DNA from: Dehalococcoidia bacterium
Lineage (GTDB): Bacteria > Chloroflexota > Dehalococcoidia > UBA2979
Length of the DNA: 39,864 bases
Reading direction: 5' to 3'
Assembly (NCBI GenBank): GCA_004296805.1
Contig: SCVR01000027.1
Coordinates: 1-39,864, forward strand
The notes beneath the pieces were generated by a model. That model worked only from the letters and a program-made list of their open reading frames with translations. It was not told the DNA's origin and did no database searches. A program made the translations under genes and the position numbers. Within the stretch, counting starts at the first letter, position 1. Each line of letters begins with the position of its first letter. Shown one piece after another: positions 1 through 39,864 of the stretch.

Positions 1-169
1 CGCGCATGGTGGCAATGGTGTTGAGCATGCCGGCGAGCGCGGGGTCTTCCATCGGGTGGATGTCATGGAGGTCCAGACCGGCCTCGGCATGCTCCAGGGC
101 ATCCGCGAAGCGGAGGGCGTCCGCAAGGGCAGCCGCGTCCACGGGCTGCTCTTCGGCCATACCACTCAT
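1..169 (-). CDS. Hypothetical protein, N-terminal part only (runs off the left edge). Immediately downstream of the ECF sigma gene, so possibly an anti-sigma factor or other partner.
   Basis: My own minus-strand translation from ATG at 169-167 gives MSGMAEEQPVDAAALADALRFADALEHAEAGLDLHDIHPMEDPALAGMLNTIATMR... A GAGGTGA Shine-Dalgarno overlaps the sigma stop at 178-180. The ORF is missing from the track because it is truncated. No zf-HC2 Cys motif is visible. Confidence 0.35.
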   Translation of the reverse strand, partial: MSGMAEEQPVDAAALADALRFADALEHAEAGLDLHDIHPMEDPALAGMLNTIATMR

Positions 170-177
170 GAGGGGAG

Positions 178-930
178 TCACCTCGCCCATCGCCCCGGTT
201 GCTCCTTCTGTGCCCGCACCTCAGCCCGTTGAGTTGCCTCGGTGGCTGCGGCGCGGTCCTGGCCGTCCAGGATCTCCTTCAATCGTTTGATGCCTTTGTG
301 CTGGAGCACTTTGACGTTGGTCTCGTGCTTCTCCAGCGCTTCGGCGGTCTCTGCGACGGTCATGCCGGCGCCGAATCGCAACTGGATGACTTCGCGCTGT
401 GCGGGGGGCAGTTGCTCCACCGCAGCGAAGATCTCCTGGATGGTGATCGAAGTTTCGGCAAGTTCTGCCGGACCTCGATGGCCGTCCGCGATCCAGTCCG
501 GCACCTCGCCCACCGTGGTCCGCAGGGCGGAGCGGCGGTAGTGCGAGACGACGTGGTTGCGAGCGATACGGAAGAGCCAGGCACGGAACGGACTTCGTTC
601 CTCAGCAGGCTCCGCCATCCCGCCCCGGCCTGCGGCTTCGGCCTGCGTGACCTCGACGCTCACCGCGATGGTGAGGGGGCCGAGGGGGCGCCACTCGAAT
701 CCGGGGACTGCGCGCATGACCTTGATGAAGATCTCTTCAGCGAGGTCCTCGGCATCGGTCTCATTGCCGACCCGAGAGAGGCAGAACCGGTAGAGCGGCT
801 CGACGTAGGCGTCGTACAGCAGCCCAACGGCCTGCTGGTCACCCCGGGCGGCGCGCTCGACGAGCGTGCGTTCCTGTTCGACCGGTAGGCCGCGCCGTGA
901 GGAATTGCGATCCGTGCCGCCAGGCTGCAC
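178..930 (-). CDS. ECF-family (sigma-70 group 4) RNA polymerase sigma factor
   Basis: Region 2 motifs are LLYDAYVEPLYRFCLSRVGNETDAEDLAEEIF and FRAWLFRIARNHVVSHYRR. Region 4 HTH is LPPAQREVIQLRFGAGMTVAETAEALEKHETNVKVLQHKGIKRL. GTG start with GAGGAG about 8 nt upstream. There is an insertion of roughly 35 aa inside region 2. Confidence 0.9.
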   Translation of the reverse strand: MQPGGTDRNSSRRGLPVEQERTLVERAARGDQQAVGLLYDAYVEPLYRFCLSRVGNETDAEDLAEEIFIKVMRAVPGFEWRPLGPLTIAVSVEVTQAEAAGRGGMAEPAEERSPFRAWLFRIARNHVVSHYRRSALRTTVGEVPDWIADGHRGPAELAETSITIQEIFAAVEQLPPAQREVIQLRFGAGMTVAETAEALEKHETNVKVLQHKGIKRLKEILDGQDRAAATEATQRAEVRAQKEQPGRWAR

Positions 931-1171
931 CTGGGCCGCTCCTCAACCGTCGGGTCCGACTGTTAGCGAGGCCTTCGAAGTGCCCTGAGAGGGGCTTCGT
1001 CGACCTGTTCAGTGTAGACCGCTCGGCTGTGCGGGCGGTTGGTGCGGGCTGGCTGGCCGGTACCTCGTTCCCCCGTTGCAAGAGAGAGAACGCGGGATCT
1101 TGGGGAATGGTTAACGGTTATGTGACGGGGGGTGTTCGGCGCCGGCGGATTCAACGCGGCCACCTCCCCCC

Positions 1172-1224
1172 GGCTCTTCCTACCCCTCCCTCCGTCGACG
1201 GGGCCCAGGAGGGCGGGAAGAGCC
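1172..1224. other. Long imperfect hairpin in the untranslated spacer
   Basis: GGCTCTTCC (1172-1180) pairs with GGAAGAGCC (1216-1224). An inner CCCTCC/GGAGGG pairing is also possible. A pyrimidine-rich tract lies upstream and a purine-rich tract downstream. Confidence 0.3.
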
Positions 1225-1363
1225 TCGCATCGCGAGGGCAGCCCGTGTCCTAGTTGAGGAGGGGGAGCCCGGAGGCCGAAGACGGAGCGCTGGTGGAGGC
1301 GGGAGGGGCGCCAGCTGAATCTGTTGGAAGCGGTATTGGGGATGCGCTTAAGCAGTTGATCTG

Positions 1364-1389
1364 GGAACGTTCACTGGAGTGGGGGCGTT
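1364..1389 (+). promoter_or_regulatory. Candidate ECF-type promoter (GGAAC-N17-CGTT) facing the 1705 surface-protein gene
   Basis: GGAAC at 1364-1368, a 17-nt spacer, then CGTT at 1386-1389 on the plus strand, inside the 775-bp spacer between the divergent sigma gene and the surface cluster. Confidence 0.35.
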
Positions 1390-1704
1390 GTAAGGGGTGA
1401 ACGGGCGTCTGGACCCTCGGGGCGAGGCCCCGGCCAGAGAAATCTGGCGGCAGGGTTAACCCAAGGGCCTCCGGCGACGTTTACTCCTTTGCGTCGAAGC
1501 AGCGTGTGCGTATCTGTGCGCGCTTCTACGATTGCAACGAATCCAGATCGGCCCCAGGGGGGACGGCGGCCACGGTTGGTGGCGTCTCGCTCGAGCGGCG
1601 GCACCAGTCGCCAGTGCCCGTCCCGGGTCCACAACGAAAGGGAACGACAGGGACACACAGACAACAATGGCTGATTCGAATCCGATTGATTCCAGGAGGA
1701 ATCC

Positions 1705-3906
1705 TTGACTTTGAAGAAAATTTTTGCACCGCTGACCGTGGTAGCGCTGGTGGCCGTGATGGCCGTCTCGCTGCTCGGCCAGCAGCGGCGGGCTGAAGCT
1801 GGCGCCATTACGGCCGTCAACTTCCAGGCCCCGGTTCAGGCCACGGGCCTGACCGAGACGTGGACGGTTTCGTTCACGACCGCTGTGACGGTTCCGGCAA
1901 CTACCGGCACCATCACGATTGACTTCCCGCAGAACTTCACGACGACCAACGTCACCGCGGCGAACATCACCCTCTCGTGGGGTGGTACGCCGACGGTCGT
2001 TTCGACGACCAACGGCCGACTGGTCATCACCAACGGCGCCACCGCCAGTGGTGCTGCTGCGGTGTCGGTGACGGTGGCGAATGTCACCAACCCGACGACC
2101 AACACCGCCCTCACGGGCGCTGCTGCTCCGACGGCTACGGCGGGCTTCTCGGTGACGACCTCGGTCGACACCGTGGACTTCGACGCGACGCCGCCGCAGA
2201 TCTGGAACACGGCCGCGACCAAGAGCCCGACCACTTCGGTCCCGGCTGACGGTGCGAGCACGGTTCTGGTCACGTTCACCCCGAGCTCGACGTCTCTGAA
2301 CGCCGGTACGGGTGTCAACGTCATCACGGCCACGACCGACATCGGCGCGTTCTCGAGCACGCCGACCGGCACGCTGGCTGCAGCGTGGACGGCGATCACG
2401 ACCCCGGTGACGACGGCGACCGGTTCGTTGACGGCCGGCACTGCCGCCGGCAACACGGGTGTCTTCACGGTGAAGGCCCCGAGCACGGCTGGCACGGCGA
2501 CGGTTGTTCTGCGCGCGACCCCGGCTAGCGGCGGCGCCGCAGTCGTGATCGGCACCACGCAGATCACGTTCACCACGGCAACGGCGCTTCCGGGCGCTGC
2601 GGCTTCGGTGACGGTTGTCCCGGCTGCTGCGTCGATTGGTAACACCACGGCGCAGAACACGGTGATCACGGCGTTGGACGCCACCGGTACCCAGGTGCTG
2701 AACGGCACCGTGGTCACGGTGACGACCAGCAACGGTACGTTCACCACGTGCCCGGGTGGCACGACGGGTAGCGGCGTCTGCACGACGTCGATCCAGGCAA
2801 ACGGTGCCGTCACTGTCGGCATCACCGGCTCTGGTGTGAGCGGGACGCAGACGATCACGGCGACGGTTGGCAGCGTTACGGGCACGGGCACGGTCACGTT
2901 GACCGGTACCACGGCTGGTTCGGTGTCGGTCGCAGTCCGTGCGGCTAACCCGACTTCTGGTGCTGCGAGCACCACTTCCGGCGCGACCACGCCGGCCCGT
3001 TGTGGCGCGTATGTTGCGGTGACTTGTTACCAGAACATCGCTTCCGCGACGGTGAAGGACGCGGCTGGCAACAACGCCGCTGGCATTGTTGTGACGTGGA
3101 CTGTGGCCCCGGCGGACGGCATTGTGTCGTTCGTCACGCCGCAGACCGACACGGCGATCACGTCCTCGGTCTCGAGCGCAGTCTCGACGATCCTTGGCCA
3201 GGCCCGCGCTGGTATCAAGGTTGCGACCACCGGCGTTGCCGGCACGGTCTACACGATCACGGCGACGGCACCGACGTCCACTGGCACGACCAATGGCACG
3301 GTGACGATCACCCTTGGTGACACGTTCTCTTCGTCCGTTGCTGCGTCGACGATGACGATCACCGCTCCGGACATGGCTGTGGCGAGCGCGGGCACGATCA
3401 CGGTCGACGTGTTGGGTGCTGCGGGCAAGCCAGTTGGCGACGGCACGTCCGTCCAGTTGGTCACGAGCGCTGGCGCCGTGGCGAACGTTGCCAACGGTCT
3501 GCCGACGGGCCCGAACCCGGCCTTCACGGTCAACGGCAAGGCGACGTTCACGTACGTCTCACCGTCGACCGCGGACACAATCAACGCCACGGCGTTGATC
3601 GGTAGCTCAGCGAAGTCGGCGACCTTCAAGGTCGGCGCTGGCTCCGTGACCCCGCCGCCTGCAGGCACGGGCTTCTCAGGTGGGACGATCGCTCCGGCTG
3701 GTGTGTCGATTGTGTCCTTCACGGGCACGACGGCTCAGCTGACGACGGCTGGTACGACCGCGAAGGTCGTGTCGGTCACGGCGACCGTTGGTGGCAAGAT
3801 GATCACGTTCGTGATCGGCGCGCCGGACTTCGTTAACGCGGAGTTCAACGCGGCGTTCCCGACGGGCCTGAACGGCACGTTGGTCATCGTCAAGACCGGC
3901 GCCTAG
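1705..3906 (+). CDS. Large secreted Thr/Ala/Val/Gly-rich surface protein with Ig-like (Big_1/invasin-type) repeats and a shared C-terminal module. S-layer-like or adhesin-like.
   Basis: TTG at 1705 sits 5 nt after AGGAGG (1694-1699). Signal peptide MTLKKIFAPLTVVALVAVMAVSLLGQQRRAEA. About four Ig-like repeats, e.g. VITALDATGTQVLNGTVVTVTTSNGTF and ATVKDAAGNNAAGIVVTWTV. Paired cysteines are present. The C-terminal 80 aa (3664-3903) is homologous to the C-termini of the 5908 and 9377 genes. Confidence 0.85.
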   Translation: MTLKKIFAPLTVVALVAVMAVSLLGQQRRAEAGAITAVNFQAPVQATGLTETWTVSFTTAVTVPATTGTITIDFPQNFTTTNVTAANITLSWGGTPTVVSTTNGRLVITNGATASGAAAVSVTVANVTNPTTNTALTGAAAPTATAGFSVTTSVDTVDFDATPPQIWNTAATKSPTTSVPADGASTVLVTFTPSSTSLNAGTGVNVITATTDIGAFSSTPTGTLAAAWTAITTPVTTATGSLTAGTAAGNTGVFTVKAPSTAGTATVVLRATPASGGAAVVIGTTQITFTTATALPGAAASVTVVPAAASIGNTTAQNTVITALDATGTQVLNGTVVTVTTSNGTFTTCPGGTTGSGVCTTSIQANGAVTVGITGSGVSGTQTITATVGSVTGTGTVTLTGTTAGSVSVAVRAANPTSGAASTTSGATTPARCGAYVAVTCYQNIASATVKDAAGNNAAGIVVTWTVAPADGIVSFVTPQTDTAITSSVSSAVSTILGQARAGIKVATTGVAGTVYTITATAPTSTGTTNGTVTITLGDTFSSSVAASTMTITAPDMAVASAGTITVDVLGAAGKPVGDGTSVQLVTSAGAVANVANGLPTGPNPAFTVNGKATFTYVSPSTADTINATALIGSSAKSATFKVGAGSVTPPPAGTGFSGGTIAPAGVSIVSFTGTTAQLTTAGTTAKVVSVTATVGGKMITFVIGAPDFVNAEFNAAFPTGLNGTLVIVKTGA

Positions 3907-3967
3907 TCATCCGGGGGCAACCCCGCTGACTGGTCTCGGTTGAGACAACTGGTTTGAAACACTGGGT

Positions 3968-3993
3968 CCCCGGAGGAGGCAACTCCTCCGGGG
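3968..3993 (+). terminator. Perfect 11-bp stem hairpin after the 1705 gene
   Basis: CCCCGGAGGAG-gcaa-CTCCTCCGGGG. No T-tract follows, which is common in high-GC genomes. Confidence 0.5.
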
Positions 3994-4036
3994 ATCTCAG
4001 AACGACAGAGGGCGGGAATCCCCCAAGGAGTTCTGC

Positions 4037-4543
4037 ATGATTTCGACTCGAAAGCTGGCTGGCATCGGTGCTGCATTCGCGGCGGCCGTTGTCCTGTTCA
4101 GCGCGTTTGCTGCCTCGGCTTCTGCTCAGACCCCGCCGTACACGGCGTACGGTGTGGGCCAGACGGCCGGCGCCAAGATCGCGGCGAACATTGCGGGCAA
4201 GGCCTGCGGTGGCGACGCGACCGTGGATGCACAGGGCAACTGGAAGATCACCATTGGCACCGACGCTGCCTGCGCCCCGAAGGAAGGCGACACTGTCTCC
4301 TTCTCGATCAACGGCGCAGCGGCGGCCCAGACGGTCAAGTGGACCGCTGGTGGCGCTCCGGCTGACGCGGCTAAGGGCATCGCCCTGACCGCGGGCGCTG
4401 CGGCCCCGGCTCCGGCCCCGGCGAAGACCGGCGACGCCGGCCTGCTGGGTTCGACCGGCACCTCGATGGCGCTGGTGCTGATGATGGGCATCGCTGCGGC
4501 CGCTCTGGTCGCTGGTGCCCGCACGGCGACCCGCGAGCGCTAG
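4037..4543 (+). CDS. Small secreted two-Cys-domain protein with an LPXTG-like (PAKTG) cell-wall sorting signal. Putative sortase substrate, paralog 1.
   Basis: AAGGAG SD before the ATG. Signal peptide ends ...ASASAQ. Domain YTAYGVG...CGG...NWKITIG...CAPKEGDTVSFSING...GGAP. The C-terminus is PAKTG-DAGLLGSTGTS, a hydrophobic stretch MALVLMMGIAAAALVAGA, and a basic tail RTATRER. Confidence 0.85.
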   Translation: MISTRKLAGIGAAFAAAVVLFSAFAASASAQTPPYTAYGVGQTAGAKIAANIAGKACGGDATVDAQGNWKITIGTDAACAPKEGDTVSFSINGAAAAQTVKWTAGGAPADAAKGIALTAGAAAPAPAPAKTGDAGLLGSTGTSMALVLMMGIAAAALVAGARTATRER

Positions 4544-4582
4544 TCGCGCGCGGATCGCTCCTGGTACTTGGTACTCAGGGGG

Positions 4583-4614
4583 CTGGGTGGCAGGCATTCG
4601 TGCCTGTCACCCAG
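4583..4614 (+). terminator. 14-bp stem hairpin between the two paralogs
   Basis: CTGGGTGGCAGGCA-ttcg-TGCCTGTCACCCAG with one G-T wobble. A T6 run follows about 25 nt downstream. Confidence 0.4.
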
Positions 4615-4685
4615 CGAGTACCGAGGGAGTATCGGGATTTTTTGGGGGGGCCGTTCCTCGGGCATTCCCGAGGGGGGAATACTGA

Positions 4686-5183
4686 ATGACGACTCGTAAG
4701 TTCATGGGCCTCGGCATCGCCATCGCGGCTGCTGTTGTGCTCTTCAGCGCGTTCGCCGCGTCGGCGTCTGCGCAGACCCCGCCGTACACCGCGTACGGCA
4801 TTGGCCAGAAGGCCGGCGCGAAGATCACCGCCAACATCGCAGGCAAGTCCTGCGGCGCTGGCGCCACGGCTGACGCGCAGGGCAACTGGAAGATCACGAT
4901 CGCGACGACCGACGCTTGTGCCCCGAAGGAAGGCGACACTGTCTCCTTCGCGATTGACGGCGCAGCGGCGGCCCAGACGGTCAAGTGGACCGCTGGTGGC
5001 GCTCCGGCTGACGCGGCCAAGGGCATCGCCCTGACCGCCGGTGCTGGCGCTCCGGCTCCCGCCAAGACGGGTGACGCGGGCCTTCTGGGCTCGACCGGCA
5101 CCTCGATGGCACTGGTCCTGATGATGGGCATCGCTGCAGCGGCTCTGGTCGCTGGTGCCCGCACGGCGACGCGCGAGCGTTAG
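4686..5183 (+). CDS. Small secreted two-Cys-domain protein with a PAKTG sorting signal. Putative sortase substrate, paralog 2.
   Basis: Same architecture as the 4037 gene. GAGGGGGGA SD. The 3' half is nearly identical in nucleotide sequence to paralog 1. Confidence 0.85.
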   Translation: MTTRKFMGLGIAIAAAVVLFSAFAASASAQTPPYTAYGIGQKAGAKITANIAGKSCGAGATADAQGNWKITIATTDACAPKEGDTVSFAIDGAAAAQTVKWTAGGAPADAAKGIALTAGAGAPAPAKTGDAGLLGSTGTSMALVLMMGIAAAALVAGARTATRER

Positions 5184-5186
5184 TCC

Positions 5187-5852
5187 GTGTACGGGATGAG
5201 GTCCAACGTGGTCGCACGGCTCTCTCGTGGAGCGGTCGCGTTGGCGCTGGGCCTCTGCCTGATCCTTGGATCGATGGGGACGGGTCCTTCCGCCTTGGCG
5301 GAGGGGCCCGTCTCTGTTTCTTCGGGTGCGGTGTTTTACGGGTATGTGCTGGCAGACGGGCAGGGTGGGCTTGCCGAGCGCGTGCGCGCGCTGAGCGTGT
5401 CCGGAGCGGTCTGCGGCACGGCGGAGGTGATCCGCCTGAGCGACGAGGCGGGGTACTACGCCGTGTCGGTCGCATCGTCCGCGCAGAAGCGCGGCTGTCC
5501 CTCGGCGGGTGGCCTGGTGCAGTTCGCGTTGCTGGCGGGCCGTGTGGACGATGGTGTCTGGGCAGGCGAGGTAGCCACATTGACGGATGGTGGCGCTCCC
5601 GTGGCGCTGAACCTGCAGCCGGCGGCCTACGTGACCGGACACTGGCTGGGTCCGTCCGGAGACATCACGCGCGACTTCTGGCTGCGCTGGGCGGGGCCGT
5701 CTGTCCCGTTGCGGGACGCGCTGGTGTCGTTGCCGTTGCCTGTCAGCGAGGTCTATTACCTCGATGCCGCGGCGGGTCAATTCCTGCTGGCGACGCCGTC
5801 TACGGATGCGACGCTCGCGTCCGGCGATCTCGTCCTCGTACGCTTCCGCTAG
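5187..5852 (+). CDS. Secreted hypothetical protein. Divergent member of the two-Cys module family with a divergent C-terminal module.
   Basis: Signal peptide ...AVALALGLCLILGSMGTGPSALAEG. Motifs FYGYV...CGTAEV...GYYAVSV...GCPSAGGLVQFALLAG...GGAP parallel the YTAYG module. The start is uncertain: GTG 5187, ATG 5196, or GTG 5208 with GAGG 6 nt upstream. Confidence 0.65.
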   Translation: MYGMRSNVVARLSRGAVALALGLCLILGSMGTGPSALAEGPVSVSSGAVFYGYVLADGQGGLAERVRALSVSGAVCGTAEVIRLSDEAGYYAVSVASSAQKRGCPSAGGLVQFALLAGRVDDGVWAGEVATLTDGGAPVALNLQPAAYVTGHWLGPSGDITRDFWLRWAGPSVPLRDALVSLPLPVSEVYYLDAAAGQFLLATPSTDATLASGDLVLVRFR

Positions 5853-5907
5853 GCTGGACAGCGTCCAGACTCGGACCCGGTGCTCGCGATCTTCAGTGGG
5901 GACATCA

Positions 5908-7062
5908 ATGACCAGGCTTTCCACGAGATTCAGTCTGCCCAGCGTCCTTTCGGCATTTGCCGTGGCGGTGGCGTTGCTGGCGGGCTCATCGCCTCGTGTC
6001 GCGTCTGCCGCGCTCGTGGTGCCACCGGTGTTCACGGCGCCGATCCAGGCGACCGGGCTGACCGAGACGTGGACGATCAACGGGTGGCAGGGATCCGTGC
6101 CGAACCACATCACCTCCGTGACGGTGACCTTCCCCGCCGGGTTCGTGATTCCCAACAACCCCACCGTCACTGTGACGGCGAACGCGCTGGCGTGTACGGT
6201 CCGAACTGCGGCACGGACGGATCAGTCGGTGGTGATCGCGGTGACTGGCACCTGCGAGACCAGCGCGGCCGTGGGGCGTCAGTCGATCACGATCGCTGGA
6301 GTCACGAATCCGACGGCTGCGGGCACGATCGCTGCGGCGGGCTTCACGCTGGCCACGAATGTGGACTCGGAGACCGCGGCGAGCGCGGGCGTGACGATCT
6401 GGGGGATCACGACCAATCCGACGGTTTGCACCACCTCGGCCGGTGTCAGTACCGCGGAAGTCACGTTCGTTTCGACCGGTGGTGGCGTGGCCGCCAACAC
6501 AGGGTCAGGTCGGGCTGCTGCGTTGCAGGTGACCCTGAGCGCGGGCTCGTTCAGGTGGACCCCGTTCTTCACGGGTACGCTGGGTACGATCGACACCGCA
6601 GGGGTGACTGCAACAACTGCGGCGGCCTCGGTGGCGGCCGGCGTATCTTCCGGCTCGTCTCTGGCCGTGGGCCTGGGCCTCTCCGGCGCGACGGTGGTGA
6701 CAGTGACGCTGCGGGTGACGCCGGCGACCGGCGGCACCTCGGTCTTGCTCGGGTCGCGGGAGGTGACGTTCACCGACAGCACCTGTGTCGCACCGGCGAC
6801 CACACCGAGGCCGCCGTCCGGCACGGCGGGCACGTTCTCCGGCGGCACGATCGCTGCCTCGGGTGTCTCGATCGTGTCGTTCAGCGGGACGACGGCGCAG
6901 CTGGACACGGCGGGCGCGGCGGCGAAGGTGACGTCCGTTTCGGCGACGGCGAGCGGACGGATGCTGACGTTCGTGGTGGGTGCGCCATCGTTCGTGAACG
7001 CTGATTTCAACGCGGCATTCCCGATCGGCCTGAGCAGCACGCTGGTGATCGTCAAGACATAG
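5908..7062 (+). CDS. Secreted Thr-rich surface protein sharing both the N-terminal motif and the C-terminal module of the 1705 gene
   Basis: An internal ATG at 5908 (TGGGGA SD) gives the signal peptide MTRLSTRFSLPSVLSAFAVAVALLAGSSPRVASA. The track ORF starts at 5764 and would overlap the previous gene. FTAPIQATGLTETWT matches FQAPVQATGLTETWT of the 1705 gene. The C-terminal module is at 6829-7059. Confidence 0.8.
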   Translation: MTRLSTRFSLPSVLSAFAVAVALLAGSSPRVASAALVVPPVFTAPIQATGLTETWTINGWQGSVPNHITSVTVTFPAGFVIPNNPTVTVTANALACTVRTAARTDQSVVIAVTGTCETSAAVGRQSITIAGVTNPTAAGTIAAAGFTLATNVDSETAASAGVTIWGITTNPTVCTTSAGVSTAEVTFVSTGGGVAANTGSGRAAALQVTLSAGSFRWTPFFTGTLGTIDTAGVTATTAAASVAAGVSSGSSLAVGLGLSGATVVTVTLRVTPATGGTSVLLGSREVTFTDSTCVAPATTPRPPSGTAGTFSGGTIAASGVSIVSFSGTTAQLDTAGAAAKVTSVSATASGRMLTFVVGAPSFVNADFNAAFPIGLSSTLVIVKT

Positions 7063-7091
7063 CCCCGGGACGCGCTCGAAGCGTTGATGTG

Positions 7092-7127
7092 GTGGGGGGC
7101 GGCCCTGTCCATGAGGCGGCCCCCCAC
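7092..7127 (+). terminator. GC-rich hairpin after the 5908 gene
   Basis: GTGGGGGGC (7092-7100) pairs with GCCCCCCAC (7119-7127). It is followed by ACTTTCACT. Confidence 0.45.
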
Positions 7128-7259
7128 ACTTTCACTGCGCACCTCGTTCTCAATGTGTGACCGTGCCTTCGCTGGCTGTTTGGTGGCAGGCCCGCGCATG
7201 GCTCGGTACCCTAGAGGCGGACACTCCCACCACCGGAATCGACTGACTGAGGTTGCCTC

Positions 7260-8096
7260 ATGCTGACCTCGCGTGGATTGGTGCGCGGACTGACGCGCGC
7301 TGTCTCGGGTGCCATCGAGTGGCTGCGGCGCGATGGGCGGCGCAGCCTTCGGTGGTGGCCGCTGCTCGCTCTGTCGGTCCTGTTGGCGGCGACGCTGACT
7401 TCCTGCAGCAACAAGGACAAGAATGCGGTGCGGTTGCTGACGCCAACGCCGACCTCGGCGGGTGCGAGCGCGACGCCGACGCCGTCTCATCCGGACGAGG
7501 CTGCGCCCCCGCTGCCGACGCCGAAGGTGACACCTCCACCGGACGCGAACAAGTTGTTCCGGAACCTGGACGACTTCCTGAAGGAGTACGACTACCCGAA
7601 GGACGCGAACTTCGCGCGGATCAAGATCCCGGCGATCAGCGTCGACGCGCGTGTGGCGTCTCGGACGGTGGGGCGTGACGGGATCATGGCGGACCCGGCG
7701 GGGCCGGCCGACGTGATCTGGTATGACCTGAGCGGTTGGCCGGGCCTCGGCGGGAAGCCGGGCGAGGGCGGCAACGCGATCTTCTCCGGGCACGTGGACT
7801 ACGACTACCTGATCCCGTACGCGGGTGTGCGCTATCGCGGCCAGGGCGTGTTCTCGAAGATCTCGGCGCTGTCGACGGGCGACCTGATCGAGGTGGAGTA
7901 CGGCGGCAAGGTGCTGCGGTACCAGGTGGTGTCGCGTCGGCAGTACAACGCTGGAAGCGGCGTGGACTGGACGACGGTGTGGTCGGGCAAGGTGCCGAAG
8001 GACACGATCACGCTCTACACGTGTGGTGGCGCCTTCGACACGATCACGAAGGAGTACTCGGACCGGGTGGTCGTGAGGGCCGAACGCGTCCCGTAG
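7260..8096 (+). CDS. Sortase-family transpeptidase, class-F-like, with an N-terminal anchor and a Pro/Thr-rich linker
   Basis: IKIPAISVDARV motif. Catalytic His in NAIFSGHVDY (codon 7791-7793), Cys in ITLYTCGGAFD (codon 8022-8024), Arg in VVVRAE. The GHVD and TCGGxFD forms resemble class F sortases. The N-terminus is RRDGRRSLRWWPLLALSVLLAATLTSC, a lipobox-like L-T-S-C after a hydrophobic stretch. Confidence 0.85.
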   Translation: MLTSRGLVRGLTRAVSGAIEWLRRDGRRSLRWWPLLALSVLLAATLTSCSNKDKNAVRLLTPTPTSAGASATPTPSHPDEAAPPLPTPKVTPPPDANKLFRNLDDFLKEYDYPKDANFARIKIPAISVDARVASRTVGRDGIMADPAGPADVIWYDLSGWPGLGGKPGEGGNAIFSGHVDYDYLIPYAGVRYRGQGVFSKISALSTGDLIEVEYGGKVLRYQVVSRRQYNAGSGVDWTTVWSGKVPKDTITLYTCGGAFDTITKEYSDRVVVRAERVP

Positions 8097-8195
8097 CCCG
8101 GCCACTTCTCCCATACTGAGAAGTTCGCTTCGGGCTTGAGTGTGCGCACCCTGGCCCGTAGCGAGGGTTCTCCTGCGCTCGACAGCCGGCCTTTC

Positions 8196-8201
8196 TACAC
8201 T
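8196..8201 (+). promoter_or_regulatory. -10-like TACACT placed 6 nt before the mnmA ATG (candidate leaderless promoter)
   Basis: Sequence reads TACACT-ggatcc-ATG. No SD is present. Confidence 0.3.
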
Positions 8202-8207
8202 GGATCC

Positions 8208-9305
8208 ATGACCGCACGCGTCCTCGTCGCCATGTCGGGTGGAGTCGACTCCGCCGTCGCCGCCGCCCTGCTCCACGAGCAGGGATACGACGTCGTGGGC
8301 GTCACGCTGCGCCTCTACACCGAGGCCGACGACACCGCCCTCCGCTCCGGCCGCACCTGCTGCGGCATCGAGGACGTCGGAGATGCGCGGGCCGCCGCAC
8401 AGGCGATCGGCATCCCGCACTACGTCCTCAACATGGAGCGCGAGTTCGAGCGCGACGTGGTCGAGCCGTTCGTCGACGCCTACCGGAATGGCCGCACCCC
8501 GAACCCCTGCCTCAACTGCAACCAGTACGTGAAGTTCGACACCCTGCTCAACCGCGCCCTCGCGATGGGCGTCGACTACCTCGCCACCGGCCACTACGCG
8601 AGGGCTGAGCGGGACGGCGATGTCGTCCGCCTGCATCGCGCCGTCGACGACGAGAAGGACCAGTCGTACGTCCTCTACACCCTCAACCAGGACGCGCTGC
8701 GTCGCACGCTCTTCCCGCTCGGCGGGCTGACGAAGGCGGAGACGCGCGCCCACGCGCGGCGGTTCGGGCTTCCGCTCGCCGAGAAGCCGGACAGCGTGGA
8801 CATCTGCTTCGTCCCCGGCGGTGACTACCGCGAGTTCCTCGCCGTGCGCGGCGTTACCGGCACCCCCGGCGACATCGAGCGGCCCGACGGCACCCGCGCC
8901 GGCACGCACCTCGGCATCCCGCTCTACACGGTGGGCCAGCGGCGAGGCGTCCCCGTCACACCGAGCCCCGGTGCAGACGGCGCACCCGCCCGCCAGTTCG
9001 TCACCGCCATCGATGTCGCACGCAACACCATCACCGTGGGCGACGAGCGCGATCTCCTCGCCTCGCAGATCGAGGCGAGCGCGCCTCACTGGACCACCAC
9101 CGCGCCCCAGCCCGGCGACGCTGTCACCGCACGGATCCGCTACCACGCCACCGACCTCCCCGCGCATGTCATCGAGGCCAGCGACGGCCGCCTCACGCTC
9201 GCCCTCGACGTCCCCGCCCGCGCCATCGCTCCCGGCCAGGCCGTTGTCCTCTACCGCGGCACCGAGGTCCTCGGCGGTGCGACCATCGAGGGGTCGTGGC
9301 GGTAG
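8208..9305 (+). CDS. mnmA: tRNA 2-thiouridine(34) synthase MnmA
   Basis: PP-loop VLVAMSGGVDSAVAA, plus CCGIEDVGDARAAA and RTPNPCLNCNQYVKF. The start is set at the internal ATG 8208 (MTARVLVAMSGG) rather than the track start at 8136. Confidence 0.92.
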   Translation: MTARVLVAMSGGVDSAVAAALLHEQGYDVVGVTLRLYTEADDTALRSGRTCCGIEDVGDARAAAQAIGIPHYVLNMEREFERDVVEPFVDAYRNGRTPNPCLNCNQYVKFDTLLNRALAMGVDYLATGHYARAERDGDVVRLHRAVDDEKDQSYVLYTLNQDALRRTLFPLGGLTKAETRAHARRFGLPLAEKPDSVDICFVPGGDYREFLAVRGVTGTPGDIERPDGTRAGTHLGIPLYTVGQRRGVPVTPSPGADGAPARQFVTAIDVARNTITVGDERDLLASQIEASAPHWTTTAPQPGDAVTARIRYHATDLPAHVIEASDGRLTLALDVPARAIAPGQAVVLYRGTEVLGGATIEGSWR

Positions 9306-9376
9306 AGGCGCCGAGAGATCCAGGTTGCTTTAGGCTGCGCGGCGCGATGTCCGTGTATGCGTCGAAGGAGTCTCGT

Positions 9377-10012
9377 ATGACCGCGATCCGACGACTGGCT
9401 GGCCTCGGGCTGGCGCTGGTGGTGTGCGCGGGGCTCCTGACCGCGACAGCGGCTCCGGCCGCGGCGCAGCAGGCCGCGCCGTATACGGCCTACGGCGTGG
9501 GGCTGAGGGCGGGCGCGATGATCGGCGCGAACATCGGCGGCCGGTCGTGCGGGCCGGCGGTCGCCGTGACCGCGACGGGCACGTGGCTCATGTACATCGC
9601 GGTCAGTTCGCCCTGCTCACCGCGCGCCGGTGACGTCGTGTCGTTCACCGTGGACGGCCAGGCGGCGGAGCAGACGGTCACCTGGTCCGAAGGTGGCGCG
9701 CCTGCGAACGCGGCGGCGGGGATTGCCCTCACCGTGGCGGCGCCGAAGCCCACCGTGACGACCGCCGCAGCGCCGGCCGCCGGCGGCTTCACGGGCTCGA
9801 TCTCGCCCTCGGGAGTCTCGCTCGCCTCGTTCACCGGCACCACGGCGCAACTCGACACCGCGGGCGCGGCCGTGAAGGCCACCTCGATCTCAGCGACCCT
9901 GGGCGGGAAGGTGCTGACGTTCGTCGTCGGCGCGCCGAGCTTCGTGAACACCGAGTTCAACACCGCGTTCGCAAGCGGGCTGCAGGGCACGCTGGTGATT
10001 GTGAAGACCTAG
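9377..10012 (+). CDS. Secreted fusion protein: two-Cys YTAYG module plus the shared C-terminal module
   Basis: AAGGAG SD precedes ATG 9377. Signal peptide MTAIRRLAGLGLALVVCAGLLTATAAPAAA. The N-terminal half is homologous to the 4037/4686 proteins. The C-terminal 76 aa (9782-10009) is homologous to the C-termini of the 1705/5908 proteins. No sorting signal is present. Confidence 0.85.
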   Translation: MTAIRRLAGLGLALVVCAGLLTATAAPAAAQQAAPYTAYGVGLRAGAMIGANIGGRSCGPAVAVTATGTWLMYIAVSSPCSPRAGDVVSFTVDGQAAEQTVTWSEGGAPANAAAGIALTVAAPKPTVTTAAAPAAGGFTGSISPSGVSLASFTGTTAQLDTAGAAVKATSISATLGGKVLTFVVGAPSFVNTEFNTAFASGLQGTLVIVKT

Positions 10013-10029
10013 CCCGCTAGCAGCGGCAC

Positions 10030-10620
10030 CTAACTCCGCGCGAACGCGAGGAGCGGCGCGATCTCCCCAGCGTCCGCGCTCGTGAGCGCGGCGCGGTACG
10101 CCGCGCGCAGTCCGTCCGTGTCGACCTCAAGGCCGGCGCCCCAGGAGAACGGCCGCCCGCCGAGCGCCTCGACGAGGTAGTCGGCGGCGATCCTCGAGTG
10201 ACGGCCGTTGCCGTTGGGGAACGGGTGGACCTGCACCAGCCGGTGGTGGAAGCGCACGGCGATCTCGTCGCGCGGATACGTGCCGTACTCCACCCACGCG
10301 CGCACGTCCTCCACGAGGACGCGCACCGCCTCGGTGATCCGGTGAAAGGCGATACCAAGGTTCGTGTCAGTGGTGCGATAGCGGCCCGCCCAGCGCCAGA
10401 CATCCCCGAACATCGCCCGGTGCAACCCTCGCAGGTACGCGTCGTCGAGCAGCTGCGCGACGGTGGGCGGGCGTCGCAGCAACGCAGTCGCAATGTTGCG
10501 TTGCTCGGCTTCGAAGAGGTCGCCGCGGCTCGCGATGTGCGTGGGGATGAGGCCGCGCCGGTCGTCCTCGGCGAGTGCGGTGTGGCCGTCGCCCGCCGGG
10601 ATGAGCGGATCGAGGGTCAT
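10030..10620 (-). CDS. Fic/DOC-family protein (mobile mystery protein B type)
   Basis: Fic motif HPFPNGNGRHSR, with Asn where the canonical HxFx(D/E)GNGRxxR motif has D/E. About 196 aa. It begins 3 nt after the stop of the upstream HTH gene. Confidence 0.85.
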   Translation of the reverse strand: MTLDPLIPAGDGHTALAEDDRRGLIPTHIASRGDLFEAEQRNIATALLRRPPTVAQLLDDAYLRGLHRAMFGDVWRWAGRYRTTDTNLGIAFHRITEAVRVLVEDVRAWVEYGTYPRDEIAVRFHHRLVQVHPFPNGNGRHSRIAADYLVEALGGRPFSWGAGLEVDTDGLRAAYRAALTSADAGEIAPLLAFARS

Positions 10621-10623
10621 CGA

Positions 10624-11175
10624 TCACTCCCCGGCAGGCGGCGACCCGTACGCAGGCTCGTCCGACGGTCCGCCCTCGGGCTCTGCCCACAGCCCTCGAC
10701 GGTCCACGAAGCGGGCCGCCAGGTCATCGAGCAGGTTGGTGGTGCCGAGGTAGTCCACCGACTGGTCCTCGAGGCGGCTGTGGTGTGCCACCCGCCCGAG
10801 GTGCCGTGCCGCCTTCTGGCGGGCCTGCGTGCGGACGGCGTCATCCAGGGTGACCCGCGGCACCAGCGCGTAGACGACGTCGCAGTCGAGCGCGCGGGCG
10901 ACGCGACGCAGGGTCTCCAGCTTGATGGTGTCCCGCTGCTCGCTCTGTTCGAGGTCCGAGATCACCTGCTGGCTTACGCCCATGCGATGCGCCAGTTCGG
11001 TGCTCGACATGCCCAGGGCATCGCGGATGGCACGGATCCACCCGAGGTGCGGGCGCGGTTCCGCCGCCAGCCCTCGGAATGACCGAAGCCGCTCATCGAG
11101 CCGGAGTCGTGCCTGAGCGTGACCGCTGACGTTGTTCATGTTGCCGATTCTACTGGCTATAGGATGTGATGTCAA
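10624..11175 (-). CDS. XRE-family helix-turn-helix protein (mobile mystery protein A type)
   Basis: HTH IRDALGMSSTELAHRMGVSQQVISDLEQSEQRDTIKLETLRRVARAL. An alternative start at 11139 gives MNNVSG.... It is coupled to the Fic gene. Confidence 0.8.
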   Translation of the reverse strand: MTSHPIASRIGNMNNVSGHAQARLRLDERLRSFRGLAAEPRPHLGWIRAIRDALGMSSTELAHRMGVSQQVISDLEQSEQRDTIKLETLRRVARALDCDVVYALVPRVTLDDAVRTQARQKAARHLGRVAHHSRLEDQSVDYLGTTNLLDDLAARFVDRRGLWAEPEGGPSDEPAYGSPPAGE

Positions 11176-11317
11176 TCATGATGACGTAGTACAGACTGTG
11201 AAGTTACATTGATAGACAAGCCATGACCTGTAGATCCAACGCCTCCGTACTCGACCGCATCCCAGCCACACGCAGGCACGAGCGCCCGCTGGCCCGGCCC
11301 GCTCTCACCCGGCTACG

Positions 11318-11653
11318 ATGGCCTTTGGGGGTACCGATATGAGCCTCGCCGACCTGCGCGACGTCGTGGTCATCGTCTATGGGGTCATGGGCATCATCCT
11401 GATGCTCGCGCTCACGATTGCCGCGTTCGGTCTGTGGTTCGCCGTCCGGGCGCTCTCCCGCGTGGTGCAGGAGCTGCTGAACGACCCGATCAAGACCACG
11501 CTCAAAGACGTGCAGGAGACCGTACACAACGTCCGAGGCACCTCCGAGTTCATCGCCGACACGGCGGTCCACCCCCTCGTGCGGGCGGTCGCGGCCACTC
11601 GCGGGTTGAAGCGTGGCCTCTCGACCGTCACCGGCCTCCGACGCGGCAAGTAG
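11318..11653 (+). CDS. Small membrane protein, DUF948-like (one N-terminal TM helix plus a helical tail)
   Basis: TM segment VVVIVYGVMGIILMLALTIAAFGLWFAV followed by an amphipathic helical region. An alternative start at ATG 11339 has GGGGGT upstream. Confidence 0.5.
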   Translation: MAFGGTDMSLADLRDVVVIVYGVMGIILMLALTIAAFGLWFAVRALSRVVQELLNDPIKTTLKDVQETVHNVRGTSEFIADTAVHPLVRAVAATRGLKRGLSTVTGLRRGK

Positions 11654-11664
11654 CGGCGACACCG

Positions 11665-11916
11665 ATGAAGTTCAGCACCGCCCTTGTGATCAACCTCGCG
11701 GCCGTCGCCGGATACATGGCGGCGCGCACGCTCCTCGAGGATGACACTGACCTCGAGCGGCTGCCGAACGCGGCCCGCCACCCGCTGGAGCACGCCCGGG
11801 GCCGCCTGCAGCGCGCGCGCACCCGCGCCCAGCACGCCCTCATGGAGGCGCGCATCGAGCGCACGGCCGCGGAACGCGACCTGATGGCGCAGTACCGCTC
11901 CCGCACCCGTCCCTGA
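11665..11916 (+). CDS. Small hypothetical protein (N-terminal hydrophobic helix plus a charged helical tail)
   Basis: ATG at 11665 lies 12 nt after the previous stop. Sequence MKFSTALVINLAAVAGYMAARTLLEDD...; GC3-rich frame. Confidence 0.45.
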   Translation: MKFSTALVINLAAVAGYMAARTLLEDDTDLERLPNAARHPLEHARGRLQRARTRAQHALMEARIERTAAERDLMAQYRSRTRP

Positions 11917-11996
11917 GCCTACGGTGTCTGATAGAGCCTCACCGAGCACCACAGAGCGGCTGACCCCACTCCTCGCGGCTACGCCAAGGCCTCGGC

Positions 11997-12002
11997 TAGA
12001 CT
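11997..12002 (+). promoter_or_regulatory. -10-like TAGACT placed 7 nt before the mature 5' end of tRNA-Ser
   Basis: Sequence reads TAGACT-cacgagt-GGAGAGG. Confidence 0.3.
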
Positions 12003-12009
12003 CACGAGT

Positions 12010-12095
12010 GGAGAGGTGGCCGAGCGGTTGAAGGCGCTCGTCTCGAAAACGAGTAAACGCAAGTTTCGCGGGTTCGAATCCCGCCCTCTCCGCCA
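12010..12095 (+). tRNA. tRNA-Ser (anticodon CGA), class II with a long variable arm and encoded CCA
   Basis: Hand fold: acceptor GGAGAGG/CCTCTCC, D-stem GCC/GGC, anticodon stem CTCGT/ACGAG with loop CTCGAAA, variable arm AAAC-gcaa-GTTT, T-arm GCGGG-TTCGAAT-CCCGC, discriminator G, CCA. Confidence 0.9.
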
Positions 12096-12187
12096 TCGAG
12101 TCTGTCGGCACACTCCCTGACGGACCCGCATCGCAGACCGGCCTCACCGCCACGCGAAGCAATCCAATCGATGGCGTCCCACCTCGC

Positions 12188-12277
12188 GGAGAGGTGCTGG
12201 AGTGGTTGAACAGGCTCGCCTGGAAAGCGTGTAATGGGGTAACTCATTCGCGGGTTCGAATCCCGCCCTCTCCGCCA
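12188..12277 (+). tRNA. tRNA-Ser (anticodon GGA), class II, encoded CCA
   Basis: The acceptor and T-arm are the same as in the first tRNA. D-stem CTG/CAG. Anticodon stem CTCGC/GCGTG has one U-U mismatch; loop CTGGAAA. Long variable arm. Confidence 0.85.
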
Positions 12278-12289
12278 GACTGCACGCAC

Positions 12290-12318
12290 GAAGGGCGCCC
12301 CCAAACCGGGCGCCCTTC
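12290..12318 (+). terminator. Perfect 11-bp stem hairpin after the tRNA pair
   Basis: GAAGGGCGCCC-ccaaacc-GGGCGCCCTTC. Confidence 0.6.
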
Positions 12319-12486
12319 CGCGCGTATACTCGACATATCGGGCCGCCAGCAGGCGCCCGCCGCCGGAGGTGCCGCCTGGAGTCTCGTATCCCCTCGACCG
12401 ATCAGGCTGACGCGCCCGACGACACGCTCGACGACGCCCGCATCCAACTTCGTACCGGCCCTCGTCCGCCCGACCTCGAACGGTCG

Positions 12487-12822
12487 TTGGAGCGTGCGCG
12501 GATGTTGGTCGATGTCCTCGTGGACCGGCAGGCCGAGGATGTCGTGTTGCTGGACCTGACGAGCCTGGCGGCGTTCGCCGACTACTTCGTGATCGCGACC
12601 GTGGACAACATCCGGCAGGGACGCGCGGTCGTGGATGCTGTGGACATGGCGGTGTCCGCGGACGGCGGCGACGCGAAGGCGGAGGGTTCCGGCGAGGACG
12701 GCTGGATCCTGATCGACTGCGGCGGCGGCGTGATCGTGCACCTGTTCTCGCTGGAGATGCGCGCGTACTACAACCTCGAAGGGCTGTGGAGCCGCGCGCA
12801 AGAGGTGGTGCGGATCCAGTAG
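12487..12822 (+). CDS. rsfS: Ribosome silencing factor RsfS (iojap family)
   Basis: LVDRQAEDVVLLDLTSLAAFADYFVIATVDNIRQGRAVVDAV...GWILIDCGGGVIVHLFSLEMRAYYNLEGLW. The start is TTG 12487 or ATG 12502. I found no in-frame ATG/GTG/TTG further upstream. Confidence 0.88.
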   Translation: MERARMLVDVLVDRQAEDVVLLDLTSLAAFADYFVIATVDNIRQGRAVVDAVDMAVSADGGDAKAEGSGEDGWILIDCGGGVIVHLFSLEMRAYYNLEGLWSRAQEVVRIQ

Positions 12823-12869
12823 GGAGCACCTGCTCGATCACATCTCACCCGCTGTTAACGGCGAGCCCG

Positions 12870-12875
12870 TACTCT
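12870..12875 (+). promoter_or_regulatory. -10-like TACTCT placed 7 nt before the arsC ATG (candidate leaderless promoter)
   Basis: Sequence reads TACTCT-tcccggc-ATG. No SD is present. Confidence 0.3.
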
Positions 12876-12882
12876 TCCCGGC

Positions 12883-13317
12883 ATGCCTGAACCCACCACC
12901 ATCCTGTTTGCCTGCATCCACAACGCGGGGCGCTCCCAGATGGGGGCGGGGTTCGCGGCGCGCCTCGGCGGACCGGCGGTGCGCGTGCTGTCCGGCGGGT
13001 CCGAGCCGGGGGCCTCGGTGAACCCGGTGGTCGTGGCGGCGATGCGCGAGCGCGGCATCGATGTGGCGGGCGAGCAGCCGAAGGCGTTCGACGACGCGAT
13101 GGTGGAGTCCGCCGACATCGTGGTGACGATGGGATGCGGCGACGCGTGTCCGTTCTTCCCTGGCAAGCGCTACCTCGATTGGCCGCTCGACGATCCGGCG
13201 GGCCAGCCGATCGAGGTGGTGCGCCGCGTGCGCGATGAGATCGAAAGGCTAGTGCGGGCGCTGCTCGAAGAGATCGGCGTCACGGTCATGGACCTGCCTC
13301 GGGTGAGTGCGTCGTAG
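12883..13317 (+). CDS. arsC: Arsenate reductase, LMW-PTPase family (thioredoxin/thiol-coupled ArsC)
   Basis: P-loop CIHNAGRS (CX5R-S) and the downstream Cys pair GCGDACP. Confidence 0.85.
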   Translation: MPEPTTILFACIHNAGRSQMGAGFAARLGGPAVRVLSGGSEPGASVNPVVVAAMRERGIDVAGEQPKAFDDAMVESADIVVTMGCGDACPFFPGKRYLDWPLDDPAGQPIEVVRRVRDEIERLVRALLEEIGVTVMDLPRVSAS

Positions 13318-14150
13318 TGTCTCGACTGCGCGACGCGATGGTGGCCGAGGTGTGCGGGACGTTCCTGCTGGTGCTGTTTGGCACGGGTGTGGTGGCGGCC
13401 GCGGTGCTGACGGGCGCGCAAGTGGGGCTGTGGCAGGTGGCGGCGGTCTGGGGCTTCGGCGTGACGATCGCGATCGCGTCGACGGCCGGCGTCTCCGGCG
13501 CGCACCTCAACCCGGCGGTCACCCTCGCGATGACGGTCTTCCGAGGCACCTCGTTCCCGCGGTCGCGTGCGCTGCCGTATGTGGGTGCACAGATGGCGGG
13601 CGCGGTCCTCGCGGGGTGCGTGGTGCTGGCGGTGTTCTCGCCGTTCATCGAGCGGTTCGAGCGCGAGCATTCGATCGTGCGAGGCGAGGGCGGCAGCGAG
13701 GCCTCGGCGATGGTGTTCGGCGAGTACTTCCCGAACCCGGCGATCTATCCGGAGTCGACGCACGAGGGCGGGGCAGACCGCGACCTGGTGTCGCCGCTGC
13801 GTGCGGCAGGCGTCGAGGCGTTCGGGACGGCGGTGTTGGTGTTCGTGATCTTCGCGCTGACGGACGCGCGACGTGCCTCGGTGGCGGGGACGATGACGCC
13901 GTTGCTGATCGGGTTCACAGTGGCGGTGCTGATCTCGCTGTTCGCGCCGGTGACGCAGGCGGGGTGGAACCCCGCGCGTGACTTCGGGCCCCGGCTGGTG
14001 GCGTTCGTCGCGGGCTGGGGCGAAGTGGCGATCCCCGGGCCGCACGGGGGGTTCTGGGTGTACATCCTCGGGCCGCTGGTGGGGGGCCTCGTCGGGGGCG
14101 CTGTGTACGAGGTGACGCTGGGGCGCGCGGGGGCGGCCGTCGAGGCGTAG
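13317..14150 (+). CDS. MIP-family channel (aquaglyceroporin-like), candidate arsenite channel
   Basis: Two NPA boxes: HLNPAVTLAM and GWNPARDFGPR. The GTG start shares 1 nt with the arsC stop (TAGTG). Confidence 0.88.
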   Translation: MSRLRDAMVAEVCGTFLLVLFGTGVVAAAVLTGAQVGLWQVAAVWGFGVTIAIASTAGVSGAHLNPAVTLAMTVFRGTSFPRSRALPYVGAQMAGAVLAGCVVLAVFSPFIERFEREHSIVRGEGGSEASAMVFGEYFPNPAIYPESTHEGGADRDLVSPLRAAGVEAFGTAVLVFVIFALTDARRASVAGTMTPLLIGFTVAVLISLFAPVTQAGWNPARDFGPRLVAFVAGWGEVAIPGPHGGFWVYILGPLVGGLVGGAVYEVTLGRAGAAVEA

Positions 14151-14215
14151 TCAGAGCTTTGGATGGGCGGTGTCGATCGCCTAACGCTCGGGCGCATGTC
14201 GCTCGGCTCTCGGTC

Positions 14216-15235
14216 CTACGCCGGAAGCAGCACTGAGTTGGGGTCGAGTCCCACTTCTCGACAGTCGGCCTCAAGCATGAGTCTGACCAGTTGCTTGAAA
14301 CGAGTCTGTGGTTCCCAACCCAAACGAGCCTTCGCTCGGGACGCGTCACCGCGGAGGAGGTTGACCTCGGCGGGGCGAAGGTAGACGGAGTCGAAACGGA
14401 CGTGGCTCGCCACGTCCAGGCGTGCCAATCGGAACGTCTCCTCAAGGAACTCACGCACCGAATGCGTCTCACCGGTCGCGATCACGAAGTCTTCCGGCGT
14501 GTCCTGCTGCAGCATGGCCCAGATCGCACCCATGTACTCGGGGGCGTAGCCCCAGTCGCGTTGAGCATTCAGGTTTCCGAGGTAGATAGAGTCGTCCAAC
14601 TCGGCCAGGATCCGCGCCGCCCCGCGGGTGATCTTCCTGGTTACGAACGACGGACTGCGGCGAGGCGACTCGTGGTTAAACAGTGTGCCGTTCACTGCGA
14701 ACAGGTCGTACGCCTCGCGATAGACGCGCACCATCATGTGCGCCCCGACCTTGGCCGCTGCATAGGGGCTCTGAGGTCGGAAGGGCGTGTCCTCGTTCTG
14801 CGTTGACTCGAGGACATCGCCGTACATCTCGCTGCTGCCCGCCTGGTAGAAGCGGGGGCGAACGCCAGACTGGTGGATGGCTTCAAGCAGACTCGTCGTC
14901 CCGACGGTAATCGTGTGCGCGGTGTACTCGGGCATATCGAACGAGACCCGCACGTGCGTCTGCGCGGCGAGGTTGTAGACCTCCGTAGGCCGGATGTCTT
15001 CCATCAACCGTCGAAGGGAGGAAGAGTCGAGCAGGTCCCCATAGTGGAGGTGCAGTCGCGACTCCGGGTCGTGCGAATCCTTGAGCAGATGTTCGATCCG
15101 TTCGGTGTTGAACACCGACGACCGTCTGATCAGTCCGTGGACGTCGTATCCCTTGGCGAGGAGGAGCTCCGCCAGATAGGAGCCATCCTGGCCGGTGATC
15201 CCAGTGATCAGGGCAACTCGCTGTGCTTCGCGCAC
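14216..15235 (-). CDS. gmd: GDP-mannose 4,6-dehydratase
   Basis: ALITGITGQDGSYLAELLL, YQAGSSEMYG, SPYAAAK (YxxxK), LFNHESPRR, GNLNAQRDWGYAPEY, DFVIATGETHSVREF. GTG start with GGGAG SD. Confidence 0.92.
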   Translation of the reverse strand: MREAQRVALITGITGQDGSYLAELLLAKGYDVHGLIRRSSVFNTERIEHLLKDSHDPESRLHLHYGDLLDSSSLRRLMEDIRPTEVYNLAAQTHVRVSFDMPEYTAHTITVGTTSLLEAIHQSGVRPRFYQAGSSEMYGDVLESTQNEDTPFRPQSPYAAAKVGAHMMVRVYREAYDLFAVNGTLFNHESPRRSPSFVTRKITRGAARILAELDDSIYLGNLNAQRDWGYAPEYMGAIWAMLQQDTPEDFVIATGETHSVREFLEETFRLARLDVASHVRFDSVYLRPAEVNLLRGDASRAKARLGWEPQTRFKQLVRLMLEADCREVGLDPNSVLLPA

Positions 15236-15414
15236 CCCGAACTCCCGTCTCAGCCCTTGTGGGCGGGCTGTGGCGTCCCCATTAGAACCGGATGCGCGGG
15301 CGGACGCCAGCCTGTCTTCAGCTGCGCTGTTTGCGCTTACGCGCTATCCGCCGCTCAGACAGGATCGCCTCGATCGGAGGCCATCGGTGGTCAGCCAGCG
15401 CGGGCCCGCGTCCA

Positions 15415-16578
15415 CTATCCATGCCCGGCTGCACCCGCAACGGCGCGCTTAGCGGTGGTGTCGATGGCGGTGATGGCGTCATCCAGGGTGTAGCCCTCGG
15501 CGACCTCTCGGAGGCAGGCGGCTTCCATGGCGGCGCGGGCCTCGGGCGGCATGGCGAGGAGACGGCGGAGCGCGCGCTGCATCGAGTTGTCGTCGGCGTG
15601 GGGGAGGATGAAGCCAGTGACGCCTTCTTTGATGAGGCCTTCCTGGCTTTCGGCGTCGGCGCAGAGGACGGGGACGCCGAGCGAGAGCGCCTCGATGACC
15701 GTGAACAGTTGGTACTGCGTGCGGGCGACGCTGACGGTGGCGTCTGAGGCGCGCATGACGTTGCGCGCAGTGGCGTCGTCGACGCGGCCGAGAAAGCGGA
15801 TGGCGGGGTTGCCCTGGGCGATGGCTTGAAGCGCGGCGCGCTCGGGGCCGTCGCCGCCGATGAGGAAATGGAGGTTGGGCTGTTCGGCGCGGAGGGCGTG
15901 GACGGCACGCACGGCGACATCCAGCCGCTTGTCGGCGGCGAGCCTGGATACAACACCGAGCACGACGGCGTCTTCCGGGAGTCCGAGCGCGGCGCGGGCT
16001 TCGGCACGTGCGGTGGTGGGGCCGGCGTCGGCGTCTGGCTGCTTCCAATTGTGGAGGTGGACCGCCTCGGCGTCCGGGCGGAGGTGTTTGCGGGCGACTC
16101 GGTGCAGTCGGGAGAGGTGGACGGCGCCGCAGGTGGGGAGGAAGGCGGCGTGGCGGACGGCGGCGAGGCCGAGGGGGCCGTAGGTGCGCTTCAGGCCGAG
16201 GCCGTGGATGCCCGGCGTGACGTACCACTCGAGGCCATAGGTGAAGAGGAAGACGGGTGGGGAGCCGGGCGAGAGCGCGGCGACGTCTCCGTAGAAGGAG
16301 ACGATGAAGTCGGGTGGGTTGGCGCGGACGTGGTCGGCGACGGCCTGTACCCAGGGCCGATAGTCCCACCAGCCACGGATGCCCATACGCTGGCGCGGCT
16401 GGAGCAGGGTGACGCGGAACGGGAGGTCGATACGGGCCTCGCCGGCGGGCGTCGAGGTCACAAGTTCGATGTCGTGGCCGCGTTGGTGGAGTCCGAGGGC
16501 GATCTCGGTGGCGGCACGTTCCATGCCGCCGGTGCCATTGATGCCCTGCGCCCGACGGGCGATGATCGCGATGCGCAT
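15415..16578 (-). CDS. Glycosyltransferase, GT4 (GT-B, Glycos_transf_1) family
   Basis: N-terminus MRIAIIARRAQGINGTGGMERAATEIALGLHQRGHDIELVT. C-terminal region FLIGGDGPERAAL...EALSLGVPVLCAD...EGLIKEGVTGF. Confidence 0.85.
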   Translation of the reverse strand: MRIAIIARRAQGINGTGGMERAATEIALGLHQRGHDIELVTSTPAGEARIDLPFRVTLLQPRQRMGIRGWWDYRPWVQAVADHVRANPPDFIVSFYGDVAALSPGSPPVFLFTYGLEWYVTPGIHGLGLKRTYGPLGLAAVRHAAFLPTCGAVHLSRLHRVARKHLRPDAEAVHLHNWKQPDADAGPTTARAEARAALGLPEDAVVLGVVSRLAADKRLDVAVRAVHALRAEQPNLHFLIGGDGPERAALQAIAQGNPAIRFLGRVDDATARNVMRASDATVSVARTQYQLFTVIEALSLGVPVLCADAESQEGLIKEGVTGFILPHADDNSMQRALRRLLAMPPEARAAMEAACLREVAEGYTLDDAITAIDTTAKRAVAGAAGHG

Positions 16579-16616
16579 GGTGCGGGCGGCCTGCCTGTAC
16601 CTCGAAGGGACGCTGC

Positions 16617-17813
16617 GTGACTGCTCAGCCGATCCGAACAGTAGGGGTGGGCGGCTTCGAGGTCACGCCGGAGGCTCGGGCCGCGGTGATGGCGGTGCTG
16701 GACTCCGGCCGGCTGTCGTACGGGCCGGTGACGAAGGAGTTCGAGGGTACGTTCGCGCGCGACCACAACCTGAGGTTCGCCGCGTTCTGCAACAGCGGCA
16801 CGAGCGCGCTGCATGTGGCGATGCAGGCGCTGAAGATCCTCGGTGAGTGGCAGGACGGCGACCAGGTGATCGTGCCGGCCGTGACGTTTGTGGCGACCTC
16901 GAACATCGTGCTGCACAACAACCTGACCCCGGTCTTCGTGGACATCGAGTGGGGGCGGTACGGTCTGAACCCCGCGCTCCTCGAGGCGGCGATCACGCCT
17001 CGGACGCGGGCGATCATCCCGGTGCACCTGTTCGGGCAGGCGTGCGACATGGGGCCGATCATGGAGATCGCGCGGCGCCATGACCTGCGCGTCCTGGAAG
17101 ATTCGTGCGAGGCGATGTACGCGAAGTACGAAGGGAAGTCGGTCGGGTCGTTCGGTGACGCCTCGGCGTTCTCGACGTACGCGGCACACGTGCTGGTGAC
17201 GGGCGTGGGCGGCCTCGCGTGCTCGAACCGACCCGAGGTGGCGCAGTTGATGCGCAGCCTGTTGAACCACGGACGGGACGGCATCTACATCGCGATCGAC
17301 GACGACGAGGTGGAGGGCGAGGCGCTGAAGGAAGTGATGTCGCGCCGCTTCGTCTTCGAGCACGTAGGCCACAGTTTCCGGGCGACGGAGATGGAGGCAG
17401 CCCTGGGCGTGGTGCAGTTGAAGGACGCAGCCTCGCTGGTGGCGAAGCGCCGGGCGATCGCGGCTCGGCTGACGGCAGGCCTCGCGCCGTACGGGGAGCG
17501 GCTGATCCTGCCGAAGATGCACGCGGGCTCGGACCACTCGTTCATGATGTACCCGATCGTGACGGGGCCGGGCGTCGACCGCGACGACCTGACGTTCTAC
17601 CTGGAAGAGCACGGGGTGGAGACGCGGCACATGATGCCGCTGACGAACCAGCCGATCTATGAGCGGATGTGGCCGGGGTTGGAGGCGCGGTTCCCGGTGG
17701 CGCGCGAGATCAACCGGCGCGGGTTCTACATCGGTTCGCACCCGGCGATGTCGCTGGATGACGCGGACTACGTTGCCGAGGTGTTCGGCGACTACTTCTC
17801 GCAGCAGAAATAG
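16617..17813 (+). CDS. DegT/DnrJ/EryC1/StrS-family PLP/PMP enzyme with His in place of the Schiff-base Lys. ColD-like sugar 3-dehydratase candidate.
   Basis: CNSGTSALHVAMQAL, GDQVIVPAVTFVATSN, IIPVHLFGQACDM, LEDSCEAM. Segment FSTYAAHVLVTGVGG aligns with FSFHAIKNITxxEGG of aminotransferases, with His (codon 17187-17189) at the Lys position. The C-terminus RGFYIGSHP...DADYVAEVF resembles the ColD tail. Confidence 0.75.
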   Translation: MTAQPIRTVGVGGFEVTPEARAAVMAVLDSGRLSYGPVTKEFEGTFARDHNLRFAAFCNSGTSALHVAMQALKILGEWQDGDQVIVPAVTFVATSNIVLHNNLTPVFVDIEWGRYGLNPALLEAAITPRTRAIIPVHLFGQACDMGPIMEIARRHDLRVLEDSCEAMYAKYEGKSVGSFGDASAFSTYAAHVLVTGVGGLACSNRPEVAQLMRSLLNHGRDGIYIAIDDDEVEGEALKEVMSRRFVFEHVGHSFRATEMEAALGVVQLKDAASLVAKRRAIAARLTAGLAPYGERLILPKMHAGSDHSFMMYPIVTGPGVDRDDLTFYLEEHGVETRHMMPLTNQPIYERMWPGLEARFPVAREINRRGFYIGSHPAMSLDDADYVAEVFGDYFSQQK

Positions 17814-17817
17814 CGAC

Positions 17818-18804
17818 ATGCGGATCCTCGCGACCGGAGTGACGGGGCAGGCGGGGTACTACCTCGCGCGCCACGCCGCGTCGCAGGGGCACGAGGTGCA
17901 CGGTCTGGCGCGGCCCGGGTCGGTCGCGACGGCGGAGGCGATGCTGGGCACGTCGACGCTGGGGGCTTCCGGTGTGCGCATCCACGCGGGCGACGTGCGA
18001 GACCAAGGCGTCCTGGATGCGGTCGTGGCGGCGGTGCGGCCGGAGCGGGTGTTCCACTTCGCGGCCGGCGTATCGGTGGCGGCGTCGTGGGAGGACCCGG
18101 TAGGGCACGCCGACGTGAACGCGCTCGGCACGGCGCGGCTGCTTGAGGCGGTGCGGGCGCACGCGCCACAGGCGCGGTTCTTCTACGCATCGTCGTCGGA
18201 GGCGCTGGGGCGTGCGGCCTCGATGACCGAGGTGTTCGACGAGCGATCGCCGCTGCGCCCGGCGACGCCATACGGGGTGTCGAAAGCATTCGGGCACCAC
18301 CTTGTGCGTGCCTACCGGGACCGGTACGGGATGTTTGCGGTGTGCGGCGTGATGTTCAACATCGAGTCCCCGGTGGGAGTGCGTGCGTCCGTGGTGCAGC
18401 ATGTGGCGGCGTCGATGGTGCGGATCGCTGAGGGGCGACAGGCGGTGTCGATAGAGATCGGCAACCTGGACGCGCAGAGGGACTGGGGCTTCGCGGGGGA
18501 TTACGTGGAAGCGGCGGCGCTGATGCTGGAGCAGCCGGAGCCGGATGATCTGGTAATCGCGACGGGGGTTGTGCACACGGTGCGAGACCTCGTCGCGTCG
18601 GCGGCCTCGGCGGCGGGAATCGCCGTGCCGGCGCTACAGGTGTCGGAGGACCGGTTGCGGCCGGGCGAGGTGAACCGGATCGCGGCCGACCCGTCGCTGA
18701 TCCGGGCACGGCTCGGGTGGTCGGCGCGGACAGACCTGGACGGGCTGCTGCGGATCATCGTCAGCGATCCGGCGTTCCGGGCGCGCGCGTTGGCGGGCGG
18801 ATGA
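17818..18804 (+). CDS. Gmd/Rmd-family NAD(P)-dependent SDR (GDP-4-keto-6-deoxyhexose reductase-like)
   Basis: An internal ATG at 17818 gives MRILATGVTGQAGYYLARH (GxxGxxG). Also YASSSEALG, TPYGVSK (YxxxK), MFNIESPVG, GNLDAQRDWGFAGDYVEA, DLVIATGVVHTVRDL. It is a paralog of the gmd gene but diverged. It starts 5 nt after the previous stop. Confidence 0.75.
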   Translation: MRILATGVTGQAGYYLARHAASQGHEVHGLARPGSVATAEAMLGTSTLGASGVRIHAGDVRDQGVLDAVVAAVRPERVFHFAAGVSVAASWEDPVGHADVNALGTARLLEAVRAHAPQARFFYASSSEALGRAASMTEVFDERSPLRPATPYGVSKAFGHHLVRAYRDRYGMFAVCGVMFNIESPVGVRASVVQHVAASMVRIAEGRQAVSIEIGNLDAQRDWGFAGDYVEAAALMLEQPEPDDLVIATGVVHTVRDLVASAASAAGIAVPALQVSEDRLRPGEVNRIAADPSLIRARLGWSARTDLDGLLRIIVSDPAFRARALAGG

Positions 18805-18805
18805 A

Positions 18806-20002
18806 GTGTCGCTGACACTGGACCGGCCGTGGGCATTGGCGGTCGCCGTCGGGTTCGGCCTGGTCGCGATCTATCCGTGGTTGATCTACCCCGCTGTGCT
18901 CCGGGCGGTCACGTGGCGAGTGCGCGGCGTCCAGCATCGCGACCCCGAGGAGTGGCCCTCGATCACGGTGCTGGTGGCTGCACGGAACGAGGAAGCGCAC
19001 ATCGTGGCGCGGGTGGAGAACATTCTCGCGAGGGACTATCCGCGAGATCGTCTCTCGATCGTGTGCGTGTCAGACGGCTCAGATGATGGTACGGACCAGT
19101 TGTTCCGCGAGGCCGCCCGGCCGTTGGGCGATCGGGCGACGCTGGTCCGGCAGCCGGTGCAGTTGGGGAAGTCCGCTGCGTTGCAGGTCGGGTGGCGCGA
19201 GGTGCAGAGCGACGTGGTGGTGCTTACGGACGCCAACGCGCACTTCGAGCCAGGCACCCTGCGGGCGCTCGCGCGGCCGTTCTCCGATCCGCGTGTGGGG
19301 GCGGTGGCCGGTGTGAAGCGGATCCGGGTGCCGGAGGATGCGTCCACTCACGAGGCCGGGGAGGGCGCGTACTGGCACTTCGAGTCTCGGCTACGTGCCG
19401 ACGAGAGCCGGCTGGGTCTGTGCCAGAGCGCGGACGGCGCCTGCTGGGCGGTGAGGCGGACGTTGTGGGACGGCAGCGGGCCTCGCGGCCGGTTTGCCGA
19501 TGATCTGTGGGGTGCGCTGGAGGTGCAGCGACAGGGATACCGGGTGGAGGCCACGCTGGATGCGGTAGCGAGTGAGGACGCCGCGGCCTCGCTGAGCGCG
19601 GAGGTGCAGCGGAAGCGGCGGACGCAGTACGGGCTACTGCTGCTGTTGCCGCACCTTGGCTGGATGCTGATGCCATCTCGATGGCGTTCGCTGTGGTGCT
19701 TCGTGTCGCACAAGGTGCTGCGCCTGGCGACGCCGTGGGCGCTAGTGGGCCACGTCGTGGCGCTGGCAGTGGCTGATGGGGTGTGGAGTGTCATCGCAGT
19801 TGCCGAGGCGCTGGTGGCTGCCGGTCTGATGGCTATCGCAGCGGGTGGTACTGCGACCTCGCGACGGATGCGTGTCCTTACGGATGGTGGGTACTTCTTG
19901 ATCGCGTTGATCGGGCCTGCGATCGCATGTCTGGATGCGGCGTGGGCGCTGGTCAGGCGAGACCCTGGCGAGTCCGCCTGGCAGCCGGGGGCGCATCGCT
20001 AG
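18806..20002 (+). CDS. GT2-family glycosyltransferase with flanking TM helices (synthase-like topology)
   Basis: PSITVLVAARNEE, VSDGSDDGT, VVLTDANAHFEPG (DxD-like), QRKRRTQYG (QxxRW-like). There are N-terminal and several C-terminal hydrophobic segments. It starts 2 nt after the previous stop. Confidence 0.85.
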   Translation: MSLTLDRPWALAVAVGFGLVAIYPWLIYPAVLRAVTWRVRGVQHRDPEEWPSITVLVAARNEEAHIVARVENILARDYPRDRLSIVCVSDGSDDGTDQLFREAARPLGDRATLVRQPVQLGKSAALQVGWREVQSDVVVLTDANAHFEPGTLRALARPFSDPRVGAVAGVKRIRVPEDASTHEAGEGAYWHFESRLRADESRLGLCQSADGACWAVRRTLWDGSGPRGRFADDLWGALEVQRQGYRVEATLDAVASEDAAASLSAEVQRKRRTQYGLLLLLPHLGWMLMPSRWRSLWCFVSHKVLRLATPWALVGHVVALAVADGVWSVIAVAEALVAAGLMAIAAGGTATSRRMRVLTDGGYFLIALIGPAIACLDAAWALVRRDPGESAWQPGAHR

Positions 20003-20013
20003 CGCGGCGTGCC

Positions 20014-22005
20014 TCAGTTGCCCGGGGTGAGGCGCCAGACGCCGCTGCCGAGGCCGACGAGGAGCGGTTCGCCCTTGGTGTCCGGGACCAAGTCGACGAC
20101 GGCGCCCCAATCCGGGGCGCTTGGTGCCCGGCCCATCAGGATGGGTTCGTGCACCTTGTCCTTCGGGTTGATCGCGAAGATGTCCCCTGTGCACTGGTCG
20201 CTGTAGATGTACCAGCCCGCGAGGTTCGGGATCGCGGTCCCGCGGTAGACAAACCCGCCGATGACACCGGCGCCGCACGGGTATCCATCCTTGGGGTACG
20301 GGTACCAGGCGTGGATCGGCGGGAGGCCGGGGGCGTCGCAGTCGGTGCGAGTGCTGCGGCAGATCTCGCCCTCGCGCAGCGGCCAGCCGAAGTTCCCGTT
20401 ACGCGTGAGGACGTCGACCTCCTCGCGGATGATGCCGCCGACGTCGCCGATCCAGACCTGGTTGGTGATGGGGTCGACGGTGAAGCGGAACGGGTTGCGG
20501 AAGCCGTAGGCGAGCTTGGTGGCTTTCCAATCACCGGGCTGGTCGACATCGAACGAAAAGAAGGAGCCGCTGAGTGCGTTCGGGTCACCGGCGAGGTCGG
20601 CGTTCCCGAGGTCGCCGATGGCGAGGTACAGCTGTCCGTCCGGAGCGAAGGCGATGGTTGCGCCGTTGTGTGCCATCGGTGTCTGTTGAGGTGTGGCGAT
20701 CGAGTGCCGGACGCGGAGTGAGTTGGGGACGGCCGAGACGCCGTCCGCGGCGATCTCGAAGGAGGCGATGAGGTTTCGCCTGAGGCCAACATCGCCCTTG
20801 TCCGTGATCCCGCCGACGCCGTAGTAGATGTAGGCCGTGCGGTTCTGCGGGAACTTCGGGTGCAGAGCGATGTCGAGTAGCCCGGACTCGTCCCACGCGG
20901 TGACCTGGCTGCTGATGTCGAGCAAGGTGGTCTGTACACCTGCTGAGTCCGCGATGATGCGGCCCTTGATGTCCGCGATGTAGAGGATGCGCCCGTTCGG
21001 GTGTGGGGCGACCGCGACCGCGGAACCGCCGCTCTTGAGTGTCGTGACCTGTGCGAATGCCACCTTGCCCGGTTTGGCCGTGCTTGCGGACTTCGGCGCG
21101 GCGGGTTGGAGACTGGCGAACGTGGCGCCGCCGATCTCTCTCGTCTCGCGCGACCCGGGCTTCACGAGGCGGGTGGTGCCGTCGCGGACGATGGCGATCT
21201 GGTCACCGGCCCAGTCGGTGACGGCGCCCGCGACGCCGACCGTGGATGTCTTGAGGTCACCGATGTTCACGATGACGACGCCACTGGAGCCGGAGGCCTC
21301 GATGGCCACGCGCTGGCCGTTGGGCTCCCAGGCGGCGGTGCCGCTGGCGGCGACGTTTGGGATGGGGCGCGCACCGGTGAGGGGGTCCCATATGGTCCAG
21401 CCGTCGCTGCGCTGCACGAGCACGGCAGGACTGACCGGGCTGGGGATGACCGCGGGCGCGTCGAAGGTCCACAACGCCTCGTTGTTGTAGGTGCTCAGGA
21501 TGCGGCTGGTCTTGCCGTCCGTGACGGCGACGCCCGAGCCGACGAGCCCGGTGGCCGACCACCAGCCGAGGGGCTTCACGCCGTCCATCTTCCAGGTGGC
21601 CTGATCCGCCTTGTCGACGATGGCGACGCCGGTGGCGGTCTGCACCAGGACTTCTTTGCCGCTGGGCGACCAGAAGAAGCGCGAGCCGGGAGCGATCGTG
21701 CTGAGTTTGCGGCTGAACTGGAGGTTGGTGGGCGACCAGTAGAGCGTGTCCCCCCGGCCATAGCCGAGGCTCGCGGCGTCTGTGGACCAGGCGACGGTGC
21801 CCTCGACTGGCACGCTCTCGACGGCACCTGCGTTTTTCCCAGAACCATCAAGGACGCGCAGCTTGGATCCCTCGACCACGGCAATCAGGCCGGAGGTGGC
21901 GAGGGTGTCCGAATCGGGGGCGGAGGTGGAGAAGTAGTAGCCGAGGCCGACAGCGAGAAGGACGACAACACCGGCCATACCGGCCAGTAACCGAGGTCGA
22001 GGCAC
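20014..22005 (-). CDS. Membrane-anchored fusion of a TolB-like beta-propeller and a PQQ-dependent sugar (glucose/sorbosone) dehydrogenase-family propeller
   Basis: N-terminal TM LLAGMAGVVVLLAVGLGYYF. About 300 aa of WD/TolB-like repeats. The C-terminal half carries ESGLLDIALHPKF, HNGATIAFAPDGQLYLAIGD, AYGFRNPFRFTVDP, VWIGDVGG..EEVDVL..GNFGWP. Confidence 0.8.
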   Translation of the reverse strand: MPRPRLLAGMAGVVVLLAVGLGYYFSTSAPDSDTLATSGLIAVVEGSKLRVLDGSGKNAGAVESVPVEGTVAWSTDAASLGYGRGDTLYWSPTNLQFSRKLSTIAPGSRFFWSPSGKEVLVQTATGVAIVDKADQATWKMDGVKPLGWWSATGLVGSGVAVTDGKTSRILSTYNNEALWTFDAPAVIPSPVSPAVLVQRSDGWTIWDPLTGARPIPNVAASGTAAWEPNGQRVAIEASGSSGVVIVNIGDLKTSTVGVAGAVTDWAGDQIAIVRDGTTRLVKPGSRETREIGGATFASLQPAAPKSASTAKPGKVAFAQVTTLKSGGSAVAVAPHPNGRILYIADIKGRIIADSAGVQTTLLDISSQVTAWDESGLLDIALHPKFPQNRTAYIYYGVGGITDKGDVGLRRNLIASFEIAADGVSAVPNSLRVRHSIATPQQTPMAHNGATIAFAPDGQLYLAIGDLGNADLAGDPNALSGSFFSFDVDQPGDWKATKLAYGFRNPFRFTVDPITNQVWIGDVGGIIREEVDVLTRNGNFGWPLREGEICRSTRTDCDAPGLPPIHAWYPYPKDGYPCGAGVIGGFVYRGTAIPNLAGWYIYSDQCTGDIFAINPKDKVHEPILMGRAPSAPDWGAVVDLVPDTKGEPLLVGLGSGVWRLTPGN

Positions 22006-22095
22006 AGGACACGCCCTTCGAGGTGGTTTCGGTACTGTACCAACGGTTTACGGGTCAGGATCGAGTCGAGCATGACGAACGTCACTCTGTGAGAT

Positions 22096-22866
22096 ATGTC
22101 TCCAGGATGTCCGGAGACAGATTCTGTGAAGCCGCGATACCATGCCTCGCGGCGGCGAGGGCGGAACCGGGGTCAACCAGTGCGGGTGTCTCGGCCAATG
22201 TCAACGGCCTCGGGCGCAGGTACTGCGGATCATGATTCCGTGGTCACTCCGGCGACTGAGCCACACCTCCTCTACCACCTCACGAAGCGCATCCTCGACA
22301 TCGTCGTGGCGGTCACCGTGCTGACGGTGACGTCGCCGATCTGGATCGCGGCGGCGCTCGCCATCGTGATCGAATCCGGACGGCCGATCCTGTTCCGTCA
22401 GGAGCGACTGGGGCACCTGGGGCGGACGTTCCGCTGCGTGAAGTTCCGTTCGATGATCCCGGATGCCGAGTCGAGGCTGACCGAGGCGATGCGCGCGGCG
22501 GCCGTGGATGGCCCGGAGTTCAAGGGCAAGTCCGACCCGCGCATTACCCGCCTCGGCCGCTTGCTGCGCGCGTGGAGCATCGATGAGCTTCCGCAGTTCA
22601 TCAACGTCCTGAAGGGCGAGATGTCCGTCGTGGGGCCTCGCCCGATCGCGCAGTGGGAAGCGGAGTTCCAGGGGCACGGCTGGGCGTGGCTGTCGGTGAA
22701 GCCGGGGTTGACCGGTTCCTGGCAGATTTCAGGGCGCAGCCAGACTTCATGGGAACGGCGCATGGAGATCGATGTGGAATACGTGCGGAACCGATCGCTG
22801 TGGCGCGACGTTTGGATCATGATCCAGACGCCGTGGGCGATCATCAGCCGTCGCGGGGCCGTCTAG
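22096..22866 (+). CDS. Polyprenyl-phosphate sugar phosphotransferase (small bacterial sugar transferase, WbaP/PglC-like). Initiating enzyme.
   Basis: KRILDIVVAVTVLTVTSPIWIAAALAIVIESGRPILFRQERLG, KFRSM, DPRITRLGRLLRAWSIDELPQFINVLKGEMSVVGPRP, KPGLTGSWQISGRS. The start is uncertain: ATG 22096, ATG 22198 or a later GTG. Confidence 0.88.
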   Translation: MSPGCPETDSVKPRYHASRRRGRNRGQPVRVSRPMSTASGAGTADHDSVVTPATEPHLLYHLTKRILDIVVAVTVLTVTSPIWIAAALAIVIESGRPILFRQERLGHLGRTFRCVKFRSMIPDAESRLTEAMRAAAVDGPEFKGKSDPRITRLGRLLRAWSIDELPQFINVLKGEMSVVGPRPIAQWEAEFQGHGWAWLSVKPGLTGSWQISGRSQTSWERRMEIDVEYVRNRSLWRDVWIMIQTPWAIISRRGAV

Positions 22867-22883
22867 CCCTCGGCTGCCGAGGG
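22867..22883 (+). terminator. Short hairpin CCCTCGG-ctg-CCGAGGG after the transferase gene
   Basis: A 7-bp stem with a 3-nt loop. It overlaps the SD of the next gene, so it may be an attenuator or an incidental structure. Confidence 0.25.
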
Positions 22884-22897
22884 GGAGCGAGCCACCG

Positions 22898-23695
22898 ATG
22901 TCCCAGCCACGCGTCGCTGCGCTGTACCGCCATCCCGTCAAAGGTTTCACGCCCGAGTCATGCGAGACGCTCACGATCCTTGGCGCGCGCGTGGCGGGCG
23001 ATCGCGTGCTCGGCGTGGTGCTGGGCGACGCGAAGCCGCGCGAGACGGTAACGGGCGGAGAGTGGTGGCCGAAGCAGCAGATGGTGGTGCTGATGAACAC
23101 GCCGGGGCTCGCCCGACTCGTACTCCGCTACGACGAAGCGCGGCTGCACCTGACGCTCTCACTGGATGATCGGGTGTTGGCTGACGTGGGACTGGACGAT
23201 GCCGGTCGGGCGCAGTTCGCGGAGGCGGTCGTGTCCTTCGTACGAACCCTGCCGGAGGCGATCGACCTCGATGTGCCGGGGAGGTTGCCGCTGCGGCTGG
23301 TGGGGGACGGCGTGACCCCTCGCTTCCAGGACCGGGCCGGCGGGTTCGTGACGGCACACGGGCGCGCGAGCCTCGAGGCGTTGGGCGTGGCGCTCGCGGA
23401 CGCAGCCCTGGACGAGCGCCGGTTCCGCTCGAACATCGCGATCGAAGGCCTCGATGCGTGGTCGGAACTCGGATGGTCGGGGCGCGTGCGGATCGGTGGC
23501 GTCGAGTTCAAGGCGGAACGGCCGGTGGGGCGCTGCCTGGCGACCCACGCGAACCCCGGGGACGGGGTGCGTGACCGCGAGGTGTTGACGACGCTGACAC
23601 GCGTGATCGGGCAGGCCGAGCCGCAGTTCGGGGTGCTGCTGACGCCGACCTCGGAGGGCACGATCCGCCTCGGCGACGCGGTCGAGGTCGGCTGA
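22898..23695 (+). CDS. MOSC-domain protein (YcbX-like: N-terminal beta-barrel plus MOSC)
   Basis: LYRHPVKGFTPE, RFRSNIAIEGLDAWSELGW, IGGVEFKAERPVGRCLATHANP. Confidence 0.82.
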   Translation: MSQPRVAALYRHPVKGFTPESCETLTILGARVAGDRVLGVVLGDAKPRETVTGGEWWPKQQMVVLMNTPGLARLVLRYDEARLHLTLSLDDRVLADVGLDDAGRAQFAEAVVSFVRTLPEAIDLDVPGRLPLRLVGDGVTPRFQDRAGGFVTAHGRASLEALGVALADAALDERRFRSNIAIEGLDAWSELGWSGRVRIGGVEFKAERPVGRCLATHANPGDGVRDREVLTTLTRVIGQAEPQFGVLLTPTSEGTIRLGDAVEVG

Positions 23696-23748
23696 TCGGG
23701 CATCACGTGCGGCATTGAGGGTGCGGGGGCCCGGAGGGGCTGCTCGCC

Positions 23749-23754
23749 TACAAT
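23749..23754 (+). promoter_or_regulatory. -10-like TACAAT placed 7 nt before the ATG of the formate dehydrogenase operon (candidate leaderless promoter)
   Basis: Sequence reads TACAAT-ctggccc-ATG. The same CTGGCC spacer occurs at 35505. Confidence 0.35.
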
Positions 23755-23761
23755 CTGGCCC

Positions 23762-24232
23762 ATGGCCGACGTACTCCCCTACGACGTTGCAGCCCCGGAG
23801 GCTGCCGCACGGCTCGCTGAGGCGACGCGTGCGGTTGAGGCGCACCCGCGCGAGAAGACCGCGCTCTTGCCCGCTCTCCTCGATGCCCAGCACGTCCTCG
23901 GATGGCTGCCACGGCCGGCGATCGAGCGGGTCGCGGCGTGGGTGCGGGTGCCAGTGTCCGAGGTGTACGCGACGGCGACGGCGTACTCGGAGTTGCGGCT
24001 GGAGCGACCTGATCCCGCGGTGTGGCACGTCTGCACAGGCGTTGCCTGTGACCTCGCAGGCGCGGAGGCGCTGCTGGCGGCGTCACCGGGGCGCACGGCC
24101 CGCATCGACTGCCAGTTCCTCTGTGCGCTGGCGCCCGTGGTGGCGGACCCACACGAGCGGCTGGTCGGACGTGTGACGGCGGAAGGCCTGCGCGCGCGCC
24201 TCGGCGCCGCGCCAGTGGAGTCGCCGCGATGA
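23762..24232 (+). CDS. NuoE-like [2Fe-2S] subunit (FdsG-type gamma subunit of NAD-dependent formate dehydrogenase)
   Basis: Cys pattern HVCTGVAC (Cx4C) ... DCQFLC (Cx3C). Thioredoxin-like NuoE signature LLPALLDAQHVLGWLP. Confidence 0.8.
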   Translation: MADVLPYDVAAPEAAARLAEATRAVEAHPREKTALLPALLDAQHVLGWLPRPAIERVAAWVRVPVSEVYATATAYSELRLERPDPAVWHVCTGVACDLAGAEALLAASPGRTARIDCQFLCALAPVVADPHERLVGRVTAEGLRARLGAAPVESPR

Positions 24233-25701
24233 GCATCGTCGCCACGCCGGCCCTCGCGCGGTTGCGCGGTCGCTTCCCTGCGCCTGCGTCGACGCGCGTG
24301 CTGGTGCATCGCGGGACGTGCGGGGATGCGGTCGACGTGGGGGGTGTGGTCGAAGTGTTGCGTGCGGCGCTCGGCACGCGGGCGTCGAGCGTGGTGGAGA
24401 CGGCGTGCGACGGTGCGTGCTGGGCGGCGCCCGCCGCGACGGTGGTGCGGCCGGGACACCGACACCGCTTCGCGCGACTGGACCGCGAACCGCTCGAGGC
24501 GGTGGTCGCGTGCCTCGGTGGTGCGTGCGAGGACGCGTACGCGGGGAGCGGCGAGCGCGGGCTGCTGGCACGCGTGGGACACCTCGACGGATCGCTCGCA
24601 GACGCGCTGGCGCAGGGGGCGTACCTGGCGCTTGCGCACGCGGTGACTCGGAAGCCAGACGAGGTGATCGAGGCGGTGCAGCGCGCGGGACTGTCGGGCC
24701 GGGGCGGAGCGCACTTCGTGACCGCGCAGAAGTGGCGGCTGGCTGCCGCGAACGCTGGCCCCCGAATGCTGGTGGTGAACGCGGAGGAGGGTGAGCCGGG
24801 GGTCTTCAAGGACCGGCACGTCCTCGAAGGTGACCCGCACCGGCTGATCGAGGGGGTGTTGATCGCGGCGCATGCGGCGGGGATCGCGCGAGCGGTGATC
24901 TACGTCAACGGGCAGGCGAGGAACGCACGGCGCGCGGTCGACCTCGCCGTGACGCAGGCGCGCGAGGCAGGGCTGCTCGACGGGAGCGCCCTCGGTGGTA
25001 CCGGGGTGCAGATCGAGGTGCGCTCGGGCGCAGGCGGTTACGTGTGCGGCGAGGAGTCGGTGATCCTCAACAGCATCGAGGGTGAGCGGCCGGTGCCACG
25101 CACGAAGCCGCCGTTCGCGACGGACCGCGGCCTGTTCGATCGGCCGACCGTGATCAACAACGCGGAGACCCTGTGCGCGGCCACGACGGTCTTCGATGAC
25201 CCGCCACCGCCGACGAAGTTGATCCCCTTGTCGGGTGCCGTGCCGCGTCCCGGACTGTACGAGGTGCCCGTCGATGGCATCACGGCGTGGTCGGGTGTGC
25301 TTGCGATGGCGGGGGCGAACCCGCAGCGGGTGCGTGCGCTGCTGCTCGGCGGGCCGTCGGGACGCTTCGTGTTGCCCGAGGAGTTCGATGTTCCACTCGA
25401 CATGCGAGGTCTCGGCGCGGGAGGGGTGGTGGTGCTGCCGCTCGACGTCGACATTCCGCGTATCACGCGCGCGCTTGCGGCCTACAACGCGCGCGAGTCG
25501 TGTGGGGAGTGCACGCCGTGCCGGGAGGGGACGCCTCGGTTGGTGGCGCTGCTGGAGGACGCCTCGGCCAACCGCGCGCAGATCGACGCGCTGATCGAGG
25601 TAATGACGGAGGCGTCGCTGTGCCAGTTGGGCGGCCTCGCGGGCAAGCCCGTGGCCTCGGCGCTGGCGCTGTTCCCGCAGGACTTCGAGGCCGCGCGATG
25701 A
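24229..25701 (+). CDS. NuoF-like FMN/NAD-binding [4Fe-4S] subunit (FdsB-type beta subunit)
   Basis: GLSGRGGAHFVTAQKW, VVNAEEGEPGVFKDRHV, GGYVCGEESVILNSIEG, ESCGECTPCREGT...SLCQLG. It overlaps the previous gene by 4 nt. Confidence 0.9.
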   Translation: MSIVATPALARLRGRFPAPASTRVLVHRGTCGDAVDVGGVVEVLRAALGTRASSVVETACDGACWAAPAATVVRPGHRHRFARLDREPLEAVVACLGGACEDAYAGSGERGLLARVGHLDGSLADALAQGAYLALAHAVTRKPDEVIEAVQRAGLSGRGGAHFVTAQKWRLAAANAGPRMLVVNAEEGEPGVFKDRHVLEGDPHRLIEGVLIAAHAAGIARAVIYVNGQARNARRAVDLAVTQAREAGLLDGSALGGTGVQIEVRSGAGGYVCGEESVILNSIEGERPVPRTKPPFATDRGLFDRPTVINNAETLCAATTVFDDPPPPTKLIPLSGAVPRPGLYEVPVDGITAWSGVLAMAGANPQRVRALLLGGPSGRFVLPEEFDVPLDMRGLGAGGVVVLPLDVDIPRITRALAAYNARESCGECTPCREGTPRLVALLEDASANRAQIDALIEVMTEASLCQLGGLAGKPVASALALFPQDFEAAR

Positions 25702-25708
25702 CCTCGAT
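25694..25708 (+). repeat. 15-nt direct repeat, copy 1 (CGCGATGACCTCGAT)
   Basis: It is identical to 26170-26184. Each copy contains the ATGA stop/start junction and encodes MTSI. Confidence 0.9.
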
Positions 25709-26177
25709 TGCCGCGCAGACGTGGCCGTACGTGATGCGGAGCATCGACCGGCTCGTGGCAGTCGCGTTCGACGAGCTCGACGCCGCAGGGCGCGCGTGGC
25801 GGCCCGCGGCGGAGGGCGCGAACAACGTCCTGACGATCGTGAACCACATGATCTCGAACGCTGAGGACAACCTGCTCGGCACGATCGCCGGGCTTCCGGT
25901 GCAGTACGACCGCCAGGCGGACTTCGAAACTCCTTCGACGGATCCCGCCGGAGTGAAGGCACGCTGGGCGCGGGTGAACGCCACGTTCGAGGCGGCGCTG
26001 CCCGGCCTCGATGACGCGCGGATGCTCGAAACGGTGCAACACCCGAGGCGCGGGCCGGTGTCGCGACTCGACACGCTGGTCGTGGTGGCGCGGCACGCGG
26101 CGGAGCACCTGGCGCACGCGGAACTGACGCGTGACCTCTATCGCGCGCACGTCGCGAAGAGTGGGGCGACGCGATGA
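25698..26177 (+). CDS. DinB-superfamily (DinB_2-like) four-helix-bundle protein embedded in the formate dehydrogenase operon
   Basis: An internal ATG at 25698 overlaps the upstream stop as ATGA. His-containing helices are IVNHMISNAEDN and VVARHAAEHLAHAEL. The stop overlaps the next start as ATGA. Confidence 0.65.
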   Translation: MTSIAAQTWPYVMRSIDRLVAVAFDELDAAGRAWRPAAEGANNVLTIVNHMISNAEDNLLGTIAGLPVQYDRQADFETPSTDPAGVKARWARVNATFEAALPGLDDARMLETVQHPRRGPVSRLDTLVVVARHAAEHLAHAELTRDLYRAHVAKSGATR

Positions 26178-26184
26178 CCTCGAT
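26170..26184 (+). repeat. 15-nt direct repeat, copy 2 (CGCGATGACCTCGAT)
   Basis: It is identical to 25694-25708. The two copies bracket the DinB-like gene exactly. Confidence 0.9.
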
Positions 26185-29005
26185 CTCCCCGCCGGGCGGG
26201 ATGCTGCCGGTGATCGCGGCGCCGGTGACGGTGCGCGTGGATGGTATCGAGGTGCGCGTGCCGCGCGGGGCGATGCTGCTGGACGCAGTGCAGGCGGCGT
26301 CGGTGGCCTTGCCGCACCTGTGCAAGCCCGAAGCGCGGGGGCCGCTGGGGGCGTGCCGGACGTGCCTCGTTGAAGTTGTGGGGCAGGGACGGTTGGCGGC
26401 GGCCTGCCACACGCCGGTGGCCGAGGGGCAGGAGATCCGCACGACGAGCGAACGGGCCGAGCGCGTGCGGCGCGGGGTGCTCGATCTGACGATTGGGATG
26501 TCCGAGGACGGTCAGGGGCGCGGGCAGGCGGCGACGCATGCGGCCGCGCACGGCCTCGATGCCTCGTCGTACGCGCCGAAACCGCGCGCGCCGCTGGACG
26601 AGAGCAACATCTTCTTCACGCTGAACATGGCGGACTGCATCCTCTGCGGGCGGTGCGTGGATGCGTGCCAGCGCACGCAGCACATCGGCGCGATCGGGAT
26701 CAACGGGCGCGGGCCGACGGCGCACATCGGCGTCGCGTTCGACGCGGCGTGGGAGGACTCGACCTGCACTTCCTGCGGGCAGTGCGTCTCGCAGTGCCCG
26801 ACGGGCGCGATCCTGCCGAAGCACGGCGTGCCTGCGCGGGCCTCGACGCGCGCGCCGGAGACCAGAGTGACAGAGACGACGTGTCCGTACTGCGGCGTGG
26901 GCTGTGGCCTGCGCGTGCACGAGCGGGACGGCCGCATCGTGTGGGTTGATGGGGTACCCGAGAACGGGTCGTCGCAGGGGATGACCTGTGTGAAGGGGCG
27001 GTTCGGCCTCGAGTTCGTGCACGCGCCCGATCGGCTCACTCAACCCCTCGTGCGGCGCGACGGGAAGTTGCAGCCCGCGACGTGGGACGACGCACTCGAC
27101 CTGGTAGCGCGGAAGTTCGCGGCGAGCCTCGGGTCCTTCGCGGCGATCGCGTCGGCCAAGGCCTCGAACGAGGACGGGTACGCGGTCCAGAAGTTCACGC
27201 GCGCCGTCATGGGGACGAACAACATCGACCACTGTTCGAGGCTGTGCCATGCACCCTCGGTTGTGGCATTGCAGGAGCAGGTGGGGTCTGGCGCGACCTC
27301 GAACTCGTACGCGGACTACGACATCGCCGGGACGCTGCTCGTGGTGGGGAGCGACACGGCGCAGAACCACCCGGTGGTGGCCTCGCGGCTGCGGCGAGCC
27401 GTCGAGGACCGAGGGGCGACGTTGATCGTGGTGAACCCGATCCGCATCGACCTGTGTGACGTGGCGGAGATCCACCTGCAGCCGCGACCGGGGACGGACG
27501 TCGCGCTCTTCAACGCGATGGCGCAGGTGATCCTCGACGAGGGGTTGTGGGCGCCGGACTTCGTCGAGGCGCGCACGGAAGGCTTCGAGGCGTGGCGACG
27601 GGTCGCGGGCCAGGTGACGCCCGAGGTCGCCGAGCAGATCACGGGTGTCCCGGCGGAGGACATCCGGCGCGCGGCGCGGCTGTACGCGCGGCCTCGGCCA
27701 GACGCCGAGGGCAATGAGCGCGGGTCCTGCCTGATCTGGGGGATGGGCGTCACGCAGCACACGAATGGCTCGGACAACGCGCGGTCGTTGATCAACCTCG
27801 CACTGCTGACGGGGCAGGTGGGCGGGCCGGGGAACGGGATCTCTCCGCTGCGCGGGCAGAACAACGTGCAAGGGTGCTCCGACTCCGGGTGCCTGCCGAA
27901 CACGCTGCCGGGCTACGAAGCCCTCGATGGGCCGGCGCACGAGAAGTACGCGGCGGCGTGGGGGGCGGAGTTCCCGCGCACGCCGGGGCTGCAGTCGACA
28001 CACATGATCGAGGAGATGCTCGAAGGCCGCCTGCGTTCGATGTATGTGGTGGGCGAGAACCCACTGATCTCCGACCCGTACCTCGCGCATGCACGCGAGG
28101 CGTTCGGACACCTCGACTTCCTGGTGGTGCAGGACATCTTCATGCACGAGACGGCGGAGATCGCCGACGTGGTGCTGCCGACGGCGGCGTTCGCGGAGAA
28201 GTACGGGACGTTCACCAACTCGGAGCGGCGGGTGCAACTCGTGCGGCCGATCGTGAAGGCGCCTGGTGACGCGCGGCAGGACTGGGAGATCACCGCAGAG
28301 ATCGCCCGGCGCGTGCTGCGGCTGCTGGAGCGTCCGACGGCCGGCTTCGCGTGGCAGTCCTCAACGGACGTGTTCGAGGAGATGACGGGGCTGATGCCGA
28401 TCATCGCGGGGCTGTCGCACGCGCGGCTGGAGCGCGAGGGCGGGCTGCAGTGGCCGGTGCCGGACGCGACGCACCCGGGGACACCTCGGCTGTTCGAGAC
28501 AGAGTTCCCACGCGGACGCGCGAAGTTCGTGGCGGTCGAGCAGGGGCCGCCGGCCGCGGAACTGCCGTCGAAGCGGTTCCCGTACACGCTGATCACGGGG
28601 CGCTCGCTGTATCACTGGCACACGGGCGTGATCACGCGGCACGTTCCGGGCTTGCTCGAACGGGTGCCTGCTGTCACCGTCGACATGCACCCCGCCGATG
28701 CGGCCGCGCTCGGCTTCGCGGACGGCGAGGCGGCGCAACTGGCATCGCGGCGCGGCGAGATCATCGTCGAGGTGCACGTGGTGGACTCGATGCGACGCGG
28801 GGAGTTGTTCGTGCCGTTCATGCAGTTGCAGGGCGTGGCGGCGAACTTCCTGACGAACGACGCGCTGGATCTGCCCTCGGGTATCCCGGAGTTCAAGGCG
28901 TGCGCGGTACGCGTCGAACGGCCGGGGACGCCCTCGCGGGCGGGGCGCGGGCCTCGGGCACAACGCAAGGGGCGCGAGCCGATCGCGCCGCTACGACCGG
29001 AGTAG
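26174..29005 (+). CDS. Formate dehydrogenase alpha subunit (molybdopterin oxidoreductase with N-terminal 2Fe-2S and 4Fe-4S domains), Cys type
   Basis: LCKPE..GACRTCLVEV, CILCGRCVDAC, CTSCGQCVSQCPTGA, CPYCGVGCG, NIDHCSRLCHAPS (active-site Cys TGC at 27245-27247 followed by His), LRGQNNVQG. Confidence 0.9.
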   Translation: MTSISPPGGMLPVIAAPVTVRVDGIEVRVPRGAMLLDAVQAASVALPHLCKPEARGPLGACRTCLVEVVGQGRLAAACHTPVAEGQEIRTTSERAERVRRGVLDLTIGMSEDGQGRGQAATHAAAHGLDASSYAPKPRAPLDESNIFFTLNMADCILCGRCVDACQRTQHIGAIGINGRGPTAHIGVAFDAAWEDSTCTSCGQCVSQCPTGAILPKHGVPARASTRAPETRVTETTCPYCGVGCGLRVHERDGRIVWVDGVPENGSSQGMTCVKGRFGLEFVHAPDRLTQPLVRRDGKLQPATWDDALDLVARKFAASLGSFAAIASAKASNEDGYAVQKFTRAVMGTNNIDHCSRLCHAPSVVALQEQVGSGATSNSYADYDIAGTLLVVGSDTAQNHPVVASRLRRAVEDRGATLIVVNPIRIDLCDVAEIHLQPRPGTDVALFNAMAQVILDEGLWAPDFVEARTEGFEAWRRVAGQVTPEVAEQITGVPAEDIRRAARLYARPRPDAEGNERGSCLIWGMGVTQHTNGSDNARSLINLALLTGQVGGPGNGISPLRGQNNVQGCSDSGCLPNTLPGYEALDGPAHEKYAAAWGAEFPRTPGLQSTHMIEEMLEGRLRSMYVVGENPLISDPYLAHAREAFGHLDFLVVQDIFMHETAEIADVVLPTAAFAEKYGTFTNSERRVQLVRPIVKAPGDARQDWEITAEIARRVLRLLERPTAGFAWQSSTDVFEEMTGLMPIIAGLSHARLEREGGLQWPVPDATHPGTPRLFETEFPRGRAKFVAVEQGPPAAELPSKRFPYTLITGRSLYHWHTGVITRHVPGLLERVPAVTVDMHPADAAALGFADGEAAQLASRRGEIIVEVHVVDSMRRGELFVPFMQLQGVAANFLTNDALDLPSGIPEFKACAVRVERPGTPSRAGRGPRAQRKGREPIAPLRPE

Positions 29006-29019
29006 GGCGGAGCACCCGG

Positions 29020-29613
29020 ATGAACCGTTGGAAGACTCCGCCTGCCGGGTCGGCCCGGGAGACGGCCGCGTCGTTGAGCGAGGCGGCCGCGGAGGAGCTC
29101 GACGAGTTCCGTGACCTGTTCGTGGAGCGCCAGGCGCTGGAGTCCTCCGCGGAATACGACTCGGCGCGCCTGAGCGATGTGCGACGCCGGCTCGGCAGTC
29201 TGGCACCAGCGGTGCAACGGCACCTCGAGACGCTGGGCGGTGCGCTGGTGGCGTTCGAAGACGCGCGGGTGAGCGGCCGCACGCGACGCGACCCGCTGCC
29301 GCTCACGTACATCGCGGCGTTCGGCGGGCCCGAGGATTACGCGGCCCACGGCGAGTCACTCGTGGGCGCGCTGGAGACGGCTGCCGAGCGTTACCGATCG
29401 GGTGAGGGCGGTGAGGAACGCCTCGAACGCCGTCGCCGCCGCCGACGCTCGAGCCGCTCTTCGCGGGCGATGCGTCGCGTACTGGTGTGGGGCGCCGTGG
29501 CGGTATTGGCGCTGACGTTCTACGTGGTCGGGTTGATGACCCTGGGTGACTGGTCACCGGGCGGGGCACCCGACCCGGTACCTCCGGTGGAGGCTAGCCC
29601 CGGCGCGCGCTAG
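29020..29613 (+). CDS. Hypothetical tail-anchored protein
   Basis: ATG 29020 with GGCGGAG SD. A helical acidic N-terminal part is followed by an Arg-rich stretch RRRRRRRSSRSSR and the TM segment VLVWGAVAVLALTFYVVGLM. No recognisable family. Confidence 0.5.
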   Translation: MNRWKTPPAGSARETAASLSEAAAEELDEFRDLFVERQALESSAEYDSARLSDVRRRLGSLAPAVQRHLETLGGALVAFEDARVSGRTRRDPLPLTYIAAFGGPEDYAAHGESLVGALETAAERYRSGEGGEERLERRRRRRRSSRSSRAMRRVLVWGAVAVLALTFYVVGLMTLGDWSPGGAPDPVPPVEASPGAR

Positions 29614-30026
29614 AAGCGGCGCACCCTCGGCGGCCGGATCAGCAACGACGCCACCATCGAGACGACCGAGATCACGAGGCCACCGAAGAAGGCGGCCCAG
29701 AACCCGTCCACGCGCAGGCCGAGATCCAGGCGTCCCGCGATCCACGCGGTGGCGCCCAGCAGCAGTGCATTGATGACGAGTACGAAGAAGCCGAAGGTGA
29801 AGACGATCAGGCAGCAGGAGACGAGGTTGGCGAGCGGCCGGAGCAGCACGTTCACGATGGCGAAGATGGCGGTGCCCGCCAGCAGCGACGGCACGTCTTC
29901 AACATGGACGCCGGCGACGATCTTCGAGGCGAGCCAGAGGCCGGCCATGTTCACGAGGAAGCGCAGGGCCAGCGTCTCCGGGGCCCACGGGTCCGCGCGT
30001 TCGGTCTTGATCGAGAAGTTGCCCAT
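29610..30026 (-). CDS. Phage-holin-family-IV-like (PF04020/DUF360, YvlD-like) membrane protein
   Basis: An internal ATG at 30026 gives MGNFSIK...RFLVNMAGLWLASKIVAGVHVED..LLAGTAIFAIVNVLLRPLANLVSCCLIVFTFGFFVLVINALLLGATAWIAG...GFWAAFFGGLVISVVSMVASLL. Confidence 0.75.
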   Translation of the reverse strand: MGNFSIKTERADPWAPETLALRFLVNMAGLWLASKIVAGVHVEDVPSLLAGTAIFAIVNVLLRPLANLVSCCLIVFTFGFFVLVINALLLGATAWIAGRLDLGLRVDGFWAAFFGGLVISVVSMVASLLIRPPRVRRF

Positions 30027-30036
30027 GGATCGGAGG

Positions 30037-30504
30037 TTAGCCTCCCAGCCACTCCGCGTGTTCGCGGTAGTGGCCGAAGGAGTTCCCCGCGATGGTGTGT
30101 GCGGCGGGGAACCCCAGCCAGGCGTAGCGCTGCGGGTTGTTGATGTCATCGAACGACAGGCGGCCCACGAGCGCGACGATGCCAGCGTGCGCGGCGTCGA
30201 ACGCGGCGCGCGCCTCGGCGACGGTGACGCCGCGTGAGGCGTCGTGGTCGCGGGCGTTGAGCTCATCGAGCTGGTCAAAGGTCCAGCCGGGTTCAGGGCG
30301 AACGACCGGGCGACCAGCGGCCTCCTCGGCGAACCAGGCTAGCAAGCGCTGCTGCCACGCGACGACGTGGGCGAGGTGCTCGGCGGGCGTCCAGCCATCC
30401 TCGGTCGGGCCAGTGGCGTGATCGACGGCGCTCAGCAGGCGTGCGCGGTCGGCCCAGAGACGGTCGAGGGCGACGGCCTGCGTGAGCGGTGGATAGTCAG
30501 CCAT
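30037..30504 (-). CDS. ClbS/DfsB (DUF1706)-like or DinB-like four-helix-bundle protein
   Basis: WTPAEHLAHVVAWQQRLLAWF and NSFGHYREHAEWL. About 155 aa. It begins 4 nt after the upstream oxidoreductase stop. Confidence 0.5.
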   Translation of the reverse strand: MADYPPLTQAVALDRLWADRARLLSAVDHATGPTEDGWTPAEHLAHVVAWQQRLLAWFAEEAAGRPVVRPEPGWTFDQLDELNARDHDASRGVTVAEARAAFDAAHAGIVALVGRLSFDDINNPQRYAWLGFPAAHTIAGNSFGHYREHAEWLGG

Positions 30505-30508
30505 TGGG

Positions 30509-31552
30509 CTACACCTCAGCGATGTTGACGGCGCGGCCTTCGAGGCGTGAGCGGGTGATGGCCTCGGTCACGCGCATGTAGAGCAGTCCGTCCTCGAAGT
30601 TGGTCAGGGTGACAGGGGTACCGTTGCGGATGGAGTCGATGAAGTCGGCCTCGACACGCCAATCGCCCGCGGTGCCGGGGTCAGGCTCGAGTGGTTGGGG
30701 CTCGTTACCCAGCGGGGCCAGGGTCATGCGGTCGCCCTGCTGCCAGTGGAGCGTGGCCTTCGAGCCGTAGAGAGAGACACCGTTGCCGGAGGCGGGGGCG
30801 TGCGTGACGGCGCTGACGCGGTAGTCCACACGTGCGCCGTTCTCCATCACGGCGAGGACGCCGAGGCTGTCTGGCACATCGATGGGGTGGGGCTTGCCGG
30901 TCTCCGGGTCGATGCGCTCGGTGACCCACACGGTGCCGTCTGCCATCACGCGCTTCGTTGGGCCGAGCCAGCGGTGCACCGCCTCGATGAAGAGCCCGAG
31001 GGTCATGGTGTTGGTGCCGGAGTAGTCACGGCGCTCGCGCCAATGCAAGGGCGCTGTGGGGTTGAGGCTGCCGCTGCCGAGGATGTTCACGTGCGCCTCG
31101 CGGACCTGGCCGAGGGTGCCGTCGTTGACGAGGCGGCGGATGGTACGCCAGGAGCGGAAGTCGAGTGGCGACGGGACGATCTGGGCGACCTGCTTCGGGT
31201 GCGCCTTCGATACGGCCAGCATCTCGCGGGCCTCGGTCGCGTCCATCGCCATGCGGGCCTCGGTGAGGACGTGCTTGCCGGCTTCGAGGGCACGCACGAC
31301 GAACTCGCGGTGCCGGTACGGCCAGGTGCCGACGACGACGGCATCGACGTCGTTGCGGTTGAAGATCGCGTTGGGGTCGGTGACGACGCGCTCAATGCCG
31401 AACTCGTCCGCGACCTTGCGGCCGCTTGCCTCGGAGCGGTTGCAGACGGCGACGATCTGGACGCCCTCGACGGCCTGCAGGCCGGGGATGTGGCGCGAGC
31501 GGGTGTTGGCACCGGCGCCGATGACGCCGACACGGATGGGCTGCACAGCCAT
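30509..31552 (-). CDS. Gfo/Idh/MocA-family NAD(P)-dependent oxidoreductase
   Basis: IRVGVIGAGANTRSRHIPGLQAVEGVQIVAVCNRS, GKHVLTEARMA. AGGAGGAG SD. Confidence 0.88.
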   Translation of the reverse strand: MAVQPIRVGVIGAGANTRSRHIPGLQAVEGVQIVAVCNRSEASGRKVADEFGIERVVTDPNAIFNRNDVDAVVVGTWPYRHREFVVRALEAGKHVLTEARMAMDATEAREMLAVSKAHPKQVAQIVPSPLDFRSWRTIRRLVNDGTLGQVREAHVNILGSGSLNPTAPLHWRERRDYSGTNTMTLGLFIEAVHRWLGPTKRVMADGTVWVTERIDPETGKPHPIDVPDSLGVLAVMENGARVDYRVSAVTHAPASGNGVSLYGSKATLHWQQGDRMTLAPLGNEPQPLEPDPGTAGDWRVEADFIDSIRNGTPVTLTNFEDGLLYMRVTEAITRSRLEGRAVNIAEV

Positions 31553-31573
31553 GCGGGACTCCTCCTGGTCGGA

Positions 31574-33235
31574 CTAGAAGTGGAGCACCGGCCGAGGCGG
31601 CACTGGCGGCATCGGTGCAGCGGCGGGCAGGTTAGGGGTCGGCGGCTGCGTGACCTCGATCAGCGCGGGCTTGTTCGAGGCGAGCGCGCGGTCCAGGGCG
31701 GAGCGGAACTCGACCGAATCCTTCGCGCGGTAGCCGGTGACGCCGAAGAGTTCGGCGACCTTCTGGAAGTCGGGGTTGTTGAGGTCAGTGCCCATGCCGT
31801 GGCCCTGATAGCGCTGCTCCTGGATCCGGCGGACGTTGCCGAACATGTTGTCGTTGAAGACGACGGCAACGAGCGGGATATTCTGCTGCGCGTGCGTGGA
31901 GAGCTCCTGCACGTTGTACATGAAGCCGCCGTCCCCGCTGATGGAGACGACCTTCCGGTCAGGATTGCCGACCTGCACGCCCAGCGCTGTCGCGTAGCCA
32001 TAGCCGAGGGTGCCCTGATAGCCCGAGGTGAAGATGCCGCGCGGTTGGTAGACCGGGAATGCCCCGCCCTGCGCGACGTATCCGACCTGCGTGCTCTCGG
32101 AGACGAGGATGCCATCCTCAGGCATGACCTCGCGCATGACGTTGATCATGTCGCGCTGCCACGGTGTGGTGTCGTAGGCCTTGCGCTGCGCGTCCTTCAC
32201 GCCCCGCAGTTCCGCCTCGCGGCTGGTGCGGGTGCGGTTGTGCTTCGGGACGCGCCGGACGAGTTCGGTGGCGGTGTGCTTCGCGTCTCCCAGGAGGGCG
32301 AGGTCAGCGGACCGGTTGCGGCCGATCTCTTCCGGGTCGATGTCCGCCTGGATCACGGTGCCGGTGACCTCGACGCCGCCCGGGCCGGGGATGCCAGCGA
32401 GGAAGCGCGTGCCGATCACGAGGACGGCGTCCGCCTTCGCGAGCAGTTGCATCTGTGCGACCCGACCGACCTGCGCGTGGTAGTCGTGGTCTGAGACCAC
32501 GCCTCGACCGTTCGCGGTCATGATGACAGGCGCCTCGAGGATGCGTGAGAGTTCGCGCACCTCCTCCCACGCCTCTGCGGAGAGGACGCCACCGCCGGCG
32601 CAGATCACGGGGTTCTCGGACTTGCCGAGGATCTGCGCGGCCTGCTCGAGGCGGTCGGGGTCGGCCTGGTGCAGTTGCGAGCGGTCGAACGACTCGGGCT
32701 CAAGGAGGGTGACGTCCGCGACGGTGCCAAGGATGTCTGGCGGCACCTCGATGGAGACGGGGCGAGGGCGGCCGGTCATCAGTTCGCGCACGGCGCGGCG
32801 CACCATGCCGGGGATCTCCTCGGGCCGCATGGCACCCTCGGCGGATTTGGTGAGGTGACGCAGGAGGCCGGGCTGGTCGTTGATCTCGTGGAGTGCGCCG
32901 CGGCCCTTGCCGATGAGGGTGGAGTCGATCTGGCCGGTGACGCAGAGGACGGGAGAAGAGCACGCGTACGCAGTGGAGAGGGCGGCTGTCGCGTTCAGGA
33001 CGCCGGGGCCAGGGACGACGATGAACGTCCCGATCTTGCCAGTGGACCGCGCGAAGCCATCCGCCATGTATGCGGTGGCCTGTTCGTGTCGGGTGTGGAG
33101 CACCTTGAAGTGGTCGCGCTCTTCCCAGAGGCCGTCGAAGAGGAAGTCCAACTGGATCCCGGGGAGCGCGAAGATCGTCTCGACGCCCTCGATCTTGAGT
33201 GACTGAGCGAGGGCCTGTCCGCCGGTCATCTGCAT
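31574..33235 (-). CDS. Thiamine-pyrophosphate-dependent enzyme (acetolactate synthase large subunit / IolD / Xsc-like; subfamily unresolved)
   Basis: The start is set at ATG 33235 (MQMTGGQALAQSL), with GAGGGGAG about 10 nt upstream. Motifs LHTRHEQATAYMADGFAR, VVPGPGVLNA, GDGGFMYNVQEL (TPP-binding GDG...N). Confidence 0.85.
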   Translation of the reverse strand: MQMTGGQALAQSLKIEGVETIFALPGIQLDFLFDGLWEERDHFKVLHTRHEQATAYMADGFARSTGKIGTFIVVPGPGVLNATAALSTAYACSSPVLCVTGQIDSTLIGKGRGALHEINDQPGLLRHLTKSAEGAMRPEEIPGMVRRAVRELMTGRPRPVSIEVPPDILGTVADVTLLEPESFDRSQLHQADPDRLEQAAQILGKSENPVICAGGGVLSAEAWEEVRELSRILEAPVIMTANGRGVVSDHDYHAQVGRVAQMQLLAKADAVLVIGTRFLAGIPGPGGVEVTGTVIQADIDPEEIGRNRSADLALLGDAKHTATELVRRVPKHNRTRTSREAELRGVKDAQRKAYDTTPWQRDMINVMREVMPEDGILVSESTQVGYVAQGGAFPVYQPRGIFTSGYQGTLGYGYATALGVQVGNPDRKVVSISGDGGFMYNVQELSTHAQQNIPLVAVVFNDNMFGNVRRIQEQRYQGHGMGTDLNNPDFQKVAELFGVTGYRAKDSVEFRSALDRALASNKPALIEVTQPPTPNLPAAAPMPPVPPRPVLHF

Positions 33236-33334
33236 CTGTCGTGTGCTCCCCTCGGCGCGTGTTGGCGTGTGCAACGTCGCAGCGTCGGCGGACGATACAC
33301 CAGCCGAGGAATCTCGCGGGAGTGGTTGGAAGCA

Positions 33335-33360
33335 GAAGCGGGGCCGTGAGGCCCCGCTTC
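33335..33360 (-). terminator. Perfect 11-bp stem hairpin between the permease genes and the TPP-enzyme gene
   Basis: GAAGCGGGGCC-gtga-GGCCCCGCTTC. Confidence 0.6.
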
Positions 33361-33383
33361 TTCGTATCGAGCGCACGCGGACG

Positions 33384-34325
33384 CTAGTTGGAGCCCCGGA
33401 GGCGCGGGTCGAGTTTGTCGCGGAGGGCGTCGCCCAGCATGTTGAAGGAGAACACGGTGATGAAGACGGCGAGCCCCGGGAAGATCGCGAGGTGGGGCGC
33501 CTTCGTCAGTTGCGAGCGCGCGTCGTTCAGCATGCGGCCCCAGGAGGGTGCGGGCGGCTGGACGCCATAGCCGAGGAAGGAGAGCGAGGACTCAAGCAGC
33601 ACCGCGCCACCGACCTGTAGCGAAGCCGCCACAATGACGACGGCGAAGAGGTTGGGGACGATGTGCTTCGTCATGATGCGGCGGTCGCGGGCGCCGAGGG
33701 CGCGGGCGGCCTCCACGTACTGCTCCTCGCGGAGGGAGAGCGCCACGCCTCGGATCGTCCGGGAGGACGAGGTGGAGGTGAGGATCGCGACGGAGATGAT
33801 GATCGCGATGATGTCCGGTTGCATGCCGAGCATGGCTGGTAGCCGTCCGGAGAGCGCCTGCACCACGATGATGATGAAGACGAGCCCCGGGATGGCGATC
33901 CCGATGTCGATCACGCGCTGGAACAGTGAGTCGAATTTTCCGCCGTAGTAGCCAGATACGGTGCCGAAGGTGATCGCCAGGAGTTTGGCGATCAGGACGA
34001 CGCCGAAGCCGATGACGATCGACGTGCGTGCGCCGTAGACGATCCGCGCGTACTGGTCGCGCCCGAGTTCGTCGGTCCCGAACCAGTGAGTCAGGCTCGG
34101 TCCTTGCAGTCGAGCGGCGATGCTCTGCTTCAGGGGGTCCTGCACCTCCATGGGGGTGAGGACGATGCGCGCCGGGCTGGCGGCGAGGATGAGCAGCAGG
34201 ACGAAGAAGAGGCCGATCGCCCCGAGCGGGTATCGGCGGACGAACTTCGATGCCCGCCTCGGGAATGCCGCCAGTCCGGTGGAAGGCTTGCCTACTCGAG
34301 TGGGAATGGTTGCTGCGTCTGCCAT
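33384..34325 (-). CDS. ABC transporter permease, DppC/OppC type
   Basis: GTDELGRDQYARIVYGARTSIVIGF and the EAA-like region EEQYVEAARALGARDRRIMTKHIVPN. The preferred start is ATG 34325, which overlaps the upstream stop as TAATG. The track start is 34355. Confidence 0.88.
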   Translation of the reverse strand: MADAATIPTRVGKPSTGLAAFPRRASKFVRRYPLGAIGLFFVLLLILAASPARIVLTPMEVQDPLKQSIAARLQGPSLTHWFGTDELGRDQYARIVYGARTSIVIGFGVVLIAKLLAITFGTVSGYYGGKFDSLFQRVIDIGIAIPGLVFIIIVVQALSGRLPAMLGMQPDIIAIIISVAILTSTSSSRTIRGVALSLREEQYVEAARALGARDRRIMTKHIVPNLFAVVIVAASLQVGGAVLLESSLSFLGYGVQPPAPSWGRMLNDARSQLTKAPHLAIFPGLAVFITVFSFNMLGDALRDKLDPRLRGSN

Positions 34326-35278
34326 TAGGAGTACCTGATCCTCGGGTTCAGCCACGAGTAAGTGATGTCGACCGCCAGGTTGGCGAAGACGACGGTGAGC
34401 GAGGTCATCACGTTCACGGCCTGCACGATAGGTAGGTCATGCGTGTTCACAGCGGAGAGGTAATACCGGCCCACTCCGGGGATGGAGTAGACCTGCTCGA
34501 TGATGACGGCCCCGCCAACGAGCGCCGGGATCGAGAGACCGATGACAGTGACCACCGGGATGAGGGCGTTCTTCAGCGCGTGTCGGAGGATGACGGTCCG
34601 CTCCTGCAGGCCCTTCGACCAGGCGGTGCGGATGTAGTCCTGGCGCAGGACCTCCAGCATGGCGGTGCGGGTGAAGCGCATGACACCACCGGAGCCGGCT
34701 CCACCGAGGATCATCGCGGGAACCACCAGCAACTTGAGGTTGCGGACGGGATCCTCCAACAGCGATACGTAGGTGGTGGAGGGGACGGCCCAGTGGAAGT
34801 ACCGACCGGCCATCGAGATGATGATGAGGGCGATCCAGAAGCCTGGTGCTGAGAGCAGTCCAATGGCGATGGTGCGCCCCGCATAGTCCACGGCAGAGTT
34901 TTGCCGGACCGCGGACATAATTCCGATCGGGATGCCGACGGAGATGTTGAACGCGAGGGCCAGCAAGCCGAGTTCGAGGGTCACGGGTACGCGCGAGGCC
35001 AGTTCATCCTGGACGCTGCGTCCGCTCACGAGTGACTTGCCAAGGTCGAACCGGACCATCCGCCCGACCCACTTCACGTACTGAATCGGTACGGCTTCGT
35101 CGAGCTGGAAGTCCTTCAGGATGGCGTCTCGTGTGGCCTTGTCGCCCGCGCCGAATTCACCCTGGATGACCGTGACAATGTCGCCGGGGAGCAGCCGCAG
35201 CATGACGAATACCAGCAGGGTGAGCCCAAACATCGTGGGCACCATGAGCAGCAGGCGCCTGAGGATGTACTTCTGCAA
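34325..35278 (-). CDS. ABC transporter permease, DppB/OppB type
   Basis: MQKYILRRLLLMVPTMFGLTLLVFVMLRLLPGD and DYIRTAWSKGLQERTVILRHALKNALIPVVT. TTG start with GGGAGGGGA SD. Confidence 0.88.
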   Translation of the reverse strand: MQKYILRRLLLMVPTMFGLTLLVFVMLRLLPGDIVTVIQGEFGAGDKATRDAILKDFQLDEAVPIQYVKWVGRMVRFDLGKSLVSGRSVQDELASRVPVTLELGLLALAFNISVGIPIGIMSAVRQNSAVDYAGRTIAIGLLSAPGFWIALIIISMAGRYFHWAVPSTTYVSLLEDPVRNLKLLVVPAMILGGAGSGGVMRFTRTAMLEVLRQDYIRTAWSKGLQERTVILRHALKNALIPVVTVIGLSIPALVGGAVIIEQVYSIPGVGRYYLSAVNTHDLPIVQAVNVMTSLTVVFANLAVDITYSWLNPRIRYS

Positions 35279-35462
35279 ACGTCCCCTCCCGTACGGGCCG
35301 AATCTGTCGCTCCAGTGAGTCGCTGACCCTCGATTGGCGAGGCGAGTCTACCATCGGCTTCCCTTGGGCAATCGACCGTACGTGCCGCATCACGATTTCG
35401 ATGCACGAAGGGCCCACGCTTGGTGCGTTTGTCCCGGGGACTCGATTCGGGGCGGAAATCGT

Positions 35463-35472
35463 ATATGCATAT
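35463..35472. promoter_or_regulatory. Perfect 10-bp palindrome ATATGCATAT in an AT-rich patch of the divergent intergenic region
   Basis: Read directly from the sequence. It lies about 33 nt upstream of the -10-like TATATT of the response-regulator gene. Confidence 0.3.
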
Positions 35473-35504
35473 GCCTAGTTCTGGTCTCGCTGCCCAAACG
35501 TCGC

Positions 35505-35510
35505 TATATT
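35505..35510 (+). promoter_or_regulatory. -10-like TATATT placed 6 nt before the response-regulator ATG (candidate leaderless promoter)
   Basis: Sequence reads TATATT-ctggcc-ATG. No SD is present. Confidence 0.4.
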
Positions 35511-35516
35511 CTGGCC

Positions 35517-36236
35517 ATGCGCGTACTCGTCATCGATGACGAGCCGGACGTTGTCGAAATCGTCCGGCTGACGTTCAACCTTCGCTGGCCGGAGGCTGAG
35601 GTCATTTCCGCGTCCACGGGCGACGAAGGGGTGAGCTCCGTCGAGCGGTACTCCCCGGAGATCGTGATCCTGGACATTGGCCTCCCTGACATCGACGGGT
35701 TCGAGGTTTGCGAGCGCATCCGGCACTTCTCGGATGTCCCAGTGGTGATGCTGACCGCCCGCCACGAAGAAGTGGACAAGGTGAAGGGGCTGGAGATCGG
35801 CGCGGACGACTACGTCACGAAGCCGTTCTCACACATTGAACTGCTGGCGCGCGTCCGCGCGGTGCTGCGTCGCTCGGAGTCGCAGGTGCCCGCGAGCGAG
35901 GGGCCGCCGTTCGAGGCGCCTCCTCTGCGCATCGACTACGCGAGCCGCGACGTGACGGTCGACGGGAAGTCGATCAAGTTGACGCCGATCGAGTACGGGA
36001 TCCTGTACCACCTGACTCGGAATGAGAACCGCGTGCTCACGTTCCGCACGCTCCTGGCGAAGGTGTGGGGGCGTGAGTACATGGATGAGACGGACTACCT
36101 GAAAGTCCACATCCAACACTTGCGGCGCAAACTCGGCGATGACCCACAGGGCGAGCCGATGATCGTGAACGAGCGCGGTGTGGGGTACAAGTTCGTGCGC
36201 CGCGTGCGGCCTGCCGCACGCGGGAGTTACGTGTGA
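35517..36236 (+). CDS. OmpR/PhoB-family response regulator
   Basis: MRVLVIDDEPDV, IVILDIGLPDIDGF, ADDYVTKPF. Winged helix LTPIEYGILYHLTRNENRVLTFRTLLAKVWG...VHIQHLRRKL...GVGYKF. Confidence 0.92.
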   Translation: MRVLVIDDEPDVVEIVRLTFNLRWPEAEVISASTGDEGVSSVERYSPEIVILDIGLPDIDGFEVCERIRHFSDVPVVMLTARHEEVDKVKGLEIGADDYVTKPFSHIELLARVRAVLRRSESQVPASEGPPFEAPPLRIDYASRDVTVDGKSIKLTPIEYGILYHLTRNENRVLTFRTLLAKVWGREYMDETDYLKVHIQHLRRKLGDDPQGEPMIVNERGVGYKFVRRVRPAARGSYV

Positions 36237-37597
36237 CCGGCAGTTACGCGGACGGCCCCAACTCCGGCGCGGTACTCCGCGCCGTCGCTTCATTACTCAT
36301 GGCCCTCGGGCAGCAGGGGGGCGCGGCAGAGCGCTCGCCCGAGCCTGCTCAGGAGGCGCCGCGAGCCCAGCCAGTGCCTCCTCCGCCTGCACCCACTCCG
36401 ACGCCCCGTGCCGCAGATGACTTCGCCTCCGTCATCGAGGAAGCGCAGGAACGCGCGCAGCGGACGCTGAACGAGGGGATCGAACGGGCGCGTGCGCTCG
36501 CGCAGGGCGGGACGATTGGGCCTCGCCCGGAAGCGAGCGCGCCACGGGCAGAGATCGCAGTGCCGATCGCCTCATCCTCAGGTGCAACGTACAGCGGGTT
36601 GTTGGGCGATCCCGAGGCGGCGCGGCAGTTCGATGAGTTGCGTCGTTCGCTCGCGCTGATGTCGGATGATCTGCGTGATGTGCAGCAGCGGCTGGCGCGC
36701 ATCGAGATGATGCTGAAGGACTCGCCACCGGCGCGTGCGGCGGAACCCGCTGCGCCAGGGCGACCGAGCCTGCCGACGCCGCCCTCGATGTCCGCAGCGC
36801 CGCCACCGTTCGTCGCGCCGGCGTACGCACCGGCTGCACCGCACATCCCGCCCGTGGTGCCGGTGGCATCGCCGCCGCCGGCGACGCCACCCCCTGCACC
36901 CCCACCGCCGCCGCAGCCAGCTCCCGCGCCTCAGGCGTCACCAATGGCGCCGCCGCCTGCATCGCCATCGGTCGCGCCAGCGCGGGCGTCCGTATCGTTG
37001 CCCCCACTGCCACCCGTGACGCCTCGATCGACTCCGGAGGGGTTGCCGCCATCGGCGGTGCCGCCGTTCCGAGCAACGCCCACGGCTGCACCGCCACCCC
37101 CGCCGCCACCGGCACCGCCCGTCGCCGCGGCACCCGTGGCGCCAACACTTCCGACGCCGGTCGCCACGACTCCTGCCGCTGTTGCGCCGGCGCCTGCGGC
37201 AGCGCCGGTATCGCCACCGCCAGCCCCGCCGGTGCCCCCCGTCTCGGCCGAGGCACCTCCGGTGCCCGCCGCCGGCCCTCGAGTGGGCGCACCGCCATCG
37301 GCGGGGGCGCCGATCGCGACGTTCGTACCGGAAGACGGCAGTGTGCTGGTGCGCGTCGCCCCAGTTGCGGGCTTCCAGGGGCTGATGCGGGTGCAGGACG
37401 CGCTGGCGCGGCTGCGGGGGATCCGGCAGACCGCCGTGGAGGCGTACTCGCAGGGGGAGGCGCGTCTGCGGCTCGAACTGACGGAAGTGACCGACTCGGA
37501 TGAGATCGCGGATGGGCTGGCCGGGACGCTCTCGGTGCCGGCGCAGGTGCGCGACGCTTCGGAGTCGGAACGGAGCATGCTGATCGTCCTGGGTTAG
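36233..37597 (+). CDS. Pro/Ala-rich hypothetical protein: helical N-terminal region, a low-complexity P/A linker of about 220 aa, and a globular C-terminal domain of about 95 aa
   Basis: The GTG start overlaps the regulator stop as GTGA. It ends 3 nt before the kinase start. No signal peptide or TM segment was seen. The C-terminal domain is ATFVPEDGSVLVRVAPVAGFQGLMRVQDALARLRGIRQTAVEAYSQGEARLRLEL.... Confidence 0.6.
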   Translation: MTGSYADGPNSGAVLRAVASLLMALGQQGGAAERSPEPAQEAPRAQPVPPPPAPTPTPRAADDFASVIEEAQERAQRTLNEGIERARALAQGGTIGPRPEASAPRAEIAVPIASSSGATYSGLLGDPEAARQFDELRRSLALMSDDLRDVQQRLARIEMMLKDSPPARAAEPAAPGRPSLPTPPSMSAAPPPFVAPAYAPAAPHIPPVVPVASPPPATPPPAPPPPPQPAPAPQASPMAPPPASPSVAPARASVSLPPLPPVTPRSTPEGLPPSAVPPFRATPTAAPPPPPPPAPPVAAAPVAPTLPTPVATTPAAVAPAPAAAPVSPPPAPPVPPVSAEAPPVPAAGPRVGAPPSAGAPIATFVPEDGSVLVRVAPVAGFQGLMRVQDALARLRGIRQTAVEAYSQGEARLRLELTEVTDSDEIADGLAGTLSVPAQVRDASESERSMLIVLG

Positions 37598-37600
37598 CAA

Positions 37601-39127
37601 GTGCTGACGATCAGGCGGAGGACGCAGCAGGCTGGCGTCTGGAAGAGAGTGGCGGTGGCTCCCACGCCGGAGTGGCGACGTGCACGCCCTGCCTCGCGAT
37701 CTGCGGGGGGGATCCGCCGGGCTCGTCAGGGCGCGGTCCGGCTCTGGGTTGCTGCGGGTGTTGGCGCGGCCACGCTGGTGGGGACGCACCTCGTCCTGCT
37801 GTACACACTGCTGCAAGAACTCGACCCGCGCGTGATCGTGATCGACGGCGGGATCGCCGTACTCGGCCTCGCCGCCGTCGCCTGGTACATCGGCAGCGCC
37901 ACGGACGAGCGCACGCGACACGCGGTCGAGACGCTGATGCTCGAGGTGCTTGAGACACCGCGAAACATCCGCGAGACGGCTGCCGCAGCTGTGGAGACGC
38001 TGGCGGACGAAGGCCTCGCCATTGCGGCTGCCGTCGCGGTGACCCGCGAAGATATCGACGCCCCGTTGGAGGTGATGGCCGCGACGGGTTATCCGGAAGG
38101 CTGGCTGCGCCAGGCGCCCGCGGTCCACCTCAATGATGTGGGTGTGCTGCATCGCGTGGCCGCCGACGAGGGGTGGCTGGCTCCACTCACGGGGCTGAAG
38201 CGCAAGGGTTGGCTGGCGCTCCTGCCGCTCTCTTCCGGCGATGAGCCGATCGGCGTGCTGTTGCTGGTGGCCCGGAAGCCCGGGCCACTGCGTGACCGGC
38301 GGGTGTTGCGGGCGCTGGCCCGACAGGTTGCGGCCGCACTGGACCACGCGGCGCTGTATGAGGCGGCATACGCGCGCGAGCGCGACCTGGTGGATCAGGA
38401 CGCGCGCCGGCGGGAGTTCCTGGCCGCGATCTCGCACGAAATCCGCACGCCGCTGACCTCGATCCAGGCGTTCGCCGAACTACTGGAGATGGACCGGACG
38501 AGCGCGGCCGACGACACGGCGATGCAGTTGGTGGGGTCGCTCAAGGGTGGCGTGGAGCGGCTGCGGATGCTGGTGACCGATCTGATCAACCTCGGGCGGT
38601 CGGGGACCCTCGAGTACCCGGTGAACCCGGCGGACATCGCCCTGCCGACACTGGTCGAGCGTTCGGCCTCGATCATGAGGCCGGCGTTCTTGCTGCGCCG
38701 CCAGGAGTTGGTGCTGGACCTGGCGCCGGACACGCCGCATGTGCTGGCGGACCGGCAACTGCTGGAGCAGGTGGTGCTCAACCTCCTCGCGAATGCGAAC
38801 CGGCACGCGCCGAACGGCACCACGATCACCCTGACCACACGGGCGACCGACCACGACCGCGTGCTCTTCGAGGTGGATGACGAGGGGAACGGCGTGCCAG
38901 CGGAGTTCCGCGAGCGGATCTTCGAGCCGTACTTCCGGGTGCCAGACGCAGTCACGGGGGACATGCCGGGGTCCGGCCTTGGCCTCGCCGTGGCCAGACG
39001 GCTGTTGCAGCAGATGGGTGGCCGGATCTGGGTGGCGGAGAAGGCCGGGCCGGGCGCGAAGTTCTGCGTGGAACTGCGCGCCACCGTCACGCACGGCCTG
39101 GGCGCCGACGGGCGCGCCGTCCTGTAG
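37601..39127 (+). CDS. Sensor histidine kinase (2 TM helices, GAF-like domain, HisKA, HATPase_c)
   Basis: H-box FLAAISHEIRTPLTSI, N-box LLANANRHAPNG, G1 DDEGNGVP, G2 GSGLGLAVARRLL. Hydrophobic segments are near the N-terminus. The GTG start is uncertain. Confidence 0.9.
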   Translation: MLTIRRRTQQAGVWKRVAVAPTPEWRRARPASRSAGGIRRARQGAVRLWVAAGVGAATLVGTHLVLLYTLLQELDPRVIVIDGGIAVLGLAAVAWYIGSATDERTRHAVETLMLEVLETPRNIRETAAAAVETLADEGLAIAAAVAVTREDIDAPLEVMAATGYPEGWLRQAPAVHLNDVGVLHRVAADEGWLAPLTGLKRKGWLALLPLSSGDEPIGVLLLVARKPGPLRDRRVLRALARQVAAALDHAALYEAAYARERDLVDQDARRREFLAAISHEIRTPLTSIQAFAELLEMDRTSAADDTAMQLVGSLKGGVERLRMLVTDLINLGRSGTLEYPVNPADIALPTLVERSASIMRPAFLLRRQELVLDLAPDTPHVLADRQLLEQVVLNLLANANRHAPNGTTITLTTRATDHDRVLFEVDDEGNGVPAEFRERIFEPYFRVPDAVTGDMPGSGLGLAVARRLLQQMGGRIWVAEKAGPGAKFCVELRATVTHGLGADGRAVL

Positions 39128-39196
39128 CCGGGCCGCGATGCCGCCATGCCGCGCGCCCGCGCGTCCGGCGGCGCGGCGTGCGATCATCGACGCCTC

Positions 39197-39864
39197 ATGC
39201 ACCTCGCCCGTCTCTCGCTCATCGACCTGCGTACCTTCCGACGGCTGGAAGTGGAGCTGACGCCGGGCGTCCACGTGATCGCAGGCGCCAACGCCCAGGG
39301 CAAGTCCAACCTGCTGGAGGCGATCGCGATGCTGGCGACCACGCGGTCGCCGGGTTCCGGCACTGACCTCGACCTGATCTCGTGGGACGCGCTCGCGGAG
39401 GACCCGATACCGGCGGCCCGCCTGGAGGCCGAGGTGGTGACGGCGAGCGGGCGCGAACAAGTGGAGGTGAACATCGTCGGTCAAGTGGCGGCGGTCGGTG
39501 TGCCGCCGTCGAGGGCAGCCCGGCGGTTCCGGGTGAACGGCATCGCCCGACGGGCGTCCGACCTCATTGGGCGGTTGCGTGTGGTGCTCTTCGCGGCGGA
39601 CGACCTCGCGATCATCGATGGGCCACCCGCACATCGACGGCGGTATCTCGACATCACGTTGTCGCAGTTGGACCCGGCGTACGTGCGGGCATTGCAGCGG
39701 TATACGCGCGTCCTCGAACAGCGGAACTCGCTGCTGAAGCGACTGCAAGAACGCCGCGGCAAGCCGGACGAACTCGACTTCTGGGACGGCGAGCTGGCCG
39801 AGGCGGGTGCGGTGATCCTCGCGGCGCGTGCGGAGGCGCTGCGCGTGCTCGGGCGCGACGCCGC
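39197..39864 (+). CDS. recF: DNA replication and repair protein RecF, N-terminal part (runs off the right edge)
   Basis: My own translation: MHLARLSLIDLRTFRRLEVELTPGVHVIAGANAQGKSNLLEAIAMLATTRS... (Walker A GANAQGKS) ...RRYLDITLSQLDPAYVRALQRYTRVLEQRNSLL. It is absent from the ORF track because it has no stop codon in the window. Confidence 0.9.
   Translation, partial: MHLARLSLIDLRTFRRLEVELTPGVHVIAGANAQGKSNLLEAIAMLATTRSPGSGTDLDLISWDALAEDPIPAARLEAEVVTASGREQVEVNIVGQVAAVGVPPSRAARRFRVNGIARRASDLIGRLRVVLFAADDLAIIDGPPAHRRRYLDITLSQLDPAYVRALQRYTRVLEQRNSLLKRLQERRGKPDELDFWDGELAEAGAVILAARAEALRVLGRDA

Follow-up and report, generated by a model that had tools for sequence, protein, structure and literature searches.

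Where several secreted proteins are built from the same few modules and only some of them end in a sorting signal, the question arises of how the remaining ones could be held at the cell surface, and whether the sortase encoded among them has a part in it. Such a situation is found in contig SCVR01000027.1 of a Dehalococcoidia bacterium, whose positions 1 to 39,864 (39,864 nucleotides) were analyzed as a whole and are referred to here as the window. The six secreted modular proteins recognized between positions 1705 and 10012 in the first-pass annotation are all present in the ORF list, on the forward strand and with unchanged coordinates. Read by eye, each of them has a hydrophobic stretch at its N-terminus and an AxA-type site behind it, together a putative signal peptide.

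Composition of the cluster

The cluster and its immediate surroundings hold the following features:

178-930, reverse strand: ECF sigma factor gene, divergent from the cluster (Pfam Sigma70_r2/r4 and NCBIfam matches)
1455-1704, forward strand: leader of ~250 nt before gene A, its 3' end being the GGAGGA ribosome-binding site
1705-3906, forward strand: protein A, 733 aa; putative signal peptide, module N (1789-2229), module C (3655-3903)
4037-4543, forward strand: protein B1, 168 aa; putative signal peptide, module Y (4130-4393), Ala/Pro linker, sorting signal
from 4418, forward strand: sorting signal of B1, PAKTGDAGL, then membrane helix and RTATRER
4686-5183, forward strand: protein B2, 165 aa, paralogue of B1; module Y (4776-5039), PAKTG (5058-5072)
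5187-5852, forward strand: protein C', 221 aa; putative signal peptide, divergent Y-like region (~5283-5603), degenerate C-like region (~5637-5843)
5908-7062, forward strand: protein D, 384 aa; putative signal peptide, module N (5992-6432), middle region, module C (6817-7059)
7260-8096, forward strand: class-F-like sortase, 278 aa (PF04203, NF033748)
8136-9305: mnmA, between the sortase gene and the gene for F
9377-10012, forward strand: protein F, 211 aa; putative signal peptide, module Y (9473-9736), linker, module C (9770-10009)

The proposal that these proteins are assembled combinatorially from shared modules N, Y and C was borne out by all-against-all BLASTP, motif searches and HMM scans. 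B1 and B2 are 87% identical (2e-101) and align with F at 46% identity (3e-45), and among the C-module proteins A matched D (1e-43) and F (1e-34), and D matched F (6e-35). The motifs quoted for the modules were located at 1822-1866 (FQAPVQATGLTETWT), 6031-6075 (FTAPIQATGLTETWT), 4418-4432 and 5058-5072 (PAKTG), and at the ends of A, D and F (LVIVKT). In regular-expression and HMM scans of all window ORFs, the sorting signal was confined to B1 and B2, being absent from A and D, and modules Y and C occurred only in the genes previously named as their carriers. The sortase gene lies within the cluster as described, but mnmA separates it from the gene for F, and the adjacency of mnmA and F is kept in the relative L319. 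Upstream, the relative L320 has the same divergent ECF sigma neighbour, and pairwise alignment revealed blocks of the leader that are kept in L320; the leader had no match among Rfam families. Outside the cluster, the window also contains a glycan-synthesis cluster, 6.6 kb further downstream. As regards peptidoglycan in the host, MurB is encoded by a related MAG.

Nature of the modules

As a whole, the earlier interpretation holds for the module combinatorics and for the link between Y and the sortase, but not for the view that Y cannot be named or that C is a C-terminal domain. Judging from its profile, module Y (~88 residues) belongs, as a divergent member, to the bacterial Ig-like extender domains of MpIBP-RII/Ca_tandemer type known from RTX adhesins. 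The profile matches the region II repeats of MpIBP/MpAFP (PDB 4P99, 4KDV; NCBIfam NF033510 Ca_tandemer) over the G-x-x-x-G-D-x-V ... D-a-x-G-x-W-s-v motif, with matches that are weak per repeat (i-Evalue 0.002-1), and tandem arrays are common to both, as Y is tandemly repeated in other proteins. Y differs from these extenders in its conserved Cys pair and GGAP motif, and in occurring singly here, where it makes up the entire passenger part of an anchored protein.

Modules N and C had no match in Pfam, NCBIfam or PDB sequences, and no Foldseek match in PDB/BFVD. The N motif is present in the genes for A and D as expected, but instead of a mere N-terminal motif it marks a repeatable domain of ~145 aa. 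Module C (~80 aa) is predicted to form a small alpha/beta fold (pLDDT 95). It does end A, D and F, yet it is not intrinsically C-terminal, being internal, N-proximal or in tandem elsewhere. All confirmed matches of its motif scan (85/85) came from Chloroflexota. Module C occurs in 1-5 copies, and its fusion partners include Trypsin_2, SNase+Excalibur, cadherin, Kelch and Calx-beta domains, as well as Y in scaffoldin-like architectures (YYYYCC, YYYCC, YYYC). In such contexts, module C has the look of an accessory module for binding. The Ig-like repeats attributed to A are visible as weak Big_1/Invasin_D3 matches in 3 of 11 family members but not in A itself (Thr 22%, charged residues 5%), and the central region of A is presumed to be beta-rich or Ig-like.

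Divergent copies of Y and C had also been attributed to C'. From close homologues only, Y was weakly detectable and C was not detectable, whereas the wider family alignment recovered both, matching the Y-anchor alignment at 98.5% (E=2e-15) and module C at 90.6% (E=1.3e-6) in hhalign. The C' protein of the window lacks the GAPxFVN motif; by these alignments, it is a degenerate Y-C fusion, visible through family profiles only. In the AF2 model of the other fusion, protein F, the Y and C domains are not packed together and the linker is disordered (pTM 0.45).

The sortase and its predicted substrates

The sortase matches PF04203 with E=1.3e-16. Three of its residues, His178 in SGHVDY (7785-7802), Cys255 in TLYTCGG (8010-8030) and Arg276 in VRAER (8073-8087), are invariant across 30 homologues, a sortase fold with invariant His-Cys-Arg being shared with class F enzymes such as SrtF of Propionibacterium/Cutibacterium acnes and with class E enzymes of Actinobacteria. 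Class F (NF033748) is also its best NCBIfam model, but with a score far below the curated cutoff (75 vs 166 bits; class C gave 22 bits), and all Chloroflexota homologues tested likewise miss it by a wide margin (60-75 vs 166 bits overall). Homologues bear the NCBI name 'class F sortase'. Like class F and E sortases, it is apparently a single housekeeping-type enzyme beside its substrate. It differs from them in carrying a lipobox-like motif (LTSC, 7395-7406) at the N-terminus in place of a plain membrane anchor, and is probably a membrane-bound lipoprotein.

The predicted signal is a further difference, since the Y-only proteins of Chloroflexota carry a conserved P-[AP]-x-T-G-[ND]-A-G-L, followed by a membrane helix and a basic tail, and not LPXTG. 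Across an alignment of 25 divergent Y-only proteins, conservation extends well past TG, in that T131, G132, A134, G135 and R162 vary little or not at all. The Ala at -2 of the signal is reminiscent of LAxTG, the signal of class E sortases of Actinobacteria (PMC8225981).

Gene order in Chloroflexota

Relatives of the window sortase were surveyed at 80 Chloroflexota loci, 60 of them with enough upstream DNA. A signal-bearing protein was encoded within 2.5 kb upstream and on the same strand at 15 of these 60, in 13 cases with module Y, and downstream of the sortase at 1 of 66 loci. This polar order is kept across sortases that are only 40-55% identical, and the proposed association of Y-only proteins with the sortase is borne out by the arrangement of their genes elsewhere in Chloroflexota.

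Y-anchor genes are, in turn, directly preceded by the gene of a C-module protein in 15 of 22 distinct cases, 78-186 bp upstream and on the same strand, and 3 further Y-anchor genes are second copies in tandem Y pairs. The X-C proteins encoded there are of the Ig-repeat kind, matching Big_1, Invasin_D3 or Big_9 weakly, and the pair of X-C and Y-anchor also occurs away from the sortase, at five loci. At six loci and in the close relatives of the window, a Y'-C' gene lies between the Y-anchor and the sortase. Because of the X-C/Y-anchor pair and the Y'-C' gene so placed, a functional link between C-module proteins and the Y-anchor is supported. Counting against docking on Y, about 80 of the 85 C-module loci have no Y-anchor or sortase within ~4 kb, and 4 Y-anchor/sortase loci have no nearby C-module gene. 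Within Chloroflexota, the phylum covered, the expected co-occurrence with sortases applies to Y-anchors, but not to most C-module genes; from Actinomycetota there were no real matches save one doubtful contig. A mirror-tree comparison of 13 loci gave a correlation of C with Y distances after accounting for those of the sortase (partial r=0.57, reached by 0 of 2000 permutations), a correlation that is confounded by shared phylogeny and suggestive only.

Possible modes of surface attachment

The reading we tentatively prefer is that the sortase would anchor the Y proteins covalently, and that C-module proteins would attach non-covalently via the anchored Y layer. In the first step, B1 and B2 would be exported and the sortase would cut PAKTGDAGL between Thr and Gly, joining Thr covalently to the cell wall and leaving one Ig-like Y domain on a stalk of Ala and Pro residues; sequence and gene order make this step highly probable. 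In the second, for which the chances seem reasonably good, the anchorless proteins would be kept at the surface non-covalently by module C. The proteins concerned would be the Ig-repeat proteins A and D and the two fusions of Y with C, F and C', joined in other parts of these genomes by proteases, nucleases and cadherin-like adhesins. In the third and least certain step, the anchored Y layer may be the attachment point for C-module proteins, either by C binding Y directly or by Y-C fusions acting as adaptors through Y-Y and C-C contacts, which appears somewhat doubtful at present.

Alternatively, although rather unlikely in our estimate, C could be a general envelope-binding module (for peptidoglycan, secondary wall polymer or S-layer) comparable to SLH, CWB2, SPOR or LysM and making no contact with Y, the sortase-anchored Y proteins being merely another co-regulated class of surface proteins. 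C-terminal CC tandems (up to 5 copies) occur on many very large proteins and enzymes scattered over the genome, and on proteins of up to 2652 aa they resemble classical repeats for wall or S-layer binding more closely than dockerins. Individual genomes are rich in module C, with at least 14 loci in one of 3.3 Mb, most of them distant from any sortase or Y-anchor, and the downstream glycan-synthesis cluster points in the same direction. So do the CC-ended proteins of 1222 and 1247 aa encoded at Tepidiformaceae loci, as Tepidiforma species have a p4 S-layer with candidate proteins of 1230-1419 aa (bioRxiv 10.1101/2024.05.28.596244). General envelope binding would, however, leave unexplained both the X-C gene directly before 15 of the 22 Y-anchor genes and the Y'-C' fusion conserved between anchor and sortase, and no structural similarity of C to SPOR, LysM, CWB2 or other solved wall-binding folds was detected.

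It is also conceivable, if improbable, that no physical system exists, and that a paralogous, rapidly expanding, low-complexity (Ala/Thr/Gly-rich) secreted family lies near a housekeeping sortase, with domain shuffling alone accounting for the sharing of modules. The interruption by mnmA would agree with this, as would the solitary Y-C homologues of F in other genomes, the 45 of 60 related sortase loci without a recognisable substrate directly upstream, and an apparent unit duplication in L320 whose copies are 100% identical and which might stem from the assembly. The strongly polar gene order across diverged sortases argues against it, together with the conserved motifs and well-folded prediction of module C, which is not of low complexity. 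A sortase-polymerised pilus, with Y proteins as pilins joined Thr-to-Lys and A or D as tip or accessory protein, is very improbable, as the B1/B2 duplication and an order (large Ig-repeat, small signal-bearing protein, sortase) superficially resembling pilus operons are set against the lack of a conserved Lys in 25 aligned Y-anchors, the absence from A and D of the sorting signal that a tip pilin needs, a sortase nearest class F and not the pilus-specific class C, and a Y module much below known pilin folds in size.

Returning to attachment via the anchored Y layer, the cluster would work as a sortase-anchored scaffoldin with docking modules, comparable to the cohesin-dockerin system of Ruminococcus flavefaciens, where the scaffoldin ScaE is sortase-anchored and ScaB/CttA bear XDoc (PMC5301203). 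Common to both would be a small beta-sandwich protein of one domain that a sortase attaches to the wall (predicted for Y), larger unanchored proteins encoded alongside with a C-terminal docking module (putative for C), and adaptor or scaffold proteins with several anchor-type domains (YYYYCC here). In contrast to that system, Y is a BIg domain of RTX-adhesin type and not a cohesin, C is an ~80-aa alpha/beta domain that can be tandem or internal, and not a Ca-binding EF-hand dockerin, the putative cargo consists of proteases, nucleases and adhesins instead of glycoside hydrolases, and the host is a member of Chloroflexota.

The cluster might also work in the way of anchored long chaplins nucleating unanchored short chaplins under BldN. 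The chaplins of Streptomyces belong to the BldN regulon, and the cluster has, as a conserved neighbour, the gene for a BldN-like ECF sigma factor, although its best model, the BldN-family TIGR02952, is matched with 139 bits, under the cutoff of 206, and any regulatory likeness is putative. In both cases, anchored and unanchored members share a domain and the anchored ones carry a sortase signal (for sortase anchoring of chaplins, see PMC8225981), but the window proteins resemble chaplin domains neither in sequence nor in fold.

The locus is a lineage-specific cell-surface gene cluster of Dehalococcoidia-type Chloroflexota, in which the sortase most likely serves to fix a tiny Ig-like protein on the wall, and a new small domain without known relatives, module C, probably holds larger secreted proteins onto this anchor or onto the envelope.

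Organization of the cluster

Eight genes on the same strand lie within window bases 1705-10012, with an ECF sigma factor gene diverging upstream of them.

Genes of the cluster and the upstream sigma factor gene (window coordinates)
178-930, divergent, upstream of the cluster: ECF sigma factor gene
1705-3906, +: protein A, 733 aa
4037-4543, +: protein B1, 168 aa
4686-5183, +: protein B2, 165 aa
5187-5852, +: protein C', 221 aa
5908-7062, +: protein D, 384 aa
7260-8096, +: sortase, 278 aa
8136-9305, +: mnmA
9377-10012, +: protein F, 211 aa

None of the six cluster proteins other than the sortase and MnmA reached the threshold of a Pfam or NCBIfam model, and all-against-all BLASTP together with alignments confirmed the observation of the first-pass annotation that these proteins are built from shared modules. 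B1 and B2 are 87% identical, and their Y domain shares 46% identity with the N-terminal half of F. The final ~80 residues of A, D and F, termed module C, show 66-70% identity among them, and the N-terminal ~145 aa common to A and D, module N, include the motif F-x-A-P-[VI]-Q-A-T-G-L-T-E-T-W-T. Protein A is Thr-rich (22%), with just 5% charged residues.

The spacer of 774 bp between the sigma factor gene and gene A (931-1704) ends with a leader of ~250 nt (about 1455-1704), in which the blocks GGTTAACCCAAGGG, CGCTCGAGCGGCGGCA and GAAAGGGAACGnCAGGGACA, plus a GGAGGA ribosome-binding site, are kept in a relative of the window, locus L320. The leader matched no Rfam family, and a promoter and terminator scan returned nothing exceeding shuffled expectation. 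In regard to the surroundings, gene F is directly followed by a Fic/DOC-family protein (10030-10620, -) paired with an HTH_3 protein (10624-11175, -), which looks like a toxin-antitoxin pair. Two tRNA-Ser genes (12010-12095 and 12188-12277; CGA, GGA) were found in agreement by ARAGORN and Rfam, and a 98-nt "tRNA-Pro(AGG)" at 31597-31694, called by ARAGORN without Rfam support, is probably a false call. A glycan-synthesis group located 6.6 kb downstream of the cluster (16617-22866) comprises a DegT-type aminotransferase, a GDP-mannose-dehydratase-like epimerase, a GT2 glycosyltransferase and a Bac_transf priming transferase, and may serve to produce a wall polymer or to glycosylate protein A, which is Thr-rich.

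Modules N and Y and the fusion protein C'

The shared N-terminal region of A and D carries the motif quoted in the first-pass annotation, which had regarded it as no more than a terminal motif; since the A-type protein of L320 holds two copies in tandem, module N has to be considered a domain of ~145 aa. It found no match among PDB sequences or in Pfam/NCBIfam, and PDB profile searches with the N family and with A- and D-type proteins gave nothing meaningful. In Pfam, members of the A-type family showed weak Big_1/Invasin_D3 matches only, and protein D itself was blank.

Module Y had been described as unassignable to a named family, but profile matches suggest a probable name. It matched the Ca_tandemer model NF033510 below threshold (E about 6e-4, 20 bits vs a cutoff of 50), and a profile of 25 Y-anchor proteins, that is, Y-only proteins with a sorting signal, matched repeats of region II of the Marinomonas ice-binding adhesin (MpIBP RII), both as the tetra-tandemer 4P99 (E=1.1e-10, summed over four biased, individually weak repeats) and as the single domain 4KDV (E=1.7e-3). 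The AF2 model of Y is a beta-sandwich whose Foldseek neighbours are generic Ig-like/CnaB-like folds only, the best being CE20 ancillary and CnaB2 domains (E about 0.1). On these matches, Y is most probably a divergent bacterial Ig-like extender domain of the MpIBP RII/Ca_tandemer type.

Close homologues alone gave C' weak similarity to Y and none to C. With a broader family alignment, hhalign put the match to Y at 98.5% and that to C at 90.6%, and C' is therefore best read as a divergent Y-C fusion; the GAPxFVN segment is deleted in the copy in the window.

The sortase and its predicted signal

Among the cluster proteins, B1 and B2 only end in PAKTGDAGL followed by a hydrophobic helix and RTATRER, the complete signal reading PAKTGDAGLLGSTGTSMALVLMMGIAAAALVAGARTATRER. 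This tripartite layout (xxxTG, hydrophobic helix, and a basic tail closing the protein) recurs in 25 divergent Y-only homologues as P-[AP]-x-T-G-[ND]-A-G-L, the helix and A-G-A-R-x-A-T-R-R, with next to no variation at T, G, A, G and the first Arg. The signal is unlike LPXTG, recognized by classes A and F, and LAXTG, recognized by class E (PMC8225981), and the LPXTG_anchor model TIGR01167 did not match the adjacent substrates at E<=1. A DNA-pattern scan for the signal gave mostly chance GC-rich matches, and the three real ones (L218, L219, L222), all from Chloroflexota, do not amount to a census of the signal across taxa. At the Chloroflexota loci L219:2342-6966 and L084:6918-11185, three or four tandem sortase paralogues stand beside non-Y proteins with a P-x-x-T-G-[ND]-[AG]-G signal, so the signal is not confined to Y-domain substrates.

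The sortase itself matched PF04203 along the whole profile (positions 1-125 of 125; 60.9 bits, cutoff 26.6, E=1.3e-16), and its catalytic triad, H178, C255 (in TLYTCGG) and R276, is invariant across 30 homologues. Class F was its top-scoring class, with 75.2 bits on NF033748, a score below the curated cutoff of 166, followed by class C with 21.6 bits. Five Chloroflexota homologues named "class F sortase" by NCBI likewise scored 59-75 bits against the same cutoff of 166. While the class F enzyme SrtF of P. acnes uses an LPXTG substrate, the predicted substrates adjacent to the sortase of the window present P-[AP]-x-T-G-[ND]-A-G-L. A lipobox-like LTSC follows the N-terminal hydrophobic segment (residues 46-49, window 7395-7406), and because A-C-x-G is kept at this position in the consensus of 30 Chloroflexota homologues, enzymes of this clade may be lipoproteins held by a lipid anchor and not by a plain membrane anchor.

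Gene order in related loci

Gene order was compared in 80 loci around sortases related to that of the window (36-76% identity), of which almost all carry the label Chloroflexota. The first-pass annotation had proposed co-occurrence of the modules with sortases as a check, and in Chloroflexota loci co-occurrence was observed for Y-anchors with the sortase and for C with Y. In 15 of the 60 sortase loci with at least 2.5 kb of upstream sequence, the strand of the sortase encodes a signal-bearing protein no more than 2.5 kb upstream of it, 13 of the 15 carrying Y; downstream, one of 66 loci has such a protein. Of the Y-anchor genes, 22 distinct ones have at least 1.5 kb of sequence before them, and in 15 of these the gene directly ahead, at a distance of 78-186 bp, encodes a product ending in module C; three further ones are the second member of a Y-anchor pair. 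The proteins encoded before Y-anchors (X-C) are, like A, presumed Ig-repeat proteins, with weak Big_1, Invasin_D3, Big_9 or Cadherin_5 matches, and the X-C/Y-anchor pair was also found apart from the sortase (L048, L061, L063, L112, L197). The C' family (Y'-C') lies between Y-anchor and sortase in L012, L022, L025, L030, L036 and L055. From these pairings and positions, the recurrent unit is X-C, Y-anchor in one or two copies, Y'-C' and sortase, and the window holds a full copy of it plus an extra N-C protein, D.

Among close relatives of the window, the order C'-D-sortase is present in L005, L007 and L320, and L006 has its sortase on the other strand. Relatives of the window also share the divergent ECF sigma gene and the adjacency of mnmA and F, and F-type genes stand alone in more distant genomes. 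In four loci (L016, L019, L020, L028; at positions of about 5.3-9.1 kb in each), a Y-anchor and a sortase come after a 950-1037-aa protein with a C-terminal LuxR-type HTH, with no C gene, which suggests a different regulatory set-up in that sub-lineage. At L320:1099-7978 the A/Y-anchor unit is present twice, with 100% DNA identity over 3278 bp, as a very recent duplication or a scaffolding artefact, and was left out of the evidence.

Module C

Modelled alone from a 60-sequence alignment, module C folds confidently (mean pLDDT 94.9, pTM 0.85), with a predicted strand-strand-helix-strand-strand-helix-strand order, also given as beta-alpha-beta-beta-alpha-beta, and with its hallmark G-A-P-x-F-V-N-x-x-F at the junction of the third strand and the second helix. 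A Pfam scan of the 60 sequences gave no match, a PDB profile search gave chance matches only, and Foldseek with the model found nothing significant in the PDB (best E=1.5, no wall-binding fold among the matches) or in BFVD. In these searches, module C thus resembled none of the wall-binding modules SPOR, LysM, CWB2 and SLH, either in sequence or in fold, and the SPOR/ferredoxin-like fold suggested by the topology was rejected on the same Foldseek results.

An exhaustive HMM search with a joint Y+C profile recovered 540 cluster representatives at E<=1e-3. Y is present alone or in arrays with a maximum of four copies, and C in one to five copies, mostly but not always C-terminal, in architectures such as Y-C, YYYYCC, Y-C-Trypsin_2 and C-SNase-Excalibur, and in cadherin, Kelch or Calx-beta proteins with CC ends. 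NACHT "NCH3" matches in large C-module proteins were dismissed as low-complexity artefacts, with no single stretch passing. Module C had initially been taken for a C-terminal domain, which it intrinsically is not: it lies near the N-terminus or inside the protein in P0053 (126-201 of 616), P0087 (42-116, before SNase) and P0068, and tandem in many proteins. A C-terminal sorting domain of the T9SS CTD or PEP-CTERM type was rejected, as C is not confined to the extreme C-terminus.

In a DNA-pattern scan for GAPxFVNxxF over one genome per species, 85 of 117 stretches held an HMM-confirmed C module, all 85 labelled Chloroflexota (Dehalococcoidia, Tepidiformaceae), and none of 26 matches from other phyla did. 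Homologues of F and D came from Dehalococcoidia MAGs. The single HMM match to module C outside Chloroflexota, L228:227-943 on a contig labelled "Actinomycetes bacterium", could reflect mis-binning or real transfer. One genome of 3.3 Mb holds at least 14 C-module loci, with CC-ended proteins of up to 2652 aa.

Possible surface assembly

The best-supported step is the attachment of B1 and B2, which the adjacent sortase would very probably anchor covalently, given the canonical tripartite signal, its lineage-wide conservation and the polar adjacency of the genes. With fair probability, module C serves for binding or retention and not for secretion as a signal, because it occurs on diverse exported cargo in varying copy number and position. 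The initial proposal, in which the sortase anchors Y-only proteins and C-module proteins dock on them or on the wall, holds in part: our co-occurrence data back the association of Y-anchors with the sortase and that of C with Y, and the docking itself we infer.

In regard to what C binds, the observations point toward two candidate targets. One is the anchored Y protein, bound directly or via Y-C adaptors. Pointing to it are the close pairing of X-C and Y-anchor genes, the conservation of the Y'-C' gene, the Y(n)C(n) proteins with their scaffold-like build, and the mirror-tree signal. The mirror-tree correlation over 13 loci, r(C,Y)=0.79 with a partial r of 0.57 given the sortase, is suggestive only and is confounded by shared phylogeny. 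Binding of C to anchored Y would match the logic of ScaE and XDoc in R. flavefaciens (PMC5301203). The likeness to cohesin-dockerin systems is one of logic only, as no Pfam cohesin or dockerin match was found here, and C is predicted to be beta-alpha-beta-beta-alpha-beta, in contrast to the EF-hand dockerin. The other candidate target is a wall polymer or S-layer ligand, toward which point the many CC-ended giants whose genes lie at a distance from all anchor genes, and the model of F, where Y and C do not pack together (pTM 0.45). A p4 S-layer has been reported in Tepidiforma, with candidate proteins of 1230-1419 aa including that of a Dehalococcoidia bacterium (bioRxiv 10.1101/2024.05.28.596244). 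In two Tepidiformaceae loci, L093 and L124, there are CC-ended proteins with lengths of 1222 and 1247 aa, near the sizes of these published candidates. A sortase-assembled pilus is unlikely, as the Y-anchor alignment has no conserved Lys, and hence no pilin-motif Lys, and A, D and F are without the sorting signal that each pilus subunit needs.

More speculatively, and with rather low probability, docking of C on Y could be part of a private two-module code that largely runs the Dehalococcoidia/Tepidiformia surface, consisting of wall-planted Ig-like Y, cargo-bearing alpha/beta C, and Y-C and Y(n)-C(n) adaptors or scaffolds, and resembling cohesin-dockerin but invented independently from unrelated folds. 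A divergent lipoprotein-type sortase would read P-x-x-T-G-N-A-G-L and plant Y covalently in the wall, and the structurally new C domain would plug cargo onto it, so that the surface would comprise Ig-repeat layer proteins, proteases, nucleases, adhesins and perhaps an S-layer.

Significance

In the reading given here, the cluster belongs to a known kind of system, surface display by a sortase complemented by accessory modules that attach non-covalently; what is new is a domain without detectable relatives, C, and a divergent sortase-signal pair. Aquifers, lakes, sediments and the deep ocean all harbour abundant Dehalococcoidia-type Chloroflexota; almost all of these bacteria are uncultured, and their envelope biology is poorly known. 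For their sortase clade, our analysis defines a predicted substrate signal and identifies the small Ig-like protein most often found beside the enzyme, and it exposes a conserved four-gene unit. It also delineates module C as a new, confidently folding domain family, of which a single genome can hold many copies, and which marks the proteins that this lineage secretes or displays on its surface. If C docks or binds the wall, it could provide a possible new orthogonal protein-display pair, and it would be a handle for predicting surface proteomes of these bacteria from MAGs.

Follow-up and report, generated by a model that had tools for sequence, protein, structure and literature searches.

A small, so far unannotated alpha/beta domain on exported proteins of Chloroflexota, with a possible role in surface retention

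Introduction

SLH domains, which occur in S-layer proteins, enzymes and adhesins, hold proteins at the cell wall non-covalently. The C-terminal domains of the type IX secretion system (T9SS) are all-beta, obligately C-terminal and cleaved, and serve only secretion across a Bacteroidota-type outer membrane. SPOR domains, which bind peptidoglycan, lie at the C-terminus in most cases. How Chloroflexota build their cell envelope is poorly known; within the Dehalococcoidia the envelope ranges from peptidoglycan combined with an S-layer to an S-layer only. To our knowledge no phylum-specific anchoring module has been described for Chloroflexota, and literature searches for any anchoring domain of this phylum, or for the class of sortase encoded at the present locus, returned nothing relevant.

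Here we analyse a stretch of 39,864 nucleotides from a Dehalococcoidia bacterium (contig SCVR01000027.1, hereafter the window), in which three genes, A, B and C, code for secreted proteins sharing a C-terminal domain of about 75-80 residues. This domain is an independently folding extracellular module, which tolerates different positions in the chain and is no terminal sorting signal. Its family is large, lacks annotation to date and is known so far from Chloroflexota only.

Results

The locus and its three domain copies

The features of the locus are collected in Table 1. The original prediction, that three secreted proteins end in a gap-free C-terminal domain closing with LVIVKT, proved correct in its sequences and coordinates (3664-3903, 6829-7059 and 9782-10009); the domain HMM and the predicted structure put its start slightly further upstream, with the F(S/T)GG strand (~3655, 6811 and 9773). 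A six-frame HMM scan reveals exactly three significant copies in the window, which are 60-73% identical in pairwise comparisons. From GVS(I/L) to LVIVKT the other two tails align with that of A without gaps, at 69% and 60% identity, and BLASTP gives 73% identity for the tails of A and B (E 6e-32). Many third codon positions differ among the three coding segments, with dS values of 0.8-0.9 and dN/dS ratios of 0.21-0.22. The copies are therefore old paralogues under purifying selection, in agreement with the proposal that one conserved, autonomous module is carried by secreted proteins that differ elsewhere. The dS values rule out recent duplication or gene conversion as the cause of the similarity, and the third-position divergence together with the dN/dS ratios rules out a compositional artefact.

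Table 1. Coordinates of the genes and of the shared domain copies in the window
Feature	Position	Strand	Description
Gene A	1705-3906	+	ORF; 733 aa, secreted, Thr/Ala/Val/Gly-rich, shared domain at the end (LVIVKTGA)
Shared domain copy 1	3655-3897	+	A residues 651-731; alignment, BLASTP, HMM E 1.6e-26, AlphaFold model pLDDT 93
Y-module protein 1	4037-4543	+	Signal peptide, ~90-aa PYTAYG domain, sortase-type signal (PAKTGDAG, membrane segment, RTATRER)
Y-module protein 2	4686-5183	+	Paralogue of the 4037 protein, 88% identity, same sortase-type signal
p5187	5187-5852	+	221-aa secreted protein, N-terminal half Y-module-like
Gene B	5905-7062	+	385 aa counted from the ATG after the upstream gene; secreted; terminates in shared domain
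Shared domain copy 2	6811-7059	+	Alignment, BLASTP; HMM E 8.9e-27
Sortase	7260-8096	+	TLYTCGG active-site region; Pfam PF04203 E 1.3e-16
Gene C	9377-10012	+	211 aa: signal peptide, Y-module, then shared domain
Shared domain copy 3	9773-10009	+	Alignment; HMM E 1.9e-24

Each of the proteins A, B and C starts with a signal-peptide-like hydrophobic segment and has no second hydrophobic stretch of 19 residues. Their C-termini read LVIVKT, extended by GA in protein A, without a charged tail and without any LPXTG-type motif ahead of a membrane segment, and no SLH or other Pfam match was obtained for the three proteins; gene A also lacks an NCBIfam match. The hydrophobicity and Pfam scans thus uphold the earlier statement that an LPXTG-type signal, an SLH repeat and a transmembrane anchor are all missing. 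Sortase cleavage at VKTGA, the end of A, or at a 'PAGTG' just ahead of the domain of A was considered and rejected, because B, C and the relatives conserve neither motif.

The N-terminal regions of A and B are related as well (34% identity, BLASTP E 2e-10), and relatives of A (P0014, P0017, P0020 and L011) share both its start and its end. An orthologue of B is present in locus L006. The longest open reading frames of B and C begin at 5764 and 9296, respectively. The Y-module of C is 48% identical to the 4037 protein, whose orthologues carry the signals PSETGNAG and PAGTGNAG. Y-modules end either in a sortase signal (4037 and 4686) or in the shared domain (gene C; also L009, L012, L014, P0013 and P0035), the architecture of C recurring in these relatives and in P0006.

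The C-terminal 70 residues of p5187 (5640-5849) probably represent a divergent copy of the shared domain, as judged from motif and profile comparisons. The orthologues in L017 and L022 retain YVPGAPAFVS and YVAGAPDFVS, and an hhalign comparison of profiles A4 and A5 brings all secondary-structure elements into register, with an E-value of 4.7e-4 but a probability of 32%; the domain HMM does not detect the copy in the window. The sortase is nearest to class F, yet its score is far under the cutoff for that class (NCBIfam class_F_sortase, 75 bits vs 166 required). Its location next to domain-bearing genes is conserved in L006/L008 and L011, and also in L017, where the sortase gene lies downstream at a distance of a few kb. 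In L011 all of the order A, Y, Y, p5187, B, sortase is kept, and in L006/L008, L017 and L022 a part of it.

Predicted fold and family identity

AlphaFold predicts a small alpha/beta fold for the single copy (pLDDT 93, pTM 0.83), in which a short strand is followed by a strand, a helix, a beta-hairpin, a helix and a strand, making five strands and two helices in all. A signature motif, G-A-P-x-F-V-N-x-x-F, lies where the second helix begins; its A, P and N are invariant in 26 diverse members. The name GAPxFVN domain is proposed for units of ~75 residues on exported proteins that combine this motif with the order strand, helix, hairpin, helix, strand; the window copies belong here, matching the broad profile A4 with E-values of 1e-24 to 1e-27. 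In the model of a tandem pair each copy scores above 90, at a pTM of 0.66 with ~70 poorly predicted flanking residues. In contrast to many glycan-binding domains, the close subfamily contains few charged and aromatic residues, which counts against retention. In a more distant branch a pair of Cys residues is conserved.

The domain shows no relation to any described family; the original prediction had tentatively said so for the sequences of T9SS C-terminal domains and SLH domains. Pfam and NCBIfam scans, run on the window proteins and on relatives both close and distant, produced no model covering it; over the domain in 46 proteins (window genes and relatives), Pfam gave no dockerin (PF00404), CWB2, LysM, SH3b, PG_binding, SPOR or GW match. 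A profile search of the PDB sequences returned no match at E≤10. The Foldseek search on the predicted structure that had been suggested likewise yielded no match in PDB or BFVD at the significance threshold of E≤0.001, the best E-values being 1.1 (TM ≤0.41) for the single domain and 0.087 (TM 0.11) for the tandem pair against PDB, and 0.37 for the single domain against BFVD. The weak top matches, Rossmann-like or ATP-grasp subdomains, are unrelated. That neither sequence nor fold resembles any known wall- or S-layer-binding domain speaks against a role in retention.

Family size and hosts

An exhaustive HMMER search of 1.84 billion representative proteins identifies 674 protein clusters at E≤1e-3, and the stricter cutoff of E≤1e-10 still leaves 255; the domain is thus by no means limited to this locus. 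A word-indexed search had suggested a tiny family (8 matches, mostly fragments), which was an artefact of the index, only short proteins being returned. Several seemingly stand-alone genes of 90-140 residues among the homologues in metagenome-assembled genomes (MAGs) turned out on inspection to be frameshifted ends of longer genes. Every locus or named match with a taxonomic label is from Chloroflexota, mostly from Dehalococcoidia MAGs; this restriction is based on a motif-limited genome scan and four named matches, most metagenome matches being without taxonomy. The genomes contain several copies each, in dispersed genes.

Position, copy number and partner domains

The domain lies within 20 residues of the C-terminus in 134 of the 155 mapped proteins (86%), and is N-terminal or internal in the other 21 (14%). 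The expectation of an always C-terminal domain therefore holds as a strong bias and not as a rule. In the close relatives P0060, P0066 and P0103 the domain directly follows the signal peptide and still has an LVIVKT-like ending; the proteins with this placement are nucleases and others. It precedes a trypsin-like protease in L009 and P0035, and is N-terminal in the more distant relatives L020, L021, L024, L027 and L029. The terminal residues of the domain vary (KT, KA, RT, KR, KV or RK).

The commonest arrangement consists of two tandem copies (in 115 of the 155 proteins mapped), in many cases on adhesin-like proteins 1,000-5,000 residues long. A C-terminal pair on such giant proteins could equally be a distal adhesive tip, which would tell against retention. 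P0010 and P0013 contain five copies in one protein with other modules in between; such interspersion looks more typical of a unit repeated for ligand binding or structure than of a terminal anchor. The C-terminal bias, the N-terminal occurrence and the frequent tandems, on the other side, recall known wall-binding modules.

The domain is always found on exported proteins, which have signal peptides, and its partner domains are of kinds typical of surface-displayed proteins. These partners comprise matrixin, trypsin-like protease, SNase (alone or with Excalibur), phytase-like and AMIN-like domains, and the giant adhesins contain cadherin, LRR, Calx-beta, fn3 and beta-propeller domains. In L019 a Pfam 'choice-of-anchor I' domain is combined with the shared domain at the C-terminus; this Pfam family is named after its occurrence with various anchors.

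Discussion

The domain architectures suggest that the shared domain keeps proteins on the cell surface non-covalently, by retention or docking, a reading that we consider the likeliest and to which we assign about an even chance. The domain leaves the cell with its protein through the Sec pathway and would bind an envelope component, candidates for which are a polymer of the wall, the S-layer and a surface protein that is itself anchored. The Y-module would be attached covalently via the PAKTG signals in two genes of the locus, whereas in the third the domain would serve as the alternative to the sortase signal; that it takes the place of this signal on the same Y-module is as expected of an alternative anchor. 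The large structural proteins A and B may also rely on it. With its N-terminal, internal, tandem and five-copy placements, the domain fits an SLH-like, position-tolerant binding module. Of the sorting, anchoring or docking role put forward originally, terminal sorting is thus lost, an SLH-like binding module fits, and anchoring or docking is what the architectures point to.

A possible but doubtful alternative is that the domain is a protein-protein association module, copies of which pair within a chain when in tandem and between chains when single. In that case A, B, C and perhaps p5187 would form one surface complex, or dock on a partner such as the sortase-anchored Y-module proteins. The prevalence of two adjacent copies is consistent with such pairing, as are the pTM of the tandem model, reached despite the poorly predicted flanks, the encoding of three or four single-copy proteins beside sortase substrates in an order conserved fully or in part at other loci, and the recurrence of Y-module and domain in one chain. 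Tandems are, however, just as typical of wall-binding modules, and most domain genes are located far from sortase or Y-module genes (L007, L010, L013, L015 and L016).

It appears unlikely that the domain targets a substrate or ligand in the manner of a carbohydrate-binding module, by which enzymes and adhesins would be brought to an external polymer or surface and not to the cell's own envelope. Hydrolases carry it at either terminus (matrixin, trypsin-like protease, SNase and phytase-like), also in tandem and in multiple copies, which would suit such a function, but the domain also substitutes for a sortase signal on a non-enzymatic module and is found on structural proteins without a catalytic domain (A, B, L007, L010 and L013), and it matches no known binding-module fold. 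Retention or docking could, in a more specific form that we regard as quite improbable, mean that the domain provides the docking side of a surface-assembly system peculiar to Chloroflexota, in which structural proteins, proteases, nucleases and giant adhesins would plug non-covalently into a scaffold of sortase-anchored Y-module proteins or S-layer. Functionally, such a system would correspond to cohesin-dockerin or SLH-polymer pairs, built on a fold without a solved relative.

A C-terminal sorting signal analogous to those of T9SS or LPXTG proteins, recognised and then removed or transferred by dedicated machinery, possibly the sortase of the locus, is very improbable: the C-terminal bias, the sortase genes near the domain genes here and at the related loci listed above, and the faint likeness of the VKTGA end of A and its relatives to PAKTG are set against N-terminal and internal copies, close relatives included, a domain without membrane segment or charged tail, variable terminal residues, the many loci (most of them) without a nearby sortase, and monoderm hosts that have no outer membrane to cross (PMC10284905). 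The positional data count against this explanation, which is largely refuted, and the analogy to T9SS C-terminal sorting domains drawn in the original prediction fails, because homologues with the domain at internal positions, named there in advance as telling against it, were found.

Upwards of 670 protein clusters carry the domain, among them proteases, nucleases and adhesin-like proteins that reach ~5,000 residues, and all of these clusters are annotated as hypothetical at present. If the retention or docking role is true, the domain would define the displayed surface proteome of widespread, mostly uncultured bacteria, and would offer both a handle on the bound envelope component and a new surface-display tag. 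Whatever its function, it is a candidate for a new Pfam/InterPro family, with a confidently predicted fold and no solved relative.

Compared to known systems, the domain resembles SPOR and other RNP-like beta-alpha-beta-beta-alpha-beta folds in element order and approximate size. The likeness ends at element order: Foldseek gives no SPOR or other RNP-like structure (best TM-score ~0.4), and Pfam SPOR does not match at E≤1. Like the T9SS Por_Secre_tail, the domain is ~80 residues long and forms the very C-terminus of secreted proteins of various kinds; unlike it, the domain is alpha/beta, occurs at any position and belongs to monoderm Chloroflexota. NCBIfam and Pfam gave no match to TIGR04183 or Por_Secre_tail at E≤1 on the three proteins, and none on relatives. 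With dockerin-cohesin, CWB2 and LysM the domain shares the common tandems and would share a modular way of attaching enzymes and structural proteins to a wall or scaffold, but it has no Pfam match to them and no Ca-binding repeats. Sortase signals of the LPXTG type are, in this locus, the other means of retaining the same cargo, the Y-module; they are cleaved and are built of a short motif, a membrane segment and a tail of charged residues, whereas the shared domain is a folded unit of 75 residues with none of these features. SLH domains differ in that PF00395 does not match, in their helical bundle as opposed to the predicted alpha/beta fold, and in typically having three copies instead of one or two. 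In logic they are nevertheless the closest system, being small modules present on many unrelated exported proteins, at either end and often in tandem.

Three secreted proteins share a C-terminal domain

Proteins A, B and C end in a common domain of about 75 residues, in agreement with the original prediction. The tails of their open reading frames align without gaps, from GVS(I/L) through LVIVKT, with 69% and 60% identity of B and C to A; BLASTP of A against B gives 73% identity (E 6e-32). A six-frame profile scan of the window yields these three significant copies only. The domain-coding DNA of the copies differs at many third codon positions, with dS values of 0.8–0.9 and dN/dS ratios of 0.21–0.22, and the copies are therefore old paralogues maintained by protein-level selection. 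Each protein has a signal-peptide-like N-terminus, contains no other hydrophobic segment and lacks an LPXTG-type signal, which bears out the earlier statement that such a signal and a TM anchor are missing.

Features of the window
Feature	Position	Strand	Remarks
Gene A	1705-3906	+	733 aa; ends in shared domain
A N-terminal domain	1705-2200	+	common to A and B
Y-module protein 1	4037-4543	+	PYTAYG Y-module, PAKTGDAG, membrane segment, Arg-rich tail
Y-module protein 2	4686-5183	+	small paralogue of protein 1, same arrangement
p5187	5187-5852	+	secreted, 221 aa
Gene B	5905-7062	+	385 aa from ATG after upstream gene; ends in shared domain
B N-terminal domain	5905-6400	+	common to A and B
Sortase	7260-8096	+	Pfam Sortase, E 1.3e-16
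Gene C	9377-10012	+	211 aa; ends in shared domain
Fic-family protein	10030-10620	-	motif HPFPNGNGRHSR
ORF upstream of Fic gene	10624-11175	-	possible partner
tRNA-Ser (cga, gga)	12010-12277	+	two adjacent genes
Sugar-nucleotide modification and glycosyltransferase genes	16617-20002	+	DegT aminotransferase, GDP-mannose-dehydratase-like, GT2
tRNA-Pro(agg)	31597-31694	+	ARAGORN; 98 nt

Relation to known domains and predicted fold

The domain is not covered by any Pfam-A model (46 proteins scanned, window proteins and relatives together) or NCBIfam model (14 such proteins scanned), and profile searching against all PDB sequences finds no match at E≤10. The fold is predicted by AlphaFold2 with high confidence (pLDDT 93, pTM 0.83; >90 for each copy in a tandem-pair model), and consists of strands 6–8 and 16–24, helix 26–35, strands 38–45 and 48–53, helix 58–67 and strand 72–81. 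It would be without a solved relative, as Foldseek reveals nothing significant in the PDB for the single domain (best E 1.1, TM ≤0.41) or the tandem pair (best E 0.087, TM 0.11), nor in BFVD (best E 0.37). Among 26 diverse members the A, P and N of the motif G-A-P-x-F-V-N-x-x-F, located where the hairpin meets the second helix, are invariant; the glycines that follow the first long strand, and those at the turn of the hairpin, are nearly so. The family has apparently not been described before, and the domain clearly merits consideration as a new domain family.

Family size, taxonomy and domain architecture

A word-indexed search, with only eight short matches, is misleading as to the family size: exhaustive searching with HMMER, over 1.84 billion representative proteins, identifies 674 clusters at E≤1e-3 (255 at E≤1e-10), so that restriction to this locus, a possibility raised by the original prediction, does not apply. 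The only four named database matches are all "hypothetical protein [Chloroflexi bacterium]". One genome per species (185,579 species) was scanned for GAPxFVN[ATV][DE]F, and of the 24 loci confirmed in this way 23 are from Chloroflexota and one is from an unclassified "bacterium" MAG; the former are mainly from Dehalococcoidia MAGs, with one from Tepidiformaceae and one from Chloroflexia, and several genomes contain two to four. The family is limited to Chloroflexota "so far", since one motif was used and most metagenome matches carry no taxonomy. Homologues in MAGs are often split by frameshifts (L001–L006, among them L005), probably assembly errors in high-GC DNA; the resulting stand-alone calls of 90–140 aa raise the apparent count of small family members.

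The domain was mapped with a local HMM on 155 proteins, comprising 150 among the matches listed by the HMMER search and five short word-index matches. Two adjacent copies are present in 115 of these, one in 37, five in two and three in one. To the question whether the domain is always C-terminal the answer is negative: the last copy lies within 20 residues of the C-terminus in 134 proteins (86%), and in the others the domain is N-terminal, internal or present in five copies, scattered along the chain (P0010, P0013). In the close relatives P0060, P0066 and P0103 it directly follows the signal peptide, with the ending LV(I/V)VKT retained; a linker and a staphylococcal-type nuclease follow in the latter two, with an additional Excalibur domain in P0103, and the C-terminal region of P0060 is unannotated. 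The domain precedes a trypsin-like protease in L009, P0035 and P0129, and forms the mature N-terminus in L020, L021, L024, L027 and L029, the last with an AMIN-like domain next to it. Among the proteins with the domain at the C-terminus are matrixin-type metalloproteases (L026, L028) and L019, which combines phytase-like and "choice-of-anchor I" domains.

Eighty mapped proteins have at least 1,000 residues, the longest 5,146. A typical giant runs from cadherin/fn3/LRR/Calx-beta/SWM repeats through a PRGIWSD beta-propeller and a Cadherin-like domain to two domain copies, each with a conserved Cys pair. In P0009, P0016, P0021, P0050, P0081 and others (1,000–5,146 aa) the part from the beta-propeller to the two domain copies forms, together with a poly-Gly linker in front, a common cassette, and the variable N-terminal parts include cadherin, fn3, LRR, Calx-beta, subtilisin-like and PEP-utilising-like regions.

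Gene cluster

The genes form a compact cluster on one strand, in the order A, two Y-module genes, p5187, B, sortase, mnmA and C. In the related MAG locus L011 the whole run from A to the sortase (A, Y, Y, p5187, B, sortase) is repeated, and mnmA again lies past it; L006 and L008 keep a Y fragment, p5187, B, sortase and mnmA, and parts of the order recur in L017 and L022. The Y-module (~90 aa, two Cys) matches no Pfam family. In the two Y-module proteins it is followed by a sortase-type signal, formed by PAKTGDAG, the membrane segment and the Arg-rich tail. Protein C has the same Y-module (48% identity), and there the shared domain occupies the place of this signal. The signal is non-canonical, with PSETGNAG in L017 and PAGTGNAG in L022 and the consensus P-x-x-T-G-[DN]-A-G-[LF]-L before the membrane segment and Arg-rich tail. 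The sortase is nearest to class F, at 75 bits against an NCBIfam model cutoff of 166, with classes C, D and E lower, and may represent a distinct Chloroflexota group paired with the PxxTG[DN]AG signal.

p5187 appears to consist of a Y-like module and, over its C-terminal 70 aa, a probable degenerate version of the shared domain. Profile–profile comparison places all elements in register (E 4.7e-4, at a probability of only 32%); orthologues retain YVPGAPAFVS (L017) and YVAGAPDFVS (L022), and the window copy lacks the motif. The unannotated N-terminal domain common to A and B, F(T/Q)APVQA(T/A)GLTETWT... (34% identity over ~280 aa), has no Pfam match; a related region in L023 shows 46% identity to B over ~150 aa.

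Other features of the window

Directly downstream of C lies a Fic-family gene, of which the adjoining same-strand upstream ORF could encode the partner. Sugar-nucleotide modification and glycosyltransferase genes are located 7–10 kb downstream, and in L001–L004 the domain-bearing gene has genes for epimerase, GHMP-kinase and SIS proteins as neighbours. The domain could be linked to a surface glycan, but this may be coincidence. The unusually long tRNA-Pro call, amid overlapping ORFs, may be a false positive.

Possible function of the shared domain

The domain is folded, usable at either protein end, between domains and in tandem, and found only on exported proteins, with cargo from the usual surface-display set (proteases, nucleases, phosphatase-like enzymes, adhesins and structural proteins). 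These properties suggest that the module has a binding target at the cell surface. We put at even odds that the domain retains its protein non-covalently on a component of the envelope. Plausible targets exist, since early-branching Dehalococcoidia have peptidoglycan and an S-layer bearing additional protein complexes (PMC10284905). Association of the domain with itself or a partner, consistent with the prevalence of tandem pairs and with single-copy proteins being encoded together, is unlikely. Targeting to an external substrate is improbable; retention on the producer's own envelope is favoured over it by the alternation with the sortase signal on the Y-module and by the presence of the domain on the "choice-of-anchor I" protein. 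A processed sorting signal is hardly credible: the placements other than C-terminal decide the interpretation, and N-terminal, internal and tandem positions exclude a terminal signal of T9SS or LPXTG type.

The anchoring or docking module originally proposed is reasonable as a modular element, but its likening to C-terminal sorting domains fails on the positional data. Surface retention or docking is a role of a known kind, and the family itself appears to be new. Unlike T9SS C-terminal sorting domains, the shared domain also occurs N-terminally and internally; the closest analogy is with SLH-like binding modules, which likewise tolerate different positions.
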